IMG/VR virus record: IMGVR_UViG_3300030117_005808
Coordinates: 1 to 64,000 of that record
Origin: a virus
Reading direction: 5' to 3' (one strand)
Length of the DNA stretch: 64,000 nt
In this document: positions 1-64,000 of the stretch, piece after piece
Numbering within the stretch: position 1 is the first letter of the stretch
How the letters are laid out: each line of letters opens with the position of its first letter
The notes under the pieces: generated by a model
Databases searched by the model: none
What the model was told of the DNA's origin: nothing
The model's input: the letters and a program-made list of their open reading frames with translations, nothing else
Translations under genes and position numbers: made by a program

Positions 1-225
1 CTCACGGCACACGAAGTAAAGACCATTCTGACCCGTGTTGGTGAGGGCACCAAGATTGTTTTGACAGGTGATATTGAACAAATTGATAACATATATGTTA
101 ACGAAATGTCATCCGGTTTGACGCACGCTGTTGAAAAAATGAAAGATCACGATATAACTGGCCATATTACACTCAAGAAGGGTGAAAGATCAAGAGTTGC
201 AACGTTAGCAGCTAAGATTTTATAG
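1..225 (+). CDS. phoH: PhoH-family ATPase, C-terminal fragment (runs off window start; not in ORF track)
   Basis: Frame 1 translates LTAHEVKTILTRVGEGTKIVLTGDIEQID...GERSRVATLAAKIL*, with the PhoH TRxGxxxKxVxxGDxxQxD and RS motifs; TAG at 223-225. Confidence 0.9.
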   Translation, partial: LTAHEVKTILTRVGEGTKIVLTGDIEQIDNIYVNEMSSGLTHAVEKMKDHDITGHITLKKGERSRVATLAAKIL

Positions 226-233
226 TTTTCTCC

Positions 234-262
234 TTGACAGAATACAAAATTGTGGTTATAAT
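234..262 (+). promoter_or_regulatory. Consensus sigma70 promoter
   Basis: TTGACA (234-239), 17 bp, TATAAT (257-262); intergenic, followed by AAGGA RBS and ATG at 284. Confidence 0.9.
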
Positions 263-283
263 ATAATATAAAGGATAAACATT

Positions 284-616
284 ATGCAAGTTGCTGATAG
301 AGAAAGTAAGGTCGCTAAAGAAAGTGAGATATATAAGAAGGTTACACCTGACTCACCAATGAAGGTCTGGCTTGTAGATTATGTTGGCGAAAAATTTCAA
401 CAAGAAATGATTCGGTTTAAAGCAGACACAGGAAAAGATTATGAATGGGATGGAAACATCACCGTTGAGATGATAGTTGATCTCATGGCCAAAGAGTTTC
501 CAGAATTTGTTATGGCTTTAGCAGAAGAAAATTTTATCAGAGGTTATCGTCAAGCCTTTGCTGATTTAGAGGCCGGCCAAGAAATGGTTAAAGCCGAGCA
601 AGATGGACAAAAATAG
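284..616 (+). CDS. Hypothetical protein
   Basis: 110-aa ORF with promoter and RBS; no recognisable motif. Confidence 0.75.
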   Translation: MQVADRESKVAKESEIYKKVTPDSPMKVWLVDYVGEKFQQEMIRFKADTGKDYEWDGNITVEMIVDLMAKEFPEFVMALAEENFIRGYRQAFADLEAGQEMVKAEQDGQK

Positions 617-1295
617 ACTTAATATAGAGGATATAATAAAAAAATCTCTGCTAGACCAAAAGGTTTTGCAGAAAGAACATCATTTGTTTGGAAAATTGTT
701 GTATGTTCAAGAGCCGTTCGCCGGCGCCGTAGATGTACAAAATGTCATAAATGAAATAGAACAGAATATTCCGCCCCACTTATTTGAAGAAATAGATACT
801 ATTATTGTTGGTTCTTTTGAAATTTTAGATAAAAGAGATTTAGAAGCTCTTTATAAAGATGGGGCCATATACATTAGCAGCAGAATAATCAGTAATAGGG
901 ACTTAATAGAAAATATTCTGCATGAAATGGCTCATTCTTTGGAAAATTCCATGGGGTATTATATTTATGCTGATGGAGTGCTACAATCTGAATTTTTAGC
1001 AAAAAGGCTAAGATTAAGGGATATGCTGGGGTCTGAAGAGCAAGAATATTATTATGATTTTTCTAATACCGAATACAAACTAGAGTTTGATGAATTTTTA
1101 TATCAAGATATAGGTTATCCAAAATTACGCTCTTTAACAAATGGGCTATTTCATACACCCTATGCTGTGACAAGTTTAAGAGAATATTGGGCCTCCGGTA
1201 TTGAGGATTATTTTCTTGGTGACAAAGAGTTGATCAAAAGAGTTAGTCCAGAACTATTTAGAAAAATAGAGGGAGTAATAACTCATGAGTACTAA
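603..1295 (+). CDS. Zincin-like metallopeptidase-fold protein
   Basis: LHEMAHSLE (HExxH) plus downstream SLREYWA supplying a candidate third Zn ligand. Confidence 0.6.
   Translation: MDKNRLNIEDIIKKSLLDQKVLQKEHHLFGKLLYVQEPFAGAVDVQNVINEIEQNIPPHLFEEIDTIIVGSFEILDKRDLEALYKDGAIYISSRIISNRDLIENILHEMAHSLENSMGYYIYADGVLQSEFLAKRLRLRDMLGSEEQEYYYDFSNTEYKLEFDEFLYQDIGYPKLRSLTNGLFHTPYAVTSLREYWASGIEDYFLGDKELIKRVSPELFRKIEGVITHEY
1252..1260 (+). promoter_or_regulatory. Candidate phage late-promoter motif AACTATTTA
   Basis: Same motif as upstream of the structural genes; 24 nt before ATG 1285. Confidence 0.35.
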
Positions 1296-1578
1296 AACAT
1301 TAAAAATAACACAAGATAAGGATGTGTTAGAGGTATATGTAAAGCTTGAAGAGAGAAATGATCGTCGTGGTATACCAAAGACGAGATTTGATACTCACGA
1401 TGTGGTGGAATTTTTAAGAGAAAAAAAAGTTGTTCATGGAAGATGCATACGCAAGGATACCCCAACACTTAAAAATTGGCACCCACAACTTTTAGAGGGA
1501 ACTTGGGTTTTTGAAAAAATCAAACAAAAACCACGACGTGCAAAAGTTACTACTAAAAAGAAAAACACGGGGGAATAA
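1285..1578 (+). CDS. Hypothetical basic protein
   Basis: 97-aa ORF, GGAG RBS, abuts next gene. Confidence 0.7.
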   Translation: MSTKTLKITQDKDVLEVYVKLEERNDRRGIPKTRFDTHDVVEFLREKKVVHGRCIRKDTPTLKNWHPQLLEGTWVFEKIKQKPRRAKVTTKKKNTGE

Positions 1579-2343
1579 ATGGCACATGTCTCTTATTCAG
1601 AGATAAAAACTTGGAACGAGTGCCCACACAAACACCGACTACAATATGTCGAAAAGATCGCAGGCTTCAAAGGCAATCTACACACTGCTTTTGGAACTGC
1701 GATCCACAGTGTTTGTGAACACGGGCTCTTAAACGAAGATCTAGACAGAGAGAAACACTTTCTGGAAGAGTTCGAAAAAGAGATCGTTTCATTAGAAAAG
1801 AAAGAAGTAGAGATCGACAAGACTTTGCGAGAGCAAATGATGGGCCAGTATGCGCCCATCGTTTCGTCGTTTCGTGAAGAACTTGACAACTACTTTGAGG
1901 ACTGTGAGGTTATTTCCACAGAAGAAATGCTTTACGAGGATATTGAAGGTCACGATTTGAAGTTTAAAGGCTTCATAGACCTCGTTGTCAAGACTAAAGA
2001 TGGCAAGTATCACATCCTTGACTGGAAGACTTGTGGATGGGGTTGGGACGCCAGAAAGAAGGCCGACAAGATCATCAACTACCAGTTGACCCTATACAAA
2101 GTATTTTGGGCTAAGAAACACAACATACCCTTAGATAAGGTTGAAACACATTTTGGGCTGCTCAAAAGAACAGCCAAAAAGAACAATACAGAGATTTTTC
2201 GAGTTACAAGCGGCAAAATAAAAGTAAAAAATGCCTTGACATTCCTCGAAAAAGCGGTTATTAATATAAAGAGAAAGATTTCTATTAAGAATAGATTATC
2301 TTGTAAATACTGTGATTTCTATAAAACAGAACATTGCAGATGA
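1579..2343 (+). CDS. PD-(D/E)XK exonuclease, Cas4/RecB/AddB-like, with 4-Cys Fe-S staple
   Basis: SYSEIKTWNECP, FGTAIH, GFIDLV...ILDWKT, QLTLY, C-terminal CKYCDFYKTEHC. Confidence 0.88.
   Translation: MAHVSYSEIKTWNECPHKHRLQYVEKIAGFKGNLHTAFGTAIHSVCEHGLLNEDLDREKHFLEEFEKEIVSLEKKEVEIDKTLREQMMGQYAPIVSSFREELDNYFEDCEVISTEEMLYEDIEGHDLKFKGFIDLVVKTKDGKYHILDWKTCGWGWDARKKADKIINYQLTLYKVFWAKKHNIPLDKVETHFGLLKRTAKKNNTEIFRVTSGKIKVKNALTFLEKAVINIKRKISIKNRLSCKYCDFYKTEHCR
2236..2265 (+). promoter_or_regulatory. Probable sigma70 promoter inside nuclease 3' end, driving the glycan island
   Basis: TTGACA (2236-2241), 17 bp, TATTAA(T); preceded by GGT like the promoter at 234; -10 imperfect. Confidence 0.45.
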
Positions 2344-2350
2344 GGTTTAA

Positions 2351-3619
2351 ATGAGTGATAAGAAAACGATCCTTGTAATAGCGGATCACCCACTTGCCCC
2401 TTCGGGCGTTGGAACACAAACAAGAAATTTTATTGAGACATTAATATTAACAGGACAATATAGATTTATTTGTTTTGGCGGCGCTATTAAACACCCTAAC
2501 TATGAGCCGCAATACATTACCGATGATAGATGGGAAGAAAAAGATTGGATTGTATATCCAGTGGATGGATACGGTTCGGCAGAATCGATTCGATCAATTT
2601 TGTGGACAGAGAAGCCAGATTTACTTTGGTTTATGACGGATCCACGTTTTTATCCATGGTTGTGGCAAATTGAAAACGAGGTTAGGCCCCTTGTTCCAAT
2701 GGTATACTATCATGTTTGGGATAATTATCCTCCACCAAAATATAATGCCAAGTGGTATCGTTCAACAGATGTAATTGCATCAATTTCTAAAGTTACTTAC
2801 GATATTGTATCAAAAGTAGCACCAGAGGTGGAAAATCATTATATTCCTCATGCAGTAAATGCTGAAATCTATAGAAAAATTGATTCTGAAAATGTACAAA
2901 AGTTTATTGATGATAGTTTTCCAAACCATAATGGCAGAACAGTATTTTTCTGGAATAATAGAAACGCACGGCGTAAACACTCCGGAACCCTGCTTCATTG
3001 GTTTAATAACTTTGCTGAGGAGGTGGGTCCTGAAAATGTTTGTTTAATAATGCATACGGACCCAAAAGACCCAAATGGTCAAGATCTAAATGAGTTGATT
3101 GAAGATCTGGGCATGACGGATGGTCGAGTTGTGTTATCCACAAATAAGATGCCAGCAGAAGGCCTTTCGATGATGTATAATATGGCTGATTGTACTGTTA
3201 ATATATCAGATGCTGAGGGGTTTGGTTTAGCTACACTTGAATCGTTATCTTGTGGAACGCCCATCATTGTAAATATGACTGGCGGCTTACAAGAGCAAGT
3301 TACGGATGGTGAAAATTGGTTTGGTATTGGTATCGAGCCAACTGCAAAAGCACTCATTGGTTCACAAACAGTTCCGTACATATATGAAGACAGAATCAGT
3401 GAAGAAGATTTTATAAATGCTATGAAGAAATTTTATAACATGTCTAAAGAGGAAAGAGAAAAAATGGGAGATTTAGGCATGGAGCATGTAAGAAAAAATT
3501 ACAGTTATGAAAAGTTTCAAAAAAGTTGGATTGATTTGATTGAAGATATTCTTGAAAGACTAGGTTCTTGGGAAACCAGAAAGGGTTATAAAGCGTGGTC
3601 GCTTAAGGAGGTATCATGA
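2351..3619 (+). CDS. Glycosyltransferase family 4 (GT-B)
   Basis: N-terminal PSGVG, RNARRK, and EGFGLATLESLSCGTP (ExFGxxxxE motif). Confidence 0.92.
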   Translation: MSDKKTILVIADHPLAPSGVGTQTRNFIETLILTGQYRFICFGGAIKHPNYEPQYITDDRWEEKDWIVYPVDGYGSAESIRSILWTEKPDLLWFMTDPRFYPWLWQIENEVRPLVPMVYYHVWDNYPPPKYNAKWYRSTDVIASISKVTYDIVSKVAPEVENHYIPHAVNAEIYRKIDSENVQKFIDDSFPNHNGRTVFFWNNRNARRKHSGTLLHWFNNFAEEVGPENVCLIMHTDPKDPNGQDLNELIEDLGMTDGRVVLSTNKMPAEGLSMMYNMADCTVNISDAEGFGLATLESLSCGTPIIVNMTGGLQEQVTDGENWFGIGIEPTAKALIGSQTVPYIYEDRISEEDFINAMKKFYNMSKEEREKMGDLGMEHVRKNYSYEKFQKSWIDLIEDILERLGSWETRKGYKAWSLKEVS

Positions 3620-5571
3620 AGAAAATATTAGTTAGAGGCCCAGTGTTATCACAATCTGGATATGGGGAACATACTCGATTTGTTCTACGCGCCTTACGTT
3701 TGCAAGAATCTGAGCTAGATATTCATATTCTTCCAACTGGCTGGGGCGAGACTGGCTGGCTAGCGATCAACGATGAAGAAAGAGAATGGATTGATTCTAG
3801 AGTAGCTGCCGGCGCAGCACACTTGCAGCAAAAACTATCATATGATATTTCTGTTCAAGTCACTATCCCTAATGAGTGGCAAAAACTTGCACCTATTAAT
3901 ATTGGAGTTACAGCAGGAATCGAAACTAATAAAGTTTCTCCAACTTGGCTTGAAATGTGTAATATTATGGATAAAATTATTACTATTTCAGAACACTCTA
4001 AAAACGGTTTTGTAGCGACCGAATATCATGGTCATAATAAACAAACTGGCGCCCCTATGCATCTAAAGTGTAACGTGCCTGTTGAAGTAGCTGGGTATCC
4101 CGTAAAAGATCACAAACCTGTTGAAATATCGCTGGAGCTTGATTATGATTTTAACTACTTGGCTATTTCTCAGTGGGGTCCGAGAAAGAATATGGACAAA
4201 CTTATTAAATGGTTTGTAGAAGAAAATCATGATCAAGAGGTTGGGCTTATTATAAAAACGAGTCTTAAAAACAATTCTGTGGTGGATAGAGAATACATCG
4301 AACAGGTCGTATTGCAATCAATACCAAAGGTGGAAGATCGCAAATGTAAAATATATCTTTTGCACGGTGACATGTCTGAATCTGAGATTCATTCACTTTA
4401 TTTGCACCCAAAGGTTAAGGCACTTGTATCTTTAACCCACGGGGAGGGTTTCGGACTTCCTTTATTCGAAGCTGCATATAGTGGAATACCAGTTATCGCA
4501 CCCGGATGGTCAGGGCAAACAGATTTTTTATATGCTCCAACTAAGAACAACTCAAAGAAAAACAAGAATAAACGTAAAGCATACTTTGCTGATGTGGACT
4601 ACACGCTTGGACCTATTGAAGAACATGCAGTTTGGCCGGGTGTTCTAGAAAAAGAGACAATGTGGTGTTACCCAACAGAGGGTTCGTTCAAAATGAGGCT
4701 ACGTCAGGTTAGAAAAAGTTACAATAAGTGGCTTACTAAGGCGAAGCATCTTCAAGAGTGGGTTCACAAAGAGTTTAGCTGGGATAAAAAGCATAAAGAA
4801 CTCTCTTTTATGATCAATACACCAGATCCTGCACTAACCTTTTCATCTGATAAACTTCCAAAAATCTCTATTATTACTTCTGTATATAATGGTGATGAGT
4901 TCATTCGCTCATTCTTAGAAGACATCACAAGTCAAACTATTTTTGAAGATAAGTGCGAGCTTATTCTAATAAATGCTAACTCACCGGGCAATGAAGAATG
5001 GGCCATTCAAGAGTACATGGAAAAATATCCTAATAATATTATTTATAAGCGCCTTGAAGAGGATCCCGGCATTTATGGAGTATGGAATATGGGTGTTGAG
5101 ATGGCCTCTGGAGAGTACTTAACAAATGCCAACCTAGATGACAGGAAAGCTGTTAACTCTCTTGAGAGACACGCCAGAGAACTCTATACGAATGATGGTG
5201 TTGATCTGGTATATGCGGACATGGCAATTACGGACCGGCCCAATGAAACATTTAAAAATAATAACTCAGAGGGACGACAATATAACTTCCCAGAGTTTAG
5301 TTTTGATAATTTAAAAATGACAAATATGCCGCATGCATCACCTATGTGGCGCAAAAGTTATCATGATAAATACGGACTTTTTGATGATAAATATAAATCT
5401 GCTGGTGATTGGGAACTTTGGCTTAGAGGGGCATCTCAAGGAAGCAAATTTAAAAAGATTAATTCTATTTTAGGTCTGTATTATTTCAATCCCACAGGTA
5501 TCTCGACCAACCCAGAGAACTTTAGCTGGAAAAGAAAAGAAGAAAAAGAGGTTTTTGAAAAATATCAATGA
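3616..5571 (+). CDS. Bifunctional glycosyltransferase, GT4 + C-terminal GT2
   Basis: SGYG, PRKN and EGFGLPLFEA (GT4), then PKISIITSVYN...NANLDD...AGDWELWLR (GT2). Confidence 0.9.
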   Translation: MKKILVRGPVLSQSGYGEHTRFVLRALRLQESELDIHILPTGWGETGWLAINDEEREWIDSRVAAGAAHLQQKLSYDISVQVTIPNEWQKLAPINIGVTAGIETNKVSPTWLEMCNIMDKIITISEHSKNGFVATEYHGHNKQTGAPMHLKCNVPVEVAGYPVKDHKPVEISLELDYDFNYLAISQWGPRKNMDKLIKWFVEENHDQEVGLIIKTSLKNNSVVDREYIEQVVLQSIPKVEDRKCKIYLLHGDMSESEIHSLYLHPKVKALVSLTHGEGFGLPLFEAAYSGIPVIAPGWSGQTDFLYAPTKNNSKKNKNKRKAYFADVDYTLGPIEEHAVWPGVLEKETMWCYPTEGSFKMRLRQVRKSYNKWLTKAKHLQEWVHKEFSWDKKHKELSFMINTPDPALTFSSDKLPKISIITSVYNGDEFIRSFLEDITSQTIFEDKCELILINANSPGNEEWAIQEYMEKYPNNIIYKRLEEDPGIYGVWNMGVEMASGEYLTNANLDDRKAVNSLERHARELYTNDGVDLVYADMAITDRPNETFKNNNSEGRQYNFPEFSFDNLKMTNMPHASPMWRKSYHDKYGLFDDKYKSAGDWELWLRGASQGSKFKKINSILGLYYFNPTGISTNPENFSWKRKEEKEVFEKYQ

Positions 5572-6233
5572 AACTGATTACTTTCTCCCTCTGGGGGCAA
5601 GATCCAAAATATTTGATTGGAGCGATTCGAAACGCGGAACTGGCAAAACAGATTTACCCAGATTGGCGTTGTAGGTTTTATGTTGGGCAGAGTGTACCAA
5701 GTCAAATTATTATACAGCTTGAAAGTTTCGATAATGTAGAAGTTATACAAAGACCCGAGTTTGGAGACTGGAGGGGCATGTTTTGGAGATTTTTGCCCGC
5801 ATCTGAAGAAGGTGTTGATGTCATGATATCAAGAGACACGGATTCCAGACTGAACATTAGAGAGAAAGCTGCCGTCGATGAGTGGTTAGCATCTGATAAA
5901 AAGCTTCATATTATGCGAGACCACCCTCACCATGGTTATCCAATCTTGGGAGGCATGTGGGGTGCTAAAAAAAGTGCCATAGAAAATATTGAGTATTTGA
6001 TAAATAACTTTGCACAAGAAGATGCTTACGGCACCGACTACAAATTTTTTGCTGAGTTAATTTTTCCAAAGCTAGAACCGGATAGTGTCATGATCCATGA
6101 CGAATTTTTTGGTGGACAGCCATTCCCAACAGAACGTGATGGATTGCAGTTTGTTGGTCAAGTTTTTGACGAAAATGAGGTAACAGTTTCAGAGCATGAT
6201 AAAGCTTTGCAGAGGTACTATGAAAATAGATAG
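5568..6233 (+). CDS. Putative GT-A fold glycosyltransferase-like protein
   Basis: FSLWG, MFWRF, SRDTDSR (DxD), MRDHPHH, ILGGMWG; located in glycan cluster. Confidence 0.6.
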   Translation: MKLITFSLWGQDPKYLIGAIRNAELAKQIYPDWRCRFYVGQSVPSQIIIQLESFDNVEVIQRPEFGDWRGMFWRFLPASEEGVDVMISRDTDSRLNIREKAAVDEWLASDKKLHIMRDHPHHGYPILGGMWGAKKSAIENIEYLINNFAQEDAYGTDYKFFAELIFPKLEPDSVMIHDEFFGGQPFPTERDGLQFVGQVFDENEVTVSEHDKALQRYYENR

Positions 6234-6969
6234 AGCTATAATGGCCACAGATGCGAATCCAGATTATTATAAGTTTTGGCCTACTGTTGCAAAAAGATGG
6301 ATTAGTTGGGGAATCACACCTACGCTATTTGTTATAAGTAAAGATAAGTTGGACATTGACTCGTCTTTGGGACATGTCGTATATGTGGACCCAGTGTCTG
6401 ACGTATCTACAGCACATCAAGCTCAAATTATTAGACTTTTCGCAGCGGCACATTTTAAAAATGATGTTTGCATTATCTCTGACATTGATATGATGCCCCT
6501 ACAAAGAGAATATTTTATAGAGTCTTGCGAGCCGTATAAGGATGATAAGCTAGTAGTTTATTCATCGGATGCTTATCTGCCGGGTGATCCAGCATATCCA
6601 GCATATCCAATGTGCTATCTTTGTTCAAGTGGCAAAACCTTTTATGATATAATAGGTGGAGACTTGGATACTTTTTCTAAACTTGTAAAGGAGTGGGTAT
6701 CTTATGGTCACGGTTGGCATACGGATGAGAAAGTCTTCTTCCAAAAACTCATGGATTGGCAAAAGCAAAATATAAAAACTGTTTTTTTGAGAAGAGGCTT
6801 TAATGTTAGCAATCACCCTATTACAATAGCGCGTATTGATCGTAGTAATGGTTCGGATTGTCGTATGGATCTTTTAGAAAAAAACTATTATGTAGATTAT
6901 CACATGCCAAGACCTTATGATAAATATAACGAAACTATAGACACAATTTACGAAAAGACCAAGGCCTAA
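6220..6969 (+). CDS. Putative GT-A fold glycosyltransferase-like protein
   Basis: ISDIDMMP (DxD), WHTDE, DYHMPRP; start moved to ATG 6220 after GAGG. Confidence 0.55.
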   Translation: MKIDRAIMATDANPDYYKFWPTVAKRWISWGITPTLFVISKDKLDIDSSLGHVVYVDPVSDVSTAHQAQIIRLFAAAHFKNDVCIISDIDMMPLQREYFIESCEPYKDDKLVVYSSDAYLPGDPAYPAYPMCYLCSSGKTFYDIIGGDLDTFSKLVKEWVSYGHGWHTDEKVFFQKLMDWQKQNIKTVFLRRGFNVSNHPITIARIDRSNGSDCRMDLLEKNYYVDYHMPRPYDKYNETIDTIYEKTKA

Positions 6970-6973
6970 ACAT

Positions 6974-7774
6974 ATGAACCTGACGCAAGATTCATATCCA
7001 TATCTCACTGGAATGGGACTTAGAAATAGGTGTCATATGGTTTTTGATGAGTTTCATAAAGATGAAGCTGACAAAATTAAGCACGATGGACAAGTTATTT
7101 TTATAAAAACTGATTTGGTTCCCATGTTTTTTACACGCATTATGCCAAGAATCAACCGGAGTGTTGTTATAATAACACATAATAGTGCTCTTGGTATTGG
7201 TGAAAGATACAAGAAGTATCTAGATGATCCAAGGGTCATAAAATGGTACGCACAAAATGCAAATTTTAATCACCCAAAGCTGTGTTCGGTGCCTTTGGGT
7301 ATAGCAAATGCGCGTTGGCCACATGGAGATATATCTGAGATTAAAAAAGCTAATGAGGCAAAGAATAAAAAAGATCACTTAGTGTATATGAATTTTGATC
7401 TAAAAACAAATATTACAGAGCGAACAAAAGTGTATGATATGTTTAAGGACAAAGACTATGTTCTAAAGGGTGAAAGAAAACCATTTGGTGAATATTTAAA
7501 GGATCTCGCTAGATGCAAATATACTTTATCACCTCCCGGCGCAGGAATAGATTGTCATCGTATATGGGAATCAGTAGCTGTGGGCACGGTGCCCATAGTT
7601 CAGGATTGTCATAATATTTCCTTTCATAAAGATATGCCAATAATGATCATTGACGACTGGGGCAAGCTGACTGAGGAATATTTATCAAATAAATATGATA
7701 ACTTTACTAGTAATAAATATAGTTCTAGGGCTATAATGATCGATTATTGGTCCAAAAAAATAGGTTTATTATGA
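6974..7774 (+). CDS. Exostosin/GT47-like glycosyltransferase
   Basis: CKYTLSPPGAGIDCHRIWESVAVGTVPIV matches the exostosin-family FCLxPxG...RxxEA..GCIPV pattern. Confidence 0.72.
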   Translation: MNLTQDSYPYLTGMGLRNRCHMVFDEFHKDEADKIKHDGQVIFIKTDLVPMFFTRIMPRINRSVVIITHNSALGIGERYKKYLDDPRVIKWYAQNANFNHPKLCSVPLGIANARWPHGDISEIKKANEAKNKKDHLVYMNFDLKTNITERTKVYDMFKDKDYVLKGERKPFGEYLKDLARCKYTLSPPGAGIDCHRIWESVAVGTVPIVQDCHNISFHKDMPIMIIDDWGKLTEEYLSNKYDNFTSNKYSSRAIMIDYWSKKIGLL

Positions 7775-8493
7775 AAACAGCCATTTGTTTTACGGGTACT
7801 TGCAGAAGCTTACAACACACACACAAAAATATAAAAGAAAAACTCATAGACCCTTTTGGTGAATGCGATGTGTTTATGCTGGTGGCAAAAAATCCAGACT
7901 CTGAAAAGGCAAATACTTATTTTGGAAATCTTCCACAATTGAAGACGTTGTTAGTAGAGGATGAACCAGAATATGATGTGAGTAAACTTAACTTTAAGCC
8001 TAACTGGCCCTCTGGTAAACTTAGTTCTAAACAAGTATATATTAAGATGATTGAGTCAAGAAAACGCTGTGATGAAGTGTTATCTCTCTATGAGGAGAAA
8101 AGCGACATGACTTACGACAGGGTTATCTTTTCGCGCTTGGATGTTAAATATTTTAACAATGTTTCTAAAATTATAGCTGATCTACCGTTATCTAATCTCT
8201 ATGTGCCTGATTTTCACAATAGCTTTGGTGGAGTGATTGATGGATATAATGATAGATTTGCTGTTTCTGATAGAAAAAATATGAAAACGTATTTTAAAAT
8301 TCCTGATAGCATCGCAGATTTCCAGAGTGCTGGAGGAGAGCTTCACGCGGAAACGCTTTTAAAATGGCACCTCACTAAGAGTAGGGTGCCAGTTGATCAG
8401 GTGCCAGTTAGGTTTACTAGGGTAAGACCCTCGGGCAAAGAAATGGATCTTAGAATAGAAAGTCAAATTAACTGGTCTTTGGGGGATACATAA
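7771..8493 (+). CDS. Glycan-cluster protein of the 'KxAxCxxGxxR' type (probable transferase)
   Basis: MKTAICFTGTCR...YDRVIFSRLDV...GYNDRFA...ETLL; ATGA overlap with upstream gene. Confidence 0.55.
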   Translation: MKTAICFTGTCRSLQHTHKNIKEKLIDPFGECDVFMLVAKNPDSEKANTYFGNLPQLKTLLVEDEPEYDVSKLNFKPNWPSGKLSSKQVYIKMIESRKRCDEVLSLYEEKSDMTYDRVIFSRLDVKYFNNVSKIIADLPLSNLYVPDFHNSFGGVIDGYNDRFAVSDRKNMKTYFKIPDSIADFQSAGGELHAETLLKWHLTKSRVPVDQVPVRFTRVRPSGKEMDLRIESQINWSLGDT

Positions 8494-9152
8494 TGCAAGT
8501 TTATGAGTATAACATAGAAAAGTATAATTTTATTTCAATGTTTGAGCACCTGTTCGGGCGCACAAACTTACAAACAATACATGAGGATTTAAATAAGCAA
8601 TATGAACTTTTTAACGAACCGGGTAAAGACTCAGACACTCAGTTTCACACTACATTTTATGATAAAATGAGATCAGGCTGGCCAGAGTTTATATTGACGT
8701 ATAAGAAATTCATAAAAGAAGTTGTAGCTCCAATCTATGGATCACCAGACAAACTAATATATCAAAAATGGCCATCGTTTAGAGTTCATTTACCAAACAA
8801 TATGGCTGTTGGAGGTTGGCATAATGATAGCGATTACAACCACCCTGCTGGCGAAACAAACTTTATACTAGCTATTACACCCATGTTTGAGAGTAATACA
8901 GTCATAATGGAGACCTCGCCCGGCAAGAAAGACTTTAGACAACTTGAGATGAATCCCGGTCAGTTAGCTAGCTTTAATGGTAATAAATGTACTCATGGAA
9001 ATCTGCCTAATAGAACTGGAGTGTCAAGAGTGAGTTTTGATTTTCGTGTTATGAAGATAGAGGATTACGATTCTGCCCATGCTCTAAAATCTCTGAGCAA
9101 AGGAAATAAGTTTATTATTGGCGAGTACTATGAGATGATGGAGTTGAAATGA
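8493..9152 (+). CDS. StrG-like / 2OG-Fe(II) double-stranded beta-helix oxygenase
   Basis: PSFRVHLP, WHNDSDYNH (HxD), HGNLPNRTGVSRVSFDFRV (distal His and Arg). Confidence 0.72.
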   Translation: MQVYEYNIEKYNFISMFEHLFGRTNLQTIHEDLNKQYELFNEPGKDSDTQFHTTFYDKMRSGWPEFILTYKKFIKEVVAPIYGSPDKLIYQKWPSFRVHLPNNMAVGGWHNDSDYNHPAGETNFILAITPMFESNTVIMETSPGKKDFRQLEMNPGQLASFNGNKCTHGNLPNRTGVSRVSFDFRVMKIEDYDSAHALKSLSKGNKFIIGEYYEMMELK

Positions 9153-9988
9153 AGTATCTAGTATTAGGTTCAGAGGGTCAAATAGGATATGCCCTAAAAG
9201 ATTTCTTATTAGATAAAGGACATGAGGTTCTTGAGTATGATATTGTTAGGTCTAAATATGAAGATTTACGATTAACAAACAATACATTGCTTGAAAAGAA
9301 AATTTATGATTGCGATTTTGTATTTTTTCTAGCATTTGATGTTGGGGGTTCAAGATATCTAAAAAAATATCAAAACACTTTTGATTTTTTACACAACAAT
9401 ATATCGCTTATGAAAGAGACCTTTGCCCTTTTGAAAAAACACAATAAGAAATTTATATTTGCATCCAGTCAGATGTCTAACATGGATTATTCTCCATACG
9501 GGCTGTGCAAATCAATAGGAGAGAGGTATACAGAATGTTTAAATGGAATAGTGGTTAAGTTTTGGAACGTATATGGTTATGAGAGGGATCTAGAGAAAGC
9601 ACACGTTATCACGGATTTTATATTGAAATCTCTACAAAATAAGAAAATAAGTATGTTAACCAATGGCTCAGAACAGCGACAATTTTTGAATGCTACTGAC
9701 TGTAGTAACGCCTTGTATATCCTAAGTAAAAAATATAATCAGTTGCCAAGAGAAAAACAGTATCACATAACAAGCTTTGAGTGGATTAATATTAAGAAAA
9801 TTGCGGACATTATTTCAAATTTAACGGGAGACACGCCAGTAATACCATCAAATGAGGTAGATACGCTACAAAAGAATAGGAGAAACCAGCCTGATCCACA
9901 TATATTAAAATACTGGACACCTAAGATTACAATTGAGTCTGGAATAAAACAGATAATACAAAAAATTTTACAAGAGAATAAACTATGA
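9149..9988 (+). CDS. NAD-dependent epimerase/dehydratase (extended SDR)
   Basis: GSEGQIG Rossmann motif, ASS, YGLCK (YxxxK), NVYG. Confidence 0.88.
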   Translation: MKYLVLGSEGQIGYALKDFLLDKGHEVLEYDIVRSKYEDLRLTNNTLLEKKIYDCDFVFFLAFDVGGSRYLKKYQNTFDFLHNNISLMKETFALLKKHNKKFIFASSQMSNMDYSPYGLCKSIGERYTECLNGIVVKFWNVYGYERDLEKAHVITDFILKSLQNKKISMLTNGSEQRQFLNATDCSNALYILSKKYNQLPREKQYHITSFEWINIKKIADIISNLTGDTPVIPSNEVDTLQKNRRNQPDPHILKYWTPKITIESGIKQIIQKILQENKL

Positions 9989-10722
9989 TAAATATAGAGA
10001 TAGGAGAAAACTTAAAAAACCTAACAGAAAATAAGCGCGTTGCATTAGTTGGCCCTGCTCCTTATCTTATAGACTCAAATGTAGGTGAGCAACTAGATCA
10101 ATATGACTTGATTTGTAGAGTTAATGATTTGATTCCTCCAGAACATCTTAGAAAAGACTATGGTTCACGAACAGATATCATGTTTCACAACTTGGGAACT
10201 CCGTGGATCGCCGGCTTAGAAAGAAAGACTGTTCAGCACCCAGAGCATTTTAAAAATCTTAAAATGGTTGTGTGTCCCGTAATAAAATCTGATCACTCTG
10301 AACTAAGTTATTTAAACTGGCAAGACCACTATGTCAGTAATGTAGTTAACAATTTTGATAAAATAAATAAGCATGACATACCGTTTAATTGGATCGGGGT
10401 CAAAGAATATAAGAAAGTATACAATGATGTCGGAGTTGAATTTAACTCGGGCCTCGGCGCCATGATAATGCTTTGCAACTGCCCGGTTAAGGAACTTCTA
10501 ATAACAGGTTTTACATTTTATTTGGGTGGTTCAACACACGATGAATTATATTATGATGGACACTGGGATAAACAAAACTTGGCTAAAACAACGGTTGGAT
10601 TATCTGGAGGCCACGGCTATAATGCCAACATGGCACAGATTGGATATTTTCGAAATATGGTGTCCGAACCACCAAAAGTGGTTCTTATAGATTCTTATAT
10701 GAAACAACTTTTTAAATTATAG
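9985..10722 (+). CDS. GT29-like (sialyltransferase-like) nonulosonate transferase
   Basis: VALVGPAPYL...GEQLDQYDLICRVN resembles sialylmotif L; NSGLGAMIMLC...ELLITGFTFY resembles sialylmotif S; adjacent to cytidylyltransferase and NeuB. Confidence 0.72.
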   Translation: MINIEIGENLKNLTENKRVALVGPAPYLIDSNVGEQLDQYDLICRVNDLIPPEHLRKDYGSRTDIMFHNLGTPWIAGLERKTVQHPEHFKNLKMVVCPVIKSDHSELSYLNWQDHYVSNVVNNFDKINKHDIPFNWIGVKEYKKVYNDVGVEFNSGLGAMIMLCNCPVKELLITGFTFYLGGSTHDELYYDGHWDKQNLAKTTVGLSGGHGYNANMAQIGYFRNMVSEPPKVVLIDSYMKQLFKL

Positions 10723-10729
10723 TTTTTTC

Positions 10730-10758
10730 TTGCCTTTTTAAAAATAGTGTGTTATAAT
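10730..10758 (+). promoter_or_regulatory. Sigma70 promoter with extended -10
   Basis: TTGCCT (10730-10735), 17 bp, TGn-TATAAT (10753-10758), in the only sizeable intergenic gap of the island. Confidence 0.8.
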
Positions 10759-10781
10759 AATAACAAAGATTAGGATGTTCT

Positions 10782-11525
10782 GTGAAGGCAATATTTATCT
10801 CTGTTAGGCTAGGCTCAACTAGACTTCCTAAGAAAGCAATCTTAGATCTGTGTGGTGAACCATCCATACAGTATTTGATTAAAAACTTGAAATCTTCAAG
10901 GCATGCCGACAAGATAATTTTATGCACAACATTAAAATCTGAAGATGATGTTTTATGTGAACTAGCCGAAAAGAATGGAATCGAATTCTTTAGAGGATCT
11001 ACGGATGATAAGCTGTCAAGATGGCTTGGCGCATGTAAGAAAAATAACATTGAATTTTTTGTTAATGTTGACGGGGACGACCTATTTTTTGATACACCTC
11101 TAGCAGATTTATGTTTAGGCCAGAGCACAGGCATTGATTTTGTTGATGGTAGAGGCTTATATAACGATGTGTATGGTATTCGTACAACTGCCCTTGAGCT
11201 AGTGTGTAAACTAAAGAGTGCCAGCGACACAGAGTTTATCAGGCCTCATTTTATTGATCCCGTGAAAAAATTCAATATCAACAAGGTGCAGAATGTTCCT
11301 AACAAATATAAGAAAAGAAACATCAGAATGACATTAGACTACGTTGAAGATCACAAATTTTTTGAAACAGTGTTAAAACATTTTAAACAATTAAACGTAG
11401 CACCCACTTTCGACAAAATCTTGCAGTTCTTACAAAATAACCCAGAAGTGGTTAAAATAAACTGGTTTCGCGAAGAAGAGTGGAAAAACAATCAAAATAA
11501 AATGATAAATCGAGTGGTTTTATGA
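10782..11525 (+). CDS. Cytidylyltransferase (SpsF/KdsB/NeuA family; CMP-ulosonate synthetase-like)
   Basis: VRLGSTRLPKK, FRGS, NVDGDD, RMTLDYVED; GTG start with AGGA RBS. Confidence 0.85.
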   Translation: MKAIFISVRLGSTRLPKKAILDLCGEPSIQYLIKNLKSSRHADKIILCTTLKSEDDVLCELAEKNGIEFFRGSTDDKLSRWLGACKKNNIEFFVNVDGDDLFFDTPLADLCLGQSTGIDFVDGRGLYNDVYGIRTTALELVCKLKSASDTEFIRPHFIDPVKKFNINKVQNVPNKYKKRNIRMTLDYVEDHKFFETVLKHFKQLNVAPTFDKILQFLQNNPEVVKINWFREEEWKNNQNKMINRVVL

Positions 11526-12739
11526 GTAATCCCGGTAAATACCTTAACAACGAAATTAAATATCTAAAAAAAGTATTAGACTCGGAGTGTTGGTCGTCTA
11601 CAGCAGGGTCATGGTGTCAGGCTTTAGAGGAAAAGTTCGCAGAGAAATTTGAGTGTAATTACGCAGTTGCTATGAACTCTGGCACGTCAACTTTGCACGC
11701 CGCGCTAGAAGCTGTGGGCGTCGGGGCTGGTGATGAAGTTATATCACCTGCTTTAACTGTCATTATGGATACGACGGCCACTCTCCATGCAAACGCCATA
11801 CCAGTGTATGCGGACATCGACCCACACACGTTTAATATTGATCCGGATGATATTGAAAGAAAAATAACTGATAAAACAAAAGCAATTATTGCTGTATCTT
11901 TGTATGGCTTGCCATGCGATATGGATAGAATTATGAACATTGCAAACAAGCATGGCATAGCTGTCATTGAAGATAACGCACAGTGTTTCTTATCAACTTA
12001 CAAGGGCAAGCTTGCTGGCACCATGGGCCATGTTTCAAGCTGGAGTTTTGAAAATTCAAAACACATGAGTTGTGGCGAGGGCGGAATCATCACTACCAAT
12101 GATGAAAGATACGCCCAACTGGCTAGGAAAGTAGCAGGGCATGGATATAAAAATTTAGGAGCCAGTTATGGACAGATAAAGTTAAATCAAAGTGTGTATC
12201 AGAATCCAAATTATAAAAGACATGATTCTGTTGGATGGAATTATCGTATGCCCGAGTTTAATGCAGCTATCGCCCTAGCACAACTAGAGGAGCTTGATCA
12301 AAAAGTCGATTTACGAGTCCAAGCAGCATCAGAATTCCTAGACGTTGTATCAGGGTGCGATTACATTACACCACAACAAGTACCAAATGGATATGTGCAT
12401 TCATATTTTACACTTGGTTTACTTTATGAAGGTGCAGAGAAAATAGGAATATCTTGGGAAGATTTTAGAGAAAAGTATATTAGTTTTGGTGGCGATGGTT
12501 TTTATGGTGCGTGGAGTGTACCCTACCTAGAACCAGTGATGACTAGCAGAGCTTATGTAAAGAGATACCCCGAGATATATGAAAAGACATTATATCCACA
12601 AGGTATTTGTCCGGTTGCTGAAGCTATACAGCCAAAGTTGATGCAGTTTAAAACAAATTATAGAGACATTAAGTTGGCTCAACAAAAGGCTGATGCCTTG
12701 AGAAAAACAATAGAATTTTATGGAGAAAAAAATGAGTAG
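11522..12739 (+). CDS. DegT/DnrJ/EryC1/StrS PLP-dependent sugar aminotransferase
   Basis: NSGTSTLH, IEDNAQ, SFENSKHMSCGEGG (PLP Lys), GWNYRM. Confidence 0.93.
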   Translation: MSNPGKYLNNEIKYLKKVLDSECWSSTAGSWCQALEEKFAEKFECNYAVAMNSGTSTLHAALEAVGVGAGDEVISPALTVIMDTTATLHANAIPVYADIDPHTFNIDPDDIERKITDKTKAIIAVSLYGLPCDMDRIMNIANKHGIAVIEDNAQCFLSTYKGKLAGTMGHVSSWSFENSKHMSCGEGGIITTNDERYAQLARKVAGHGYKNLGASYGQIKLNQSVYQNPNYKRHDSVGWNYRMPEFNAAIALAQLEELDQKVDLRVQAASEFLDVVSGCDYITPQQVPNGYVHSYFTLGLLYEGAEKIGISWEDFREKYISFGGDGFYGAWSVPYLEPVMTSRAYVKRYPEIYEKTLYPQGICPVAEAIQPKLMQFKTNYRDIKLAQQKADALRKTIEFYGEKNE

Positions 12740-13565
12740 TATTTATATTATTGCAGAGATTGGAATTAATCACAATGGTGATCTAGGTTTAGCGAAGAAA
12801 CTGATTGAACAATCCAAGCACTCTGGTGCTGATGCTGTTAAGTTTCAAAAGAGGACCATTGATTTGGTATACACTCCCGAAGAGTTAGATAAGTACAGAG
12901 AGTCGCCGTGGGGTACTACTAACAGGCAGCAGAAAGAGGGACTAGAGTTCTCGATGGAACAGTACAAAGCGTTGGAAAAATACACTAAAGACCTTGGTAT
13001 GGATTTTATCGTTTCATGCTGGGATACAAATAGTGTAGACGTTGTGGAGCAGCACTTGGATATTAAGTATCACAAGGTCGCCTCTGCCTTGGCAACGGAC
13101 AAGGCATTTTTAAAAAAGCTAAATGACACAGGTCGTCCAGTTATCTTGTCAACAGGTATGTGTACCACAGAAGAAATTAATGCTGCTATCCAAACACTTA
13201 ATAACGTTGAGATTGTGTTAGCTTGCACAAGCACATACCCTACCAAACCAGAAGAGGTTAACTTGAGGCATATAGATACCTTGAGAAAAGAGTATCCAGA
13301 TCTAAAGATCGGTTTCTCTAATCATTATAATGGTCTGGATGCATGTGTTGGCTCTGTAGCTGTTGGGGCAGAGTGCGTAGAGTTTCATATTACTAACGAT
13401 AGAGCTTCTTACGGTTCCGATCAGGCGGCGTCAATTGAAGATTCCCACTCTTTGATTCAGGCTATTAGAAATATGGAGTTAATGCTCGGAGACGGACAGA
13501 AAATGGTTTATGATTCTGAAGTCCCAATTATTAATAAGCTACGGAAAGTGAATGATATCGTCTAA
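12732..13565 (+). CDS. neuB: NeuB-family nonulosonic acid synthase, lacking the C-terminal SAF domain
   Basis: IIAEIGINHNGD, AVKFQKR, KVAS, ILSTGM, CTSTYP, GFSNH, EFHIT, GSDQAAS; ends shortly after the TIM barrel. Confidence 0.92.
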   Translation: MSSIYIIAEIGINHNGDLGLAKKLIEQSKHSGADAVKFQKRTIDLVYTPEELDKYRESPWGTTNRQQKEGLEFSMEQYKALEKYTKDLGMDFIVSCWDTNSVDVVEQHLDIKYHKVASALATDKAFLKKLNDTGRPVILSTGMCTTEEINAAIQTLNNVEIVLACTSTYPTKPEEVNLRHIDTLRKEYPDLKIGFSNHYNGLDACVGSVAVGAECVEFHITNDRASYGSDQAASIEDSHSLIQAIRNMELMLGDGQKMVYDSEVPIINKLRKVNDIV

Positions 13566-14262
13566 TAAGAGGGTGCTTGTTACTGGTGCTTCACGCGGCC
13601 TCGGAGCAAGCATAGCCAAAGAATATGCTAGGATAGGCTATGACGTTATCCTAGTGGGTCGCTCCGAGGAAGACTTAAATAAACTCAAAGAGCAACTTCG
13701 TGGATACGAGGTTGATGTTCAAATAAAAGTTTGTGATCTTTTAAACTCGGCAGAAATCCTGTTAATGACCGACTCACTTAGTGACACTAACGTTGATATT
13801 CTCGTCAACTGCGCCGGAGTCTTTCCAGTTAAAAAACTAACTGATATGTCTATGGAGGAATACGACAGATGCATGAATATAAACGTAAGAGCACCTTTTT
13901 TGCTGACAAGAGAGCTATCAAAGAATATGGTAAAAAATAAATGGGGTCAAATCATTAATGTGGCATCCTCGTCAGCTTATGGGGGTTCACCTTTAACTTC
14001 CGTCTATTGTGCCTCCAAACATGCTTTACTTGGCCTTTCTAGGTCTTTATATAAAGAGCTTAAAGCTGATAACATAAGAGTCATGTGTGTCTCACCCGGC
14101 TCAATAAAGACAAATATGGGCAAAAAAGTAGAGGCCCTTGGCCAATTGTATGATACGTTCATGGAACCTGATGAGGTAGCTCAATATATTGTGTTTAACT
14201 CTTCATGGGACGGCGCCATGGTGAACGAGGAGCTAAGATTAAACAGGATCGTAGTTCAATGA
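13552..14262 (+). CDS. Short-chain dehydrogenase/reductase
   Basis: TGASRGLG, NCAG, YCASK. Confidence 0.92.
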   Translation: MISSNKRVLVTGASRGLGASIAKEYARIGYDVILVGRSEEDLNKLKEQLRGYEVDVQIKVCDLLNSAEILLMTDSLSDTNVDILVNCAGVFPVKKLTDMSMEEYDRCMNINVRAPFLLTRELSKNMVKNKWGQIINVASSSAYGGSPLTSVYCASKHALLGLSRSLYKELKADNIRVMCVSPGSIKTNMGKKVEALGQLYDTFMEPDEVAQYIVFNSSWDGAMVNEELRLNRIVVQ

Positions 14263-15038
14263 TGTTAGGGTTGATGCAAGGAAGGCTTTTGCCCCCTGTG
14301 GACGGCCATATTCAAGAGTTCCCAAATCAGTGGCAAGATGAATTTGATATATTAAGCGAGTGTGGATTGTGTTGTGTTGAGTGGCTAATAACAACAAATA
14401 GCTTAACTTTCAATCCGGCCGTCAAATCACCAAGTATGCTTGCTGGCCTACCCATATCCTCAGTGTGCGTGGACACTTTAGTTGACGAAAGAATCAATGA
14501 TCCAAAATATTTGTACTCAAACCTTGTTTCCTTATGTTCTTTAATTACAAGACATCATTTTACAAAAGTTATTACGATTCCGCTGCTAGAAGATAGCAGC
14601 ATGCAAGACCAAACTAAAAGAATGGCGTTTATAAAAAACATTGCCGACATTGCAGATATGTTTCCAAATATCAATTTTTCATTTGAAGCCGAGCTAGGTA
14701 TTAAAGAACTGGAAGAGATCGTATCTTTACGAGATAACTTTTTAGTAACATATGATACAGGAAACATTACGTCGTTTGGTCTAGACCATGCGGAATACAT
14801 AAGAGCATTTTCAAATAAAATAAACAATGTGCATTTAAAAGACAGAACTTTTGGTGCAAAAACAGTCGAACCGGGCCATGGAGATACAGATTTTAAGAAG
14901 ATTTTTGACACTTTAAAAGATATAAATTATAGTGGACCTTTTATTTTACAGACCGCTAGGTCAGCTTCAGGCAAAGAAAAAGAGACTATTTTAAGACATA
15001 TACAGTATTTTGGGGGCCTATATGAAGGGGATATTTGA
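14259..15038 (+). CDS. Sugar-phosphate isomerase/epimerase (xylose isomerase-like TIM barrel)
   Basis: GLMQGRL, FEAE, YDTGN, VHLKD, PGHGD metal-binding pattern. Confidence 0.82.
   Translation: MMLGLMQGRLLPPVDGHIQEFPNQWQDEFDILSECGLCCVEWLITTNSLTFNPAVKSPSMLAGLPISSVCVDTLVDERINDPKYLYSNLVSLCSLITRHHFTKVITIPLLEDSSMQDQTKRMAFIKNIADIADMFPNINFSFEAELGIKELEEIVSLRDNFLVTYDTGNITSFGLDHAEYIRAFSNKINNVHLKDRTFGAKTVEPGHGDTDFKKIFDTLKDINYSGPFILQTARSASGKEKETILRHIQYFGGLYEGDI
14905..14933 (+). promoter_or_regulatory. Intragenic sigma70 promoter
   Basis: TTGACA (14905-14910), 17 bp, TATAGT (14928-14933); ~90 nt before next gene. Confidence 0.6.
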
Positions 15039-15753
15039 TCTTACAGGCAAGACCGCTGTAATCACTGGCGGCGCCGGTCTGTTAGGCCGTAAACACGCCG
15101 AGGCTATCAAGTCTGCGGGCGGCTCTGTTGTATTAACAGACATCGTAGACGATCCTGATTGCGTATATATGGATGTTACAGACAAAGCCAGCATAGAAAA
15201 GGTAGCTAGCAGCATCGAGCGCGTGGACATTTTAATAAACAACGCAGCTTTGAATCCCAAAATGGTGGAAAAAGGAGATAATAATTTTGAAACTTTTTCT
15301 CTTGAGAGATGGAACCAAGGGATCAACGTAAACCTAACAGGCGCATTTTTATGCAGCCAAGTATTCATCAACAAGATGGTTCAGCAAGGATCTACAGGAG
15401 TGGTTATTAACGTTGCATCGGACCTTGGAGTCATAGCCCCAGATCAAAGAATCTACGACGGAGATGTTAAGCCAGTGGATTATAGTGTGACAAAACATGG
15501 TATTATAGGTTTAACAAAATATTTGTCAACATATTATGCTGACAAAGGAATAAGAGTTAATAGTCTAAGTCCAGCCGGCGTTTATACCAATCAGGATCCT
15601 GAGTTTGTAAAAAGACTATCTAATCTCATTCCAATGGGCAGGATGGCTAATATTCGTGATTATATGGGGGCCATAATATTTTTGTGCTCCAACGCTAGCT
15701 CCTATATGACTGGAACAAATTTGATTATCGATGGAGGTAGAACAACATGGTAG
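15022..15753 (+). CDS. SDR oxidoreductase, PtmA (flagellin modification)-like
   Basis: TGGAGLLG, NNAA, YSVTKHGIIGLTKY, RVNSLSPAG, IPMGRMA. Confidence 0.85.
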   Translation: MKGIFDLTGKTAVITGGAGLLGRKHAEAIKSAGGSVVLTDIVDDPDCVYMDVTDKASIEKVASSIERVDILINNAALNPKMVEKGDNNFETFSLERWNQGINVNLTGAFLCSQVFINKMVQQGSTGVVINVASDLGVIAPDQRIYDGDVKPVDYSVTKHGIIGLTKYLSTYYADKGIRVNSLSPAGVYTNQDPEFVKRLSNLIPMGRMANIRDYMGAIIFLCSNASSYMTGTNLIIDGGRTTW

Positions 15754-16409
15754 ATAGAACACTATTAGAAAATATGGACTTGCCAGATTTGTCAGACGCG
15801 ATTGATGTGTACACAAGACACGCTAGATTTTGCCAGCCAACTCCTGAAAATAGTCATTTGTCTTTGTTATATAAGATCAGAGAACTGCACGATAAGGAGT
15901 GCAACTACCTTGAAATAGGTACTTTGTTCGGATTTAGCATGGTAAATGCCAGTCGAAGCTCTACTAAGGGTAAGTTTGTAGGCATTGATCTTTTTGAAAC
16001 CACAGGTAAAATATATGTTAACGACTACACACCTGACATAAGAGACAGAAACCTATCTATTGGCAAAACAACAAGATTAGTTGAAACTTGTAATATTCAC
16101 AATCATGATATTGAGTTGATTCTTGGTAACTCTACTTTAGACACTACATACGATAGAGCAGTTAATATTTGTTCAAACTATCATTTAATGTTTATAGATG
16201 GTGACCACTCCTATGAGGGAACCCTAAGAGATTTTCTTAAATACACACCTCTTCTAGAGTCAGGTGGGTATCTTTTACTTGACGATCAGGATTATCCTGA
16301 TATTGAAGCTGTTATTAAAACTATAAGAACAGACTTCAAAGACGAGTATGAGTGGGTTCCATGGCCAGAATATGCGCCAAAATTTAATGGCTTTTTTATA
16401 AAAAAATGA
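15747..16409 (+). CDS. Class I SAM-dependent methyltransferase (Methyltransf_24-like)
   Basis: LEIGTLFGFS, FIDGDHSYEG, GGYLLLDD. Confidence 0.85.
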   Translation: MVDRTLLENMDLPDLSDAIDVYTRHARFCQPTPENSHLSLLYKIRELHDKECNYLEIGTLFGFSMVNASRSSTKGKFVGIDLFETTGKIYVNDYTPDIRDRNLSIGKTTRLVETCNIHNHDIELILGNSTLDTTYDRAVNICSNYHLMFIDGDHSYEGTLRDFLKYTPLLESGGYLLLDDQDYPDIEAVIKTIRTDFKDEYEWVPWPEYAPKFNGFFIKK

Positions 16410-17347
16410 GTTCCAAAGTAGTTTTTACAGGTCTGTATAGGCACAATCATGGCATCACCAATTTATCGCTAGCAGATAGGATAAATCTAATCAGAGACAA
16501 TGGTATTGATGAGATTTATTGGTATGTATGGGAAGGCTATGTAGACCCAGAGGTGGCTAACCAAGATATAAACATCGTCGAGATCCCAGAGCCATTCCCA
16601 CACACTAGAGGGGTTATGGGTCGCCAAAGGCAAATATTTAACTTTAAAAAGTGCTTGTCTGATTTTAAAGACGATGATATAATCTTAAAGCTAAGGTGGG
16701 ACCTAGATTTTAATAAGAAGCTAATACAAAATATTAAAGATCCTAGTTTTTTTGACAAGGTAGAAAACGGGGTATTAGGCAATAAAATATGGACAGGATT
16801 TTATAGTATTAGGGAATTATTCAGCCCAGCAGATTTGACATTTGCAGGATTTAAGAGAGATTTGGATAAGGCAATAAATTTTGATTACAAGATAGATGGA
16901 GAGCCAGCTAACAATTATATAAGTCACGATGGAATGATGCTTATGCCTTTCTTGTTATCTCAAAACAAAGAAGTGTGCAGTTTAATCAAGGCAGAAAAGC
17001 CAGATCCAGATGGATTGTCTTATGAAAGACACTTTGAGAATATTGATCAATATTGTGATGCTTGGGCTTACTCATATTTTCTTTTTTATAAATACTTCAA
17101 AACTGGCCCTATTGGGACTTGCTTTTTTAAGAGAGGCGACCTCGCTCGCTGGCCGCACTCTATAGTTGATTACAATAGGTTTTTGCACAACTACGACACC
17201 ATGGTAGGAAGAGCACCAAAATTAGGAATGTACTCTAGGTATAGGGTTTATGATGATTATTTTGTGTCTAGCTTGGTTAAAGGTAATTACAATGATCCGT
17301 TCGCAAATAAGATCTCAAAGATAATAAATAAGAAATATTTAAAATGA
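16406..17347 (+). CDS. Hypothetical glycan-cluster protein (weakly WavE-like)
   Basis: RQIFN...ILKLRWDL resembles the KxRxD motif of WavE-like proteins; context. Confidence 0.4.
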   Translation: MSSKVVFTGLYRHNHGITNLSLADRINLIRDNGIDEIYWYVWEGYVDPEVANQDINIVEIPEPFPHTRGVMGRQRQIFNFKKCLSDFKDDDIILKLRWDLDFNKKLIQNIKDPSFFDKVENGVLGNKIWTGFYSIRELFSPADLTFAGFKRDLDKAINFDYKIDGEPANNYISHDGMMLMPFLLSQNKEVCSLIKAEKPDPDGLSYERHFENIDQYCDAWAYSYFLFYKYFKTGPIGTCFFKRGDLARWPHSIVDYNRFLHNYDTMVGRAPKLGMYSRYRVYDDYFVSSLVKGNYNDPFANKISKIINKKYLK

Positions 17348-18504
17348 AGAATCTTTTGGTTACAATGTCTGGTGGTACCACATCAGTGATAAACGCAACT
17401 CTAGCTGGTATTATCCATCAAGCCCAGAAATCTAAAGACATAGATAAGGTGTACGCTGGGTTTCCGGGTATTCTTGGATTTATGGAGGATAACTTACTTG
17501 ACTTAACGAATACAACCCCAGACGAGTTGGAGATAATAAAACTAAGCCCCGGATCTGCATCCATCGGGACTACTAGAACAAAAATTTTCAATGCGAAAGA
17601 TGCTGACGAACTCAGGCGCTGTTTTAAAAAGCATAATATAGAATATTTTGTAAACATTGGCGGTAATGGGACAATCAAGCAGACCAAAGCAATAGCCTCT
17701 TTTATTTCTGATGTGAAAATGGCTGCTGTTCCAAAAACTGTTGATAATGATTTGGGTGACGCTGAATTTGAGGATTTATGGTTTACACCGGGATTTCCAA
17801 GCTGTGTTAACTTTTGGTATCACAAAATGCATATGCTTGACAATGAAAGTCGAGGGGCACACTCTCACGATAGAATTTTAGTAGCACAAACATTCGGCCG
17901 CGAAACGGGCTTTATTGTAGGCGCCATGAGGATGTTTGATCCAGACCGATCTCTTCCGATTGTACTGTTGATACCAGAAGATCAACAGCCTTTAGACAAA
18001 GTAATGTCCCATATAGATAATACTCTTAGTAAACACAATAGGGCCATAGTTGGCATATGCGAAGGCTACAATATTAAAAAATATAACTATGAGTATGATT
18101 TAACCGGACAAAGAATGTATGGTAGTAGTCATTCAACTGCTGCACAGGAGATGGTTAACGCATGCATCAAGAATAACATGCAAGCAAGAGGTTATAATCC
18201 CACTTTTGATCAAAGACAAAATTTTAACTATACTCTTGACAACGACGTACAAATAAGTTATGATATAGGTGAAGAGGTAATAAAAAACCTTATATCTGGG
18301 GAGAGTCATTTCTTTCAATCATTCTCCACGAATGGAACTCATATGATTCCTTTGGATGAAATTGGTAACTATTCTCGTGTTTTGAAAGAAGAGTGGATTA
18401 GGCGTGGCGAATTTGATGTGTCTGATAAATACATCGACTATTTATCTGAGTTTACACCAATATCTCCAAGAAGAAAACTTTTTTCGTCCGGACAAATTCT
18501 GTGA
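17344..18504 (+). CDS. PfkA-family sugar kinase (divergent 6-phosphofructokinase)
   Basis: SGGTTSVINA, GTTR, IGGNGT, PKTVDND, QTFGRETG (MGR changed to FGR), CEG. Confidence 0.85.
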   Translation: MKNLLVTMSGGTTSVINATLAGIIHQAQKSKDIDKVYAGFPGILGFMEDNLLDLTNTTPDELEIIKLSPGSASIGTTRTKIFNAKDADELRRCFKKHNIEYFVNIGGNGTIKQTKAIASFISDVKMAAVPKTVDNDLGDAEFEDLWFTPGFPSCVNFWYHKMHMLDNESRGAHSHDRILVAQTFGRETGFIVGAMRMFDPDRSLPIVLLIPEDQQPLDKVMSHIDNTLSKHNRAIVGICEGYNIKKYNYEYDLTGQRMYGSSHSTAAQEMVNACIKNNMQARGYNPTFDQRQNFNYTLDNDVQISYDIGEEVIKNLISGESHFFQSFSTNGTHMIPLDEIGNYSRVLKEEWIRRGEFDVSDKYIDYLSEFTPISPRRKLFSSGQIL

Positions 18505-19196
18505 ATACTAAAGAACTTAATGTTGTAGTGCTGGCATATACCCGTCCAGATACATTTGCAAGAGTTATAAAAGCATGTGAGAAGAACTTACACAGTGTGA
18601 AGGTCATGATGGATTTCCCAGAGAATGATCTTGTATCAAAGAAACAAGAAGAAATTGTGGATATCATAAACAATTTAAGTATCGATTGCACTCTGACTAG
18701 AAGAGCAGAAAATTATGGCCTTGTTCGCTCTGTACTCACGACGATTGAGGATGAGTTGCAATTGCACGACCACGTTGTGCTACTTGAAGATGATTGTATG
18801 CCAGATGAGAAGTTTTTTAGTTTTGTTAGCAACTCACTAAAACATTATAAAGATGACCCGAGTGTGTCTTCGATATGTGGTACCGTGAGCAAGTGTAGAT
18901 TTAATCCGTGGGGATGGGCCACATGGTCTCACAAATGGAAATACGAAACCCTCTCAAAAAAGCAAATACTAGATATTTTAGATTTAGATCCAAGTTTAAG
19001 AGATTTTCTAGAAAACAATAATGTGGAGCATTCGATATGGTCCCTAAATTGGCTGGCTAGTCAATATAAAAACGGCACCGTTGCTCACATGCCGCAGAAC
19101 ACTTTAGTACAAAACATAGGGGTAGATGAATCTGGTGTTCACTCCCCAAAAAAAGGCTATACAAGTTGGTTACTTTCCCAAATCAAGGAAAAATAG
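18501..19196 (+). CDS. GT-A glycosyltransferase (GT2-like)
   Basis: LAYTRP, VLLEDDC, WGWATW, VQNIG. Confidence 0.8.
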   Translation: MNTKELNVVVLAYTRPDTFARVIKACEKNLHSVKVMMDFPENDLVSKKQEEIVDIINNLSIDCTLTRRAENYGLVRSVLTTIEDELQLHDHVVLLEDDCMPDEKFFSFVSNSLKHYKDDPSVSSICGTVSKCRFNPWGWATWSHKWKYETLSKKQILDILDLDPSLRDFLENNNVEHSIWSLNWLASQYKNGTVAHMPQNTLVQNIGVDESGVHSPKKGYTSWLLSQIKEK

Positions 19197-19861
19197 AAAG
19201 ATTAGAGTTGCATGGACAAATGTGCATGTTAGATACTACCAATAAAGAAGTGGTGGTTGTACTATTATCTGGGTGTTTTACTCTAGGGGACAAAAAGTTT
19301 TCTAGAGTAAATGTTTTTAGTGATCCTGCAAATGGCTTTATAGCTTCAAATCAAGGTGTCTTAGAGATAAATGTTGAACAAATGGCTGAGATATGTATCA
19401 TAGAGAGTAAATCAAGTACACCAATACCGCTTCAAATAATAGAAAAGACTAAGGTAAGAACAGTTGGGAGCGATAATTTTATGAGAGATGTGTTCACGTT
19501 GGTTGATAATGATAATGGTTTACAAGGCTTGATTGTTGGAGAAACGTTTAAGAAACCCGGCAACTGGTCTAGTTGGCCTCCACATAAGCACGATACTTAC
19601 CAAGAGGATACAGAATCCGAACAACAAGAAGTTTATTTATATAAGTTTGAAAAATCAAACGGCTATGGCTTACAAATGATCTATGAGGGTGACATCTCCG
19701 ACGCTAATGTGGAGGTAGTAACAAATAATCAAGAAGTAAAAATACAGAGAGGTTACCACCCAGTGGTGGCCAGCCCTAGTTCAGGCATGTATTATTTATG
19801 GGCTTTATTTGGGAGTAACAAAATGTTCAAGACATCCGATGATCCGAGGTTTTCAAAATGA
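19166..19861 (+). CDS. iolB: IolB/KduI-family cupin isomerase (5-deoxyglucuronate isomerase-like); start uncertain
   Basis: LIVGET...GNWSSWPPHKHD...EVYLY...GYHPVVA...YYLW. Confidence 0.8.
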   Translation: MVTFPNQGKIERLELHGQMCMLDTTNKEVVVVLLSGCFTLGDKKFSRVNVFSDPANGFIASNQGVLEINVEQMAEICIIESKSSTPIPLQIIEKTKVRTVGSDNFMRDVFTLVDNDNGLQGLIVGETFKKPGNWSSWPPHKHDTYQEDTESEQQEVYLYKFEKSNGYGLQMIYEGDISDANVEVVTNNQEVKIQRGYHPVVASPSSGMYYLWALFGSNKMFKTSDDPRFSK

Positions 19862-20601
19862 ACTGGGTTTTTCCGATAGCTGGCCATGGCACCAGAACTT
19901 CTATGTTTGGAGAATATAAACCTCAAATTGAAGTTTATCCTAATTATAGTATTCTAAAGTTATGTTTAATGGGATTAAAAAGTCTTATTAAGGAAACAGA
20001 CACTTTAGTTTTTGCTGCGTCAAAACAACAGGAGGAGGAATATTCAGTCACTCATAATATTAAAAAAGTATTAAAAGAGTTAAATTTAAACAATAATGTG
20101 CATATGGCCATTCTGGAACAGACTCCACCCGGTCAAGCCTTAACGGTAAAAAAAGCAGTGCAATCCTTGTGTGATAGTCACAAGAAAGATGGGACGTTTA
20201 TCATAAATTCAGATCAGGTTGTTTTCTTTGATATTGAAAGTATAGATAAAGATTACAATTCTGTTGGCTTATATTTTAATGATGGCACCTCTTCTTGTTT
20301 CTACGATCTAGATTTTTATAACAAACGAGTGACAAATATTAAAGAGAAAGAGAAGATAAGTTGTTATGCATCAGCCGGCGTGTTTTTCTTTACAAGTGGA
20401 AAACAAGTACTGGAGTGTATAGAATGGGGACAAAAAGAACAAAAACTATACAATAATGAATTGTACTTGGGTCCTTGTATGGAATATTTTAAAGAAATCA
20501 AATATTTTAAAACAATGATCAAATTTGATTTAGGTAATGAAAATAGCCTAAACTTGTTTAAGAAATTTACAAAACAAATACTGATAGAGGAAAAAAGATG
20601 A
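19858..20601 (+). CDS. Sugar-1-phosphate nucleotidyltransferase-like protein
   Basis: PIAGHGTR...KP, GQALT, INSD, IKEKEKIS, ELYL, DLG. Confidence 0.78.
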   Translation: MNWVFPIAGHGTRTSMFGEYKPQIEVYPNYSILKLCLMGLKSLIKETDTLVFAASKQQEEEYSVTHNIKKVLKELNLNNNVHMAILEQTPPGQALTVKKAVQSLCDSHKKDGTFIINSDQVVFFDIESIDKDYNSVGLYFNDGTSSCFYDLDFYNKRVTNIKEKEKISCYASAGVFFFTSGKQVLECIEWGQKEQKLYNNELYLGPCMEYFKEIKYFKTMIKFDLGNENSLNLFKKFTKQILIEEKR

Positions 20602-21446
20602 AAATTGTAGTGTTGACGTTGGCGAACGATGAAATATGTATATGTTCCAGATGCCAGCGAGATGGTCGAACACGGGCCTACAGCGAAATGATCACAGCGA
20701 TTCGTAAAACGTGGGCTGCGGAAGAAGTTGAAGGGATAAAAAAATACTACATCTACGGACATAGAGAGGGTGTTGAATTTCCAAAAGACTCGGTGATTAT
20801 AAACTCTAAAGAGCGATACTGGCCAGATGGAGGCGCAGGAGATGGTGGGAAGCCTCACGATGTTGAACAAAAAAGAAAAGCTTTCGCAATTGACGATTGT
20901 ATTTATTCAGATACACCGGAAGGTAGAGAGAACTTATATTATAAAACAGTGGACGGCTTTGAGTGGCTAATAGAGAATGAGGATTTTGATTATTTAATAC
21001 GACCATCGGCCGGCAGCTACATTGATTTGCGACTTTTTAAAAGGTATTTAGATAATATTGGTATTAAAGATAATTTTTACGCTGGCTCGATTGGGCAGTA
21101 TAACAACTCACATAGTAAAGATCAGGCACATAATATCAAATACGCATCTGGCTCTGGGTTTATCGCCAGCAGAAACTTAATAGAAGATTTAGTCAAGAAT
21201 AGAAATGTAATCAAGCCTGTTCGCAGCAAATATGCATCAGCCACAATAGCGGATGATGTAACTTTCGCAAACCATTTTGTTCACACTCTTGGTGCAGATA
21301 TTACACCATTTCAAAAGGTACAACTCACTAGCTTAAATCAAGTATCAGCAGGGCTTAGAGATGTTATGCACTGCTATTTTACTCACACAATAAACCCCGA
21401 TTTGATGTATGCGGTGCATAAGGTCAAAGGATTATCAAATAAATGA
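20598..21446 (+). CDS. GT31 (galactosyltransferase/Fringe)-like glycosyltransferase
   Basis: AIRKTWA, NLYYKT, FDYLIR, YASGSGF..SR, DDV. Confidence 0.65.
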   Translation: MKIVVLTLANDEICICSRCQRDGRTRAYSEMITAIRKTWAAEEVEGIKKYYIYGHREGVEFPKDSVIINSKERYWPDGGAGDGGKPHDVEQKRKAFAIDDCIYSDTPEGRENLYYKTVDGFEWLIENEDFDYLIRPSAGSYIDLRLFKRYLDNIGIKDNFYAGSIGQYNNSHSKDQAHNIKYASGSGFIASRNLIEDLVKNRNVIKPVRSKYASATIADDVTFANHFVHTLGADITPFQKVQLTSLNQVSAGLRDVMHCYFTHTINPDLMYAVHKVKGLSNK

Positions 21447-22657
21447 AAGACATATATTCTAAGAAATCAAAAATATTCAATCCACAGTCAAAAATAACAG
21501 CAAACGTAGACAGGGTTGTTGAGTTTCTTGAGACCGGAAATACATCCCCAGTTCTAATAGAGGTTGATCCTAGTAACGCTTGTAACCATGCGTGCTCATT
21601 TTGTTTGTCATCGTATATACATTTTGACAAATATAAGGGCACAGAGACTTTTTCTAGAGCAGTTATGCCAAGAGACATGTTAATGGGGTTATGTCAAGAC
21701 TTTGTTGATATGGGAGTACGCGCTGTCAATTGGACAGGGGGAGGCGAACCAACTTTGAATAAGCACCTCAAAGAAGCTATTGAATATTGTGGGTCACATG
21801 GAATTAAGATGGGGATGTTTACGAATGGAACATTATTTGATAAATGGGATATGTTTGACGCTCTAGTTGACAATATGACGTGGGTTCGCATATCAGTGGA
21901 CGCTGGCACTAGAGAAACTTATAATAATGTTCGAAGAGCGAGGGGTAAACAAAACTGGGACAAAATGGTGGAAAATTTGACCAAACTTATTGAGGTCAAT
22001 AACAGCAAAGGTAAGAAAATAGACATAGGCGTTGGTTATGTTGTCTCTCCTGACACATACCATGAAATAGTTGATTTTGCAAAATTCTTTAAAGACTTTG
22101 ATCTAACTTACTGCCAATACAAGCCAGAAATCGTTATTCGCGAGGACGGCGGCGAGCAACGAGAGTTAGAATTTTGGAGAGACAAAGTTGGCCCTTTGCT
22201 AGCGGAAGCAGAGGAGATACTGGGAGACAAGTTTCAGGTTAATGGATATAAATTTGAAGACCTTGCAACTGACAGAGAGAAGTTTGGGCGCAACTATAAG
22301 AAATGTTTAGGGTCGCAAATATCTCCATGTATTGGTGCTGATGGGCACATATATGTATGCACCAACCACAGGGGGTGGAAGCAATACAGTTATGGTTGTT
22401 TGTACGATGGTAAAACATTTAAAGAAATCTGGTCTGATATGGAGCGTCGAGGGGCTGTAATGGGTCTAATAGAAAATATTGAGTGCTTTTCTAATTGCAC
22501 GAAGTTGTGTAAGCCCCATGAGAGCAACAAGGCTATATGGAACATATCTCAACACATGGGATCTTTAGGTCCTGCCGAGAAAGAGTCTTACATTAAATCT
22601 TTGGTTGAAGACCAAATTGAGGCCTTGAGGACAGTCCGTCACCCGGAGTTTATATGA
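21443..22657 (+). CDS. Radical SAM enzyme with SPASM/twitch domain
   Basis: CNHACSFC (CxxxCxxC), GGGEPT, TNG, C-terminal KC...IGADGHIYVC...CFSNCTKLC. Confidence 0.9.
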   Translation: MKDIYSKKSKIFNPQSKITANVDRVVEFLETGNTSPVLIEVDPSNACNHACSFCLSSYIHFDKYKGTETFSRAVMPRDMLMGLCQDFVDMGVRAVNWTGGGEPTLNKHLKEAIEYCGSHGIKMGMFTNGTLFDKWDMFDALVDNMTWVRISVDAGTRETYNNVRRARGKQNWDKMVENLTKLIEVNNSKGKKIDIGVGYVVSPDTYHEIVDFAKFFKDFDLTYCQYKPEIVIREDGGEQRELEFWRDKVGPLLAEAEEILGDKFQVNGYKFEDLATDREKFGRNYKKCLGSQISPCIGADGHIYVCTNHRGWKQYSYGCLYDGKTFKEIWSDMERRGAVMGLIENIECFSNCTKLCKPHESNKAIWNISQHMGSLGPAEKESYIKSLVEDQIEALRTVRHPEFI

Positions 22658-23157
22658 TTACTATTGTTGATGGTTTAGGCCAAGTTGGAAAGGCCTTGCA
22701 GACCAAAACAAATGATCGAGTATTCAAAAGGTCTGCGTTTGTTTATCACACATGGAATCCATGGGATAAAAGTCGTAATATACAAAAACAAGAACATTTA
22801 AAATTCAAAGCGTTTGTTGACGAGCACAAAGATGAAAGAATTATATTTGTCTCCACTTACTCACAAGATAACAATTACTACGTTCACTACAAGCAAATAT
22901 CGGAGGCATATTTAATAACAAACTGCAAATTTGGTTTTGTTATTAGGCTACCAAACCTAATCGGAAACAAGGGAATATTTAAGAAACTAAAAGAAAAACA
23001 GGCGCTACCATATGGTTCGATGGAACTAATGAAAGTTGATCAAGCTGTTGAACAAATATTAGATTTAGTTAATTATGATGGAGTTGTAAGAGTGCATACT
23101 GCCAAGGGTGAGAATGTATCGGCCAGTATTGTCAACGAATTAATACATAAAATTTAA
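22654..23157 (+). CDS. Minimal Rossmann/epimerase-like protein
   Basis: GLGQVG, FVST, YVHYK (YxxxK), IRLPNLIG in only 167 aa. Confidence 0.55.
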   Translation: MITIVDGLGQVGKALQTKTNDRVFKRSAFVYHTWNPWDKSRNIQKQEHLKFKAFVDEHKDERIIFVSTYSQDNNYYVHYKQISEAYLITNCKFGFVIRLPNLIGNKGIFKKLKEKQALPYGSMELMKVDQAVEQILDLVNYDGVVRVHTAKGENVSASIVNELIHKI

Positions 23158-23160
23158 GGG

Positions 23161-24315
23161 GTGCATCATATGGAAAAAGAAAAAAACCCGACATCAAAAA
23201 TAGCTTTACTATTTAACAGCCGGAATAATTACAGATTATTTGAGGATATATTCTTTAGACACACAGTCGTAGACTTTTCAGATTATTATATTTTTAATAT
23301 CGATCTAGGCTCTAGGGAAGAACAGAGAGAAAATGCGAAACAACTCTTAGAAAACTATGGGATTATCGACATTGAAGTTAATATGAAAGATCCTAATATT
23401 TATTCTGCTAGTCGAACTATGGAACTCTGCATGGAATACATAGAGGAAAATAATTTAGATATTGATTGGCTAATGTGGTATTCTCATGATTGTCATATGA
23501 TCGGTAATCAGTTTATGATTAAACTAGAAGAAAAGATAGAGGAAAATCCTAGATTTAATGAAGAAGTGGGTATGATTGGGTTTTGTGATTATAATACGGT
23601 TGAAGTGGGTAGCCCAATTCATGGCCGTGGCATGCTTCTAAAAGGAATAGCAGACAAGCCTCACCGTGGCTGGTATGAACACATGCCTGAAGAATATCAA
23701 AAAGCTGAATATTTTATTGTTGAAGCACCACAGGATAATGGTGCCCTTTTCAATATCAAATTATATAAGAAATACATTGTTTCAGATTATAAGTACATAC
23801 TTTACAACTGGATGGATGATATCGCTGCTCAATTTGGTGTGAATCGGATAGCATCGATTTGTATCCCATCGTTAGAAATGGCAGACCTATATAGAGAAAA
23901 ACACAATTTTAATGTTTCTCGTTCGCTTTCAAATAATAATGAATTTCACATGGATTCTCCACAAAAGGCAAAAAGCTTGACACCTCATTGGCGAAAAAAA
24001 TATTTATACTCTCGACCGAAAGGTCACGAAGAACAGTTCATCAAAGAAATAGATAAGTATAGAAACTCCATACAAGATCATCTATTTAACTGGAGTGTCG
24101 CTGACGGACCAAAAACATTGGATGACTTGAGAAGCAATTCTGACCTCACATTGAGTGAGTTAAGAGGGATGGCCCGCGCACGCGGAATCAAGCGATATTC
24201 TACAATGAATAAAACAGAATTGTTGCGCTCTTTGGATACTAAAATTAACCCTATACGAGTTTACCCATATGGGCTAATGACCGAGAAACCAAAGGAAGAT
24301 GCAGTCAGTGAATAA
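23161..24315 (+). CDS. GT2-like protein with C-terminal Rho-N/HeH domain
   Basis: FNSRNN...NIDLGS...WYSHDC GT-A-like core; C-terminal LTLSELRGMARARGIKRYSTMNKTELL matches the Rho termination factor N-terminal HeH pattern. Confidence 0.6.
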   Translation: MHHMEKEKNPTSKIALLFNSRNNYRLFEDIFFRHTVVDFSDYYIFNIDLGSREEQRENAKQLLENYGIIDIEVNMKDPNIYSASRTMELCMEYIEENNLDIDWLMWYSHDCHMIGNQFMIKLEEKIEENPRFNEEVGMIGFCDYNTVEVGSPIHGRGMLLKGIADKPHRGWYEHMPEEYQKAEYFIVEAPQDNGALFNIKLYKKYIVSDYKYILYNWMDDIAAQFGVNRIASICIPSLEMADLYREKHNFNVSRSLSNNNEFHMDSPQKAKSLTPHWRKKYLYSRPKGHEEQFIKEIDKYRNSIQDHLFNWSVADGPKTLDDLRSNSDLTLSELRGMARARGIKRYSTMNKTELLRSLDTKINPIRVYPYGLMTEKPKEDAVSE

Positions 24316-24715
24316 GATATATTCTAAACAACAAGAAGGCAAATTATTACACATAATACTAAGAAAAGAAGATGTTTGTAGTGAGCGAATGAATGTTATA
24401 GAAGATGAGCAATTTTTGCAACTCGCCGCAATGAGATTACCAGCCGGTAAAACGTTTAAGCCTCACAAGCATATTCACTGTGAAAAACATACTCTTATTG
24501 CTCAAGAATCTTGGGTAGTTATTTCAGGAAAAGTAAAAGCAATCCTTTATGACTTGGACGATACAATCATATCCGAGGTTGTATTAAACGCTGGAGATTG
24601 TAGTATAACTTTGTATGGTGGCCATACTTATGAGATTTTAGAGGATGGCACCTTGGTCTATGAATATAAAACCGGGCCGTATTTAGGAATAGAGATGGAT
24701 AAGGAATTTATATGA
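24299..24715 (+). CDS. WbuC-like cupin
   Basis: PHKH...QESWVVISG...GHT...EYKTGPY. Confidence 0.75.
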   Translation: MQSVNKIYSKQQEGKLLHIILRKEDVCSERMNVIEDEQFLQLAAMRLPAGKTFKPHKHIHCEKHTLIAQESWVVISGKVKAILYDLDDTIISEVVLNAGDCSITLYGGHTYEILEDGTLVYEYKTGPYLGIEMDKEFI

Positions 24716-25254
24716 TAAAATTGCATTTAGGTTGCGGGTGGAGAAACTTTGGACCCGATTGGGTACACATAGATGGTGGAGATTATGAGCATTTAGATGC
24801 TAAATCAATCACGGACTTATCTCAATATAATGACGCATCAGTTGATCTTATTTATTCATCTCATGTGGTTGAGTATTTTGATAGGGATGAGTTTGCCAGT
24901 GTTCTACTAGAATGGAAGCGAGTGCTTAAGCCAGAGGGGAGATTAAGAATAGCAGTGCCAAACTTTGAAGTTTTAAGTAGTCTTTATAATAAAGGTAAGA
25001 TTGGGTTGGATAAGGTTTTAGGTCCGCTATACGGAAAAATGATTATGAGTAATAAAACTATTTATCATCGAACAGTATATGATTTTAAAAGTTTAAAAAA
25101 TATGTTGACAAAGGCTGATTTTCGTGATATAGTTATATATGACTGGCGTGAAACTGAACACTCGAACTTTGATGATCATTCGCAAGCATATATACCACAC
25201 ATGGATAAAGATAATGGAGTCTTGATTAGCTTAAATGTCGAGTGCCGCAAGTGA
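24712..25254 (+). CDS. Class I SAM-dependent methyltransferase (type 11-like)
   Basis: KLHLGCG, SSHVVEY, RVLKPEGRLRIAVP. Confidence 0.85.
   Translation: MIKLHLGCGWRNFGPDWVHIDGGDYEHLDAKSITDLSQYNDASVDLIYSSHVVEYFDRDEFASVLLEWKRVLKPEGRLRIAVPNFEVLSSLYNKGKIGLDKVLGPLYGKMIMSNKTIYHRTVYDFKSLKNMLTKADFRDIVIYDWRETEHSNFDDHSQAYIPHMDKDNGVLISLNVECRK
25105..25133 (+). promoter_or_regulatory. Intragenic sigma70 promoter with extended -10
   Basis: TTGACA (25105-25110), 17 bp, TGn-TATAGT (25128-25133). Confidence 0.65.
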
Positions 25255-25850
25255 GCTTTGAGTCTGTGGAACATTTTGAAAATGCGATCGCAGAGTTTTA
25301 TGGTTCCCCTTACGCTGTAGCTACAGATTGTTGCACTCATGCGATTGAGTTATGTCTAAGATACAGCAATATCACATCCTTAGTAGTGCCAAAGCGGACT
25401 TATATATCCGTTCCCTTTTTGGCCAATAAATTAAATATAGAATTAAAGTGGAAAGATGAAGAATGGAGCGACTATTATTATTTAGGTGATACTAATATCA
25501 TAGATGCTGCCGTTTTGTGGAGAGAGGATTCTTACATACCGGGCACACTCATGTGCCTTAGTTTTCAGTTTAGAAAGCACTTAAATTTAGGAAGAGGGGG
25601 TATGATTCTCACAGACAATCAAGATTCATTTTCAATGCTAAAGAAAATGTCTTATGATGGTAGAGACCCAAACATTCCATGGCGGGAACAAGACATAGAA
25701 ACTGTTGGATATCACTACTACATGACCCCGGAGACAGCGACTTTAGGGCTGAACAAATTACCAGACGCTATAAAAACCCAGCCAACAAAATGGTCTATAT
25801 TAGACTGGCCAGATCTAACAAAGATGAAAATTTTTAGAGAGAAAAAGTGA
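25251..25850 (+). CDS. Miniaturised DegT-family aminotransferase-like protein (~200 aa)
   Basis: AVATDCCTHA, IDAA, SFQFRKHL.LGRGG, GYHYYM; probable GTG start overlapping upstream stop. Confidence 0.78.
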   Translation: MSFESVEHFENAIAEFYGSPYAVATDCCTHAIELCLRYSNITSLVVPKRTYISVPFLANKLNIELKWKDEEWSDYYYLGDTNIIDAAVLWREDSYIPGTLMCLSFQFRKHLNLGRGGMILTDNQDSFSMLKKMSYDGRDPNIPWREQDIETVGYHYYMTPETATLGLNKLPDAIKTQPTKWSILDWPDLTKMKIFREKK

Positions 25851-26611
25851 AACCACAAATATCAATTATAACCGCTACACACTACAGGCCTGATTTATTA
25901 GCAAGATGTATCAAGGCGGTGCAACAGTCTACTTTTAAAAACTACGAACACATAGTGGTTTCAGATCACTGTCCCAAGGCTCGTCAAGTATATGATATGT
26001 TTAAGGATGATAAGAGAATTAGGTTTTTTGAAAATCCGCCACCCCATATACCAAACCAAGGTTCCCGTGCCCAAAATTTAGGAATACAGGTTTCAAGATC
26101 TGAAAATATTTGTTATTGTAATGATGATAATATTATCATGCCTAATCACTTAGGCCTGCTACACAATGCATTATCAACGGGAGAACATGATGTTGTTTAT
26201 TTAATGACACATGAAATACGCTGCGGACGTGGAGACAACTCTATCAAAAATATTGTGAAGCGGGACTTCTTTAAAGACTTAGAACCAGAAAAATATGTTA
26301 AATCAGATTTATTATATTCAAACCCAAGGGATATGTCCAATCTTGGGCACACAAAAGAGATAATTAAGAAGTCTGGACAGTGGAAGTTAGCGCACGAATG
26401 TCACCTGAACGTAGAGGATACTGATTTTTTGAATCGCTTGGATGAGGCCGCAGGCGATAGAATAAAAAATATCTTAACTTATAGCAATGTGTACTACGTT
26501 AGAAATTCTTGTTTTCATCGAGATAATGTTTATCATGATAAAGTAAAAAATATGTCACAAGATGAAGTATTTGTTTATCCTGAGCTTTTGAAAACAACAG
26601 GTGTTATTTAA
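25847..26611 (+). CDS. Glycosyltransferase family 2
   Basis: ISIITAT..RP, VVSD, YCNDDN, EDTDF. Confidence 0.85.
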   Translation: MKPQISIITATHYRPDLLARCIKAVQQSTFKNYEHIVVSDHCPKARQVYDMFKDDKRIRFFENPPPHIPNQGSRAQNLGIQVSRSENICYCNDDNIIMPNHLGLLHNALSTGEHDVVYLMTHEIRCGRGDNSIKNIVKRDFFKDLEPEKYVKSDLLYSNPRDMSNLGHTKEIIKKSGQWKLAHECHLNVEDTDFLNRLDEAAGDRIKNILTYSNVYYVRNSCFHRDNVYHDKVKNMSQDEVFVYPELLKTTGVI

Positions 26612-26612
26612 T

Positions 26613-27590
26613 ATGGCCAAGCGAGCACTAATAACAGGAATCTCAGGTCAGGACGGAAGTTATTTGGCTGAACACTTACTTGATCTTGGGTATGAAGTTC
26701 ATGGTGTTATCAGGAGGACTTCTGTTGCTGAAAATCAAGATAGCAGGATCAAACACTTGCAGGACATAGTTAACACTCACTATGGTGATATGTTAGATCA
26801 GCCATCCTTAACAAAAATATTAGTGGATGTTCAGCCGGATGAAATCTATAATTTAGCAGCGATGAGTCACGTTCGAATCAGCTTTGATGTCCCGTCATTT
26901 ACTATACAGACTAATGGCATAGCGGTTCTAAACTTGCTGGAAGCGTATAGAATGTTTGCACCGAGTGCAAAATTTTATCAAGCTAGTTCATCAGAAATGT
27001 TCGGCAATTCAGTGGATGAGGATGGAGTCCAAAGACTAACAACTCCGATGAATCCGGTTAGCCCATATGGATGTGCCAAGCTATTAGCATATAATCTGGT
27101 TAGACACTACAGACACGCTTATGGTCTTCATGCTTGCAATGGAATTTTGTTTAATCACGAATCTCCTCGGAGGGGTTCAAATTTTGTTACCAACAAGGTT
27201 GTAAAAACAGCCGTTGAAATAAAGAAAGGTTTAAAAGATAGGCTTGAATTAGGCAACCTAGACTCTTATCGAGACTGGGGCCATTCTAAAGATTATGTGA
27301 AAGCCATGCATATGATAGTAAATCATCACACCCCTGATGAGTTTATAGTCGCCACTGGTGAAACAAATTCTGTTCGCGACTTGTGTGACTACGTTTTTAA
27401 AAAGTTAGGTATGGATTATAAAGACTGGGTTATACAGAATCCAAAGTTTATGAGGCCTGAAGAATTAAATTATTTAAAAGGGGACTCAACAAAAATAAGG
27501 AAAACTTTATCTTGGGAACCAGTATATGATTTTGAGGATCTCATAGATGAAATGATAGCACACTGGATAATAAAACTGGAGAACACATAA
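26613..27590 (+). CDS. gmd: GDP-mannose 4,6-dehydratase, copy 1
   Basis: [46 protein letters not shown]. Confidence 0.95.
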   Translation: MAKRALITGISGQDGSYLAEHLLDLGYEVHGVIRRTSVAENQDSRIKHLQDIVNTHYGDMLDQPSLTKILVDVQPDEIYNLAAMSHVRISFDVPSFTIQTNGIAVLNLLEAYRMFAPSAKFYQASSSEMFGNSVDEDGVQRLTTPMNPVSPYGCAKLLAYNLVRHYRHAYGLHACNGILFNHESPRRGSNFVTNKVVKTAVEIKKGLKDRLELGNLDSYRDWGHSKDYVKAMHMIVNHHTPDEFIVATGETNSVRDLCDYVFKKLGMDYKDWVIQNPKFMRPEELNYLKGDSTKIRKTLSWEPVYDFEDLIDEMIAHWIIKLENT

Positions 27591-27940
27591 TGGAAAAAAT
27601 TAAGTTTGTGCCCAAAGGATGGGGTTTTGAAAAATGGATTGTTAACTGCGAGGAGTATTGTGGCAAACTGTTATACTTTGTTAAGGATAAGCGATGTTCA
27701 TGGCACTATCACAAGCTAAAAGATGAAGTATTCTATATACAGTCAGGCAGAATGCTTGTGAGATATTCGGATGAAGACGATTTAAATAATGCAGAAGAAA
27801 TAGAACTTGGTCCGGGCGACAAATTTCATGTTTATCGTGGATTACGACATCAGATGTACGCATTAGAAGACACAGAGCTATTTGAATTTTCAACTCAGCA
27901 TTTTGATTCTGACAGTTATAGAATAGTAAGAGGAGATTAG
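27590..27940 (+). CDS. Cupin, mannose-6-phosphate isomerase-like
   Basis: PKGWG.E, SWHYHKLKDE, RH, EFST. Confidence 0.78.
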   Translation: MEKIKFVPKGWGFEKWIVNCEEYCGKLLYFVKDKRCSWHYHKLKDEVFYIQSGRMLVRYSDEDDLNNAEEIELGPGDKFHVYRGLRHQMYALEDTELFEFSTQHFDSDSYRIVRGD

Positions 27941-27944
27941 CTGT

Positions 27945-28859
27945 ATGTCTACAGGACTTGTGGTAACAGGCGGCTCAGGCATGGTGGGAACAGCGTTTAA
28001 AAAACTCTGCCCGGAGGCTGATTATCCGAATAGAAGCCAATTTCATAGCGGAATGTACGACGCAGAAGGCAAGAACTTAGTTCACCTTGCTGCTAAGGTT
28101 GGTGGTGTAAAGGCAAACACTGATGAGATAGGTGATTTTTATAGAACAAACTCTATGATTAATCAAAAGCTTCTGCATCATGCATATGTATCAAAGGCAA
28201 ATAAAGTCGTTTCAATGTTATCAACTTGTGTTTATCCTGATGCACCTTACATCACATATCCATTAACAGAGGAGCAACTGCATCTTGGGCCACCACATTC
28301 ATCAAACTTTGGCTACGCTTATGCAAAAAGAATGGTGGATGTTATGTCCCGCGCATACCGTCAGCAATATGGGTGTAATTTTATTACTGCTATACCTAAT
28401 AATTTGTATGGTGAGAATGATAATTTTCACTTAGAAGATAGCCATGTTATACCTGCTATTATTCGTAAGGTGTGGGAAGCTAAAATAAACAAGAAGCCTT
28501 TTGTAAAGTGTTGGGGCGACGGATCTCCGCTGAGAGAGTTTACATATTCTGAAGACGCTGCTAAAATATTATTATTTTTGTTAGACAACTATGATGATCC
28601 CGAGCCCATAAACATAGGAAATACAGAGGAATACTCTATTAAGCAAGTTGCCGAAATGATATGCTCTATCATGGAATACGATGGTAAAATTCTATGGGAT
28701 ACAGCTATGCCAGCAGGTCAGTATAGAAAACCAAGTTCAAATCAAAAGCTTTTAGATCTTGGTTGGAAAAAAGAATGGTATACTTCTTTGCAAAAAGGCT
28801 TGACTAAAACTTGCAAATGGGTTATATTAAAGTATCCAAGCATAAGAGGTGTCTCTTGA
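27945..28859 (+). CDS. fcl: GDP-L-fucose synthase (epimerase/reductase)
   Basis: [22 protein letters not shown] (catalytic Cys), YAYAK, NLYG, SHVIP (catalytic His), REF. Confidence 0.92.
28800..28828 (+). promoter_or_regulatory. Intragenic sigma70 promoter upstream of gmd copy 2
   Basis: TTGACT (28800-28805), 17 bp, TATATT (28823-28828); GAGGT RBS and TTG start 28856 follow. Confidence 0.65.
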
Positions 28860-29818
28860 AAACAGCTTTAATAACTGGAATAACAGGACAAGATGGATCT
28901 TATCTAGCAGAACTTCTTCTGGAAAAAGGATATAGAGTAGTTGGTCTTAAGCGAAGAACTTCTACTATTTGCACCGAACGTCTTGATCACATTTTTGAAC
29001 ACCCTAAATTTACCATGAGATATTTTGAACTAAATGATTCCGGATGCATGTGGCGATTACTTAACGAGTACAAGCCAGATGAAATTTACAATCTTGCAGC
29101 CCAGTCTCATGTTCGAGTATCCTTTGAAGTGCCAGAAAGCACTACGGACACTATCGTGATGGGGACTCTTCGTTTACTGGAGGCAATGCGGCATATTGTA
29201 CCGAATGCACGTTTTTATCAAGCATCCTCTTCAGAGATGTTTGGGGATAACCCTGAGAGTCCACAGGATGAGTCTACAGCCCTTCAGCCCGCTTCCCCAT
29301 ACGCCTGCGCTAAAGTGTATGCTCATCACCTTGTAAGGAACTACAGAGAGGCTTACGGACTACATGCCTCATCAGGCATTCTTTTTAATCATGAGTCTCC
29401 CCGCAGGGGCGAAACGTTTGTCACACGAAAAATTACTTTAGCTGCTGCTAAAATTAAATTGGGATTACAGGATAAGCTTTATCTTGGTAATTTAGATGCC
29501 ATGCGCGACTGGGGTTTCGCTGGAGACTACGTTAAAATGATGTGGCTAATGTTACAACAAGACGAACCAGACGATTATGTCATCGCGACTGGCGAGACTC
29601 ACTCTGTTAAAGAATTCTTAGAGGTGGTTTTTGATCACGCTGGTCTAGACATTGAAAAATACGTCGAACAAGATCCGCGCCTGTTCAGACCCCATGAGGT
29701 CCCGCTGCTGTTGGGGGATGCCACAAAGGCAAAAAATAAACTAGGCTGGAAACCTGAAATTAAATTCAAAGAACTGGCTATTATGATGTATGAAGAGGAA
29801 TATAAATCCCTTCTATAA
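28856..29818 (+). CDS. gmd: GDP-mannose 4,6-dehydratase, copy 2
   Basis: [53 protein letters not shown]. Confidence 0.95.
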
Positions 29819-29828
29819 AGGAGATACG

Positions 29829-30677
29829 ATGAGAAAAGTATTAGTTACGGGTGGTTGTGGTTTCATTGGTAGCAATCTAGTTGATTACCTGAGAGATTTA
29901 AATTACAACGTGGTTGTTGTAGACAATATGTCATCCGGAAAAAAAGAGTATTGTAGAGATGATGTTGAATACCACTTTGATGATTTTCAAAAAATTCTTA
30001 GTGATGGAACCCTAGATGGAGCGGGGATTGAAGCTGTTTTTCATCTGGCCGCAGAAGCTAGAATTCAACCAAGTTTTGAGGATCCAGTTTATACCTGCAA
30101 CAACAATTCTTTTGGAACGGTAATCGTTTGTGAATTTGCACGAAAGAACAAGTGTAAAGTTGTATACGCTGGCTCTAGTTCTTATTATGGTGGAGTTTAT
30201 CTTAATCCTTACTGTTTTGCAAAGTGGCAAGGCGAGGAGGCATGCAAGATGTATTCTGAGGTATACGGAGTTAGTACAGCTATTATGAGATTTTTTAATG
30301 TGTATGGGCCACGCAATCCAATGATTGGTCAATACACTCCGGTGGTCGCTATTTTTGAGCGACAAAAGAAGGATAATACTCCTTTAACAATCGTTGGAGA
30401 TGGAGAGCAGAGAAGAGATTTCACGTTCGTTCGAGATATTTGCAGCGGACTTGAGTTAGCTAGTAGAGACACTTGGAATGGTGAAATATTTAATCTTGGC
30501 ACTGGAATGAACTACTCAATCAATGAGTTAGCAGGCATGTATAACCATGAAAAAGTTCACATCCCGGCCCGCCCCGGTGAAGCAAGATTCTCTCTAGCTG
30601 ATAACTCAAAAACTGTTGAACTGCTAGGCTGGGAACCACAACAAGATTTAGAGGAATATATAAAGAGTATAACATGA
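29829..30677 (+). CDS. NAD-dependent epimerase (UDP-hexose 4-epimerase-like)
   Basis: TGGCGFIG, HLAA, YCFAK, FNVYGP, GDGEQRRDF. Confidence 0.9.
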   Translation: MRKVLVTGGCGFIGSNLVDYLRDLNYNVVVVDNMSSGKKEYCRDDVEYHFDDFQKILSDGTLDGAGIEAVFHLAAEARIQPSFEDPVYTCNNNSFGTVIVCEFARKNKCKVVYAGSSSYYGGVYLNPYCFAKWQGEEACKMYSEVYGVSTAIMRFFNVYGPRNPMIGQYTPVVAIFERQKKDNTPLTIVGDGEQRRDFTFVRDICSGLELASRDTWNGEIFNLGTGMNYSINELAGMYNHEKVHIPARPGEARFSLADNSKTVELLGWEPQQDLEEYIKSIT

Positions 30678-31516
30678 AAGTAGGCTTAATAGGAAACGGT
30701 TTCGTTGGAAGGGCTATCTATGAAAATTTAAAGCAAAATTATGATTTTGTTATTTATGACAAAAACCCTGCGTTAGCCAACTGCTGTAACATTTCAGAAA
30801 TAACGCAAGATTGTAAATTTATTTTTGTCGCAGTGCCGACACCAATGCACTTAGATGGATCCCCAGATCTGTCAATAGTATTAGAGGTAGTTAAGGAAAT
30901 ATATGAAAATTACAATAATAATATTGTAATATTGAAGTCCACTGTGGTTCCGGGCACATCTAAGATGATAAAACAACAGTTTTCCAATCTAAGAATCGTA
31001 TTCAGTCCAGAGTTCTTGACAGAGGCTCATTCAATAGAGGATTTTAAAAATTGCAGTTATATGATTTTTGGTGGACAAGATGAAGATACTCATGAGTGTG
31101 TGAATCTTATGGAGAGTGTTTTTCCTAATAAAAAATATGTTACCTCTGATTGTCAGACCTCTGAAATGGTAAAATATCTGATGAATTGTTTTTTATCGAT
31201 AAAGGTGTCGTTTGCAAACGAGATGAAGCAGGTATGCGACACTATTGGTATTTCATATGATAAGGTTAGTGAACTAGCACTGTTGGATGATAGGATGGGC
31301 AAAAGCCATTTTAGAGTCCCCGGCCCTGATGGATTTCACGGCTTCGGTGGTAAATGTTTTCCAAAAGATTTGAATGCTTTGATGTATTATTGTATTTCAA
31401 ACAATATAAAGCCCACGATGTTAAGAGCAGCGTGGCAAAAAAACTTAGAAGTTAGAGAAGAAAAAGATTGGCTCAATATAGAGGGAGCCGTGACTAAGGA
31501 GAAAAAAGATGAGTAA
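30674..31516 (+). CDS. UDP-glucose/GDP-mannose dehydrogenase family, lacking the C-terminal domain
   Basis: GNGFVG, VPTP, KSTV.PG, PEFL.E, EMVKY, GFGGKCFPKD (catalytic Cys); 280 aa. Confidence 0.88.
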   Translation: MKVGLIGNGFVGRAIYENLKQNYDFVIYDKNPALANCCNISEITQDCKFIFVAVPTPMHLDGSPDLSIVLEVVKEIYENYNNNIVILKSTVVPGTSKMIKQQFSNLRIVFSPEFLTEAHSIEDFKNCSYMIFGGQDEDTHECVNLMESVFPNKKYVTSDCQTSEMVKYLMNCFLSIKVSFANEMKQVCDTIGISYDKVSELALLDDRMGKSHFRVPGPDGFHGFGGKCFPKDLNALMYYCISNNIKPTMLRAAWQKNLEVREEKDWLNIEGAVTKEKKDE

Positions 31517-31709
31517 TAACGATATGTATATGTCAGATCAGGCCCTTGGGTCACTGATGATGGCGCTTCAAAGATCTTTAATGGAGCAATCGGATATAGT
31601 ACCAGTACTGAAAGGTTTTAAATTTAGACTTTCAGAACAAGGTTTGGTGGTTATTAACCCTCCGTTGGTCAAATTACAAGAAGATTTTGAGGAAAACGAG
31701 GAGGAATGA
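31509..31709 (+). CDS. Hypothetical protein
   Basis: 66-aa ORF with AGGAG RBS, overlapping the upstream gene. Confidence 0.7.
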   Translation: MSNNDMYMSDQALGSLMMALQRSLMEQSDIVPVLKGFKFRLSEQGLVVINPPLVKLQEDFEENEEE

Positions 31710-31710
31710 C

Positions 31711-31965
31711 TTGCCACGTTATACTTATAGATGCGATGTCTGTGGCAATTCTTTCGAAGTATCTCACTCAATTTCTGAGAAATTAACTAACTGCAAATGT
31801 GGTAAAGAGGGTTCATTAAAAAGAATCCCCTCTTTGCCTTTTCGTGTTTCTACTAAACCAAATAAACAAAAAGCAGGGGAAATGGTTAAAGATTTTATTG
31901 AAGATACTAAAAAAGAGATAGCGGCCTCCAAATCAGAGATGCTAAAAGAGGTGGATAATGACTGA
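31711..31965 (+). CDS. FmdB-family zinc-ribbon regulatory protein
   Basis: (M)PRYTYRCDVCG..FE...CKCG...LKR; TTG start after GAGGAGG. Confidence 0.82.
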   Translation: MPRYTYRCDVCGNSFEVSHSISEKLTNCKCGKEGSLKRIPSLPFRVSTKPNKQKAGEMVKDFIEDTKKEIAASKSEMLKEVDND

Positions 31966-32305
31966 GTTAATATTTATATCTCTATTTGTGCTTTCTGTTT
32001 TACTAAACATTTTTGTTATTTGGTATTGCCGAAATCTTATAGTGAGTTTGTTCGACGTGTCAAGCAATATGCAAACACTTGTCGAGGAAGTGTTGGCTTT
32101 TGATCAACACTTAAATAGCGTTCATGAGCTAGAAGTATTTTATGGAGACGAAACGCTAGGAAATCTAATACGACATTCTAAGGGTTTAACCGAAACGCTG
32201 GAAGACTTCGTAGAAATCTACACTCTCTTTGACCAAGAAACAGAAGAGAGATTAACCGAGGAGGTGCCTGATGATGCCGATGCCCAGACCCAAGAAACGC
32301 CGTAG
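31958..32305 (+). CDS. Hypothetical membrane-anchored protein
   Basis: N-terminal hydrophobic helix LIFISLFVLSVLLNIFVIWY, then acidic coiled-coil-like region. Confidence 0.7.
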   Translation: MTELIFISLFVLSVLLNIFVIWYCRNLIVSLFDVSSNMQTLVEEVLAFDQHLNSVHELEVFYGDETLGNLIRHSKGLTETLEDFVEIYTLFDQETEERLTEEVPDDADAQTQETP

Positions 32306-32975
32306 AAAGGGTAAACAGTATTTTACCAAAGAGCACGAAAATGCAATAATACAATATGTGGCATCGACAGACATTAGGGAGAGATCCTATCTGTATAACG
32401 AGTTTATCGGCCCTGTATTTAGTGAGATGGTAGACAAAATAGTTTACACTTATAAGTTTACCACACTTCCCAACATCGCGGATTTACAGGACGAATGCAA
32501 GGTGTGGCTTGTCACTATTCTTCCCAAATACAATCCAGAGAAGGCCAAAGCTTTCTCATACTTCTCAGTCATTACCAAAAACTGGTTTATCCATAAAGTC
32601 AAGAAACAAAACAAAAAGCGTAGAACAGAACTTGAGATTGTCGAGCAGTTACCAAAAGAAATGGAAATGAAGTATCTTTCCACTGCCAACCCTTATCCTA
32701 GTCGTCGTGAACACGAAGAGTTTTTCAACTTTCTAAAGAGCGAGATTGATACTTGGGAGCACGACAAAATGAAAGAAAACGAAGAAAAGGTACTAAATGC
32801 CGTCCGTATTCTATTTGAAAGCGCCGAAGACATAGAAATTTTTAACAAGAAAGCTATTTATTTATATATGAGAGAGATAACTGGTTTAAACACCAAACAA
32901 GTTGTCAACAACCTTAATAAAATGCGTGTTAAATATGCAGTCTTCCGCAAAAAATGGAATAAGGGCGAGTTATGA
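32271..32975 (+). CDS. Phage sigma factor, T4 gp55-like (late transcription)
   Basis: Sigma region-2-like DLQDECKVWLV..LPKYNPEKAKAFSYFSVITKNWF (cf. gp55 FDxxK..NPFAYFTxI..N); placed at head of structural module. Confidence 0.72.
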   Translation: MMPMPRPKKRRRKGKQYFTKEHENAIIQYVASTDIRERSYLYNEFIGPVFSEMVDKIVYTYKFTTLPNIADLQDECKVWLVTILPKYNPEKAKAFSYFSVITKNWFIHKVKKQNKKRRTELEIVEQLPKEMEMKYLSTANPYPSRREHEEFFNFLKSEIDTWEHDKMKENEEKVLNAVRILFESAEDIEIFNKKAIYLYMREITGLNTKQVVNNLNKMRVKYAVFRKKWNKGEL

Positions 32976-33265
32976 AAGATTTAGATCACTATCTTGAGAC
33001 AGCGATCAAAAACATACAAGACGACCGTGAGGTCACCAAAGAACTCTTAGACGATGTGATGCGGTACCTCTCCAAAGACGAGGAGAGACACACGCAGGTG
33101 GGCTCCGTGGCGGCTAAGTATGTGGAGACCCTGCAACGCTCCAACGAGCAGCTAGTGAAGATCTCAGGCCTTATTCACAAGCAACAGGCTGGTGACACAG
33201 GCTTGTCAGACTCTGACCGTGAAGACATCTTTGAGATGTTGCAACAGGAGAACGCTGATGGCTGA
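32972..33265 (+). CDS. Hypothetical helical protein
   Basis: 97-aa ORF, ATGA overlap with sigma gene. Confidence 0.72.
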   Translation: MKDLDHYLETAIKNIQDDREVTKELLDDVMRYLSKDEERHTQVGSVAAKYVETLQRSNEQLVKISGLIHKQQAGDTGLSDSDREDIFEMLQQENADG

Positions 33266-34403
33266 AGTAGATTTTCGCAATATCCTTCCGGGCCAATTGA
33301 ATCCAGACCTCACGCCGGTTATTGGTAGTCCGATTGCACGTTCGTCCAATATTATTGATGACCCGATGTCCATATATCGCAGGTCTATCAAAAATGTGTT
33401 TGCCCCAAATGTGTTTGAAAATGTTACCGTTCTCCGAGCAGTGGTTTTATATGTTTATCAAACGCCGGGCCAGCCAATCCTTGGTAACCTGCCGCTTAAA
33501 CAACGTTCAAGAAACGAGAGGTCGGACGCTACCTCCGTACATTTAGTTCAGTACGGCCTTGAAGCCGGCGATGAGGTTTATATTAAATGTATGATTCCAG
33601 AGGTTCATTTGCACAACCCCAACCCATTTGAGGCTAATGATGCTGCTGGGTTTTTAAGTATTTCGGATGCTTTTTATCCTGCATATCAAGTCACTGATAA
33701 GATGGTGGCCTCTGATTGCAAAGGTTTAATGCCGGGCTCTATTGTTGAGGTTAGGTTTGATGACCCAAACAGATCTATTGGGTATGTATCCATGGTTGTG
33801 AATAGAGCGACAAATCATATTCTCGGAGATCTTATTCAGCAAAACTCTGCCCGAGGTGCTTTTAACGGAGCTAGCCCAGCAACAACCCCATATCCCGGCG
33901 AGGAGTCGAGCAGCGAAGGTGACTTGGATCCGGAGTTCGCAGAATTATTAAATAATTTATTGGACAGCGTTTTTGCTGAATATGGCTACACGTTTACTAT
34001 TGAAAGAACTTTCCGATCGGAAGAAAGGCAAGAATTCTATAAAGATCAGGGATGGTCTTCGGTCACGCGTGGCCAGCACAACAATGTTGACTCCTCTGGC
34101 AATCCTGCCGCACTCGCGGCTGATGTTAATGTGACTGGTATACCAACTCCGGGCACATCAGGCACCGGACCCATGAGTCCAAATGAAGCAGCAGCTTATA
34201 TCGCACTAAGAGACACAGCACCTAGATTCGGACTTCGCACTGGCGGCGCATATAGCACTACTGCCCCTAATGGCGAACCATCGGCGGGAGCAGCTTATGG
34301 GCTCGGTTGGGATCCTTTCCATATTGAGTACGCGCCTCCACGAAGCGTACAAATAGCAAGCGATGTTGGCGTAGCAGACCCCGACGCAACAGAGATCGTT
34401 TAG
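33258..34403 (+). CDS. Baseplate/tail-associated protein with C-terminal M15-family peptidoglycan peptidase
   Basis: TFRSEERQ...GQH...AAD...WDPFHIE Zn-peptidase pattern; N-terminal OB-like region; ATG 33258 after AGGAG. Confidence 0.72.
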   Translation: MAEVDFRNILPGQLNPDLTPVIGSPIARSSNIIDDPMSIYRRSIKNVFAPNVFENVTVLRAVVLYVYQTPGQPILGNLPLKQRSRNERSDATSVHLVQYGLEAGDEVYIKCMIPEVHLHNPNPFEANDAAGFLSISDAFYPAYQVTDKMVASDCKGLMPGSIVEVRFDDPNRSIGYVSMVVNRATNHILGDLIQQNSARGAFNGASPATTPYPGEESSSEGDLDPEFAELLNNLLDSVFAEYGYTFTIERTFRSEERQEFYKDQGWSSVTRGQHNNVDSSGNPAALAADVNVTGIPTPGTSGTGPMSPNEAAAYIALRDTAPRFGLRTGGAYSTTAPNGEPSAGAAYGLGWDPFHIEYAPPRSVQIASDVGVADPDATEIV

Positions 34404-34413
34404 AGAGTTTAAA

Positions 34414-35448
34414 ATGGCAAGAGATAAAAAAATAAATAAGAAGAATAAGAAATTAAGCCCGTTTGATGGAAAACTGAGCCCTAAAGACGGAGCAGGGTTC
34501 GACAACACGGTTTTAAAAGAAAAGCAACCACACTATGTGTTGGCAGAATGTGAAAAACAATATCCACCAAGTGTTTTGAATAATGCTAGAATTGTATTTG
34601 GCCGCGACCGAAACTCTTCTATTAGTTCGGGCTATGGTGGTAAAGGCCACACCAGAGCCGGCGCAATTGATTTAGTTGTTGGTCTTCAAGGGTGGTCACC
34701 GGGTGAAAACTATAAAGAGATTAAAAAGACCGGTGAAGAGAAGATGGGTTTTGCTGATAAAAGCTTTGGCTCGATGAATAACGGACAGCCCGGCGATGCT
34801 GCAAGGATTTATATATCCCAACGCGCCGACATCGATAAATATTTTGATATATGTGATGGCAATGTTGGACAATCAATAGCAGAGTCTGCCATTGGCATGA
34901 AGGCCGATTCCATTAGGATTATGGCCAGAAAAGGCATTAAAATTGTTACCGGAAAGAACCCGCCCGGTAGAAACTCTTTAGATGGTAAACTAAATGAGAC
35001 TTACGGTATTGACCTCATTGCCGGAAACCGCGATTTTAGCACAGGACTAGAAACCGTGGGTGCCAAAGTGGCTGATATGTTGGATTTACCATTTGGCCGA
35101 CCACACCCTCTACAGCCCATCCCTAAAGGGGACAATCTAGTATTCTTTTTAGATATATTGTCAGATAACATAGTGCTCCTTAACTCTGTTGTTGCTGGTT
35201 TACTTATGATTGTTCCTCTTTTATCAAACGCAACACTCTCGCCAAAAGCAGGCCTAGGCCCAACAGGCCCAGTAACTACTTTTCCGGGCCTCTCGGATCT
35301 ATCCAGTGTCTCAGCATATTTATCTCTTATTAATAAACAAATGACCAAGCTGATATCGCAACAAGCAAATATGACGGCTGTAAAAAACAACTATTTGCAA
35401 CACGGTAGCATATACTATATTAATAGCCGACATAACAGGACCAACTAA
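34414..35448 (+). CDS. Baseplate hub/spike (gp5 C-terminal-like) protein
   Basis: ARIVFGRDR, ARIYISQ, IGMKADSIRIMARKGIKIVT beta-strand repeats, PIPKGDNL; position upstream of gp25. Confidence 0.5.
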   Translation: MARDKKINKKNKKLSPFDGKLSPKDGAGFDNTVLKEKQPHYVLAECEKQYPPSVLNNARIVFGRDRNSSISSGYGGKGHTRAGAIDLVVGLQGWSPGENYKEIKKTGEEKMGFADKSFGSMNNGQPGDAARIYISQRADIDKYFDICDGNVGQSIAESAIGMKADSIRIMARKGIKIVTGKNPPGRNSLDGKLNETYGIDLIAGNRDFSTGLETVGAKVADMLDLPFGRPHPLQPIPKGDNLVFFLDILSDNIVLLNSVVAGLLMIVPLLSNATLSPKAGLGPTGPVTTFPGLSDLSSVSAYLSLINKQMTKLISQQANMTAVKNNYLQHGSIYYINSRHNRTN

Positions 35449-35450
35449 AA

Positions 35451-38400
35451 ATGTCAAAGATTAAAAGAGAAGACGGTAAAAGCAGTATAGAAGAATATAC
35501 TGGTGCAGAAACCGAAGAGGGCTTTGAGTCTGGATCCCGTCGTGGAAGAAGTCGAGATGGGGAAGATACCGGCTCATACCTTGATCCCAATCAGGATCCC
35601 TCCGCTCCCGATGATGAGTCAGAAGGCAAAGACACATCTGATGGTTCTTTGTTAGAAGATTATGCTGATCTTTACGACCCGATAGACGAAAGTTTCAAAT
35701 TTCTTGAATGTGATCCAGTTGAACAAGTAGATGACAAGCCACCTTGTCCTGTATGTCGCCCTAATCCGTATGCTTATGTCCCCGACTATCGTATGATGGA
35801 AAACGGTGAAGTGTTTTTTAACGGCAAGAACTGTACACAAAACATAGTGTTAACCTTCGACGCACCGGCAAACTCTGTTTTAACTGGTGCGACAATCAAA
35901 GAAAGCCGCGAAGACTCAGAGGTATTTGCACCAGCGCCCGATAGACAAATAATCGAATCAACTGGCCCGACCGTTTCGGAACTAAAAAGCCCAAACTTTA
36001 AGAAAGAGCAAAAACAAATTGGCATTGGAAAACTCCTAGATTATTTTAATAAATCCACAGAGGCAACAGCTTTTATTTACCGAGCTAAACCACCAAAAGA
36101 TAGAGTGTTGGCTGGAACTACTGCTGCTCTTGGGACAGGTGGCACAGCAGCGGCAATAGCTTTAGCAGCTACAGCCCCTGCATCTTTAGCTCTTCTAGTC
36201 GGCGCCACCGCCGCAGTCACACTTGGCCTTGGGTATGCAGCATTATTACCTAAGAAGAAAGGTTATGATCTATCAACAGAAGAAATAGATATCCCAAAAG
36301 AGTTGATGAAATATGCAACATATGAATATCATATTCCCTTACAACTTAAAGCAAGGACAAGGGTTTTGATATCGATTCCTGTCGAACAATTTAACCGTGC
36401 GCCAGATAGGCTTGTTTCGGAACCAGAAACGGACTTTGAAGATAAGCTAGAAGTCACATTTATGGGTAACGATATTAACGGTATGATAAAAAGAGCAACG
36501 TCTGCTTTTAGGGTTTATGATAATGAACTTAAGAGATGGAGAGGATTTGAGGGAGGCAAGCTTGTTGAGGTCAACAGTGGTAGAACAAGTGCTTTTAGTC
36601 TAGCTTCTGAGGCTGACAAGCTTGTGACATTTAAGCATGAACTTGACAATTTAATGGAGGAGCTTGGCTTTTCTTTAGATCCGTTTAAACCCGGCAAAAG
36701 ACCAGAAAAAATACTTATTAAGTTTAAGTTTGAGAACGAAAAATATTCTATTCGACAAATACATGTTAATCTACCGGGCTGTCCTGTTGTTAAAGTTGGA
36801 CCCCGAGGCAAATTTAAGGGCTTATATGAAAAGTATACTAAAAAGTCCCCGCTTGGCCGTTCTAGAACTCTGCATTATGTCGGCGCATTGCCAGAAATCG
36901 ATATTGCATTAACTGCACGAACACCAATGCCATGGCTCGAAGTCACAACCAAGTTCACATATCCTCCTCTTGAAATACAAAACGGTATTAACTCAAATAC
37001 TATGTTTAATGATCCAACTATGTTGGGCTGTCTGATAAACTCAAACCTTGCAGATGAGAGAGTGGATGATTTTTTCAATGATATAACTGGCCTTCTTGAT
37101 GGTTTTGACGATTTATTTTTGGCCAAACTCGGAGAGTTTAGTTGTAAAACACGCGAGCAACTTCAAGACGATTTAACTGTATTACAAAATTTCGACAATG
37201 TGTTCACAGCCCAAAGTAAGCGAGTCCTAACGCAACTTCGCAATGAACTACGCGCTGACGATCCATATTTAGATATTGTTGTACAAGAAATGTTCCCGGC
37301 ACAGACTGCTTGGGGCGAACTTAGCCCCCAACAGCAAGCTGCTGAAATTAAAGAGCATGGCTCTCTGAAGGCCGCTAAGGAATCAAATGCTCCAAAAGAC
37401 GTTCAGGAAAAGTTTTTTGTTAGATTGAACGATAGGTTAGGTCATTGCGGGTGGATCGCTTTAACGATGAGAGCTATTGATTGTGTCGCACAAGGTATAA
37501 CTGGTGACGCTGCAACAAAACTCCTCGCGGAAGCAGCTTTTGATGCTATGGAAGACGCAGCGTTAACAAGATCTTTCTTAGGACTTTCACCAGAGGCTCA
37601 ACAGAAAGTTGTCGATTCTATGCGAAATAACTTTGGTGATATGCCAGCGCCTTGGGATACTGACTATCAGCCCGGAAATTATACAGGTGCAGGCTTTTCG
37701 GTTAGCCCACTTAGTGCAGACCAGAAAAACTTTCTCGATGAGGAAGGAGGCCAAGAGGCGGTTGATGAGGCTCTTGCTGATGTAAGAGAAGCCGAGGCGG
37801 ACACGCCACCCAAACCTCTCAGTCAGAGGGGATCGGGCGGCACATATGGTCGAGCTTTGGGCGGCGTCCAAAAGGAGGCTTACGATGCACTTAAGCAGTC
37901 CATGTTTGATGCTCTCGGCGCGGAAGAGCTACTAGAGGCTGCGAATCAACTTCCCGGCGCTCCAATCATATCACAGATACTTAAAAGAGTAGCTTGTAGG
38001 CAGACACCCCTTATCTATAGTGAACCAAAACTGGATTCGTTCCTAAGCACCGTAGAATTTGATTTCTGCCAGTGGGATTCTGACATGACATTCCCTGAAT
38101 TTGGCATACTTAGTATTCCTGATCTTTTTGCAAGATTGTTAAAAGCTTTGGAAGAAGCCATTATTGAGACTGCCGTAGCTATTGCAATGCAAGTGGTTAA
38201 ATTAATCTTAGAAAAGATCTTTTCTCTTGCTTGTGATGCTTTGGCATTACTCGGAGCTAACTTACTCGACCTTACTAACGGAAACAATCACTTTAGGAAC
38301 CTATTGAAGGACAACCTGTGCCCCGATGCATCTCAAGAGGATATGAACGATACAATCAAAAACCTGTTTGACGCCCTTGGAGATCCTGATCAGGATTGTC

Positions 38401-41400
38401 TTGAAAGATTGACAAACGATGAGATGGGAGATTTCATTGATGATATATCCTTGATGTTAACACAAGGCCAAATATGTCAACTTCTAAGGGGCAACCCAAG
38501 CGACGAAACAATGAAAATGGCAATGGAGCTTGCACAAACATCAGGTTCGGAGTGTATTAGGGATATATTTTCAGATCCCAACGCGTTCAGAGATTTCTTT
38601 AGGTCACTCGCGCCATTTATCCCCAACTTAAATGAGTTATGTGATAACTTACTACCAAATGCTAGCGATTTGGATGTCTACCCTTGTGCCCCCGGCACTG
38701 CTGACAAGATCGAAGAGTTTAGGTGTGACCTCTTGCAACAGAAGGGACTCACAAAGGAAGAGTGCAGAGATATTCTTGACGATCTTAAAGATAAGGCTCT
38801 AATGGATTTGGCAGATCTAGCCGATGTAATGCAGAACGGACCATTTGCAAACACACCTCCAATGAGATCCGACGCCGATTGTCCAGCCGCTGGTTTCTTC
38901 CCAAATGAACACCCGCTTCAAAAGGCTCTTAATAATAATATTTCTAAATCAATGATGGAAACTATTGAGAAGGCTCACTTAAGAGACCTGTGGGGCAATA
39001 TTAATAAAGGCACAGGCCAAGGCGGTTTCTTAAATGCTGTCTTGTCCGATACATTAGGACGCCCCTACAAACAACACAACTGGTATGTTGAACACCTTGG
39101 TGCTCCATTGGCAGCAGATTTTGGTTTTTTCGATTATCATTGTGATAATGCGATTATGAAACCCCAAGAGGGCAAGGTTGATGGTAACAAAAACAAGCCT
39201 ATAAATGTATTTGGTGAAGAACTGGCAGGCGAAGAGGGTGGTAAGTCTGGAAGGCAATCTTTCGGCGCCGGCTATTCTAATGGCGGGTATCCTCCAACCG
39301 TAGCGGCTCATCTTTCCAAGAAGTTTAAAAATATGCACAAAAACATGACGTTTAGCACTACAACTAAGCCTCCGGGTTTTCCAAATATGGCATCAGCCAT
39401 AGAAGAGTTTGAAAGAGTTCAAAGAGTTAACGAAAAACGCATTGATGAGCGTAGCAAATATATCGAAGCTTGGATTAGAGAGAATGATATTGAAGATAGA
39501 TTTCAATCTAAGAGATCGGTCCTCGCGCAAGATCTTCGTTCGGGTATCACTAAGAAGATATTCTTTGCCGAGTTTGCCAGAGACGAAGATAAAGTCAGCA
39601 CAACTAATATCGCAAGAAAATCCAATCCCAAAAACTCAGCCGGTGACTTGGCCCGAGAGGTTTTATTAGGTAAGCAAGTTTTAGGTGGTGTTGGAAAGAA
39701 GGGGGAAAAAGGAGTTCCATCTCGCTCGGGCACCAAGGGAGAAGTATTTATTGATTTTTATGCCGGAAAACATCAGTTACTTCCGCTTCCCGATACTTCA
39801 TCTGCTGACGTTGTACTAAAATATGGAGCATACTCAACAGACCCTGAAGACAATGAATCACCGTATCAGTTCACGATTGAGTATGATTACAATTTGTTTG
39901 ATCAAGAAACACAACGCATAATCGATGATAACAGATACAAAATTAAAGTCACTGAAACATATAGAACTGGCAAACCCTCTGGCAAGACCAAGAAGGAGTT
40001 ACGCAAGCTTGGCAACCAACAACTAACAACATCAATTTATCAACCGAATGCTACGGGGTACTCTTTTCCTAGATATGAATTTGAAGTTGTGTCCAACCCA
40101 CCGGGTGACATAGCTGATTTCTTAGATGGTTTGACTGAAGCAACACCGGGCGAACCATTAACAAGGCCAACTGCGGATCCATTGGGCGATTCTTTTGAGA
40201 CCGAGGCATTGTATAACTTCTTTAGAAGTCAGTTAACTGACATTTCGGAGGACCAACGCACAGCAGTTAGAGTTATGGATAGAGGAGCATTTAGAAACTA
40301 TTTTGCCAAAAAAGAAGATGTTTTTGACCCGCTAAATATTAATGAGCCAATAAAAAAATTAAACCTATTTGATCAACTCTCAACAGGATTTATAGAAAGA
40401 ATCTCCACACTTGTGTCAACTGGAAACCCAAATGACGGATACAAGGGCAGAGATGACGACGATCTTAGTAAAACAGAAAAGAAAATCGCGGATAAGATGA
40501 GCCTTGACAATATATCCAGAGCCTTCCAGTTCGGGTATAACCCAGATCGGCAGGCTAAGATTGTTGAACTTGATCCATTAAAATTTGGTGGCCCTATCGC
40601 TCGGGCAAACCCTGATTTAGTTCCCCCTCCGTTTTATGTAAAGGCTAGAAGATTCAAAGGCTGGTTAGATTTGTGCGACACACTAGTTCCAGAGGTATCA
40701 GGTTGTGAGCCAGAATCCAAAGCCATATATAACTTAGAAGATTTGTCAGATCTCGTAAGCTCGCTAGAATCGCAACTAACAGCAGATCCAAGATTACAAA
40801 ACGATCCGCTTTGTTCCCAAGAAGCACCATGCGATAAGATTCTTAGTTCTTTTGATGCCGCCAACCTTGAAGCCTCCATGAGGGCAATCATAAGAATATA
40901 CACTTTGGACGTGTTCTTAAGAACGATACCAGTCTTCACAGCATTCGCATTAACAAAAGATAACTATGATGACCTAATGTTGACGTTTGTTGTTGAAAGA
41001 ATGAAGCAAGGTCTTGTCATTGATGGTGCTAAGAGAACAGGTGCAGCCGACAACACTTATTACTACAGGTTCCTAGAGCAAGCGGTTAACAATACTAAAA
41101 GAAAACTAGACGCTGGAATATTAACTGCTGAAGATTTAACTGATGAAGAGAACGCTGCTTTTGATAGAATATCCATGGAAATAGCAAAGTTTTACGATCA
41201 ATTTGATGGACAGTTAGAGTGCCTATCTGATGCAGCTATTAAAGGTAAAGGTATTTTTGATGGATTCTTTTCTACTTCCGCTGCTGCCTCTGCGGTCGGT
41301 ATTGGTGCGGGAAGCAACAGATTTAATAAGGGAGTTGCTAAAAATGCGAAAGACAGGGCATTTAAAGATTTTGTCGGCCGCACCGAAAAAGACGCGCTCC

Positions 41401-42503
41401 TGTTCTTAAGAAGGTACGTTAGGGAAGAGTTTGCATTTTTAAGGGATAAGTTGTCGAATGCAATCCCACCAGTGGTCAATGATGTTAATAATCTCATGGC
41501 ACTTAGCCCTGATTGGGTTCGTGGTGCTGTAGACGCCGAGGGTCCATATAATGTTATGGGCGACGTAAATGATCCAACCGATTATGTGATAGAGGCCGCA
41601 CCGGCCCGACGAGGCTCTAATGATTCGGTGAGTTTTGTTACAAATAATTACTGGCCGTTTGTGTTAGAAAAATATATCAGAATACACGAAAAGGAAACCC
41701 CCGGCTCCGACGTAGACAGATCTTCAAATCTTTACGACATTGTAAACATAGACGACTGGGAAGCGTACATTAAAGAAGTGGCCTCTAGAGGAATAGAGGG
41801 TGATATATCTGACTTGTGGGAAGGCTGGAGTTTTGGACTGCGATTAAGCTATCTTGTTGCCAAGGAGGATAACGCGACATTTGAAGAAGTTATGAACACA
41901 GTACCAGAGTCTGTTTCCAGAGAGAATAAGGCATTTAATGTTGTGGATCGCGCCGGAGAAACCAGATACCTTATCCCAATCGCCTCTGGCGAGCTTCCAA
42001 TACCAGATCAGAAATATGATTTGTTCACGGCAGAGTCTTACGATGTTTACTGCCTGATCCCAGAGATGCAAAAAACTCCTGAGTTCCGAACAATGTTTAA
42101 ATATATTTTCCCGTTGCCTCGTTTTATTTCTTTGATCGCGATGTACTCAACAATGGGCTTTACATCATCAATAGGCAATACCGGCTATCCAAACGAAGGT
42201 GGAGACGTATGGGAATATCCGGGTGGAAAGCCCCATAAGAAATTTAGAAAGTGGAATCACAGCCCACAGAAAGCTTTTCAAAGATCCCGTCAGGCTGCGA
42301 GAAGAGTGTTCGAAAGCTTCTATGAAGCAGCCCAAGCTCTTGATTTTGATATGTCTTCCGATAGGGATCCAAAAAACAGTGCTGATTCTTTAAGAAACTC
42401 AATCCGTCCAAAAGTTAACTTTGAAGACGGGCTTCGTTGGTGGGAAAGGGGTCTTAGAGTTAAAGGTAATCCATATAACGATGACGGCGACTTGTGTGAC
42501 TAA
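35451..42503 (+). CDS. Giant (2350 aa) Cys-rich virion-associated protein with a hydrophobic hairpin
   Basis: Uninterrupted ORF between gp5-like and gp25; ~48-aa Ala/Gly/Leu hydrophobic stretch; mostly helical acidic sequence. Confidence 0.6.
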   Translation: MSKIKREDGKSSIEEYTGAETEEGFESGSRRGRSRDGEDTGSYLDPNQDPSAPDDESEGKDTSDGSLLEDYADLYDPIDESFKFLECDPVEQVDDKPPCPVCRPNPYAYVPDYRMMENGEVFFNGKNCTQNIVLTFDAPANSVLTGATIKESREDSEVFAPAPDRQIIESTGPTVSELKSPNFKKEQKQIGIGKLLDYFNKSTEATAFIYRAKPPKDRVLAGTTAALGTGGTAAAIALAATAPASLALLVGATAAVTLGLGYAALLPKKKGYDLSTEEIDIPKELMKYATYEYHIPLQLKARTRVLISIPVEQFNRAPDRLVSEPETDFEDKLEVTFMGNDINGMIKRATSAFRVYDNELKRWRGFEGGKLVEVNSGRTSAFSLASEADKLVTFKHELDNLMEELGFSLDPFKPGKRPEKILIKFKFENEKYSIRQIHVNLPGCPVVKVGPRGKFKGLYEKYTKKSPLGRSRTLHYVGALPEIDIALTARTPMPWLEVTTKFTYPPLEIQNGINSNTMFNDPTMLGCLINSNLADERVDDFFNDITGLLDGFDDLFLAKLGEFSCKTREQLQDDLTVLQNFDNVFTAQSKRVLTQLRNELRADDPYLDIVVQEMFPAQTAWGELSPQQQAAEIKEHGSLKAAKESNAPKDVQEKFFVRLNDRLGHCGWIALTMRAIDCVAQGITGDAATKLLAEAAFDAMEDAALTRSFLGLSPEAQQKVVDSMRNNFGDMPAPWDTDYQPGNYTGAGFSVSPLSADQKNFLDEEGGQEAVDEALADVREAEADTPPKPLSQRGSGGTYGRALGGVQKEAYDALKQSMFDALGAEELLEAANQLPGAPIISQILKRVACRQTPLIYSEPKLDSFLSTVEFDFCQWDSDMTFPEFGILSIPDLFARLLKALEEAIIETAVAIAMQVVKLILEKIFSLACDALALLGANLLDLTNGNNHFRNLLKDNLCPDASQEDMNDTIKNLFDALGDPDQDCLERLTNDEMGDFIDDISLMLTQGQICQLLRGNPSDETMKMAMELAQTSGSECIRDIFSDPNAFRDFFRSLAPFIPNLNELCDNLLPNASDLDVYPCAPGTADKIEEFRCDLLQQKGLTKEECRDILDDLKDKALMDLADLADVMQNGPFANTPPMRSDADCPAAGFFPNEHPLQKALNNNISKSMMETIEKAHLRDLWGNINKGTGQGGFLNAVLSDTLGRPYKQHNWYVEHLGAPLAADFGFFDYHCDNAIMKPQEGKVDGNKNKPINVFGEELAGEEGGKSGRQSFGAGYSNGGYPPTVAAHLSKKFKNMHKNMTFSTTTKPPGFPNMASAIEEFERVQRVNEKRIDERSKYIEAWIRENDIEDRFQSKRSVLAQDLRSGITKKIFFAEFARDEDKVSTTNIARKSNPKNSAGDLAREVLLGKQVLGGVGKKGEKGVPSRSGTKGEVFIDFYAGKHQLLPLPDTSSADVVLKYGAYSTDPEDNESPYQFTIEYDYNLFDQETQRIIDDNRYKIKVTETYRTGKPSGKTKKELRKLGNQQLTTSIYQPNATGYSFPRYEFEVVSNPPGDIADFLDGLTEATPGEPLTRPTADPLGDSFETEALYNFFRSQLTDISEDQRTAVRVMDRGAFRNYFAKKEDVFDPLNINEPIKKLNLFDQLSTGFIERISTLVSTGNPNDGYKGRDDDDLSKTEKKIADKMSLDNISRAFQFGYNPDRQAKIVELDPLKFGGPIARANPDLVPPPFYVKARRFKGWLDLCDTLVPEVSGCEPESKAIYNLEDLSDLVSSLESQLTADPRLQNDPLCSQEAPCDKILSSFDAANLEASMRAIIRIYTLDVFLRTIPVFTAFALTKDNYDDLMLTFVVERMKQGLVIDGAKRTGAADNTYYYRFLEQAVNNTKRKLDAGILTAEDLTDEENAAFDRISMEIAKFYDQFDGQLECLSDAAIKGKGIFDGFFSTSAAASAVGIGAGSNRFNKGVAKNAKDRAFKDFVGRTEKDALLFLRRYVREEFAFLRDKLSNAIPPVVNDVNNLMALSPDWVRGAVDAEGPYNVMGDVNDPTDYVIEAAPARRGSNDSVSFVTNNYWPFVLEKYIRIHEKETPGSDVDRSSNLYDIVNIDDWEAYIKEVASRGIEGDISDLWEGWSFGLRLSYLVAKEDNATFEEVMNTVPESVSRENKAFNVVDRAGETRYLIPIASGELPIPDQKYDLFTAESYDVYCLIPEMQKTPEFRTMFKYIFPLPRFISLIAMYSTMGFTSSIGNTGYPNEGGDVWEYPGGKPHKKFRKWNHSPQKAFQRSRQAARRVFESFYEAAQALDFDMSSDRDPKNSADSLRNSIRPKVNFEDGLRWWERGLRVKGNPYNDDGDLCD

Positions 42504-42510
42504 CTATATA
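42502..42510 (+). promoter_or_regulatory. Candidate late promoter AACTATATA
   Basis: 20 nt before gp25 ATG, at the gene junction; WACTAYWTA motif. Confidence 0.5.
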
Positions 42511-42530
42511 TTAATGTGGAGGAATAAATA

Positions 42531-42980
42531 ATGGCTCAAGGTTTAGCAGTAGCACTGCCGCTGGAATTAGACACGACTGACGGTCCGTATAAGTTACATA
42601 AGAACTTGACCGATATGGCCGCACAAAATTTAAAAATGGTTATTTTAACCTCCCCCGGCGAGAGAGTGATGATCCCAGAGTTTGGAGTTGGCATTAGAAA
42701 CTTTCTTTTTGAGCCAAACAATAATGACACAAGAGAAAGAATTAGAAACAGAATTCAAGTTCAAGTTGAAAAATACTTACCATATATTGAGCTAGTAAGT
42801 CTTGAATTATACAAGCCACAAAGCGCATTAGTGGGCGAGACAGAAGATAATGGTTTAGTCATAAGAATAAAATATTCAATACCAGCCGCAAATGTCGTCT
42901 CAGAGTTAACCATAGACGCAGGCACCGGCGCCTCCACTTCTACTGGAGGTAGCTCTGGCGGTTCTGGCGGCGGCTATTAA
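42531..42980 (+). CDS. Baseplate wedge protein, gp25/GPW family
   Basis: NLKMVILTSPGERVMIPEFGVGI..FLFE, YLPYI. Confidence 0.92.
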   Translation: MAQGLAVALPLELDTTDGPYKLHKNLTDMAAQNLKMVILTSPGERVMIPEFGVGIRNFLFEPNNNDTRERIRNRIQVQVEKYLPYIELVSLELYKPQSALVGETEDNGLVIRIKYSIPAANVVSELTIDAGTGASTSTGGSSGGSGGGY

Positions 42981-43006
42981 TCTATGTGTTTAAATGTTTG
43001 TTTGAA

Positions 43007-43015
43007 TACTATTTA
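43007..43015 (+). promoter_or_regulatory. Candidate late promoter TACTATTTA
   Basis: Intergenic, 19 nt before ATG 43035. Confidence 0.6.
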
Positions 43016-43034
43016 AAGAGTGGAGAAACACTAG

Positions 43035-44831
43035 ATGGCTAGAAGAAATGTACCCATAGATTATACCAGTAGAGATTTTGATTCCATTAGGGATGATCTC
43101 GTAAACTATGCAAAAAGATACTATCCTGATACTTTTAAAGATTTTAGCGAAGCCTCTTTTGGGTCTCTAATGCTGGATACAGTCGCCTACGTCGGTGACA
43201 TTATGTCATTCTATCTTGATTATCAGGTCAACGAGTCATTCATTGACACGGCCGTCGATTTTAAAAATATCCTTCGATTAGCCAAACAAATGGGATATAA
43301 ATATACCGGAGCCAAAACGACTTCTGGTATGGTGTCTTTCTACGCCATTGTCCCAGCAACATCAATCGGGCTTGGTCCAAAAACAAGCCATATGCCAATC
43401 CTAAAAGCAAATACTGTAGTTAAGTCAGATTCGGGCGCCTCGTTTATCTTGACAGATGATGTTCGTTTTGATGATCCATCTAACGAAACTGTAGCTGCAC
43501 AAACAAATGCTACAACAGGAATTCCAATAAGCTACGCTGTTAAAGCCGAGGGCCAAGTAATATCAGGCATATTTAATCAAACCACTCAAACTATAGGTGC
43601 CTTTCAGAAGTTTCTCCCAGTCCGTATAGACAATGCTAATTTGATAGAGATTGTTAGTGTGTTCGATTCTGAGGGTCATGAATATTTCGAGGTTGAATAT
43701 TTAACACAAGATGTAGTTTACAAGGCTGTCCCCAATAGGGATGAAAATACAAGACAAAATGCCCCATCCCTTATGAGGCCATTCGTTGCCGCTCGACGAT
43801 TTACAGTCGAAAGAGACATTAACGGAGTTACTCTTACATTTGGACATGGCTCTGACTCGGAGTCAGGATCCCAGACGATTGCGGATCCGGCAAATGTTGT
43901 TTTGCAGAGAGCAGCAAAAGATTATACCACCGATGAATCTTTTGATCCGTCAAACTTAGTTGGAAACGATAAACTAGGCATAGGCCCTGCAAACACTACT
44001 CTAACAATCAGGTACAGGGAAAACACTGCCTCAAGTGCAAACGCTGCGATCGGATCGATCACTTCGGTGACAAGTCCTATCTTTGAATTTAACGACCCAT
44101 CTATAGCAAACACGTCAGCAGCAAGAGATGTTGTTGCAAGTATAGAGTGTTCAAACGAGGAGCCATTGGTCGGCTCAACTGCTATCCCATCACGGGAAGA
44201 AGTGAGACAAGAGGCCATGATGGCCTTCTCTAGTCAGAATAGAGCGGTAACCTCACAAGATTATGAGGCTCTTGTTTATATGATGCCCGGTAAGTTTGGT
44301 TCTGTTAAGCGTGCGAGAGTGGTTAGAGACCAAGACTCACTAAAAAGAAATCTGAACATTTACGTTATTTCTGAAAACTCTTTTGGTAAGATGGCAGCTA
44401 CAAACAGCGCGATCAAAGAAAACTTGAAAGTTCACTTAAATAGATATCGCATGATTAACGATACGGTAGATATTTTAGATGCAAAAGTGGTTAACATAGC
44501 TATTGACTTTGAGGTTGTTTCTAGTGAAGAGGTTAATAAATATGAGGTCCTTGATTCCTGCATACAAGCACTCAGGAGAAAATATTCTTCTCCAATGTTT
44601 ATAGGAGAAAGATTTTATCTTACAGATGTGTATACAGAACTCAATAAAGTGCGCGGTGTCGTGGATACTTCTAGAGTCAAGCTTGTTAACAAATCAGGTG
44701 GCAATTATTCATCCTCGGCTCTTAATATAGATCAATATATGTCCCTCGACGGTAGATACTTATCAGTCCCAGACAATGTAATACTTGAGATCAAGTTCCC
44801 AAGAATAGATATTAAAGGAACTGTGAGATAA
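43035..44831 (+). CDS. Baseplate wedge subunit, T4 gp6/baseplate-J-like
   Basis: DYTSRDFDSIR...YVGDIMSFYLD...E.FIDTA, FG.G, QNRAVTSQDYE. Confidence 0.9.
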   Translation: MARRNVPIDYTSRDFDSIRDDLVNYAKRYYPDTFKDFSEASFGSLMLDTVAYVGDIMSFYLDYQVNESFIDTAVDFKNILRLAKQMGYKYTGAKTTSGMVSFYAIVPATSIGLGPKTSHMPILKANTVVKSDSGASFILTDDVRFDDPSNETVAAQTNATTGIPISYAVKAEGQVISGIFNQTTQTIGAFQKFLPVRIDNANLIEIVSVFDSEGHEYFEVEYLTQDVVYKAVPNRDENTRQNAPSLMRPFVAARRFTVERDINGVTLTFGHGSDSESGSQTIADPANVVLQRAAKDYTTDESFDPSNLVGNDKLGIGPANTTLTIRYRENTASSANAAIGSITSVTSPIFEFNDPSIANTSAARDVVASIECSNEEPLVGSTAIPSREEVRQEAMMAFSSQNRAVTSQDYEALVYMMPGKFGSVKRARVVRDQDSLKRNLNIYVISENSFGKMAATNSAIKENLKVHLNRYRMINDTVDILDAKVVNIAIDFEVVSSEEVNKYEVLDSCIQALRRKYSSPMFIGERFYLTDVYTELNKVRGVVDTSRVKLVNKSGGNYSSSALNIDQYMSLDGRYLSVPDNVILEIKFPRIDIKGTVR

Positions 44832-46345
44832 TGGCTATTAAAAGATACTATGCAAAAATAGACAATACTATAACTAACGCTTTCAAAGAAAATTTAGTTA
44901 CTCGCGGCACAGGGTCTAATATGGGGGCCTCAGATATTCTTGAGGTGTTTTCTATTTATGGTCAAGCTAGTTCGGCATCAGCCGAAGAGGCTAGAGTGCT
45001 TATTAAATTTAATTGTACAGCATCAACAGATTCTATTAAAGCAGACAGAGATGCCGGCGTTCTACCAGCTAGCGGAAGTGTGAATTTTTATTTAAGACTT
45101 TACAATGCGCCTCATAGTCAAACTCTTCCAAAATCTTATACAATGGATGTCTCTGCAATTTCCGGCGGATGGACAGAGGGCACCGGTCTTGATATGGAGG
45201 GCTATAAAGATATAGGAATATCTAATTGGGTGAATAGGATAGCTTCTCGATCTGCTGGCGACCACGCGTGGAGCACCACCGGTGGAGACTACTATTCAGA
45301 CGCGTCGTCATCTTTTACTGCTTCTTTTGATGGTGGAGTCGAGGACATACAACTAGATATCACATCACTTGTCGAACAATGGATCGCGGCCGATAAAGAG
45401 GACGACGGCATAGGCATATTCCTGTCCAGCGAATACTCCAGCGCCGCTCGCTCTTATTACACAAAGAAGTTTTTTGCGCGTGGCACAGAATTTTTCTATA
45501 AGCAACCAAATATTGAGGCACGATGGGATTCTTCTATAGAGGACGACCGAGGTAACTTTTATTATAGTAGTTCCCTAGCCACCGCCGGCGAAAACTTAAA
45601 TACCATTTATTTCTACAATTATTTTAGGGGCCGACTTCGTAATATTCCCGATATCGGAACAGGAAACATAGGTGTAAGTGTCTTTTCTGCAAGTGCTGGA
45701 ACCCCCAACGGTTCGGCTATTCGTTTGGTTGCAGATGGCGCACATGTTCTATCAACCGGCCTGTTTGCTGTGACAGGCGGGCATGTATCAACAGGTATTT
45801 ACTCTGCGTCTTTTGCCATGACTGCGGCCACCACCCCTTTGCCCGTTGTTAATGATGTATGGTTTAAATTAGACAACGCAGTCGCCGATGCATCAACGGG
45901 TGTTCAATATGGCACTGGAACAATCGAGCCTAGAACCATTACAAACATGTACAACGCCCCCACAAATGATTATGTGGTTACGATAACAAACTTGCGAGAA
46001 AAGTATCGCCCTGATGAGACAGCACGTTTTAGAGTCTACAGTCGCCAAAAAGATTGGACACCAACTATTTATACTAAGGCGGTAAGCACGCCAGAGGTTC
46101 AAATTGTTGAAAGCGGCTCTTTCGAAGTCTTCAGGGTTATAGATGATCTAAAAGTTATACCACACGGAACGGGAAGCACACCATATTATACTTTCCTTTC
46201 ATACGACACATCCGGATCATATTTTGATTTAGATATGGCACTCTTTGAGCCCGGATATGTCCACGGTATAAAACTAGCATTCTATAACGAAGATATAGGG
46301 AGTTGGGTTGAGCAATCAGAAACCTTTAAATTTAGAGTTGAGTAA
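44831..46345 (+). CDS. Virion structural protein (beta-rich, DNRLRE-like N-terminal domain)
   Basis: DNTI...ARVLIKF...LRLY...WTEGTG...DITSLVEQW; lies between gp6-like and the giant wedge protein. Confidence 0.6.
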   Translation: MAIKRYYAKIDNTITNAFKENLVTRGTGSNMGASDILEVFSIYGQASSASAEEARVLIKFNCTASTDSIKADRDAGVLPASGSVNFYLRLYNAPHSQTLPKSYTMDVSAISGGWTEGTGLDMEGYKDIGISNWVNRIASRSAGDHAWSTTGGDYYSDASSSFTASFDGGVEDIQLDITSLVEQWIAADKEDDGIGIFLSSEYSSAARSYYTKKFFARGTEFFYKQPNIEARWDSSIEDDRGNFYYSSSLATAGENLNTIYFYNYFRGRLRNIPDIGTGNIGVSVFSASAGTPNGSAIRLVADGAHVLSTGLFAVTGGHVSTGIYSASFAMTAATTPLPVVNDVWFKLDNAVADASTGVQYGTGTIEPRTITNMYNAPTNDYVVTITNLREKYRPDETARFRVYSRQKDWTPTIYTKAVSTPEVQIVESGSFEVFRVIDDLKVIPHGTGSTPYYTFLSYDTSGSYFDLDMALFEPGYVHGIKLAFYNEDIGSWVEQSETFKFRVE

Positions 46346-46361
46346 CTAAGGTAGTTAAAGT

Positions 46362-49300
46362 ATGAGTATCAAAAAACTATTTGATTCAAATAAAACAAAC
46401 GACATACTCGTCTCAACTAATCTAGAAGAAGAGGTAGTCAAAAACGTCCCCGAGCTTGAATCTGCGGATAACGTCAGAGAGCAGATCGAGAGGATCAATC
46501 GTTTTATACCACAGGTGGATTATAGTGATCCAGCCAACTTTGCTGTTTATGGATCAGCCGAGCGATATTATAGGGATTCATTCCACAGAATCGCTACTCA
46601 ATACCCGTATGATGGTTCCGAAGAAGAGATAACTCGCTACGACAACGAGTCCAACTATCTTGACCTTCATATCCTTGAGAATGAGTATCCTAGGACGCTT
46701 GGGCACGTTCGGTTTCCTTCAAACAATCTTGGCCCAAACGCTACCGCTAACCAGTTTGGTCAGAACACCCACGCAGCAAACATTACATTTTTTGGTGGAC
46801 CAAATGCTATAGCAGGTGGGATGACAACTGGCTCATTCCACCTACAGTTCACTGGTTCCAACTATTACGATACAGATATTTATCAAACTGATGGTACGCT
46901 TGCATTAGACAGAGTTGGGTCAAGAGAAAGTAACTTAACTTATAACCTTCCTAGCAAAGGACTCACAGTTGAGTTTTGGCAAGGAACCGAAGGAAACCTG
47001 ATAGGTGGGACCGGCGCGTTTGGCCGACAAGCCAGACACGCTTTGTTTGATTTGTGGAACGGAGAAGCCTCAAGTTCGGCTCAATATGGTCGCCTAACTG
47101 TATACGCTTCAGGTTCTACAACAGCCTTTAAAGGCATTTATCTAAACGCATATTCAGGCACTGTTGGAATCCAAGAACTTAAGTTATTGGATCCTGCTGT
47201 AGCTGCTCAAATCCCACCACAATATGTTGATACTTCATCTCCCACGCCGGGTCACTTGGCTTTTGCTTTTAGTTCTGGGTCAACTCTGGGCTTAACTGTT
47301 AAGACATATATTAATGGTGTTCTAACCACAACAACAGGCTCTTCAATCGCCCTAAATGAAGTCACTGGCGCCCTCCGAGGCCGTATTGGTGCTCTCCTAA
47401 CGAATCCATCAGGCACTTCTATAGGCACAGATATGGATGGTTATGGTACCAGTATTCGCAGTGCCTACGACGAGTTTAGGTACTGGAAAGCCGAGAGAAC
47501 AGAAAAAGAAATACAACAAAACTATTGGACACAAGTTCGTGGCGGCACAAATAACGAAATAGCAAACGCAGAACTTGGTGTATATTACAAGTTTAACGAG
47601 GGCATTACAGGGGACGCAACAACTGATGCGACTGTTTTAGACTATTCTGGCCGTATTACAAACGGAACCATCACAAACTACGGCACTGATGCTACCAGTA
47701 CGCTAGTAAGAAATGCCCATCCAGCCCCCGCACGCAGTTCGCTTATTGTTGCTGCTGGAGCAGCTACATCAGAGTTCAAAGACCCAATCATTTATGCAAG
47801 CCACCCGGATGTTGTCTCTGCACTTGACAGATTGGTCGCATCTGGTAGCGTCCACGACTTTGAAAACCAAGCAAGCATAAAAGATTCTATCCCAAGCTGG
47901 ATTATAGAAGAAGACGAAACATCAGGCGGTGAAGAGTTAGGCAAGCTTACACAGATCCTCGGTTCCTATATGGATACTCTCAACCTGCAAATCCAGTCCC
48001 TGCCTACATTAGCAGACAATACATACTTAAGCGGCAGCGATAAGCCTACACCATTTATGAAAAATCTGTTAAGCTCCCGAGGCCTAGCAGTCCCAGAAAT
48101 CTTTGTGGATGCTGACCTTCTCCAGCGATTCGCCAACAGAAGCGACACCGAAAGCTACACTCTTGATATTAACGATACCAAGAATCTTATTTACAAGAAT
48201 ATCTACAACAACCTTACTTACCTTTACAAGTCAAAGGGCACAGAAAAAGCATTTAGAAACCTTATCCGTTGTTACGGTATTGGCGAAGATGTCATTAGAT
48301 TCAACGCATACGCAAGCAATCAAACCTTTGACATCCAAGAAACAAGACAAGACAGAGTTATTAGAAAGAACTATGTTGACTTTAACCACCCTGATAGGTT
48401 TGATGGCGTTGTTTACCAGAGAGGCAACAGCATTGTGCCAGAGGCAGATGGCATTTCTTTCTTCTCGGCATCCTCACCAGACGCCGCCTTTGCTCAAACC
48501 GCAGAACTAGAAGTTATATTCCCAAGAAAGTTTGAGTTCGCTAACTCACAATATTTTGATACACCTTTTGTTACAGCATCTCTCTACGGTAAAGCATCAG
48601 CATCAGCAGACCCAGCATCCTTTGACGCATCATTCAGTAATAACCCAGCCAACGCGCCTTGGCTTGTTGCTTATGCTGTTCGGACCCATCAGAATTCAAA
48701 GGACGCTTATTTTGTTCTTGATTCTAACTTATTTACAAATCCGCTCACAAGTGATATTTACTCAAACATTTATGATAATCAGAAATGGAATCTGGCGATA
48801 AGAGTTAACTCTAAAGCTTGGCCATACGCAGCATCCTCCAGTGTTAACGGTGCGTTAGATGATCAAGACATAAGTTTTATTGGATATAATGTAGAGAACG
48901 GAGTCGTAAAAAATAGTTTTGTCTTAACAACTTCATCAGTGTCTTCCAACTTGGGGCCAAGTTTACCTTACCGCTACTTTGTTGGATCACAAATAACAAA
49001 CTATACCGGTGCAGTAGACCATCGAACTGATGTTTTGGCATCCTCACTGCGAGTGTATACAACCTACCTAGATGACGATGTTATCAAATCACACGCCCTT
49101 GATCCCGAAAACTACGGAACAAGAAACCCAAGCAGAAACTTTTTATTTTACAACGACTCTGGTCCCCAACTCGCGAGCGTTGTTGGAGGCATTAAAAACT
49201 CTATCCCAGAGTCTGTTTCTCTTGCTCTTAATTGGGATTATTCGCAGGTCACCACAACAGACCCCAACGGCCGCTTCATCGTCCAAGATGCATCATCTGG

Positions 49301-52300
49301 TTCAACAGGACTAACCAGCAGATACCCGCAAGAGAATGTTCTTACAAATGTTAATAAACAGTTCGCAGGCCGAGGTCAGTTTGGGGCTAGCGCATACAGT
49401 TCAACGGATGTCATCTCCAAGCAATTTGTTCAATCAGCACAACAAAGACTACCCGAAGTTGTTAATACCAACGACGACGTAAACGTTCTATCCAGAGATG
49501 ATGAACTTTATCCAAGAGATGCGTCTATTTCGCAGACCTACTACACCTTTGAAAAGAGCATGTACGGTATTGTTTCACAAGAAATGATCAATATGTTCTC
49601 GTCTATTGTTGAGTTCAACAACCTTATCGGTGAAGTTGTCCATAAGTATCGTGGCGAGTACAAGAGTTTAAGGCTTTTAAGAGAACTTTTCTTCGAGAAG
49701 ATTCAAAACAACCCTGACCTCGACAAGTTTATTGATTACTATAAGTGGATTGATTCCTCACTCAATATTTTCCTACAGCAGTTTGTTCCTGCTTCTGCTG
49801 ATGTTTCCGATGAGATTCGCACTGTGGTTGAAGATTATGTTCTTAACCGCTCCAAATACCAGCACAAGTACCCACAACTAGATTATAAGGGCAACGCTCG
49901 CTTTGGTGGCGACGAGGCCAAGTTAGAAGGCAGAGTCAAGGGCATTAGAGAACTAGAGTACAACTGGCAGTTTGGCCACGCGCCAACAACTAACTCTCAG
50001 ACTGAACATTCTACTTGGTGGAAAGAACGAGCAGAAAGAAACAACACAGCATTTAATACCGCTGCGCTTATTGATACAGCAAGAGAAGACATCCTCAACA
50101 TCATCCAGCTATTCAACTCTGCAAGCGCCCCATCGCTTAATGACGGCACCGGAGCCTCTGGGGTATACGAAGGGTCCACTTACGCCACAAGACGCTTCAC
50201 AAGGCAATATAAGCTTGATGCAGCCATCGTCCCTGACATCGGCGGTGGCTACAACTACCCAAGGGGCCATAAGCCGGATGCTATTTATTCTATAGTTTAC
50301 GACCGGCCGGTCGACGTGTCAGGCCTGACAAACGAGGAAGCAATACAGTTTGAAAAACAAGCGACGTTCACGCTTCCAAGCGAGGAACTAAGGCCTGTCA
50401 CAAAACAAGAAAAAAGAAGAGTCTCTGCCATTAATCCAAATGGCGTGTATTCCTCCAATTTGGGACCCCAAACGCCCGGAGGTGGATCAAAACTTGTTGC
50501 GCCTTTCATAGCGTTTAGCTCCTCTGTTTCTCCTGCTGGCGGTTACGGTACACAATGGCAAGAATACAATCGTAGACCAGACGTTAGTAAAGAAGAGTTG
50601 GCTGGGTACCATAATGATTCTTATGGTGACGACTATGAAGTTCCAATGCAAGGGCCGTTTACTAATCAACACGTTGGAGGCAATAGGCACAGGCATACAG
50701 ATTTAAATCAAGGTTCTGACAATCTAAAAACTCGGGCCGAGGCTTGGCTCGTTGCCGGCGCCGGTAACGATGGCATCTTCGCGCCGGCCAAGACCGCCTT
50801 CGCCAACCCGCCTGCTCCATTGAACCCAACCGTACCCGGATCTAGCCCCAACTACCGCAGAGACCAAACAGCCAAGCGCCCTGTTAACATCAAAAACATC
50901 AAACACAGAACAGGCTCACTCGGAACCATCGCGATGGGCAACTATTCTGCAAGTTATGAAATCGTTCAAACAACCGGCAGAACTCAAAACAACTCTGCGT
51001 TTGTAAAGTCAGAAGGTATAAGAGACAACTTTACCATCTCTGTTGCAGGCGCTGATGAGGTTGGTTATATCGATCACGTCACAGACTACGCCAAGCCTAC
51101 CCGCCGTAGAGCAGCCCATGTTATAGTTAACCGCTTCTCCGCACCCGGCGGTCCTGAAACAGCAGGTGATAGTCAGGGTGGACCGGGCCTCGACTTTGAA
51201 GCAGCAGAGTTTAGCCCTTACAACAACTTAAACTATAGAAACACTACAGTCCGAGATCCATTAAGAACGCTTTTGACCGACCACACAGCGTTTGGCGGTA
51301 TTGAGTCTGGGTCTGCTGTCTCCGCGCTGAACTATACGGACGTTACGGCTAGTTATCACAAGGTTAATCGAAACCCGCTGCATCGTTTGGAAGGATATGA
51401 TAACGGACAAGAAACGGCAGTTACCGGAACAGTGTTCGATAATTATTTTGTGCAGCATATGATTCCAAGATCTGATTTTCAATATTCTTGGATAACAGCA
51501 TCAACAGATAGATTTAATGCCGCCCTCGGCGCAGCAAATAATATATATGGATATTTTCCTTACGATGGACTTGCAAGAGTTTCAAGTTCTGCTAATGGCT
51601 TTAGGTACGAAGCAGCAGTTAATTTTGCTAGCGCAAGCGAAGTAGGCTCTGGCAATCCATTAGGAGTCCAGCAAGCGACAAGGCAGATCAGATTGATAAC
51701 AAGTGCGCTGATGCAAGATGCATCATTCGTCCCAACTGACTTTGCTGGCATAAACTCAAATGTTATAGAGCCTATTAGCGCATCTGAATTTACTATTGGT
51801 TATCCTCTGGATGCGGATCCTATGAATTATTATAACTACGGACCCTTTGGACAGGTTCCAGCCTTTGGTTCAGCTCATCGTGGTGGGTTTATAACTAGAA
51901 TAAACTCTAATGTCGCCGCAAACTTTAATGCATATTTTACTATGTTGATGGCTCATAGGGGAGGTAATGTTGGGCACCCAACTTGGAAACAGATCAGAGT
52001 CGGAGAGACTCAACTTGCACGACACTATCGTAAAAATAACTTATATACTAATACTTATGAGCCTGTCATAGCATCAAGCGTGGCCGATTTGTCTGGGACA
52101 AGACAAAAAATTTCTTCAACGACCGAAAGTGTTATACTAACTCAATCTGTTGTTACCGACCGATACTTCCCAGTCGTGTTTGAGGTTGAAGCAAGAGATG
52201 ATGAGCAAAATAGTAAAGTCCTTAAATCATCAAATTTTGTTATTCGAACTTCTTTTGTGAATGATACTATTACTTTTGACGACGCCACTATAGTCAACAG

Positions 52301-60768: not shown

Positions 60769-63209
60769 TGGCCAAAAAAACTACAAGATTAGCAAATCCA
60801 AGTGTTATGAATGCTCAAGATAGGTTTCGCCTGTTGTTTGGCAGGTGGACACAAAACACAGACGGAATAAGCTTTTCAGTTTTAGAAAATGATAACACGG
60901 TTCAGCTTGATAAAATATTTGATCCCGTCCCACTAGAACCAGATCTTGCTACCGGTAATGTGTCGTTAACTGATGGCACGGAAAGTTTTACGGACGCTAT
61001 AACAAGTACAAGTGACGAGAACACATCTCTCTTCCGTCCCACTGAAGAGATAGAGAGGCCACTCGGCTCGGTAAGCGATAGAACAGGAAACCCAATCCCA
61101 TTTAATCCATATCCAACATTAGTGCCTACACATGTGCAAACAGTAAGATTGTTAGATACTAGGGATAAGAACACCACTACTCATCAATCTTGGGTGGATA
61201 TTGTTAACAATTTGTTTGATCCCACCATAGTGTACGAAGATTATGTAACTTCTTTCGATGCGCCTGCTACAAAAGAGGAAATGCTAAACATAGAAGGTAG
61301 TCCTGTATCTGCACCAGCTACAATTGATTATGTATACAATTTTAGCGACATTCCTTATGAGAGGGTCGCGGCTAATGTCACAAACCATGTTGTCTTGCCG
61401 AACTTATACTCTATGCTAGATGAAAGCACAAAAATAGGGACAACACCAGTAACAGATGATACAGATATTAATGTTCTTAGATCCCCTACTGCTAGGCAAC
61501 TAAGGCGAAACATTAGAAATAGAAATCAAAGATTGGGCCTTCAAAACAAAATAGTGCCCATTGAAAATATGCCATTATTAGCTGACTATGAGGGCAGTAA
61601 GTATTTATTTCAAATGTATGTGAATATGAATATACCACTTGATAAGAATAAGAAATTTGCTGAGGTGATGAAAGACAGTACGATGGGGATCGCTTTAACA
61701 AGAGATGTTGAAGGGGTGCCAGATGTCGCATCACAGCTAAAATCTGAACCTTTTGTTTTTTCTACGCAAGTCATAGCAAAACGATCTGGAGTAGAGGAGA
61801 CTAACATCTCCGAAATACAAGTTAAAACATTAAATCTTTTAGATTGGACCCTAATAGATGCTCCCTCGTATGTCACCGAAACAGACACCCTGTATGAAGC
61901 TCCTTTTACTTTCAGCTTTGTCGGCGCCGACGCAGGATCATTCCAAGAGTTAGGCAATTTTAATTCTGTTTCTACTGCGATTGCAAATAACGATGCTTTT
62001 GCACTAGCATTAGAAAATTGCTACGATGGGCTAAAAGATCTTGCGGACAACAATCGACGAACATTCCAAGACTTGATAGGCGGCAAAGAGGCATATTCTG
62101 AAATGCTCATGTACAAGGTGGAAAAGAGGCTAGGACCAGTCCAGCCAGTTTTGCAAGATCCAATACAAACATTTCATTTTATGAACTCTGCTGAAGTCGA
62201 AGAATTTTTATCAAATGAAAATCAATTTAAGTTTGTTGATACACAGGTTAAGTATGGCACCGAATACATCTACACGGTGACCGGATACAGAGCAGTCATT
62301 GGAACTCGCTACCAGTATGGTAACCCAACCACAGTCTCGGACTCGTTTGAGAATCCAAATAATCGCACTGCGTCGGTACCCGTATTTACCACCCCGATGA
62401 TTAAGTTAGTAGAAGTGCCTCTTCTTTCTTCAACAGGTAGAATACTTGACAACCCACCTCTAAAACCAGAGGTAAGATTTTTTCCAGTTGTTGGCGATAG
62501 AAGTAGTATAAAAATGTTTTTCACCACATCCACAGGGATGAAAGATGTTGAGCCTATAGCGTTCTCTCAAGAAGAAGCTAGCGAGCACGCACAAATTGCC
62601 ATTAATCAAAACAGGAACGATGGTAAACTAACATTTAAAACCGATGACTCAGCCTCAGCTTTTGAGATATATAGAATATCGGAGCCTCCAGTCACTATTG
62701 ATGATTTTGCGGAACAGTTGTTTGCAACAGTCTTAACCAGTTCTCCAACTAGTGTTCCCCTGAATGGCTCATCAGCCACAGCTTTAGTATCACAAATTCC
62801 AAATCAAAAGTATTATTATGTATTCCGAACGGTGGACACGCACGGCCACAAATCAAATCCAAGTGCAGTTTTTGAAATAGAACTATATAATGATGGAGGG
62901 GCAGGATATCCAATCATAAGACATTATGATATGGCTTCACCTGATCCCACTACAACCACTAAATCAGCAAGGAAAATAATACAGATTATTCCAAGAATAT
63001 CTCAAGTATATTTAAATGAGGCAGCATCTGGCTTGTTAAATGAAGACGGTCAAACACAGCCCGCCGGCGGAAATAGGAATATTCAACTTGGAACCGAGGA
63101 CGAGCCTTTATTTGGCAAAAAATTTAAGGTGCGGATAACATCTAGATCAACCGGAAAAAAACTTGATTTAAATATTGATTTTAAGACAAAACAACTCAAG
63201 AGTTCATAG
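60768..63209 (+). CDS. Structural protein with fibronectin type III-like domains
   Basis: YKVEK...FVDTQVKYGTEYIYTV and FEIYR...YYYVFRTVD.HGHKSNPS. Confidence 0.6.
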   Translation: MAKKTTRLANPSVMNAQDRFRLLFGRWTQNTDGISFSVLENDNTVQLDKIFDPVPLEPDLATGNVSLTDGTESFTDAITSTSDENTSLFRPTEEIERPLGSVSDRTGNPIPFNPYPTLVPTHVQTVRLLDTRDKNTTTHQSWVDIVNNLFDPTIVYEDYVTSFDAPATKEEMLNIEGSPVSAPATIDYVYNFSDIPYERVAANVTNHVVLPNLYSMLDESTKIGTTPVTDDTDINVLRSPTARQLRRNIRNRNQRLGLQNKIVPIENMPLLADYEGSKYLFQMYVNMNIPLDKNKKFAEVMKDSTMGIALTRDVEGVPDVASQLKSEPFVFSTQVIAKRSGVEETNISEIQVKTLNLLDWTLIDAPSYVTETDTLYEAPFTFSFVGADAGSFQELGNFNSVSTAIANNDAFALALENCYDGLKDLADNNRRTFQDLIGGKEAYSEMLMYKVEKRLGPVQPVLQDPIQTFHFMNSAEVEEFLSNENQFKFVDTQVKYGTEYIYTVTGYRAVIGTRYQYGNPTTVSDSFENPNNRTASVPVFTTPMIKLVEVPLLSSTGRILDNPPLKPEVRFFPVVGDRSSIKMFFTTSTGMKDVEPIAFSQEEASEHAQIAINQNRNDGKLTFKTDDSASAFEIYRISEPPVTIDDFAEQLFATVLTSSPTSVPLNGSSATALVSQIPNQKYYYVFRTVDTHGHKSNPSAVFEIELYNDGGAGYPIIRHYDMASPDPTTTTKSARKIIQIIPRISQVYLNEAASGLLNEDGQTQPAGGNRNIQLGTEDEPLFGKKFKVRITSRSTGKKLDLNIDFKTKQLKSS

Positions 63210-63232
63210 AATAAGACAAAACCTTTTTAATA

Positions 63233-63241
63233 TACTATTTA
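63233..63241 (+). promoter_or_regulatory. Candidate late promoter TACTATTTA
   Basis: Intergenic, 27 nt before ATG 63269; identical to 43007-43015. Confidence 0.6.
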
Positions 63242-63268
63242 TTATGATGCCTTTAGGAGAGGAAACGA

Positions 63269-64000
63269 ATGGCTTTTTTAGATAATTCGGGTGATATTAT
63301 ACTCGACGCTGTGCTGACCGATACTGGTCGAATGAGACTTGCAAGAGGAGACGGCAGTTTTAAAATTGAAAAGTTCGCCCTTGGCGACGATGAAATCAAT
63401 TACGAACTTTACAATAAGAACCATTCAAGTGGTTCTGCTTATTATGATTTAGAGGTTTTGCAGTCTCCTGTCCTTGAGGCTTTTACTGATAATGCAGCCT
63501 CCATGAAGTCTAAGCTTATTTCTATTCCAAGAAATAACCTGCTATATCTCCCAGTATTGGCACTTAATGAAGTTTTTGATACAACTGCAACAGCTAAACA
63601 CACCTCTGGATTTTTTCTTGTGGCGGTTGATTCTGATACACAAACTGAGCTAGAGGTTAATACTTCTGGTGAGTCTGTGGCCGGTATCCTTTTTGGCGAG
63701 GATCCGGGCGCAAATGGCAATCGTATTCGAGTAGACCAAGGTTTGAACACAACAGCGATATCTCCGGGTAAAACTATTGGACCCCTATTACTTGAAACTC
63801 AATATTTGATTGAGATAGATAACCGTCTTGGGTCTGTTTCTAACCTTAAGGGCGGTGAAGCATCACCATCATTTATTGACGACGATAACCTTGCGTCTTA
63901 CTATCTTTCTAGGGGAACAGACCGAGAATTTGTAACAAACAATACAGACACTACCAACTCTGCTAATCAGATTATTAGTGGCCCGCGCGGCACTATTCTT
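63269..64000 (+). CDS. Structural protein, partial (runs off window end; not in ORF track)
   Basis: AGGAGAGG RBS; MAFLDNSGDIILDAVLTDTGRMRLARGDGSFKIEKFALGDDEINY... open to 64000; LTxxGRxxLA is typical of tail-fibre/baseplate N-termini. Confidence 0.8.
   Translation, partial: MAFLDNSGDIILDAVLTDTGRMRLARGDGSFKIEKFALGDDEINYELYNKNHSSGSAYYDLEVLQSPVLEAFTDNAASMKSKLISIPRNNLLYLPVLALNEVFDTTATAKHTSGFFLVAVDSDTQTELEVNTSGESVAGILFGEDPGANGNRIRVDQGLNTTAISPGKTIGPLLLETQYLIEIDNRLGSVSNLKGGEASPSFIDDDNLASYYLSRGTDREFVTNNTDTTNSANQIISGPRGTIL

Follow-up and report, generated by a model that had tools for sequence, protein, structure and literature searches.

A modular gene cassette of a marine T4-like phage predicted to make, tailor and transfer a sialic-acid-like sugar

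Bacterial glycosyltransferases of family GT29 were described in 2018 (PMC5811610), and the family is thus not purely of the eukaryote type, as a sequence-only reading of the present locus had taken it to be. NeuB synthases of the SAF-less type are also already known from the literature; Arg314 of Neisseria meningitidis NeuB sits in the domain that this clade is missing (PMC8208679). Leptospira has a NeuB-phosphatase fusion (PMC3438082), and P. parvum produces Kdn-9-P but has no phosphatase homologue that could be recognised (PMC6200933). ElaC, a CMP-8-keto-legionaminate reductase, was solved with 6UH2 as the molecular-replacement search model (PMC13656337). CMP-activated ulosonic acids of more than nine carbons have been observed in Magnetospirillum, with the gene cluster unassigned (bioRxiv 10.64898/2026.04.20.719630). 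No paper on the phage module analyzed here was found in the literature.

The window is a stretch of 64,000 nucleotides from an uncultured, marine, T4-like phage, and belongs to a contig of 106 kb that is 46% complete; the host may supply steps missing from it. Positions 9985-15753 hold an operon of seven tightly packed ORFs on the + strand with start/stop overlaps of 4-29 nt, in the order GT29-like transferase, CMP-sugar synthetase, DegT aminotransferase, NeuB, SDR1, TIM barrel and SDR2 (Table 1). The sequence-only reading had listed the same seven genes; their ORF coordinates and Pfam families were borne out, and the key cofactor and catalytic motifs look intact. The genes are syntenic in the independent IMG/VR contigs L001 and L002/L003, SDR1 being absent from L001, and occur rearranged in L006, L008/L009 and L011; the gene order is thus not a matter of chance. 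We put slightly above an even chance the reading that this is a modular phage cassette for synthesizing, activating, tailoring and transferring an ulosonic (sialic-acid-like) sugar, with a chemistry that we infer to comprise phosphosugar (Kdn-like) condensation, oxidation, epimerisation, transamination, reduction and GT29-type transfer.

Table 1. Positions and best-matching models of the cassette genes and of other sugar-island genes.
Feature	Position	Strand	Model match
DUF7796 protein	7747-8493	+	Pfam PF25072, 43.6 bits
NAD-dependent epimerase/reductase-like extended SDR, 279 aa	9149-9988	+	Pfam Epimerase, 79 bits
GT29-like (sialyltransferase-fold) glycosyltransferase, 245 aa	9985-10722	+	Pfam PF00777 Glyco_transf_29, 30.3 bits
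Divergent CMP-ulosonic acid synthetase	10782-11525	+	Pfam PF02348 CTP_transf_3, 54 bits
DegT/DnrJ/EryC1-family PLP aminotransferase	11522-12739	+	Pfam PF01041 DegT_DnrJ_EryC1, 268 bits
SAF-less NeuB-family PEP:sugar condensing enzyme, 281 aa	12720-13565	+	Pfam PF03102 NeuB, 213.6 bits, full model
SDR1, classical SDR (FabG-like)	13552-14262	+	Pfam adh_short, 174.7 bits
Metal-dependent xylose-isomerase-like TIM barrel	14259-15038 (start most likely; revised from 14205)	+	Pfam PF01261 AP_endonuc_2, 49 bits
SDR2, PtmA/ElaC-like SDR	15010-15753	+	Pfam adh_short_C2, 132.5 bits
Methyltransf_24 (CmcI/rhamnosyl O-methyltransferase-like) protein	15747-16409	+	Pfam PF13578, 48.5 bits
GDP-mannose 4,6-dehydratase-family gene	26601-27590		Gmd 375 bits; LegB 95 bits (cut-off 475)
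GDP-mannose 4,6-dehydratase-family gene	28811-29818		Gmd 471 bits; LegB 104 bits (cut-off 475)

The first gene encodes a small relative of animal sialyltransferases that appears to be soluble and whose sequence shows no hydrophobic anchor at the N terminus. The Pfam match (gathering cut-off 23) covers residues 16-104, which correspond to sialylmotif L and align with ST3Gal1 and ST6Gal1; a motif S-like NSG...TGF, a motif III-like YYD and a late GGHG histidine can be seen by eye. For its AlphaFold2 model (pLDDT 93.8) the top Foldseek matches were all GT29. VIA-align gave Z scores of 12.3-14.3 against GT29 over 180-204 residues (Z 14 to ST6Gal1 and ST3Gal1), with GT42 second at about 10-11 and then a sharp fall, so the GT29 fold supposed from sequence was found in the predicted structure. 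The predicted donor is a CMP-activated acidic sugar. Fourteen loci have a GT29 with at least 38% identity, and a short NeuB is present in 9 of them; in four of the other five (L004, L007, L010 and L013) it is missing because the contig ends there, leaving L014 as a real exception. Together with a natural NeuB-SAF-GT29 fusion protein (P0247), this co-occurrence suggests that the transferase and NeuB are functionally coupled. Phage GT29-like genes that are more divergent (25-33% identity) adjoin Gmd and an SDR and lack NeuB, so the fold alone does not fix the donor.

In the NeuB-family protein no SAF domain was found with Pfam, and it differs from canonical NeuB in being without the substrate-recognition domain; its catalytic and metal residues align with those of N. 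meningitidis NeuB. Among NCBIfam models it scored 238.8 bits with TIGR03569 and 170.2 bits with PseI, both below cut-off. The comparison with the known NeuB clades that the sequence-only reading had called for was made with FastTree on the best 150 representatives and a few references, which are PGAP-labelled and include no biochemically characterised NeuB, LegI, PseI or Kdn-9-P synthase. The phage protein falls in a SAF-less clade (119 of 158 tree rows, support 98) that is distinct from the SAF-bearing references (LegI, PseI and NeuB), and relatives occur on at least 588 IMG/VR contigs. In bacteria, members of the clade are neighbours or fusion partners of HAD phosphatases, CMP-transferases and, in one case, a GT29 domain. 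HAD phosphatase fusions are seen in close relatives (P0201, P0192 and P0204), and HAD genes adjoin NeuB relatives on Methylomagnum and Azospirillum plasmids. This link to phosphatases in bacteria fits a start from a phosphosugar in the KDN-like manner proposed from sequence. In the phage island itself, searches with KdsC-type and Hydrolase_3 models in this contig and four others (G000-G003 and G005) yielded nothing, and a HAD-IIIA homologue was present in only 3 of 80 NeuB-centred viral loci.

The putative CMP-ulosonic acid synthetase has an R..S.RLP.K motif at its N terminus. Its best NCBIfam models are KdsB subfamilies, followed by PseF, all far below cut-off; in the PDB its best match is the 'cytidylyltransferase' 6oew (89 bits), KdsB structures scoring no more than 26 bits. 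The adjacent DegT protein, with the PLP-lysine motif SF..SK (K180), scored 212.7 bits with the LegC-family model (cut-off 420) and 197 bits with PseC. It is predicted to aminate a pathway intermediate that bears a keto (or aldehyde) group. Orthologues 49-61% identical are found at this position in L001, L002 and L007-L010, and in L006 and L011 a class III aminotransferase directly after the CMP-transferase replaces it.

SDR1, a candidate oxidase or reductase in tailoring, has intact TGxxxGxG and YxxxK motifs and is the least conserved cassette member, with a 50% identical orthologue in L002/L003. The TIM barrel gene most likely begins at the ATG given in Table 1, since this forms an ATGA overlap with the SDR1 stop, homologues are 257-259 aa long, and the extension in the longer ORF is of low pLDDT (below 50 for its first 16 residues; 92.3 for the AlphaFold2 model overall). 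The best PDB structure match is the L-xylulose-5-P 3-epimerase UlaE (TM 0.76), followed by ketose 3-epimerases, YcjR, IolE and IolI. Residues E161, D184 and H210 are invariant in homologues and E258 nearly so (longer-ORF numbering); the metal site of UlaE is an E-D-H-E tetrad. YcjR acts together with the GFO-family dehydrogenase YcjS. From sequence this protein had been taken for an isomerase of the sugar used by NeuB; instead of an aldose-ketose isomerase, the modelled structure resembles keto-sugar epimerases, which work next to a carbonyl. SDR2 is a candidate ketoreductase on a CMP-linked sugar. Its best NCBIfam model is NF006619 (155.7 bits, cut-off 255), which we take to be the PtmA-type flagellin-modification SDR model, and its best PDB match is 6uh2 at 139 bits, the next being at 98. 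Since SDR2 is closest to the search model for ElaC, the suggestion of tailoring as for 8-epi-legionaminic acid fits. The cassette of L008 encodes a GFO/IDH/MocA enzyme of the ElaA/PtmF type.

If these enzymes act on one sugar, the SAF-less NeuB would join PEP to an aldose that is common in the host, most probably a phosphorylated one such as mannose-6-phosphate, giving a Kdn-9-P-like acid from which a host or other phosphatase would remove the phosphate. The divergent CTP_transf_3 enzyme would form the CMP-sugar. A dehydrogenase (SDR1, or the GFO/IDH/MocA enzyme in the sister cassette) would turn one hydroxyl into a ketone, the UlaE/YcjR-like metal TIM barrel would epimerise the neighbouring carbon, and DegT would convert a keto group to an amine, with stereospecific keto reduction by SDR2. 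From CMP activation to reduction no order is fixed, and the positions modified and the carbon number are left free. The GT29-like enzyme would then move the finished CMP-sugar onto an acceptor glycan or protein, which could belong to the phage's own particle or to the host envelope. Such a route would bypass the usual bacterial starting enzymes. The earlier proposal of a KDN-like or novel acid, tailored and transferred by GT29, gains support from the GT29 fold, the non-canonical gene set, the SAF-less clade and the likeness of SDR2, but the identity of the sugar, the order of steps and the substrate of the aminotransferase are inference.

It is rather unlikely that NeuB, the CMP-synthetase and GT29 alone make an untailored sugar such as Kdn, the other four genes being interleaved from other nucleotide-sugar branches, for example GDP-perosamine or other 6-deoxyhexoses made via two Gmd genes. 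DegT could serve a GDP-sugar branch, since its PDB neighbours include perosamine synthases (besides 2-deoxy-scyllo-inosose aminotransferases and the Kdo8N transaminase KdnA, 5k8b) and since the sugar island, of about 30 kb, holds a true Gmd, a Gmd-like gene and Fcl-like genes at 26601-30677. The pairing of distant GT29-like genes with Gmd points the same way. The cassette is also modular, with TIM in only 22 of the 80 viral loci, GT29 in only 11 and SDR1 in a minority, so that some of the seven genes may act on other sugars. However, DegT is flanked by the CMP-synthetase and NeuB here, in L001 and in L002/L003, each stop overlapping the next start; where another aminotransferase class takes its place, TIM and SDR2 follow in L006. 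SDR2, whose nearest solved relative is tied to a CMP-nonulosonate ketoreductase, accompanies a short NeuB in 44 of the 80 loci. In Methylomagnum, the immediate neighbours of the short NeuB and HAD are an SDR2 homologue (43% identical) and an aminotransferase, and the 25 kb viewed around them carry no annotated Gmd.

Also unlikely is a canonical Leg, Pse or Neu pathway whose late genes alone (for a LegC-like aminotransferase, synthase, CMP-synthetase and PtmA-like SDR) are on the phage, the dehydratase, acetyltransferase and hydrolysing 2-epimerase coming from the host or from the half of the phage genome beyond this contig. The incompleteness of the contig would allow this, PtmA-like SDRs and CTP_transf_3 enzymes are regular in Leg clusters, and the best NCBIfam models are the LegC family for DegT and NeuB_NnaB, which presumably covers LegI too, for NeuB. 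Nevertheless, none of the four scores comes near its equivalog cut-off, the NeuB lies outside the LegI and PseI references and lacks the Arg314-bearing domain, and TIM and SDR1 are left unexplained. Models for PF02350 (the NeuC/LegG family), PseG and hexapeptide acetyltransferases found nothing in this contig (G000) or in relatives that are 84% (G001) and 94% (G002) complete, and tblastn with reference proteins found NeuC/LegG, LegH/NeuD and PtmE in none of the 80 loci (±10 kb). The reported lack of a recognisable NeuC/PseG/LegG-type hydrolase and N-acetyltransferase therefore holds well beyond the window, and canonical Pse/Leg genes completing the pathway elsewhere were not found in the contig or these relatives. 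The claim that PseB/LegB dehydratases are lacking stands in that none scores as LegB, but two Gmd-family dehydratases are in the island. In this contig, the near-complete relatives and the 80 viral loci, the donor pathway is thus without canonical NeuC/LegG/PseG, PseB/LegB and N-acetyltransferase genes. A plasmid of Azospirillum thermophilum has a full LegB/LegC/NeuC/acetyltransferase/PtmE/LegF/PtmA/NeuB cluster and, next to it but separate, a module of short NeuB, HAD, SDR-SDR-TIM-SDR and CMP-transferase, which is a partial counterpart of the phage cassette (SDR, matching SDR2, 48% and TIM 29% identical); we count this separation as suggesting independence from Leg.

Very unlikely is a product other than C9, with NeuB joining PEP to the phosphate of a pentose, heptose or other sugar and so forming an ulosonic acid of 8 carbons (Kdo-like) or of 10 or more: the missing substrate-recognition domain, the KdsB-type models of the CMP-synthetase, a split transketolase in the homologous Methylomagnum cluster that could build unusual sugar phosphates, the long acids of Magnetospirillum, and the radical SAM and methyltransferase genes would suit it, but neither transketolase nor heptose genes are present in the window, NeuB/NnaB models score better than those of DAHP/Kdo8P-type synthases in HMM searches, and to our knowledge CMP-nonulosonates are the donors of the GT29 and GT42 enzymes characterised to date.

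Among the flanking genes, the extended SDR directly upstream of GT29 overlaps it by 4 nt, has a weak likeness to GDP-fucose synthase and probably belongs to a neighbouring NDP-sugar branch; homologues 50-52% identical immediately precede GT29 in L001, L004, L005, L007-L010 and L012. DUF7796 homologues are found just upstream of this pair in the same contigs and in L002. The methyltransferase following SDR2 possibly O-methylates the sugar. Its membership of the cassette is uncertain; an orthologue 60% identical lies between NeuB and SDR2 in L008/L009. Radical SAM and methyltransferase genes occur both in the island and in its Azospirillum counterpart.

The seven genes that the sequence-only reading had placed at 9985-15753 were all found there, and ORF analysis together with Pfam and NCBIfam searches agreed with the identity given to each. 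They form a cassette of about 5.8 kb in which adjoining genes have stop/start overlaps of 4-29 nt, apart from a gap of 59 nt after the GT29-like gene. The start of the TIM-barrel gene is most likely the ATG at 14259, which corrects 14205. Coordinates are collected in the table below.

Genes of the cassette, of the predicted GDP-sugar branch and of the baseplate block, with window positions
Feature	Position	Remarks
GT29-like transferase	9985-10722	Pfam GT29 above gathering score
CTP_transf_3 cytidylyltransferase	10782-11525	R..S.RLP.K motif kept
DegT aminotransferase	11522-12739	SF..SK lysine kept
NeuB, complete barrel, 281 aa, without SAF domain	12720-13565	His/Glu metal ligands kept
Classical SDR (SDR1)	13552-14262	Gly-rich loop and YxxxK kept
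Xylose-isomerase-like TIM barrel	14205-15038 by ORF; likely start ATG 14259	Conserved Glu/Asp/His/Glu positions
SDR2	15010-15753	Best NCBIfam model NF006619; Gly-rich loop and YxxxK kept
Second Gmd-like gene	26601-27590	375 bits, below cut-off
Fcl-like reductase	27945-28859	
True Gmd	28811-29818	471 bits, cut-off 415
GalE-like epimerase	29790-30677	
Short nucleotide-sugar dehydrogenase, 280 aa	30674-31516	
gp25 baseplate wedge protein	42531-42980	
gp6-like wedge subunit	43035-44831	Among very large structural proteins

The match of the 9985 protein to PF00777 (30.3 bits; gathering score 23; E 3.5e-07) covers only residues 16-104, the part that contains motif L, and is also present in most homologues of this 245-aa GT29-like family. 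An AlphaFold (AF2) model was built from 33 homologues (pLDDT 93.8, pTM 0.92) and compared with the PDB using Foldseek; the top matches were all GT29 enzymes (ST8Sia3, ST3Gal1, ST6Gal1 and ST6GalNAc2), followed by the GT42 enzymes CstII and CstI. With VIA-align, GT29 structures gave Z scores of 12.3-14.3 over 180-204 residues (rmsd 2.7-3.4), the best being 14.3 for ST6Gal1 and 14.2 for ST3Gal1, compared with about 10-11 for GT42 and at most 7 for unrelated folds. Thus, the expectation that this protein folds as GT29 was borne out by the model, in which it is predicted to share the GT-A variant 2 fold of ST3Gal1, ST6Gal1 and ST8Sia3. Sialylmotif L aligned residue by residue to 2wml and 4mps (ST3Gal1 and ST6Gal1). 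By eye, we could also discern an S-like segment (NSGLGAM...TGFTF), a III-like segment (LYYD) and a VS-like His (GGHGYN) that lacks the Glu at +5.

The phage protein therefore resembles the animal enzymes ST3Gal1, ST6Gal1, ST6GalNAc2 and ST8Sia3, as well as the bacterial GT29-like proteins, in its predicted GT-A variant fold and Pfam-detected motif L. The S-, III- and VS-like segments may correspond to those of GT29 sialyltransferases, and the gene lies in a putative CMP-sugar donor context, with adjoining CMP-synthetase and NeuB genes and a natural NeuB-SAF-GT29 fusion (P0247) among the NeuB relatives. Unlike these enzymes, it is phage-encoded and has neither membrane anchor nor stem; its identity to the solved GT29 structures is 14-18%, and the motif VS Glu is not conserved. 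With 245 aa and no membrane anchor visible in the sequence, it appears to be a stripped-down GT29-like form. The description of GT29 as a eukaryote-type family is too narrow: GT29-like proteins of marine proteobacteria were reported in 2018 by Petit et al. (PMC5811610), so the family is not exclusively eukaryotic. More distant phage GT29-like genes (25-33% identity, matching at about 10001-10800) occur in the IMG/VR loci L015-L038, where homologues of window 24299-25850 precede them, a Gmd homologue lies upstream and an SDR downstream, and neither NeuB nor CMP-transferase was found in the surrounding 10 kb. Besides CMP-ulosonic acids, other donors may be served by the phage GT29 fold.

The NeuB protein matches PF03102 with 213.6 bits over model positions 1-241, which is the full-length TIM-barrel domain. 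The motifs EIGINH, K.Q, K..S, STGM, C.S.YP, S.H, E.H and D match those of Neisseria meningitidis NeuB and are invariant in the phage family. No PF08666 match, the SAF domain, was found in the protein, which stops at residue 281; the next gene begins 14 nt before the NeuB stop, and the phage orthologues are all 271-290 aa long. In canonical NeuB, the C-terminal SAF/antifreeze-like domain supplies Arg314 to the active site of the partner subunit, and NeuBs that lack it formed an "environmental" group of unassigned function in a large phylogenetic survey (PMC8208679). The window NeuB scored below the equivalog cut-offs of both TIGR03569 (NeuB/LegI; 238.8 versus 399.65) and TIGR03586 (PseI; 170.2 versus 340.25). 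In a tree of 158 sequences it fell within a clade of 119 (support 98), nearly all SAF-less, that holds all phage copies and the short bacterial copies, with the SAF-bearing references annotated as LegI, PseI or NeuB outside. On the proposed phylogenetic check, the protein is set apart from Neu-, Pse- and Leg-annotated references, all of which are PGAP-labelled plasmid genes rather than characterized synthases. A second short NeuB paralogue, very divergent (27-30% identity) and on a long tree branch, lies beside another SDR in two phage loci (L006:16341-17156 and L011:10711-11427).

The remaining enzymes were compared with systems in which a sugar acid or glycoside is altered late. SDR2 scored 155.7 bits against NF006619, which we take to be a PtmA-type model, below the cut-off of 255. 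Its best PDB match by a wide margin was 6uh2 (139 bits, E 1.3e-39). This structure served as the molecular-replacement search model for ElaC, an SDR that reduces CMP-8-keto-legionaminic acid in ElaABC, the CMP-legionaminic acid 8-epimerization module of Acinetobacter baumannii KL49 and Vibrio vulnificus whose oxidase, ElaA, is a GFO/IDH/MocA protein (PMC13656337). Like ElaABC and the AciE/EpaB SDRs (PMC12053666), the window combines a CTP-transferase with an oxidoreductase pair; the ElaABC pair oxidizes and then re-reduces a hydroxyl of a CMP-linked nonulosonate, and the window pair is the predicted counterpart. Unlike ElaABC, the window has a classical SDR in place of the oxidase, as no GFO/IDH/MocA protein of the ElaA/PtmF type was found in it, adds a TIM-barrel epimerase and an aminotransferase, and has no Leg core pathway to feed the substrate. 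The TIM barrel was at first suspected to be a homologue of Campylobacter jejuni PtmF, an idea that was dropped.

The model of the TIM barrel (pLDDT 92.3) was closest to UlaE, an L-xylulose-5-phosphate 3-epimerase (TM 0.76), followed by ketose 3-epimerases, YcjR (a 3-keto-glucoside 4-epimerase), IolE and IolI, all of which work on the carbon adjacent to a carbonyl. As in the YcjS/YcjR and UlaE systems, the barrel belongs to this subfamily and keeps its Glu/Asp/His/Glu positions, and, as with YcjR and its GFO-family dehydrogenase YcjS, it is coded next to NAD-dependent dehydrogenases, an arrangement consistent with oxidize-then-epimerize logic. These relatives are catabolic enzymes acting on glucosides or pentulose phosphates; the window protein is only about 15-16% identical to them. 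The relatives of DegT handle NDP-ketosugars, inososes and Kdo8N. As predicted for the cassette, the Shewanella Kdo8N route uses oxidation and DegT-family transamination after condensation, and its KdnA (5k8b) gave 150.7 bits with the window DegT; however, KdnA was not the closest match (7b0m, 196.7 bits; perosamine synthases, about 181), and the Shewanella backbone is Kdo, made by KdsA rather than NeuB. The oxidase of that route, KdnB, is an iron-dependent alcohol dehydrogenase and not an SDR. With the CMP-Kdn pathway of Bacteroides thetaiotaomicron (BT1713-BT1715) and P. parvum (PMC6200933), which starts from an ordinary sugar phosphate, the cassette shares a CTP_transf_3 CMP-synthetase and a synthase without a NeuC-type epimerase; unlike that pathway, it adds an aminotransferase, two SDRs and the TIM-barrel epimerase.

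When relatives of GT29 were sought in IMG/VR, 39 loci were found, 14 of them with a GT29 at least 38% identical. A short NeuB is present in nine of these 14; another four end too early for one to appear, two of which still carry the CMP-transferase and DegT. The one real exception has its GT29 domain within a 1008-aa protein. The gene order GT29, CMP-transferase, DegT, NeuB, (SDR1), TIM, SDR2 is repeated in L001 and in L002/L003. In L006 and L011, a class III aminotransferase comes directly after the CMP-transferase, and the next genes encode a methyltransferase and a glyoxalase-fold protein. L008/L009 carry an extra methyltransferase and a GFO/IDH/MocA oxidoreductase; the latter shares 31% identity with the protein that occupies the PtmF position in the Azospirillum Leg cluster. 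At least 588 IMG/VR viral contigs encode a NeuB relative, and close homologues are abundant among public metagenome proteins. A NeuB-centered survey of the best 80 loci from these contigs (+/-10 kb) detected CMP-transferase in more than 50, SDR2 in 44, TIM in 22, class III aminotransferase in 20 and GT29 in 11. Therefore, the cassette is modular, with NeuB, CMP-transferase and SDR2 as its most frequent members and GT29 as one of several alternative transferases. Natural fusions among close NeuB relatives join NeuB-SAF-GT29, NeuB-CTP_transf_3, NeuB-HAD, HAD-NeuB and CTP_transf_3-HAD-NeuB. Multi-domain relatives include P0247 (NeuB-SAF-GT29, 595 aa), P0311 (NeuB-MptE/Maf-like, 941 aa), P0204 (CTP_transf_3-HAD-NeuB, 683 aa) and P0212 (963 aa, with two NeuB stretches, SAF and CTP_transf_3).

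One alternative is that NeuB, the CMP-synthetase and GT29 form a plain module interleaved with other nucleotide-sugar genes, DegT being, for example, a GDP-perosamine synthase that works with the island's Gmd. It can draw on the DegT score against perosamine synthases and on the genes at 26601-31516, which probably constitute a GDP-sugar branch of the island; the recurrent gene order and the frequency of SDR2 beside NeuB bear on the other side, and we consider it unlikely.

Another alternative is a canonical Leg, Pse or Neu pathway whose missing steps come from the host or from unsampled DNA. LegG/NeuC (PF02350) had no match at E<=0.1 in this contig (G000, 46% complete) or in the related phage genomes G001 (84%), G002 (94%), G003, G004 and G005, and tblastn with two reference proteins found NeuC/LegG in none of the best 80 viral NeuB loci. 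PseG (TIGR03590) was not matched in G000-G003, nor hexapeptide acetyltransferase models in this contig, G001 or G002. Likewise, tblastn searches that used canonical Leg proteins from an Azospirillum plasmid found homologues of LegH/NeuD and PtmE in 0/80 loci. For the PseB dehydratase (Polysacc_synt_2, PF02719), there were just weak N-terminal Rossmann cross-hits, in the relatives and in the Gmd and epimerase genes of the window. The best LegB scores in the island, 78-104 bits, fell short of the cut-off of 475, and the genes concerned score as Gmd or GalE-like. Thus, the statement that the canonical dehydratases are lacking stands as regards LegB and PseB, but the island does hold two genes of the GDP-mannose-4,6-dehydratase family; a LegB identity for either was ruled out by their HMM scores, which are those of Gmd. 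Nor were canonical Pse/Leg genes that would complete a standard pathway found elsewhere, in the contig (46% complete), G001, G002 or the 80 loci. The pathway seems to be NeuC-independent here, with the reservations that the genome to which the window belongs is not complete and that some steps can come from hosts. A host-completed canonical pathway is, in our estimate, also unlikely.

Counterparts of the module were found in bacteria, the contexts being taken from a plasmid collection. An Azospirillum thermophilum plasmid carries a complete LegB-LegC-NeuC-acetyltransferase-PtmE-...-LegF-PtmA-...-NeuB cluster and, divergent from it, a short NeuB with a HAD hydrolase; past an IS element, the same module continues with SDR-SDR-TIM barrel-SDR, a methyltransferase, a radical SAM protein and a second cytidylyltransferase. 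The window SDR and TIM barrel are 48% and 29% identical to those of this second module, as against 38% to PtmA of the Leg cluster. On a Methylomagnum plasmid a cytidylyltransferase, a split transketolase, a class III aminotransferase, an SDR2-like SDR, a short NeuB and a HAD-IIIA phosphatase lie in a row. The module therefore occurs in bacteria separately from Leg. The closest bacterial match to NeuB (48%) is on a Hymenobacter plasmid, alone among unrelated genes, and a Nonomuraea record is unannotated. On plasmid p2 of Azospirillum sp. TSA2s (L053, 13455-16548), a TIM barrel of the "sugar phosphate isomerase/epimerase family" is flanked by an acylneuraminate cytidylyltransferase on one side and a class I/II aminotransferase on the other, so that TIM, aminotransferase and CMP-transferase also occur together outside clusters with a SAF-less NeuB.

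In bacteria, a HAD/KdsC-like phosphatase adjoins or is fused to the SAF-less NeuB, and a NeuB-phosphatase fusion is known from Leptospira (PMC3438082). No KdsC-type or Hydrolase_3 phosphatase was found in the island of G000-G003 or G005; in this the phage cassette is like the Kdn-9-P route of P. parvum, which operates without a recognizable phosphatase (PMC6200933). Because SAF-less NeuBs are repeatedly associated with HAD phosphatases, as fusions, as neighbors and in Leptospira, we propose that the substrate is a phosphosugar, which NeuB would condense with PEP, like the synthases of the Kdn-9-P and Neu5Ac-9-P routes. The cytidylyltransferase would then activate the product with CMP, and a dehydrogenase, in the window the classical SDR, would oxidize a hydroxyl. 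The TIM barrel would epimerize next to the resulting carbonyl, DegT would transaminate and/or SDR2 reduce it, and the GT29-like enzyme would carry out the final transfer. Taken together, the associations of SDR2, TIM, DegT and phosphatase suggest the putative order condense, activate, oxidize, epimerize, transaminate and/or reduce, transfer. We consider a product that is not C9 improbable.

Tentatively, then, the cassette may make an uncharacterized amino-ulosonic acid by a late-stage route, in which the SAF-less NeuB joins PEP to a common host sugar phosphate, stereochemistry and amine are set after condensation, and the soluble GT29 attaches the product. It is possible, with similar reserve, that the dehydrogenase, TIM-barrel epimerase, aminotransferase and ketoreductase tailor the free or CMP-linked acid and so replace pre-condensation NDP-hexose chemistry; the acceptor is possibly among the phage's own baseplate or fiber proteins. 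To our knowledge, the known Neu, Leg and Pse pathways all use pre-condensation NDP-hexose chemistry. The parts of the cassette are of known kinds (NeuB family, CMP-synthetase, GT29, ElaC-like and UlaE-like enzymes); we found no paper on their NeuC-independent, post-tailored combination or on its wide occurrence in phages. If the late-stage route is correct, uncultured marine phages very commonly carry a gene set for an unstudied way to sialic-acid-like sugars, a condense-first, tailor-later logic is added to nonulosonic acid chemistry, and the large SAF-less NeuB clade, so far known from phylogeny only, gains a function. It would also be relevant to the ways in which phages change their own or host surfaces and offer a soluble minimal GT29 with tailoring enzymes as glycoengineering tools. 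At about 5.8 kb, the cassette is small enough for a direct test by expression and CMP-sugar mass spectrometry.

The cassette lies on a 106.5 kb IMG/VR viral contig (CheckV completeness 46%), of which the window is the first 64 kb. The phage is a T4-like myophage. The long ORFs at 603-31516 are all on the + strand and nearly all are sugar-metabolic or glycosyltransferase genes, making a glycan island of about 30 kb directly upstream of the baseplate block. The phage is remote from cultured phages: for a 438-aa protein that is encoded beyond the window amid the structural genes, identity to Microcystis and Flavobacterium myophage proteins is just 30-31%, and the matches from Flavobacterium are annotated "putative head completion protein". 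Among 50,697 GenBank phage records, blastn with the region gave one partial match (67%), to an unannotated single-cell marine virus, and none with the baseplate block; tblastn gave three matches for NeuB and no GT29-like gene, so that no cultured relative is at hand. A PHROGs search with GT29, NeuB and TIM had no match. Scanning a species-representative genome collection with one sequence found a single locus (L047; JAYPLH010000030.1, 14 kb). On this phage-like short contig of a Neomarinimicrobiota MAG, a weak GT29-like match accompanies a short NeuB that shares 63-64% identity with that of the window; either a phage contig was binned wrongly or the MAG hints at the host.

Several other island genes deserve mention. 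The 230-aa protein at 603-1295 has a sub-threshold match to PF07737, the anthrax lethal factor N/C domain (18.1 bits, cut-off 27.4, E 0.0023), too weak to interpret; its homologues are found before the island in L020 and L032-L034. Directly after the cassette, 16406-20601 encodes a WavE-like protein, for which the sole lead is from the ESM Atlas (score 0.97), and a kinase of the PfkA family that is nearest to PPi-dependent PFKs, although its 211.7 bits stay under the cut-off of 273. An IolB/KduI cupin isomerase (140.7 bits) also lies there, together with weak matches to a GT2 and an NTP-transferase. The trio of WavE-like protein, PFK and NTP-transferase, kept after SDR2 in L001 only and with PFK in 1/80 NeuB loci, may be a separate kinase-to-nucleotidyltransferase branch of sugar activation. 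The 202-aa ORF at 25242-25850 aligns with DegT aminotransferases over their middle portion only (62 bits); six further phage loci conserve it at 66-69% identity, so this short form is stable and not a fresh fragment. A radical SAM gene also lies inside the island at 21443-22657 (PF04055, 80 bits; best NCBIfam models maturase- and viperin-like, all below cut-off), and the A. thermophilum module also has one, next to a cytidylyltransferase (L050:23214-24701).

Follow-up and report, generated by a model that had tools for sequence, protein, structure and literature searches.

To our knowledge, the O-glycosylation of bacterial and viral proteins mostly proceeds without simple sequons, and we know of chemically demonstrated glycosylation of phage virions in the mycobacteriophages only. 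In streptococci and staphylococci the adjacent cytoplasmic GT4-type pair GtfA/GtfB primes serines in S-A/V/E-S contexts, to be extended by other enzymes; its substrates are the long tandem SASA-type repeats in the unfolded region of serine-rich repeat adhesins (O-GlcNAcylation). The heptosyltransferases TibC and Aah, likewise cytoplasmic, modify many serines of TibA and AIDA-I in a strand-loop-strand context within 19-residue beta-helix repeats. The chloroviruses, which are viruses of eukaryotes, carry their own cytoplasmic glycosyltransferases and place N-linked glycans at atypical sequons on their major capsid protein, while the general O-glycosylation of the Bacteroidota is periplasmic and uses the sequon D-(S/T)-(A/I/L/V/M/T). 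Among phages, enzymes encoded by mycobacteriophages Che8, Corndog, and Myrna O-glycosylate the virions of these phages (Freeman et al. 2023, as summarised in PMC12619734); the glycans of the mycobacteriophages are located C-terminally on the capsid and tail-tube subunits of siphoviruses (PMC12619734). The glycan genes vary between related phages.

The DNA that we analysed (64,000 nucleotides, called the window here) comes from an uncultured marine T4-like phage, of which a contig of 106.5 kb is available; the window covers its first 64 kb, and the long ORFs all lie on the + strand. Within 1-31.5 kb, Pfam identifies a PD-(D/E)XK nuclease gene directly upstream of a conserved pair of glycosyltransferase genes: the first (2351..3619, +) encodes a GT4 enzyme of 422 aa (PF00534), and the second (3616..5571, +) a GT4 domain (residues ~1-400; PF00534) fused to a GT2 domain (residues ~415-650; PF00535). 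A hypervariable glycan cassette of ~26 kb follows (5568..31516, +) and ends ~0.2 kb upstream of a conserved block, which continues into the baseplate genes. According to a Pfam scan of 20 ORFs in window bases 603-32975, which cover a minority of the cassette ORFs, it contains genes for sugar-nucleotide dehydratases (GDP-mannose-dehydratase type) and epimerases, a DegT aminotransferase, and UDP-Glc/GDP-Man dehydrogenase-like, RXYLT1-like, radical SAM, and PFK-like kinase proteins. The conserved tail block starts at 31.7 kb and encodes, in order, a 2350-aa protein; the gp25-like (149 aa, PF04965) and gp6-like (598 aa, phrog_219) baseplate wedge proteins (42531..44831, +); a 504-aa all-beta multi-domain protein directly 3' of the gp6-like gene (44831..46345, +); and a giant structural protein of 3185 aa (46362..55919, +). 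Downstream lie a 346-aa protein (55923..56963, +), further large proteins with no family match, and the start of a 309-aa ORF that continues beyond the window end (63269..64000, +), after which, outside the window, come genes for 370-aa and 446-aa proteins. Neither the 504-aa nor the 3185-aa protein matched a Pfam or PHROG family, and the phages in GenBank, searched by tblastn, gave no match to the 504-aa protein; their putative role in the baseplate is assigned by gene position alone. Among cultured phages, Flavobacterium phage immuto and Microcystis phage Mel-JY01 come nearest, judged by a gp6-like protein that is 31% identical.

This arrangement resembles that of the mycobacteriophages in that glycosyltransferase genes lie near virion genes, the glycan genes are variable, and soluble enzymes made by the phage would modify its virion proteins in the host cytoplasm. 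It differs in its far larger sugar-nucleotide cassette and in the distribution of the presumed sites, which here are single tripeptides of a defined pattern, dispersed rather than C-terminal, in baseplate, fibre, and outer proteins of T4-like myoviruses; moreover glycosylation was demonstrated there, whereas here it is inferred.

The tripeptide in question is [ST][GA]S. The initial annotation had estimated about ten copies in the 504-aa protein and about 30 in the 3185-aa protein, with an expectation from composition that was several-fold lower, and scripted counts bear this out: 10 against 1.8 expected in the former (residues 27, 48, 63, 81, 163, 286, 325, 428, 447, and 461) and 31 against 7.1 expected in the latter (Poisson p 3e-11), an excess of 4-5x in both, that was reached by none of 2000 composition-preserving shuffles of either protein. 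It was also right about the low neighbours. The 2350-aa protein (3 sites vs 2.4 expected) and the gp6-like protein (2 vs 1.2) are at chance, as are proteins of 1256 aa (1 vs 1.7) and 813 aa (2 vs 1.1), and the gp25-like protein has no site, so that the gp25-like and gp6-like proteins serve as internal negative controls without enrichment. One site each is found in the ORFs starting at 55923 and 63269, again as annotated; all other + strand ORFs of the contig, pooled, stay at the chance level with 44 sites against 37 expected, and the major head protein has 3 against 1.2.

The sites are scattered singly, as had been claimed, with an irregular spacing of 8-469 residues: BLASTP found no tandem array, no internal repeats, and no similarity between the 504-aa and 3185-aa proteins, and domain repeats or paralogy of the two are thereby rejected as the source. 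In the giant protein the sites span the whole length, six of them within residues 2553-2677, a segment that is a gap in most aligned relatives. No tripeptides are more over-represented in it than TGS and SGS, whereas look-alike patterns are not enriched (SAT 0, TAT 0, SGA 0, TGT 1). Since the codons at the sites are diverse, the signal resides at the protein level, and a DNA-level motif is rejected.

Position preferences, pooled from 13 divergent giant proteins, define the motif more closely. At the first position S (3.6x) and T (4.6x) are favoured, most other residues being near 1, with D at 1.7x before [GA]S; the middle position prefers G (4.5x) and A (3.5x), S more weakly (2.2x), and is depleted of charged and bulky residues; and the third position takes S (4.0x) far more than T (1.3x). 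Aromatic or aliphatic residues precede the tripeptide and V, A, F, or W follow it, while K, R, P, and D are depleted in the flanks. Asp just before the tripeptide is depleted (0.4x at -1, 0.3x at -2), which together with the hydrophobic flanks sets the motif apart from the Asp-led sequon of the Bacteroidota, as does the assembly of virion proteins in the cytoplasm rather than in the periplasm.

The motif is widely kept. The family of the 504-aa protein is very large, with more than 5,000 metagenome matches and 1,504 clusters when grouped at 50% identity. The mean enrichment in 149 representatives of such clusters is 4.4x, and all of 120 close homologues have 8-15 sites. Most of these sites are positionally conserved (SGS428 in 120/120 and TGS447 in 119/120 homologues), and within conserved sites S and T, and G and A, replace one another. 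In the giant protein SGS979 occurs in 26 of 26 sequences, which together have 213 distinct motif columns at 24-48 sites per protein; with so many columns and a maintained count, the sites of the giant protein are gained and lost while their density stays the same. In both families, conservation is higher for the motif serines than for the remaining serines (0.96 vs 0.64 in the 504-aa protein, 0.59 vs 0.38 in the giant; p=0.0005). Evidently, [ST][GA]S is a real, position-specific, and conserved feature of these proteins.

An AlphaFold2 model of the 504-aa protein built from 82 diverse sequences predicts an all-beta fold (pLDDT 91, pTM 0.90; 30 close homologues gave a pLDDT of 52 only). Foldseek matched the model to arrays of Ig/FN3/macroglobulin-type beta-sandwiches and a CBM-like domain, all generic matches, and to no T4 baseplate protein. 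The initial annotation had expected the sites in surface loops. In terms of predicted secondary structure this holds for three of them (27, 63, and 447), but others are at or just before the start of a strand (48, 81, 428, and 461) or inside one (163, 286, 325, and motif position 362 of the family, which reads TGT in this window and TGS in most relatives). Motif-poor homologues keep the hydrophobic flanks and carry E, K, D, R, or Q at the S/T and S positions: HTGSI becomes HSEEI or HEGDI, YSASF becomes YKCQV or YRARL, and ESGSF becomes EDAYY. These charged replacements suggest that the hydroxyl residues are exposed and indicate that the motif is dispensable for the fold, and the strictness for Ser over Thr at a presumably exposed strand position suits recognition by an enzyme better than it suits folding. 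As with TibC and Aah, many serines in a short context of a beta-rich surface protein would be involved, and not a long linear sequon; the enzyme family and the sugar (heptose in that case) would differ. No BAHT-type family was matched by the 20 ORFs scanned with Pfam.

Enrichment varies in step between the two proteins. Across 98 IMG/VR loci in which the gp6-like, 504-like, and giant genes are consecutive, enrichment of the 504-like protein is correlated with that of the giant (Spearman 0.53), and the distribution of the ratios is bimodal: ten loci are low (0-2 sites in the 504-like protein, giant ratio 0.5-2.0), and the remainder reach 2.5-8x and 2.7-5.8x, respectively. Across the 98 loci the count in the gp6-like protein stays at 0-2. 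Of 52 additional loci only L311 (2.2x) falls short of enrichment; it is island-less, i.e., devoid of the cassette, and partly depleted, and its 504-aa homologue retains five sites. In a search for more motif-poor lineages, P0237 and P0211 had no close relative in IMG/VR, and P0268 was rejected as it proved enriched after allowing for composition.

All long contigs share the nuclease-GT4-GT4 block followed by the conserved tail block; what lies in between differs in gene content in every relative, and no cassette gene common to all enriched genomes was found. The gap between the second GT4 gene and the tail block measures 26, 21, 23, 15.6, 14.7, and 13.3 kb in enriched genomes, the smallest being 3.0-9.7 kb, and in some 30 further genomes the distance from the GT4 genes to the 504-like gene is 20-41 kb. 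In motif-poor genomes the same gap is 0.22-0.28 kb (G006-G010, G012, and G040; G011 and G014 likewise, judged by distance). We compared both traits on one gp6 tree with 28 genomes scored for cassette and motif. The 20 island-bearing genomes (cassettes of 3-26 kb) show 2.6-6.4x and the eight island-less ones 0.4-2.2x, with no overlap, so that the co-occurrence with glycan islands that the initial annotation proposed to test is found in 28/28 genomes. A single clade of the island-less genomes is rejected (AU p 1.3e-7, for a group named after inspection of the tree), and hence the cassette was lost independently at least twice, once in the L103 and seven-row group and once in L311. The independent contrasts number 2-3, all in the predicted direction, and with so few a sign test cannot reach significance.

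The restriction to two baseplate proteins, as initially annotated, holds in this genome; in relatives, other virion proteins are enriched too. Orthologues of the 346-aa protein have 6 sites vs 1.2 expected in island-bearing phages and 1 vs 2.0 in island-less ones, and the 370-aa family declines from 3.5x to 1.3x. The 446-aa family (6.6x island-bearing vs 3.4x island-less), the gp13-like neck protein (4.9x vs 2.6x), the sheath (3.1x vs 2.5x), and the major head protein (2.4x vs 3.3x) show that some other virion proteins of the island-less phages stay enriched, and loss of the cassette is therefore no simple switch-off of the motif. The enrichment, its position specificity, the conservation and turnover of sites, the covariation between proteins, and the co-loss with the cassette are all shown by these data.

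The GT4 pair is present in every long contig in which the region is covered, motif-poor ones included. Its first member has an E-x7-E motif (EGFGLATLE), the second has an E-x7-E motif too, and both pair and motifs are intact in the motif-poor phages; consequently, the link between enzyme and tripeptide is not simple. The proposal of the initial annotation, that the tripeptide is an acceptor motif for the phage's own glycosyltransferases, draws support from its specificity, its conservation, and its co-loss with the cassette, but must accommodate this retention of the enzymes. The second gene does differ: in motif-poor relatives it encodes the GT4 part only (385-402 aa) and no GT2 domain, and an HPKxK patch (residues 264-268 of the second GT4) that is invariant in six enriched genomes (G000-G005) is replaced in five of five motif-poor ones. 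The first GT4 is a candidate priming protein O-glycosyltransferase. Its best relative of solved structure is 'Glycosyltransferase B736L' (3oy2; E 9e-9, C-terminal GT-B half only), which we take to be a protein of chlorovirus NY-2A. As in the chloroviruses, the virus would use its own, host-independent glycosylation machinery to coat its particle; unlike here, the chlorovirus glycans are N-linked and the virus is eukaryotic, and the similarity between enzymes is limited to that C-terminal half. Two adjacent GT4 genes, here conserved in all relatives, also recall GtfA/GtfB, yet both keep E-x7-E here, comparison with solved structures gave no specific similarity to either, and the isolated tripeptides in folded beta domains contrast with a tandem Ser-X array. 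The GT2 domain weakly matches GalT1 of the Fap1 pathway (5hea).

Only a handful of GenBank phages have a homologue of the first GT4, and immuto, Mel-JY01, and RM378 are among them. Immuto and Mel-JY01 have the adjacent GT4 pair together with GT2 genes; in both, enrichment is seen in the genes that follow gp6 (3.6x and 4.7x, respectively), and gp6 itself has no site. Rhodothermus phage RM378 is enriched 2.2x overall, and its enriched ORFs, which include a neck and a virion protein, cluster at 64.8-78.5 kb. Two phages devoid of these glycosyltransferases are not enriched, in line with what was predicted: the virion proteins of T4, which has no GT4 pair, contain 14 sites vs 25 expected (0.55x), and cyanophage S-T4, which has no PF00534 gene, stands at 1.27x with no outlier. 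As neither is enriched, a generic property of myovirus structural proteins is rejected.

Because the enrichment tracks the cassette across relatives and the GT4 pair among distant phages, we consider an O-glycosylation sequon to be the best reading of the tripeptide, and one that we judge modestly probable. In this scheme, phi-[Ser/Thr]-[Gly/Ala]-Ser-(hydrophobic or small) would be an acceptor tag on solvent-exposed strands or strand ends of outward-facing virion proteins, and the phage's own cytoplasmic glycosyltransferases would O-glycosylate it before or during assembly. The GT4 pair (2351-5571) may recognize the tag and prime a serine in it with the initial sugar, most likely the residue at position three, which is almost strictly Ser; the hypervariable cassette would provide unusual nucleotide sugars and further transferases, and thereby a lineage-specific glycan. 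The outcome would be a glycan coat at the baseplate periphery and, in relatives, also on fibres, neck, sheath, and head. Priming by the conserved pair, elaboration by the cassette, and relaxed selection for the sites of the baseplate proteins once the cassette is lost would together make the simplest model consistent with the data. We infer from these patterns the nature of the modification as a glycan, the residue that bears it, and the enzyme that primes it.

The main alternative to relaxed selection is a host switch that altered both the cassette and the host-contact proteins. In this explanation the tripeptide would be an unmodified structural or binding feature, its small hydroxyl pairs on exposed beta-strands packing against partners or contacting host polysaccharide, and the switch would have changed motif and cassette together. 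The location of sites in or at the ends of strands of predicted beta-sandwich domains fits such a role, as do the positional conservation of many of them, the likely place of the proteins among host-contact tail parts, the small number of independent contrasts, and the partial enrichment that island-less phages still show in further virion proteins. Yet the same positions tolerate charged residues in motif-poor homologues, and position 3 excludes Thr, although Thr forms strands more readily than Ser; the tripeptide is enriched in unrelated proteins that share no sequence similarity; the enriched phages with a GT4 pair infect hosts as different as Flavobacterium, Microcystis, and Rhodothermus; and the structural proteins of T4 and S-T4 lack the enrichment. 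On balance we think this explanation unlikely, if still to be taken seriously.

More doubtful still is that the tripeptide serves another modification or other enzymes (phosphorylation, acylation, host enzymes, or a phage enzyme outside the cassette), with the cassette devoted to DNA hypermodification or to a host-surface glycan. It gains something from the lack of a universal cassette gene in the enriched genomes, from the nuclease gene immediately before the GT4 pair, and from the known glycosylation of DNA by phage glycosyltransferases (PMC12619734; see also bioRxiv 10.1101/2023.12.21.572611); it is hard to reconcile with a motif density that follows the cassette in every genome scored for both, and with the fact that all enriched lineages, the distant cultured ones included, have no other enzymes in common than the GT4 pair; no kinase or acyltransferase of such a distribution came to notice incidentally. 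That the enrichment is an artefact, be it of composition, of low complexity, of repeats, or of a pattern chosen post hoc, can practically be dismissed. The pattern was indeed picked after both proteins had been viewed, and both have a moderately elevated content of S, T, G, and A, but composition-preserving shuffles never reach the counts, repeats are absent, the look-alike tripeptides are not enriched, and the excess is replicated in ~150 independent loci and in the 149 cluster representatives.

Returning to the O-glycosylation sequon, a wider claim can be made that we hold to be quite possible, though short of probable: that the large and abundant aquatic T4-like clade and the distant cultured phages of Flavobacterium, Microcystis, and Rhodothermus share a phi-[S/T]-[G/A]-S-phi sequon, read by the GT4 pair and extended by the cassette, such that each lineage puts its own glycan on baseplate, fibres, and sheath, and that this is the first defined cytoplasmic O-glycosylation sequon in a bacterial virus. 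We found this motif nowhere described in our searches of the literature. Phages that glycosylate their virions with enzymes of their own are already known, and the dispersed tripeptide tag is a candidate for a new form of it. The proposal is directly testable, since cultured phages share both the enzyme pair and the enrichment. If the tag is real, glycosylated virion surfaces would become predictable from sequence across a very abundant group of marine phages, and tag and enzymes would make a portable pair for glyco-engineering. The hypervariable 'LPS-like' cassettes, which are large in aquatic phages, would thereby acquire a function, and the apparatus for host recognition would be expected to bear a glycan layer that may act in shielding, stickiness, or receptor mimicry.

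The second of the paired GT4 genes (3616-5571, plus strand), which is fused here to a GT2 domain, encodes an HPKxK patch at residues 264-268 that lies directly N-terminal of the E-x7-E motif in the alignment. This patch is invariant in all six aligned genomes (G000-G005) whose 504-aa and 3185-aa baseplate-module proteins carry the tripeptide [ST][GA]S above the composition-based expectation, whereas it is substituted (D/N, D/K, A/N, S) in each of the five aligned genomes with counts near that expectation. Replacement of HPKxK may mark altered acceptor or donor specificity. In another relative (G046, the contig of L265), two in-frame TAG codons break up the GT4 homologue (94283-95518, minus strand); either this gene may have decayed to a pseudogene or the phage may read through TAG.

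The tripeptide is abundant in further proteins of the relative G001 (the contig of L034). An extremely S-, T- and G-rich protein of 1451 aa (122699-127054), which the window's contig lacks, holds 76 [ST][GA]S sites where 23 are expected. The same relative carries two tail-sheath paralogues in tandem (134132-137161 and 137289-140261; 1009 and 990 aa), 67% identical to each other and both enriched in the tripeptide, with 9 and 11 sites, respectively; a single sheath occupies that place in the window's genome. In many homologues of the 504-aa protein (44831-46345), some 120-130 residues are inserted after residue ~142, bringing the length to 620-670 aa; the insert looks like an optional extra domain.

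Upstream of the nuclease gene, a conserved protein of 230 aa (603-1295) gives a sub-threshold Pfam match (E 0.002) to the anthrax lethal factor N/C-terminal domain family, which is probably a chance match. The hypervariable sugar-gene cassette (5568-31516) includes a 384-aa protein (23161-24315) with a C-terminal Rho_N (SAP-like) module (PF07498). Compared with G001-G005, the genes of this cassette are almost wholly different in each relative, and its flanks are syntenic. Such turnover resembles the diversifying replacement of O-antigen-like genes, with the point of insertion staying fixed.
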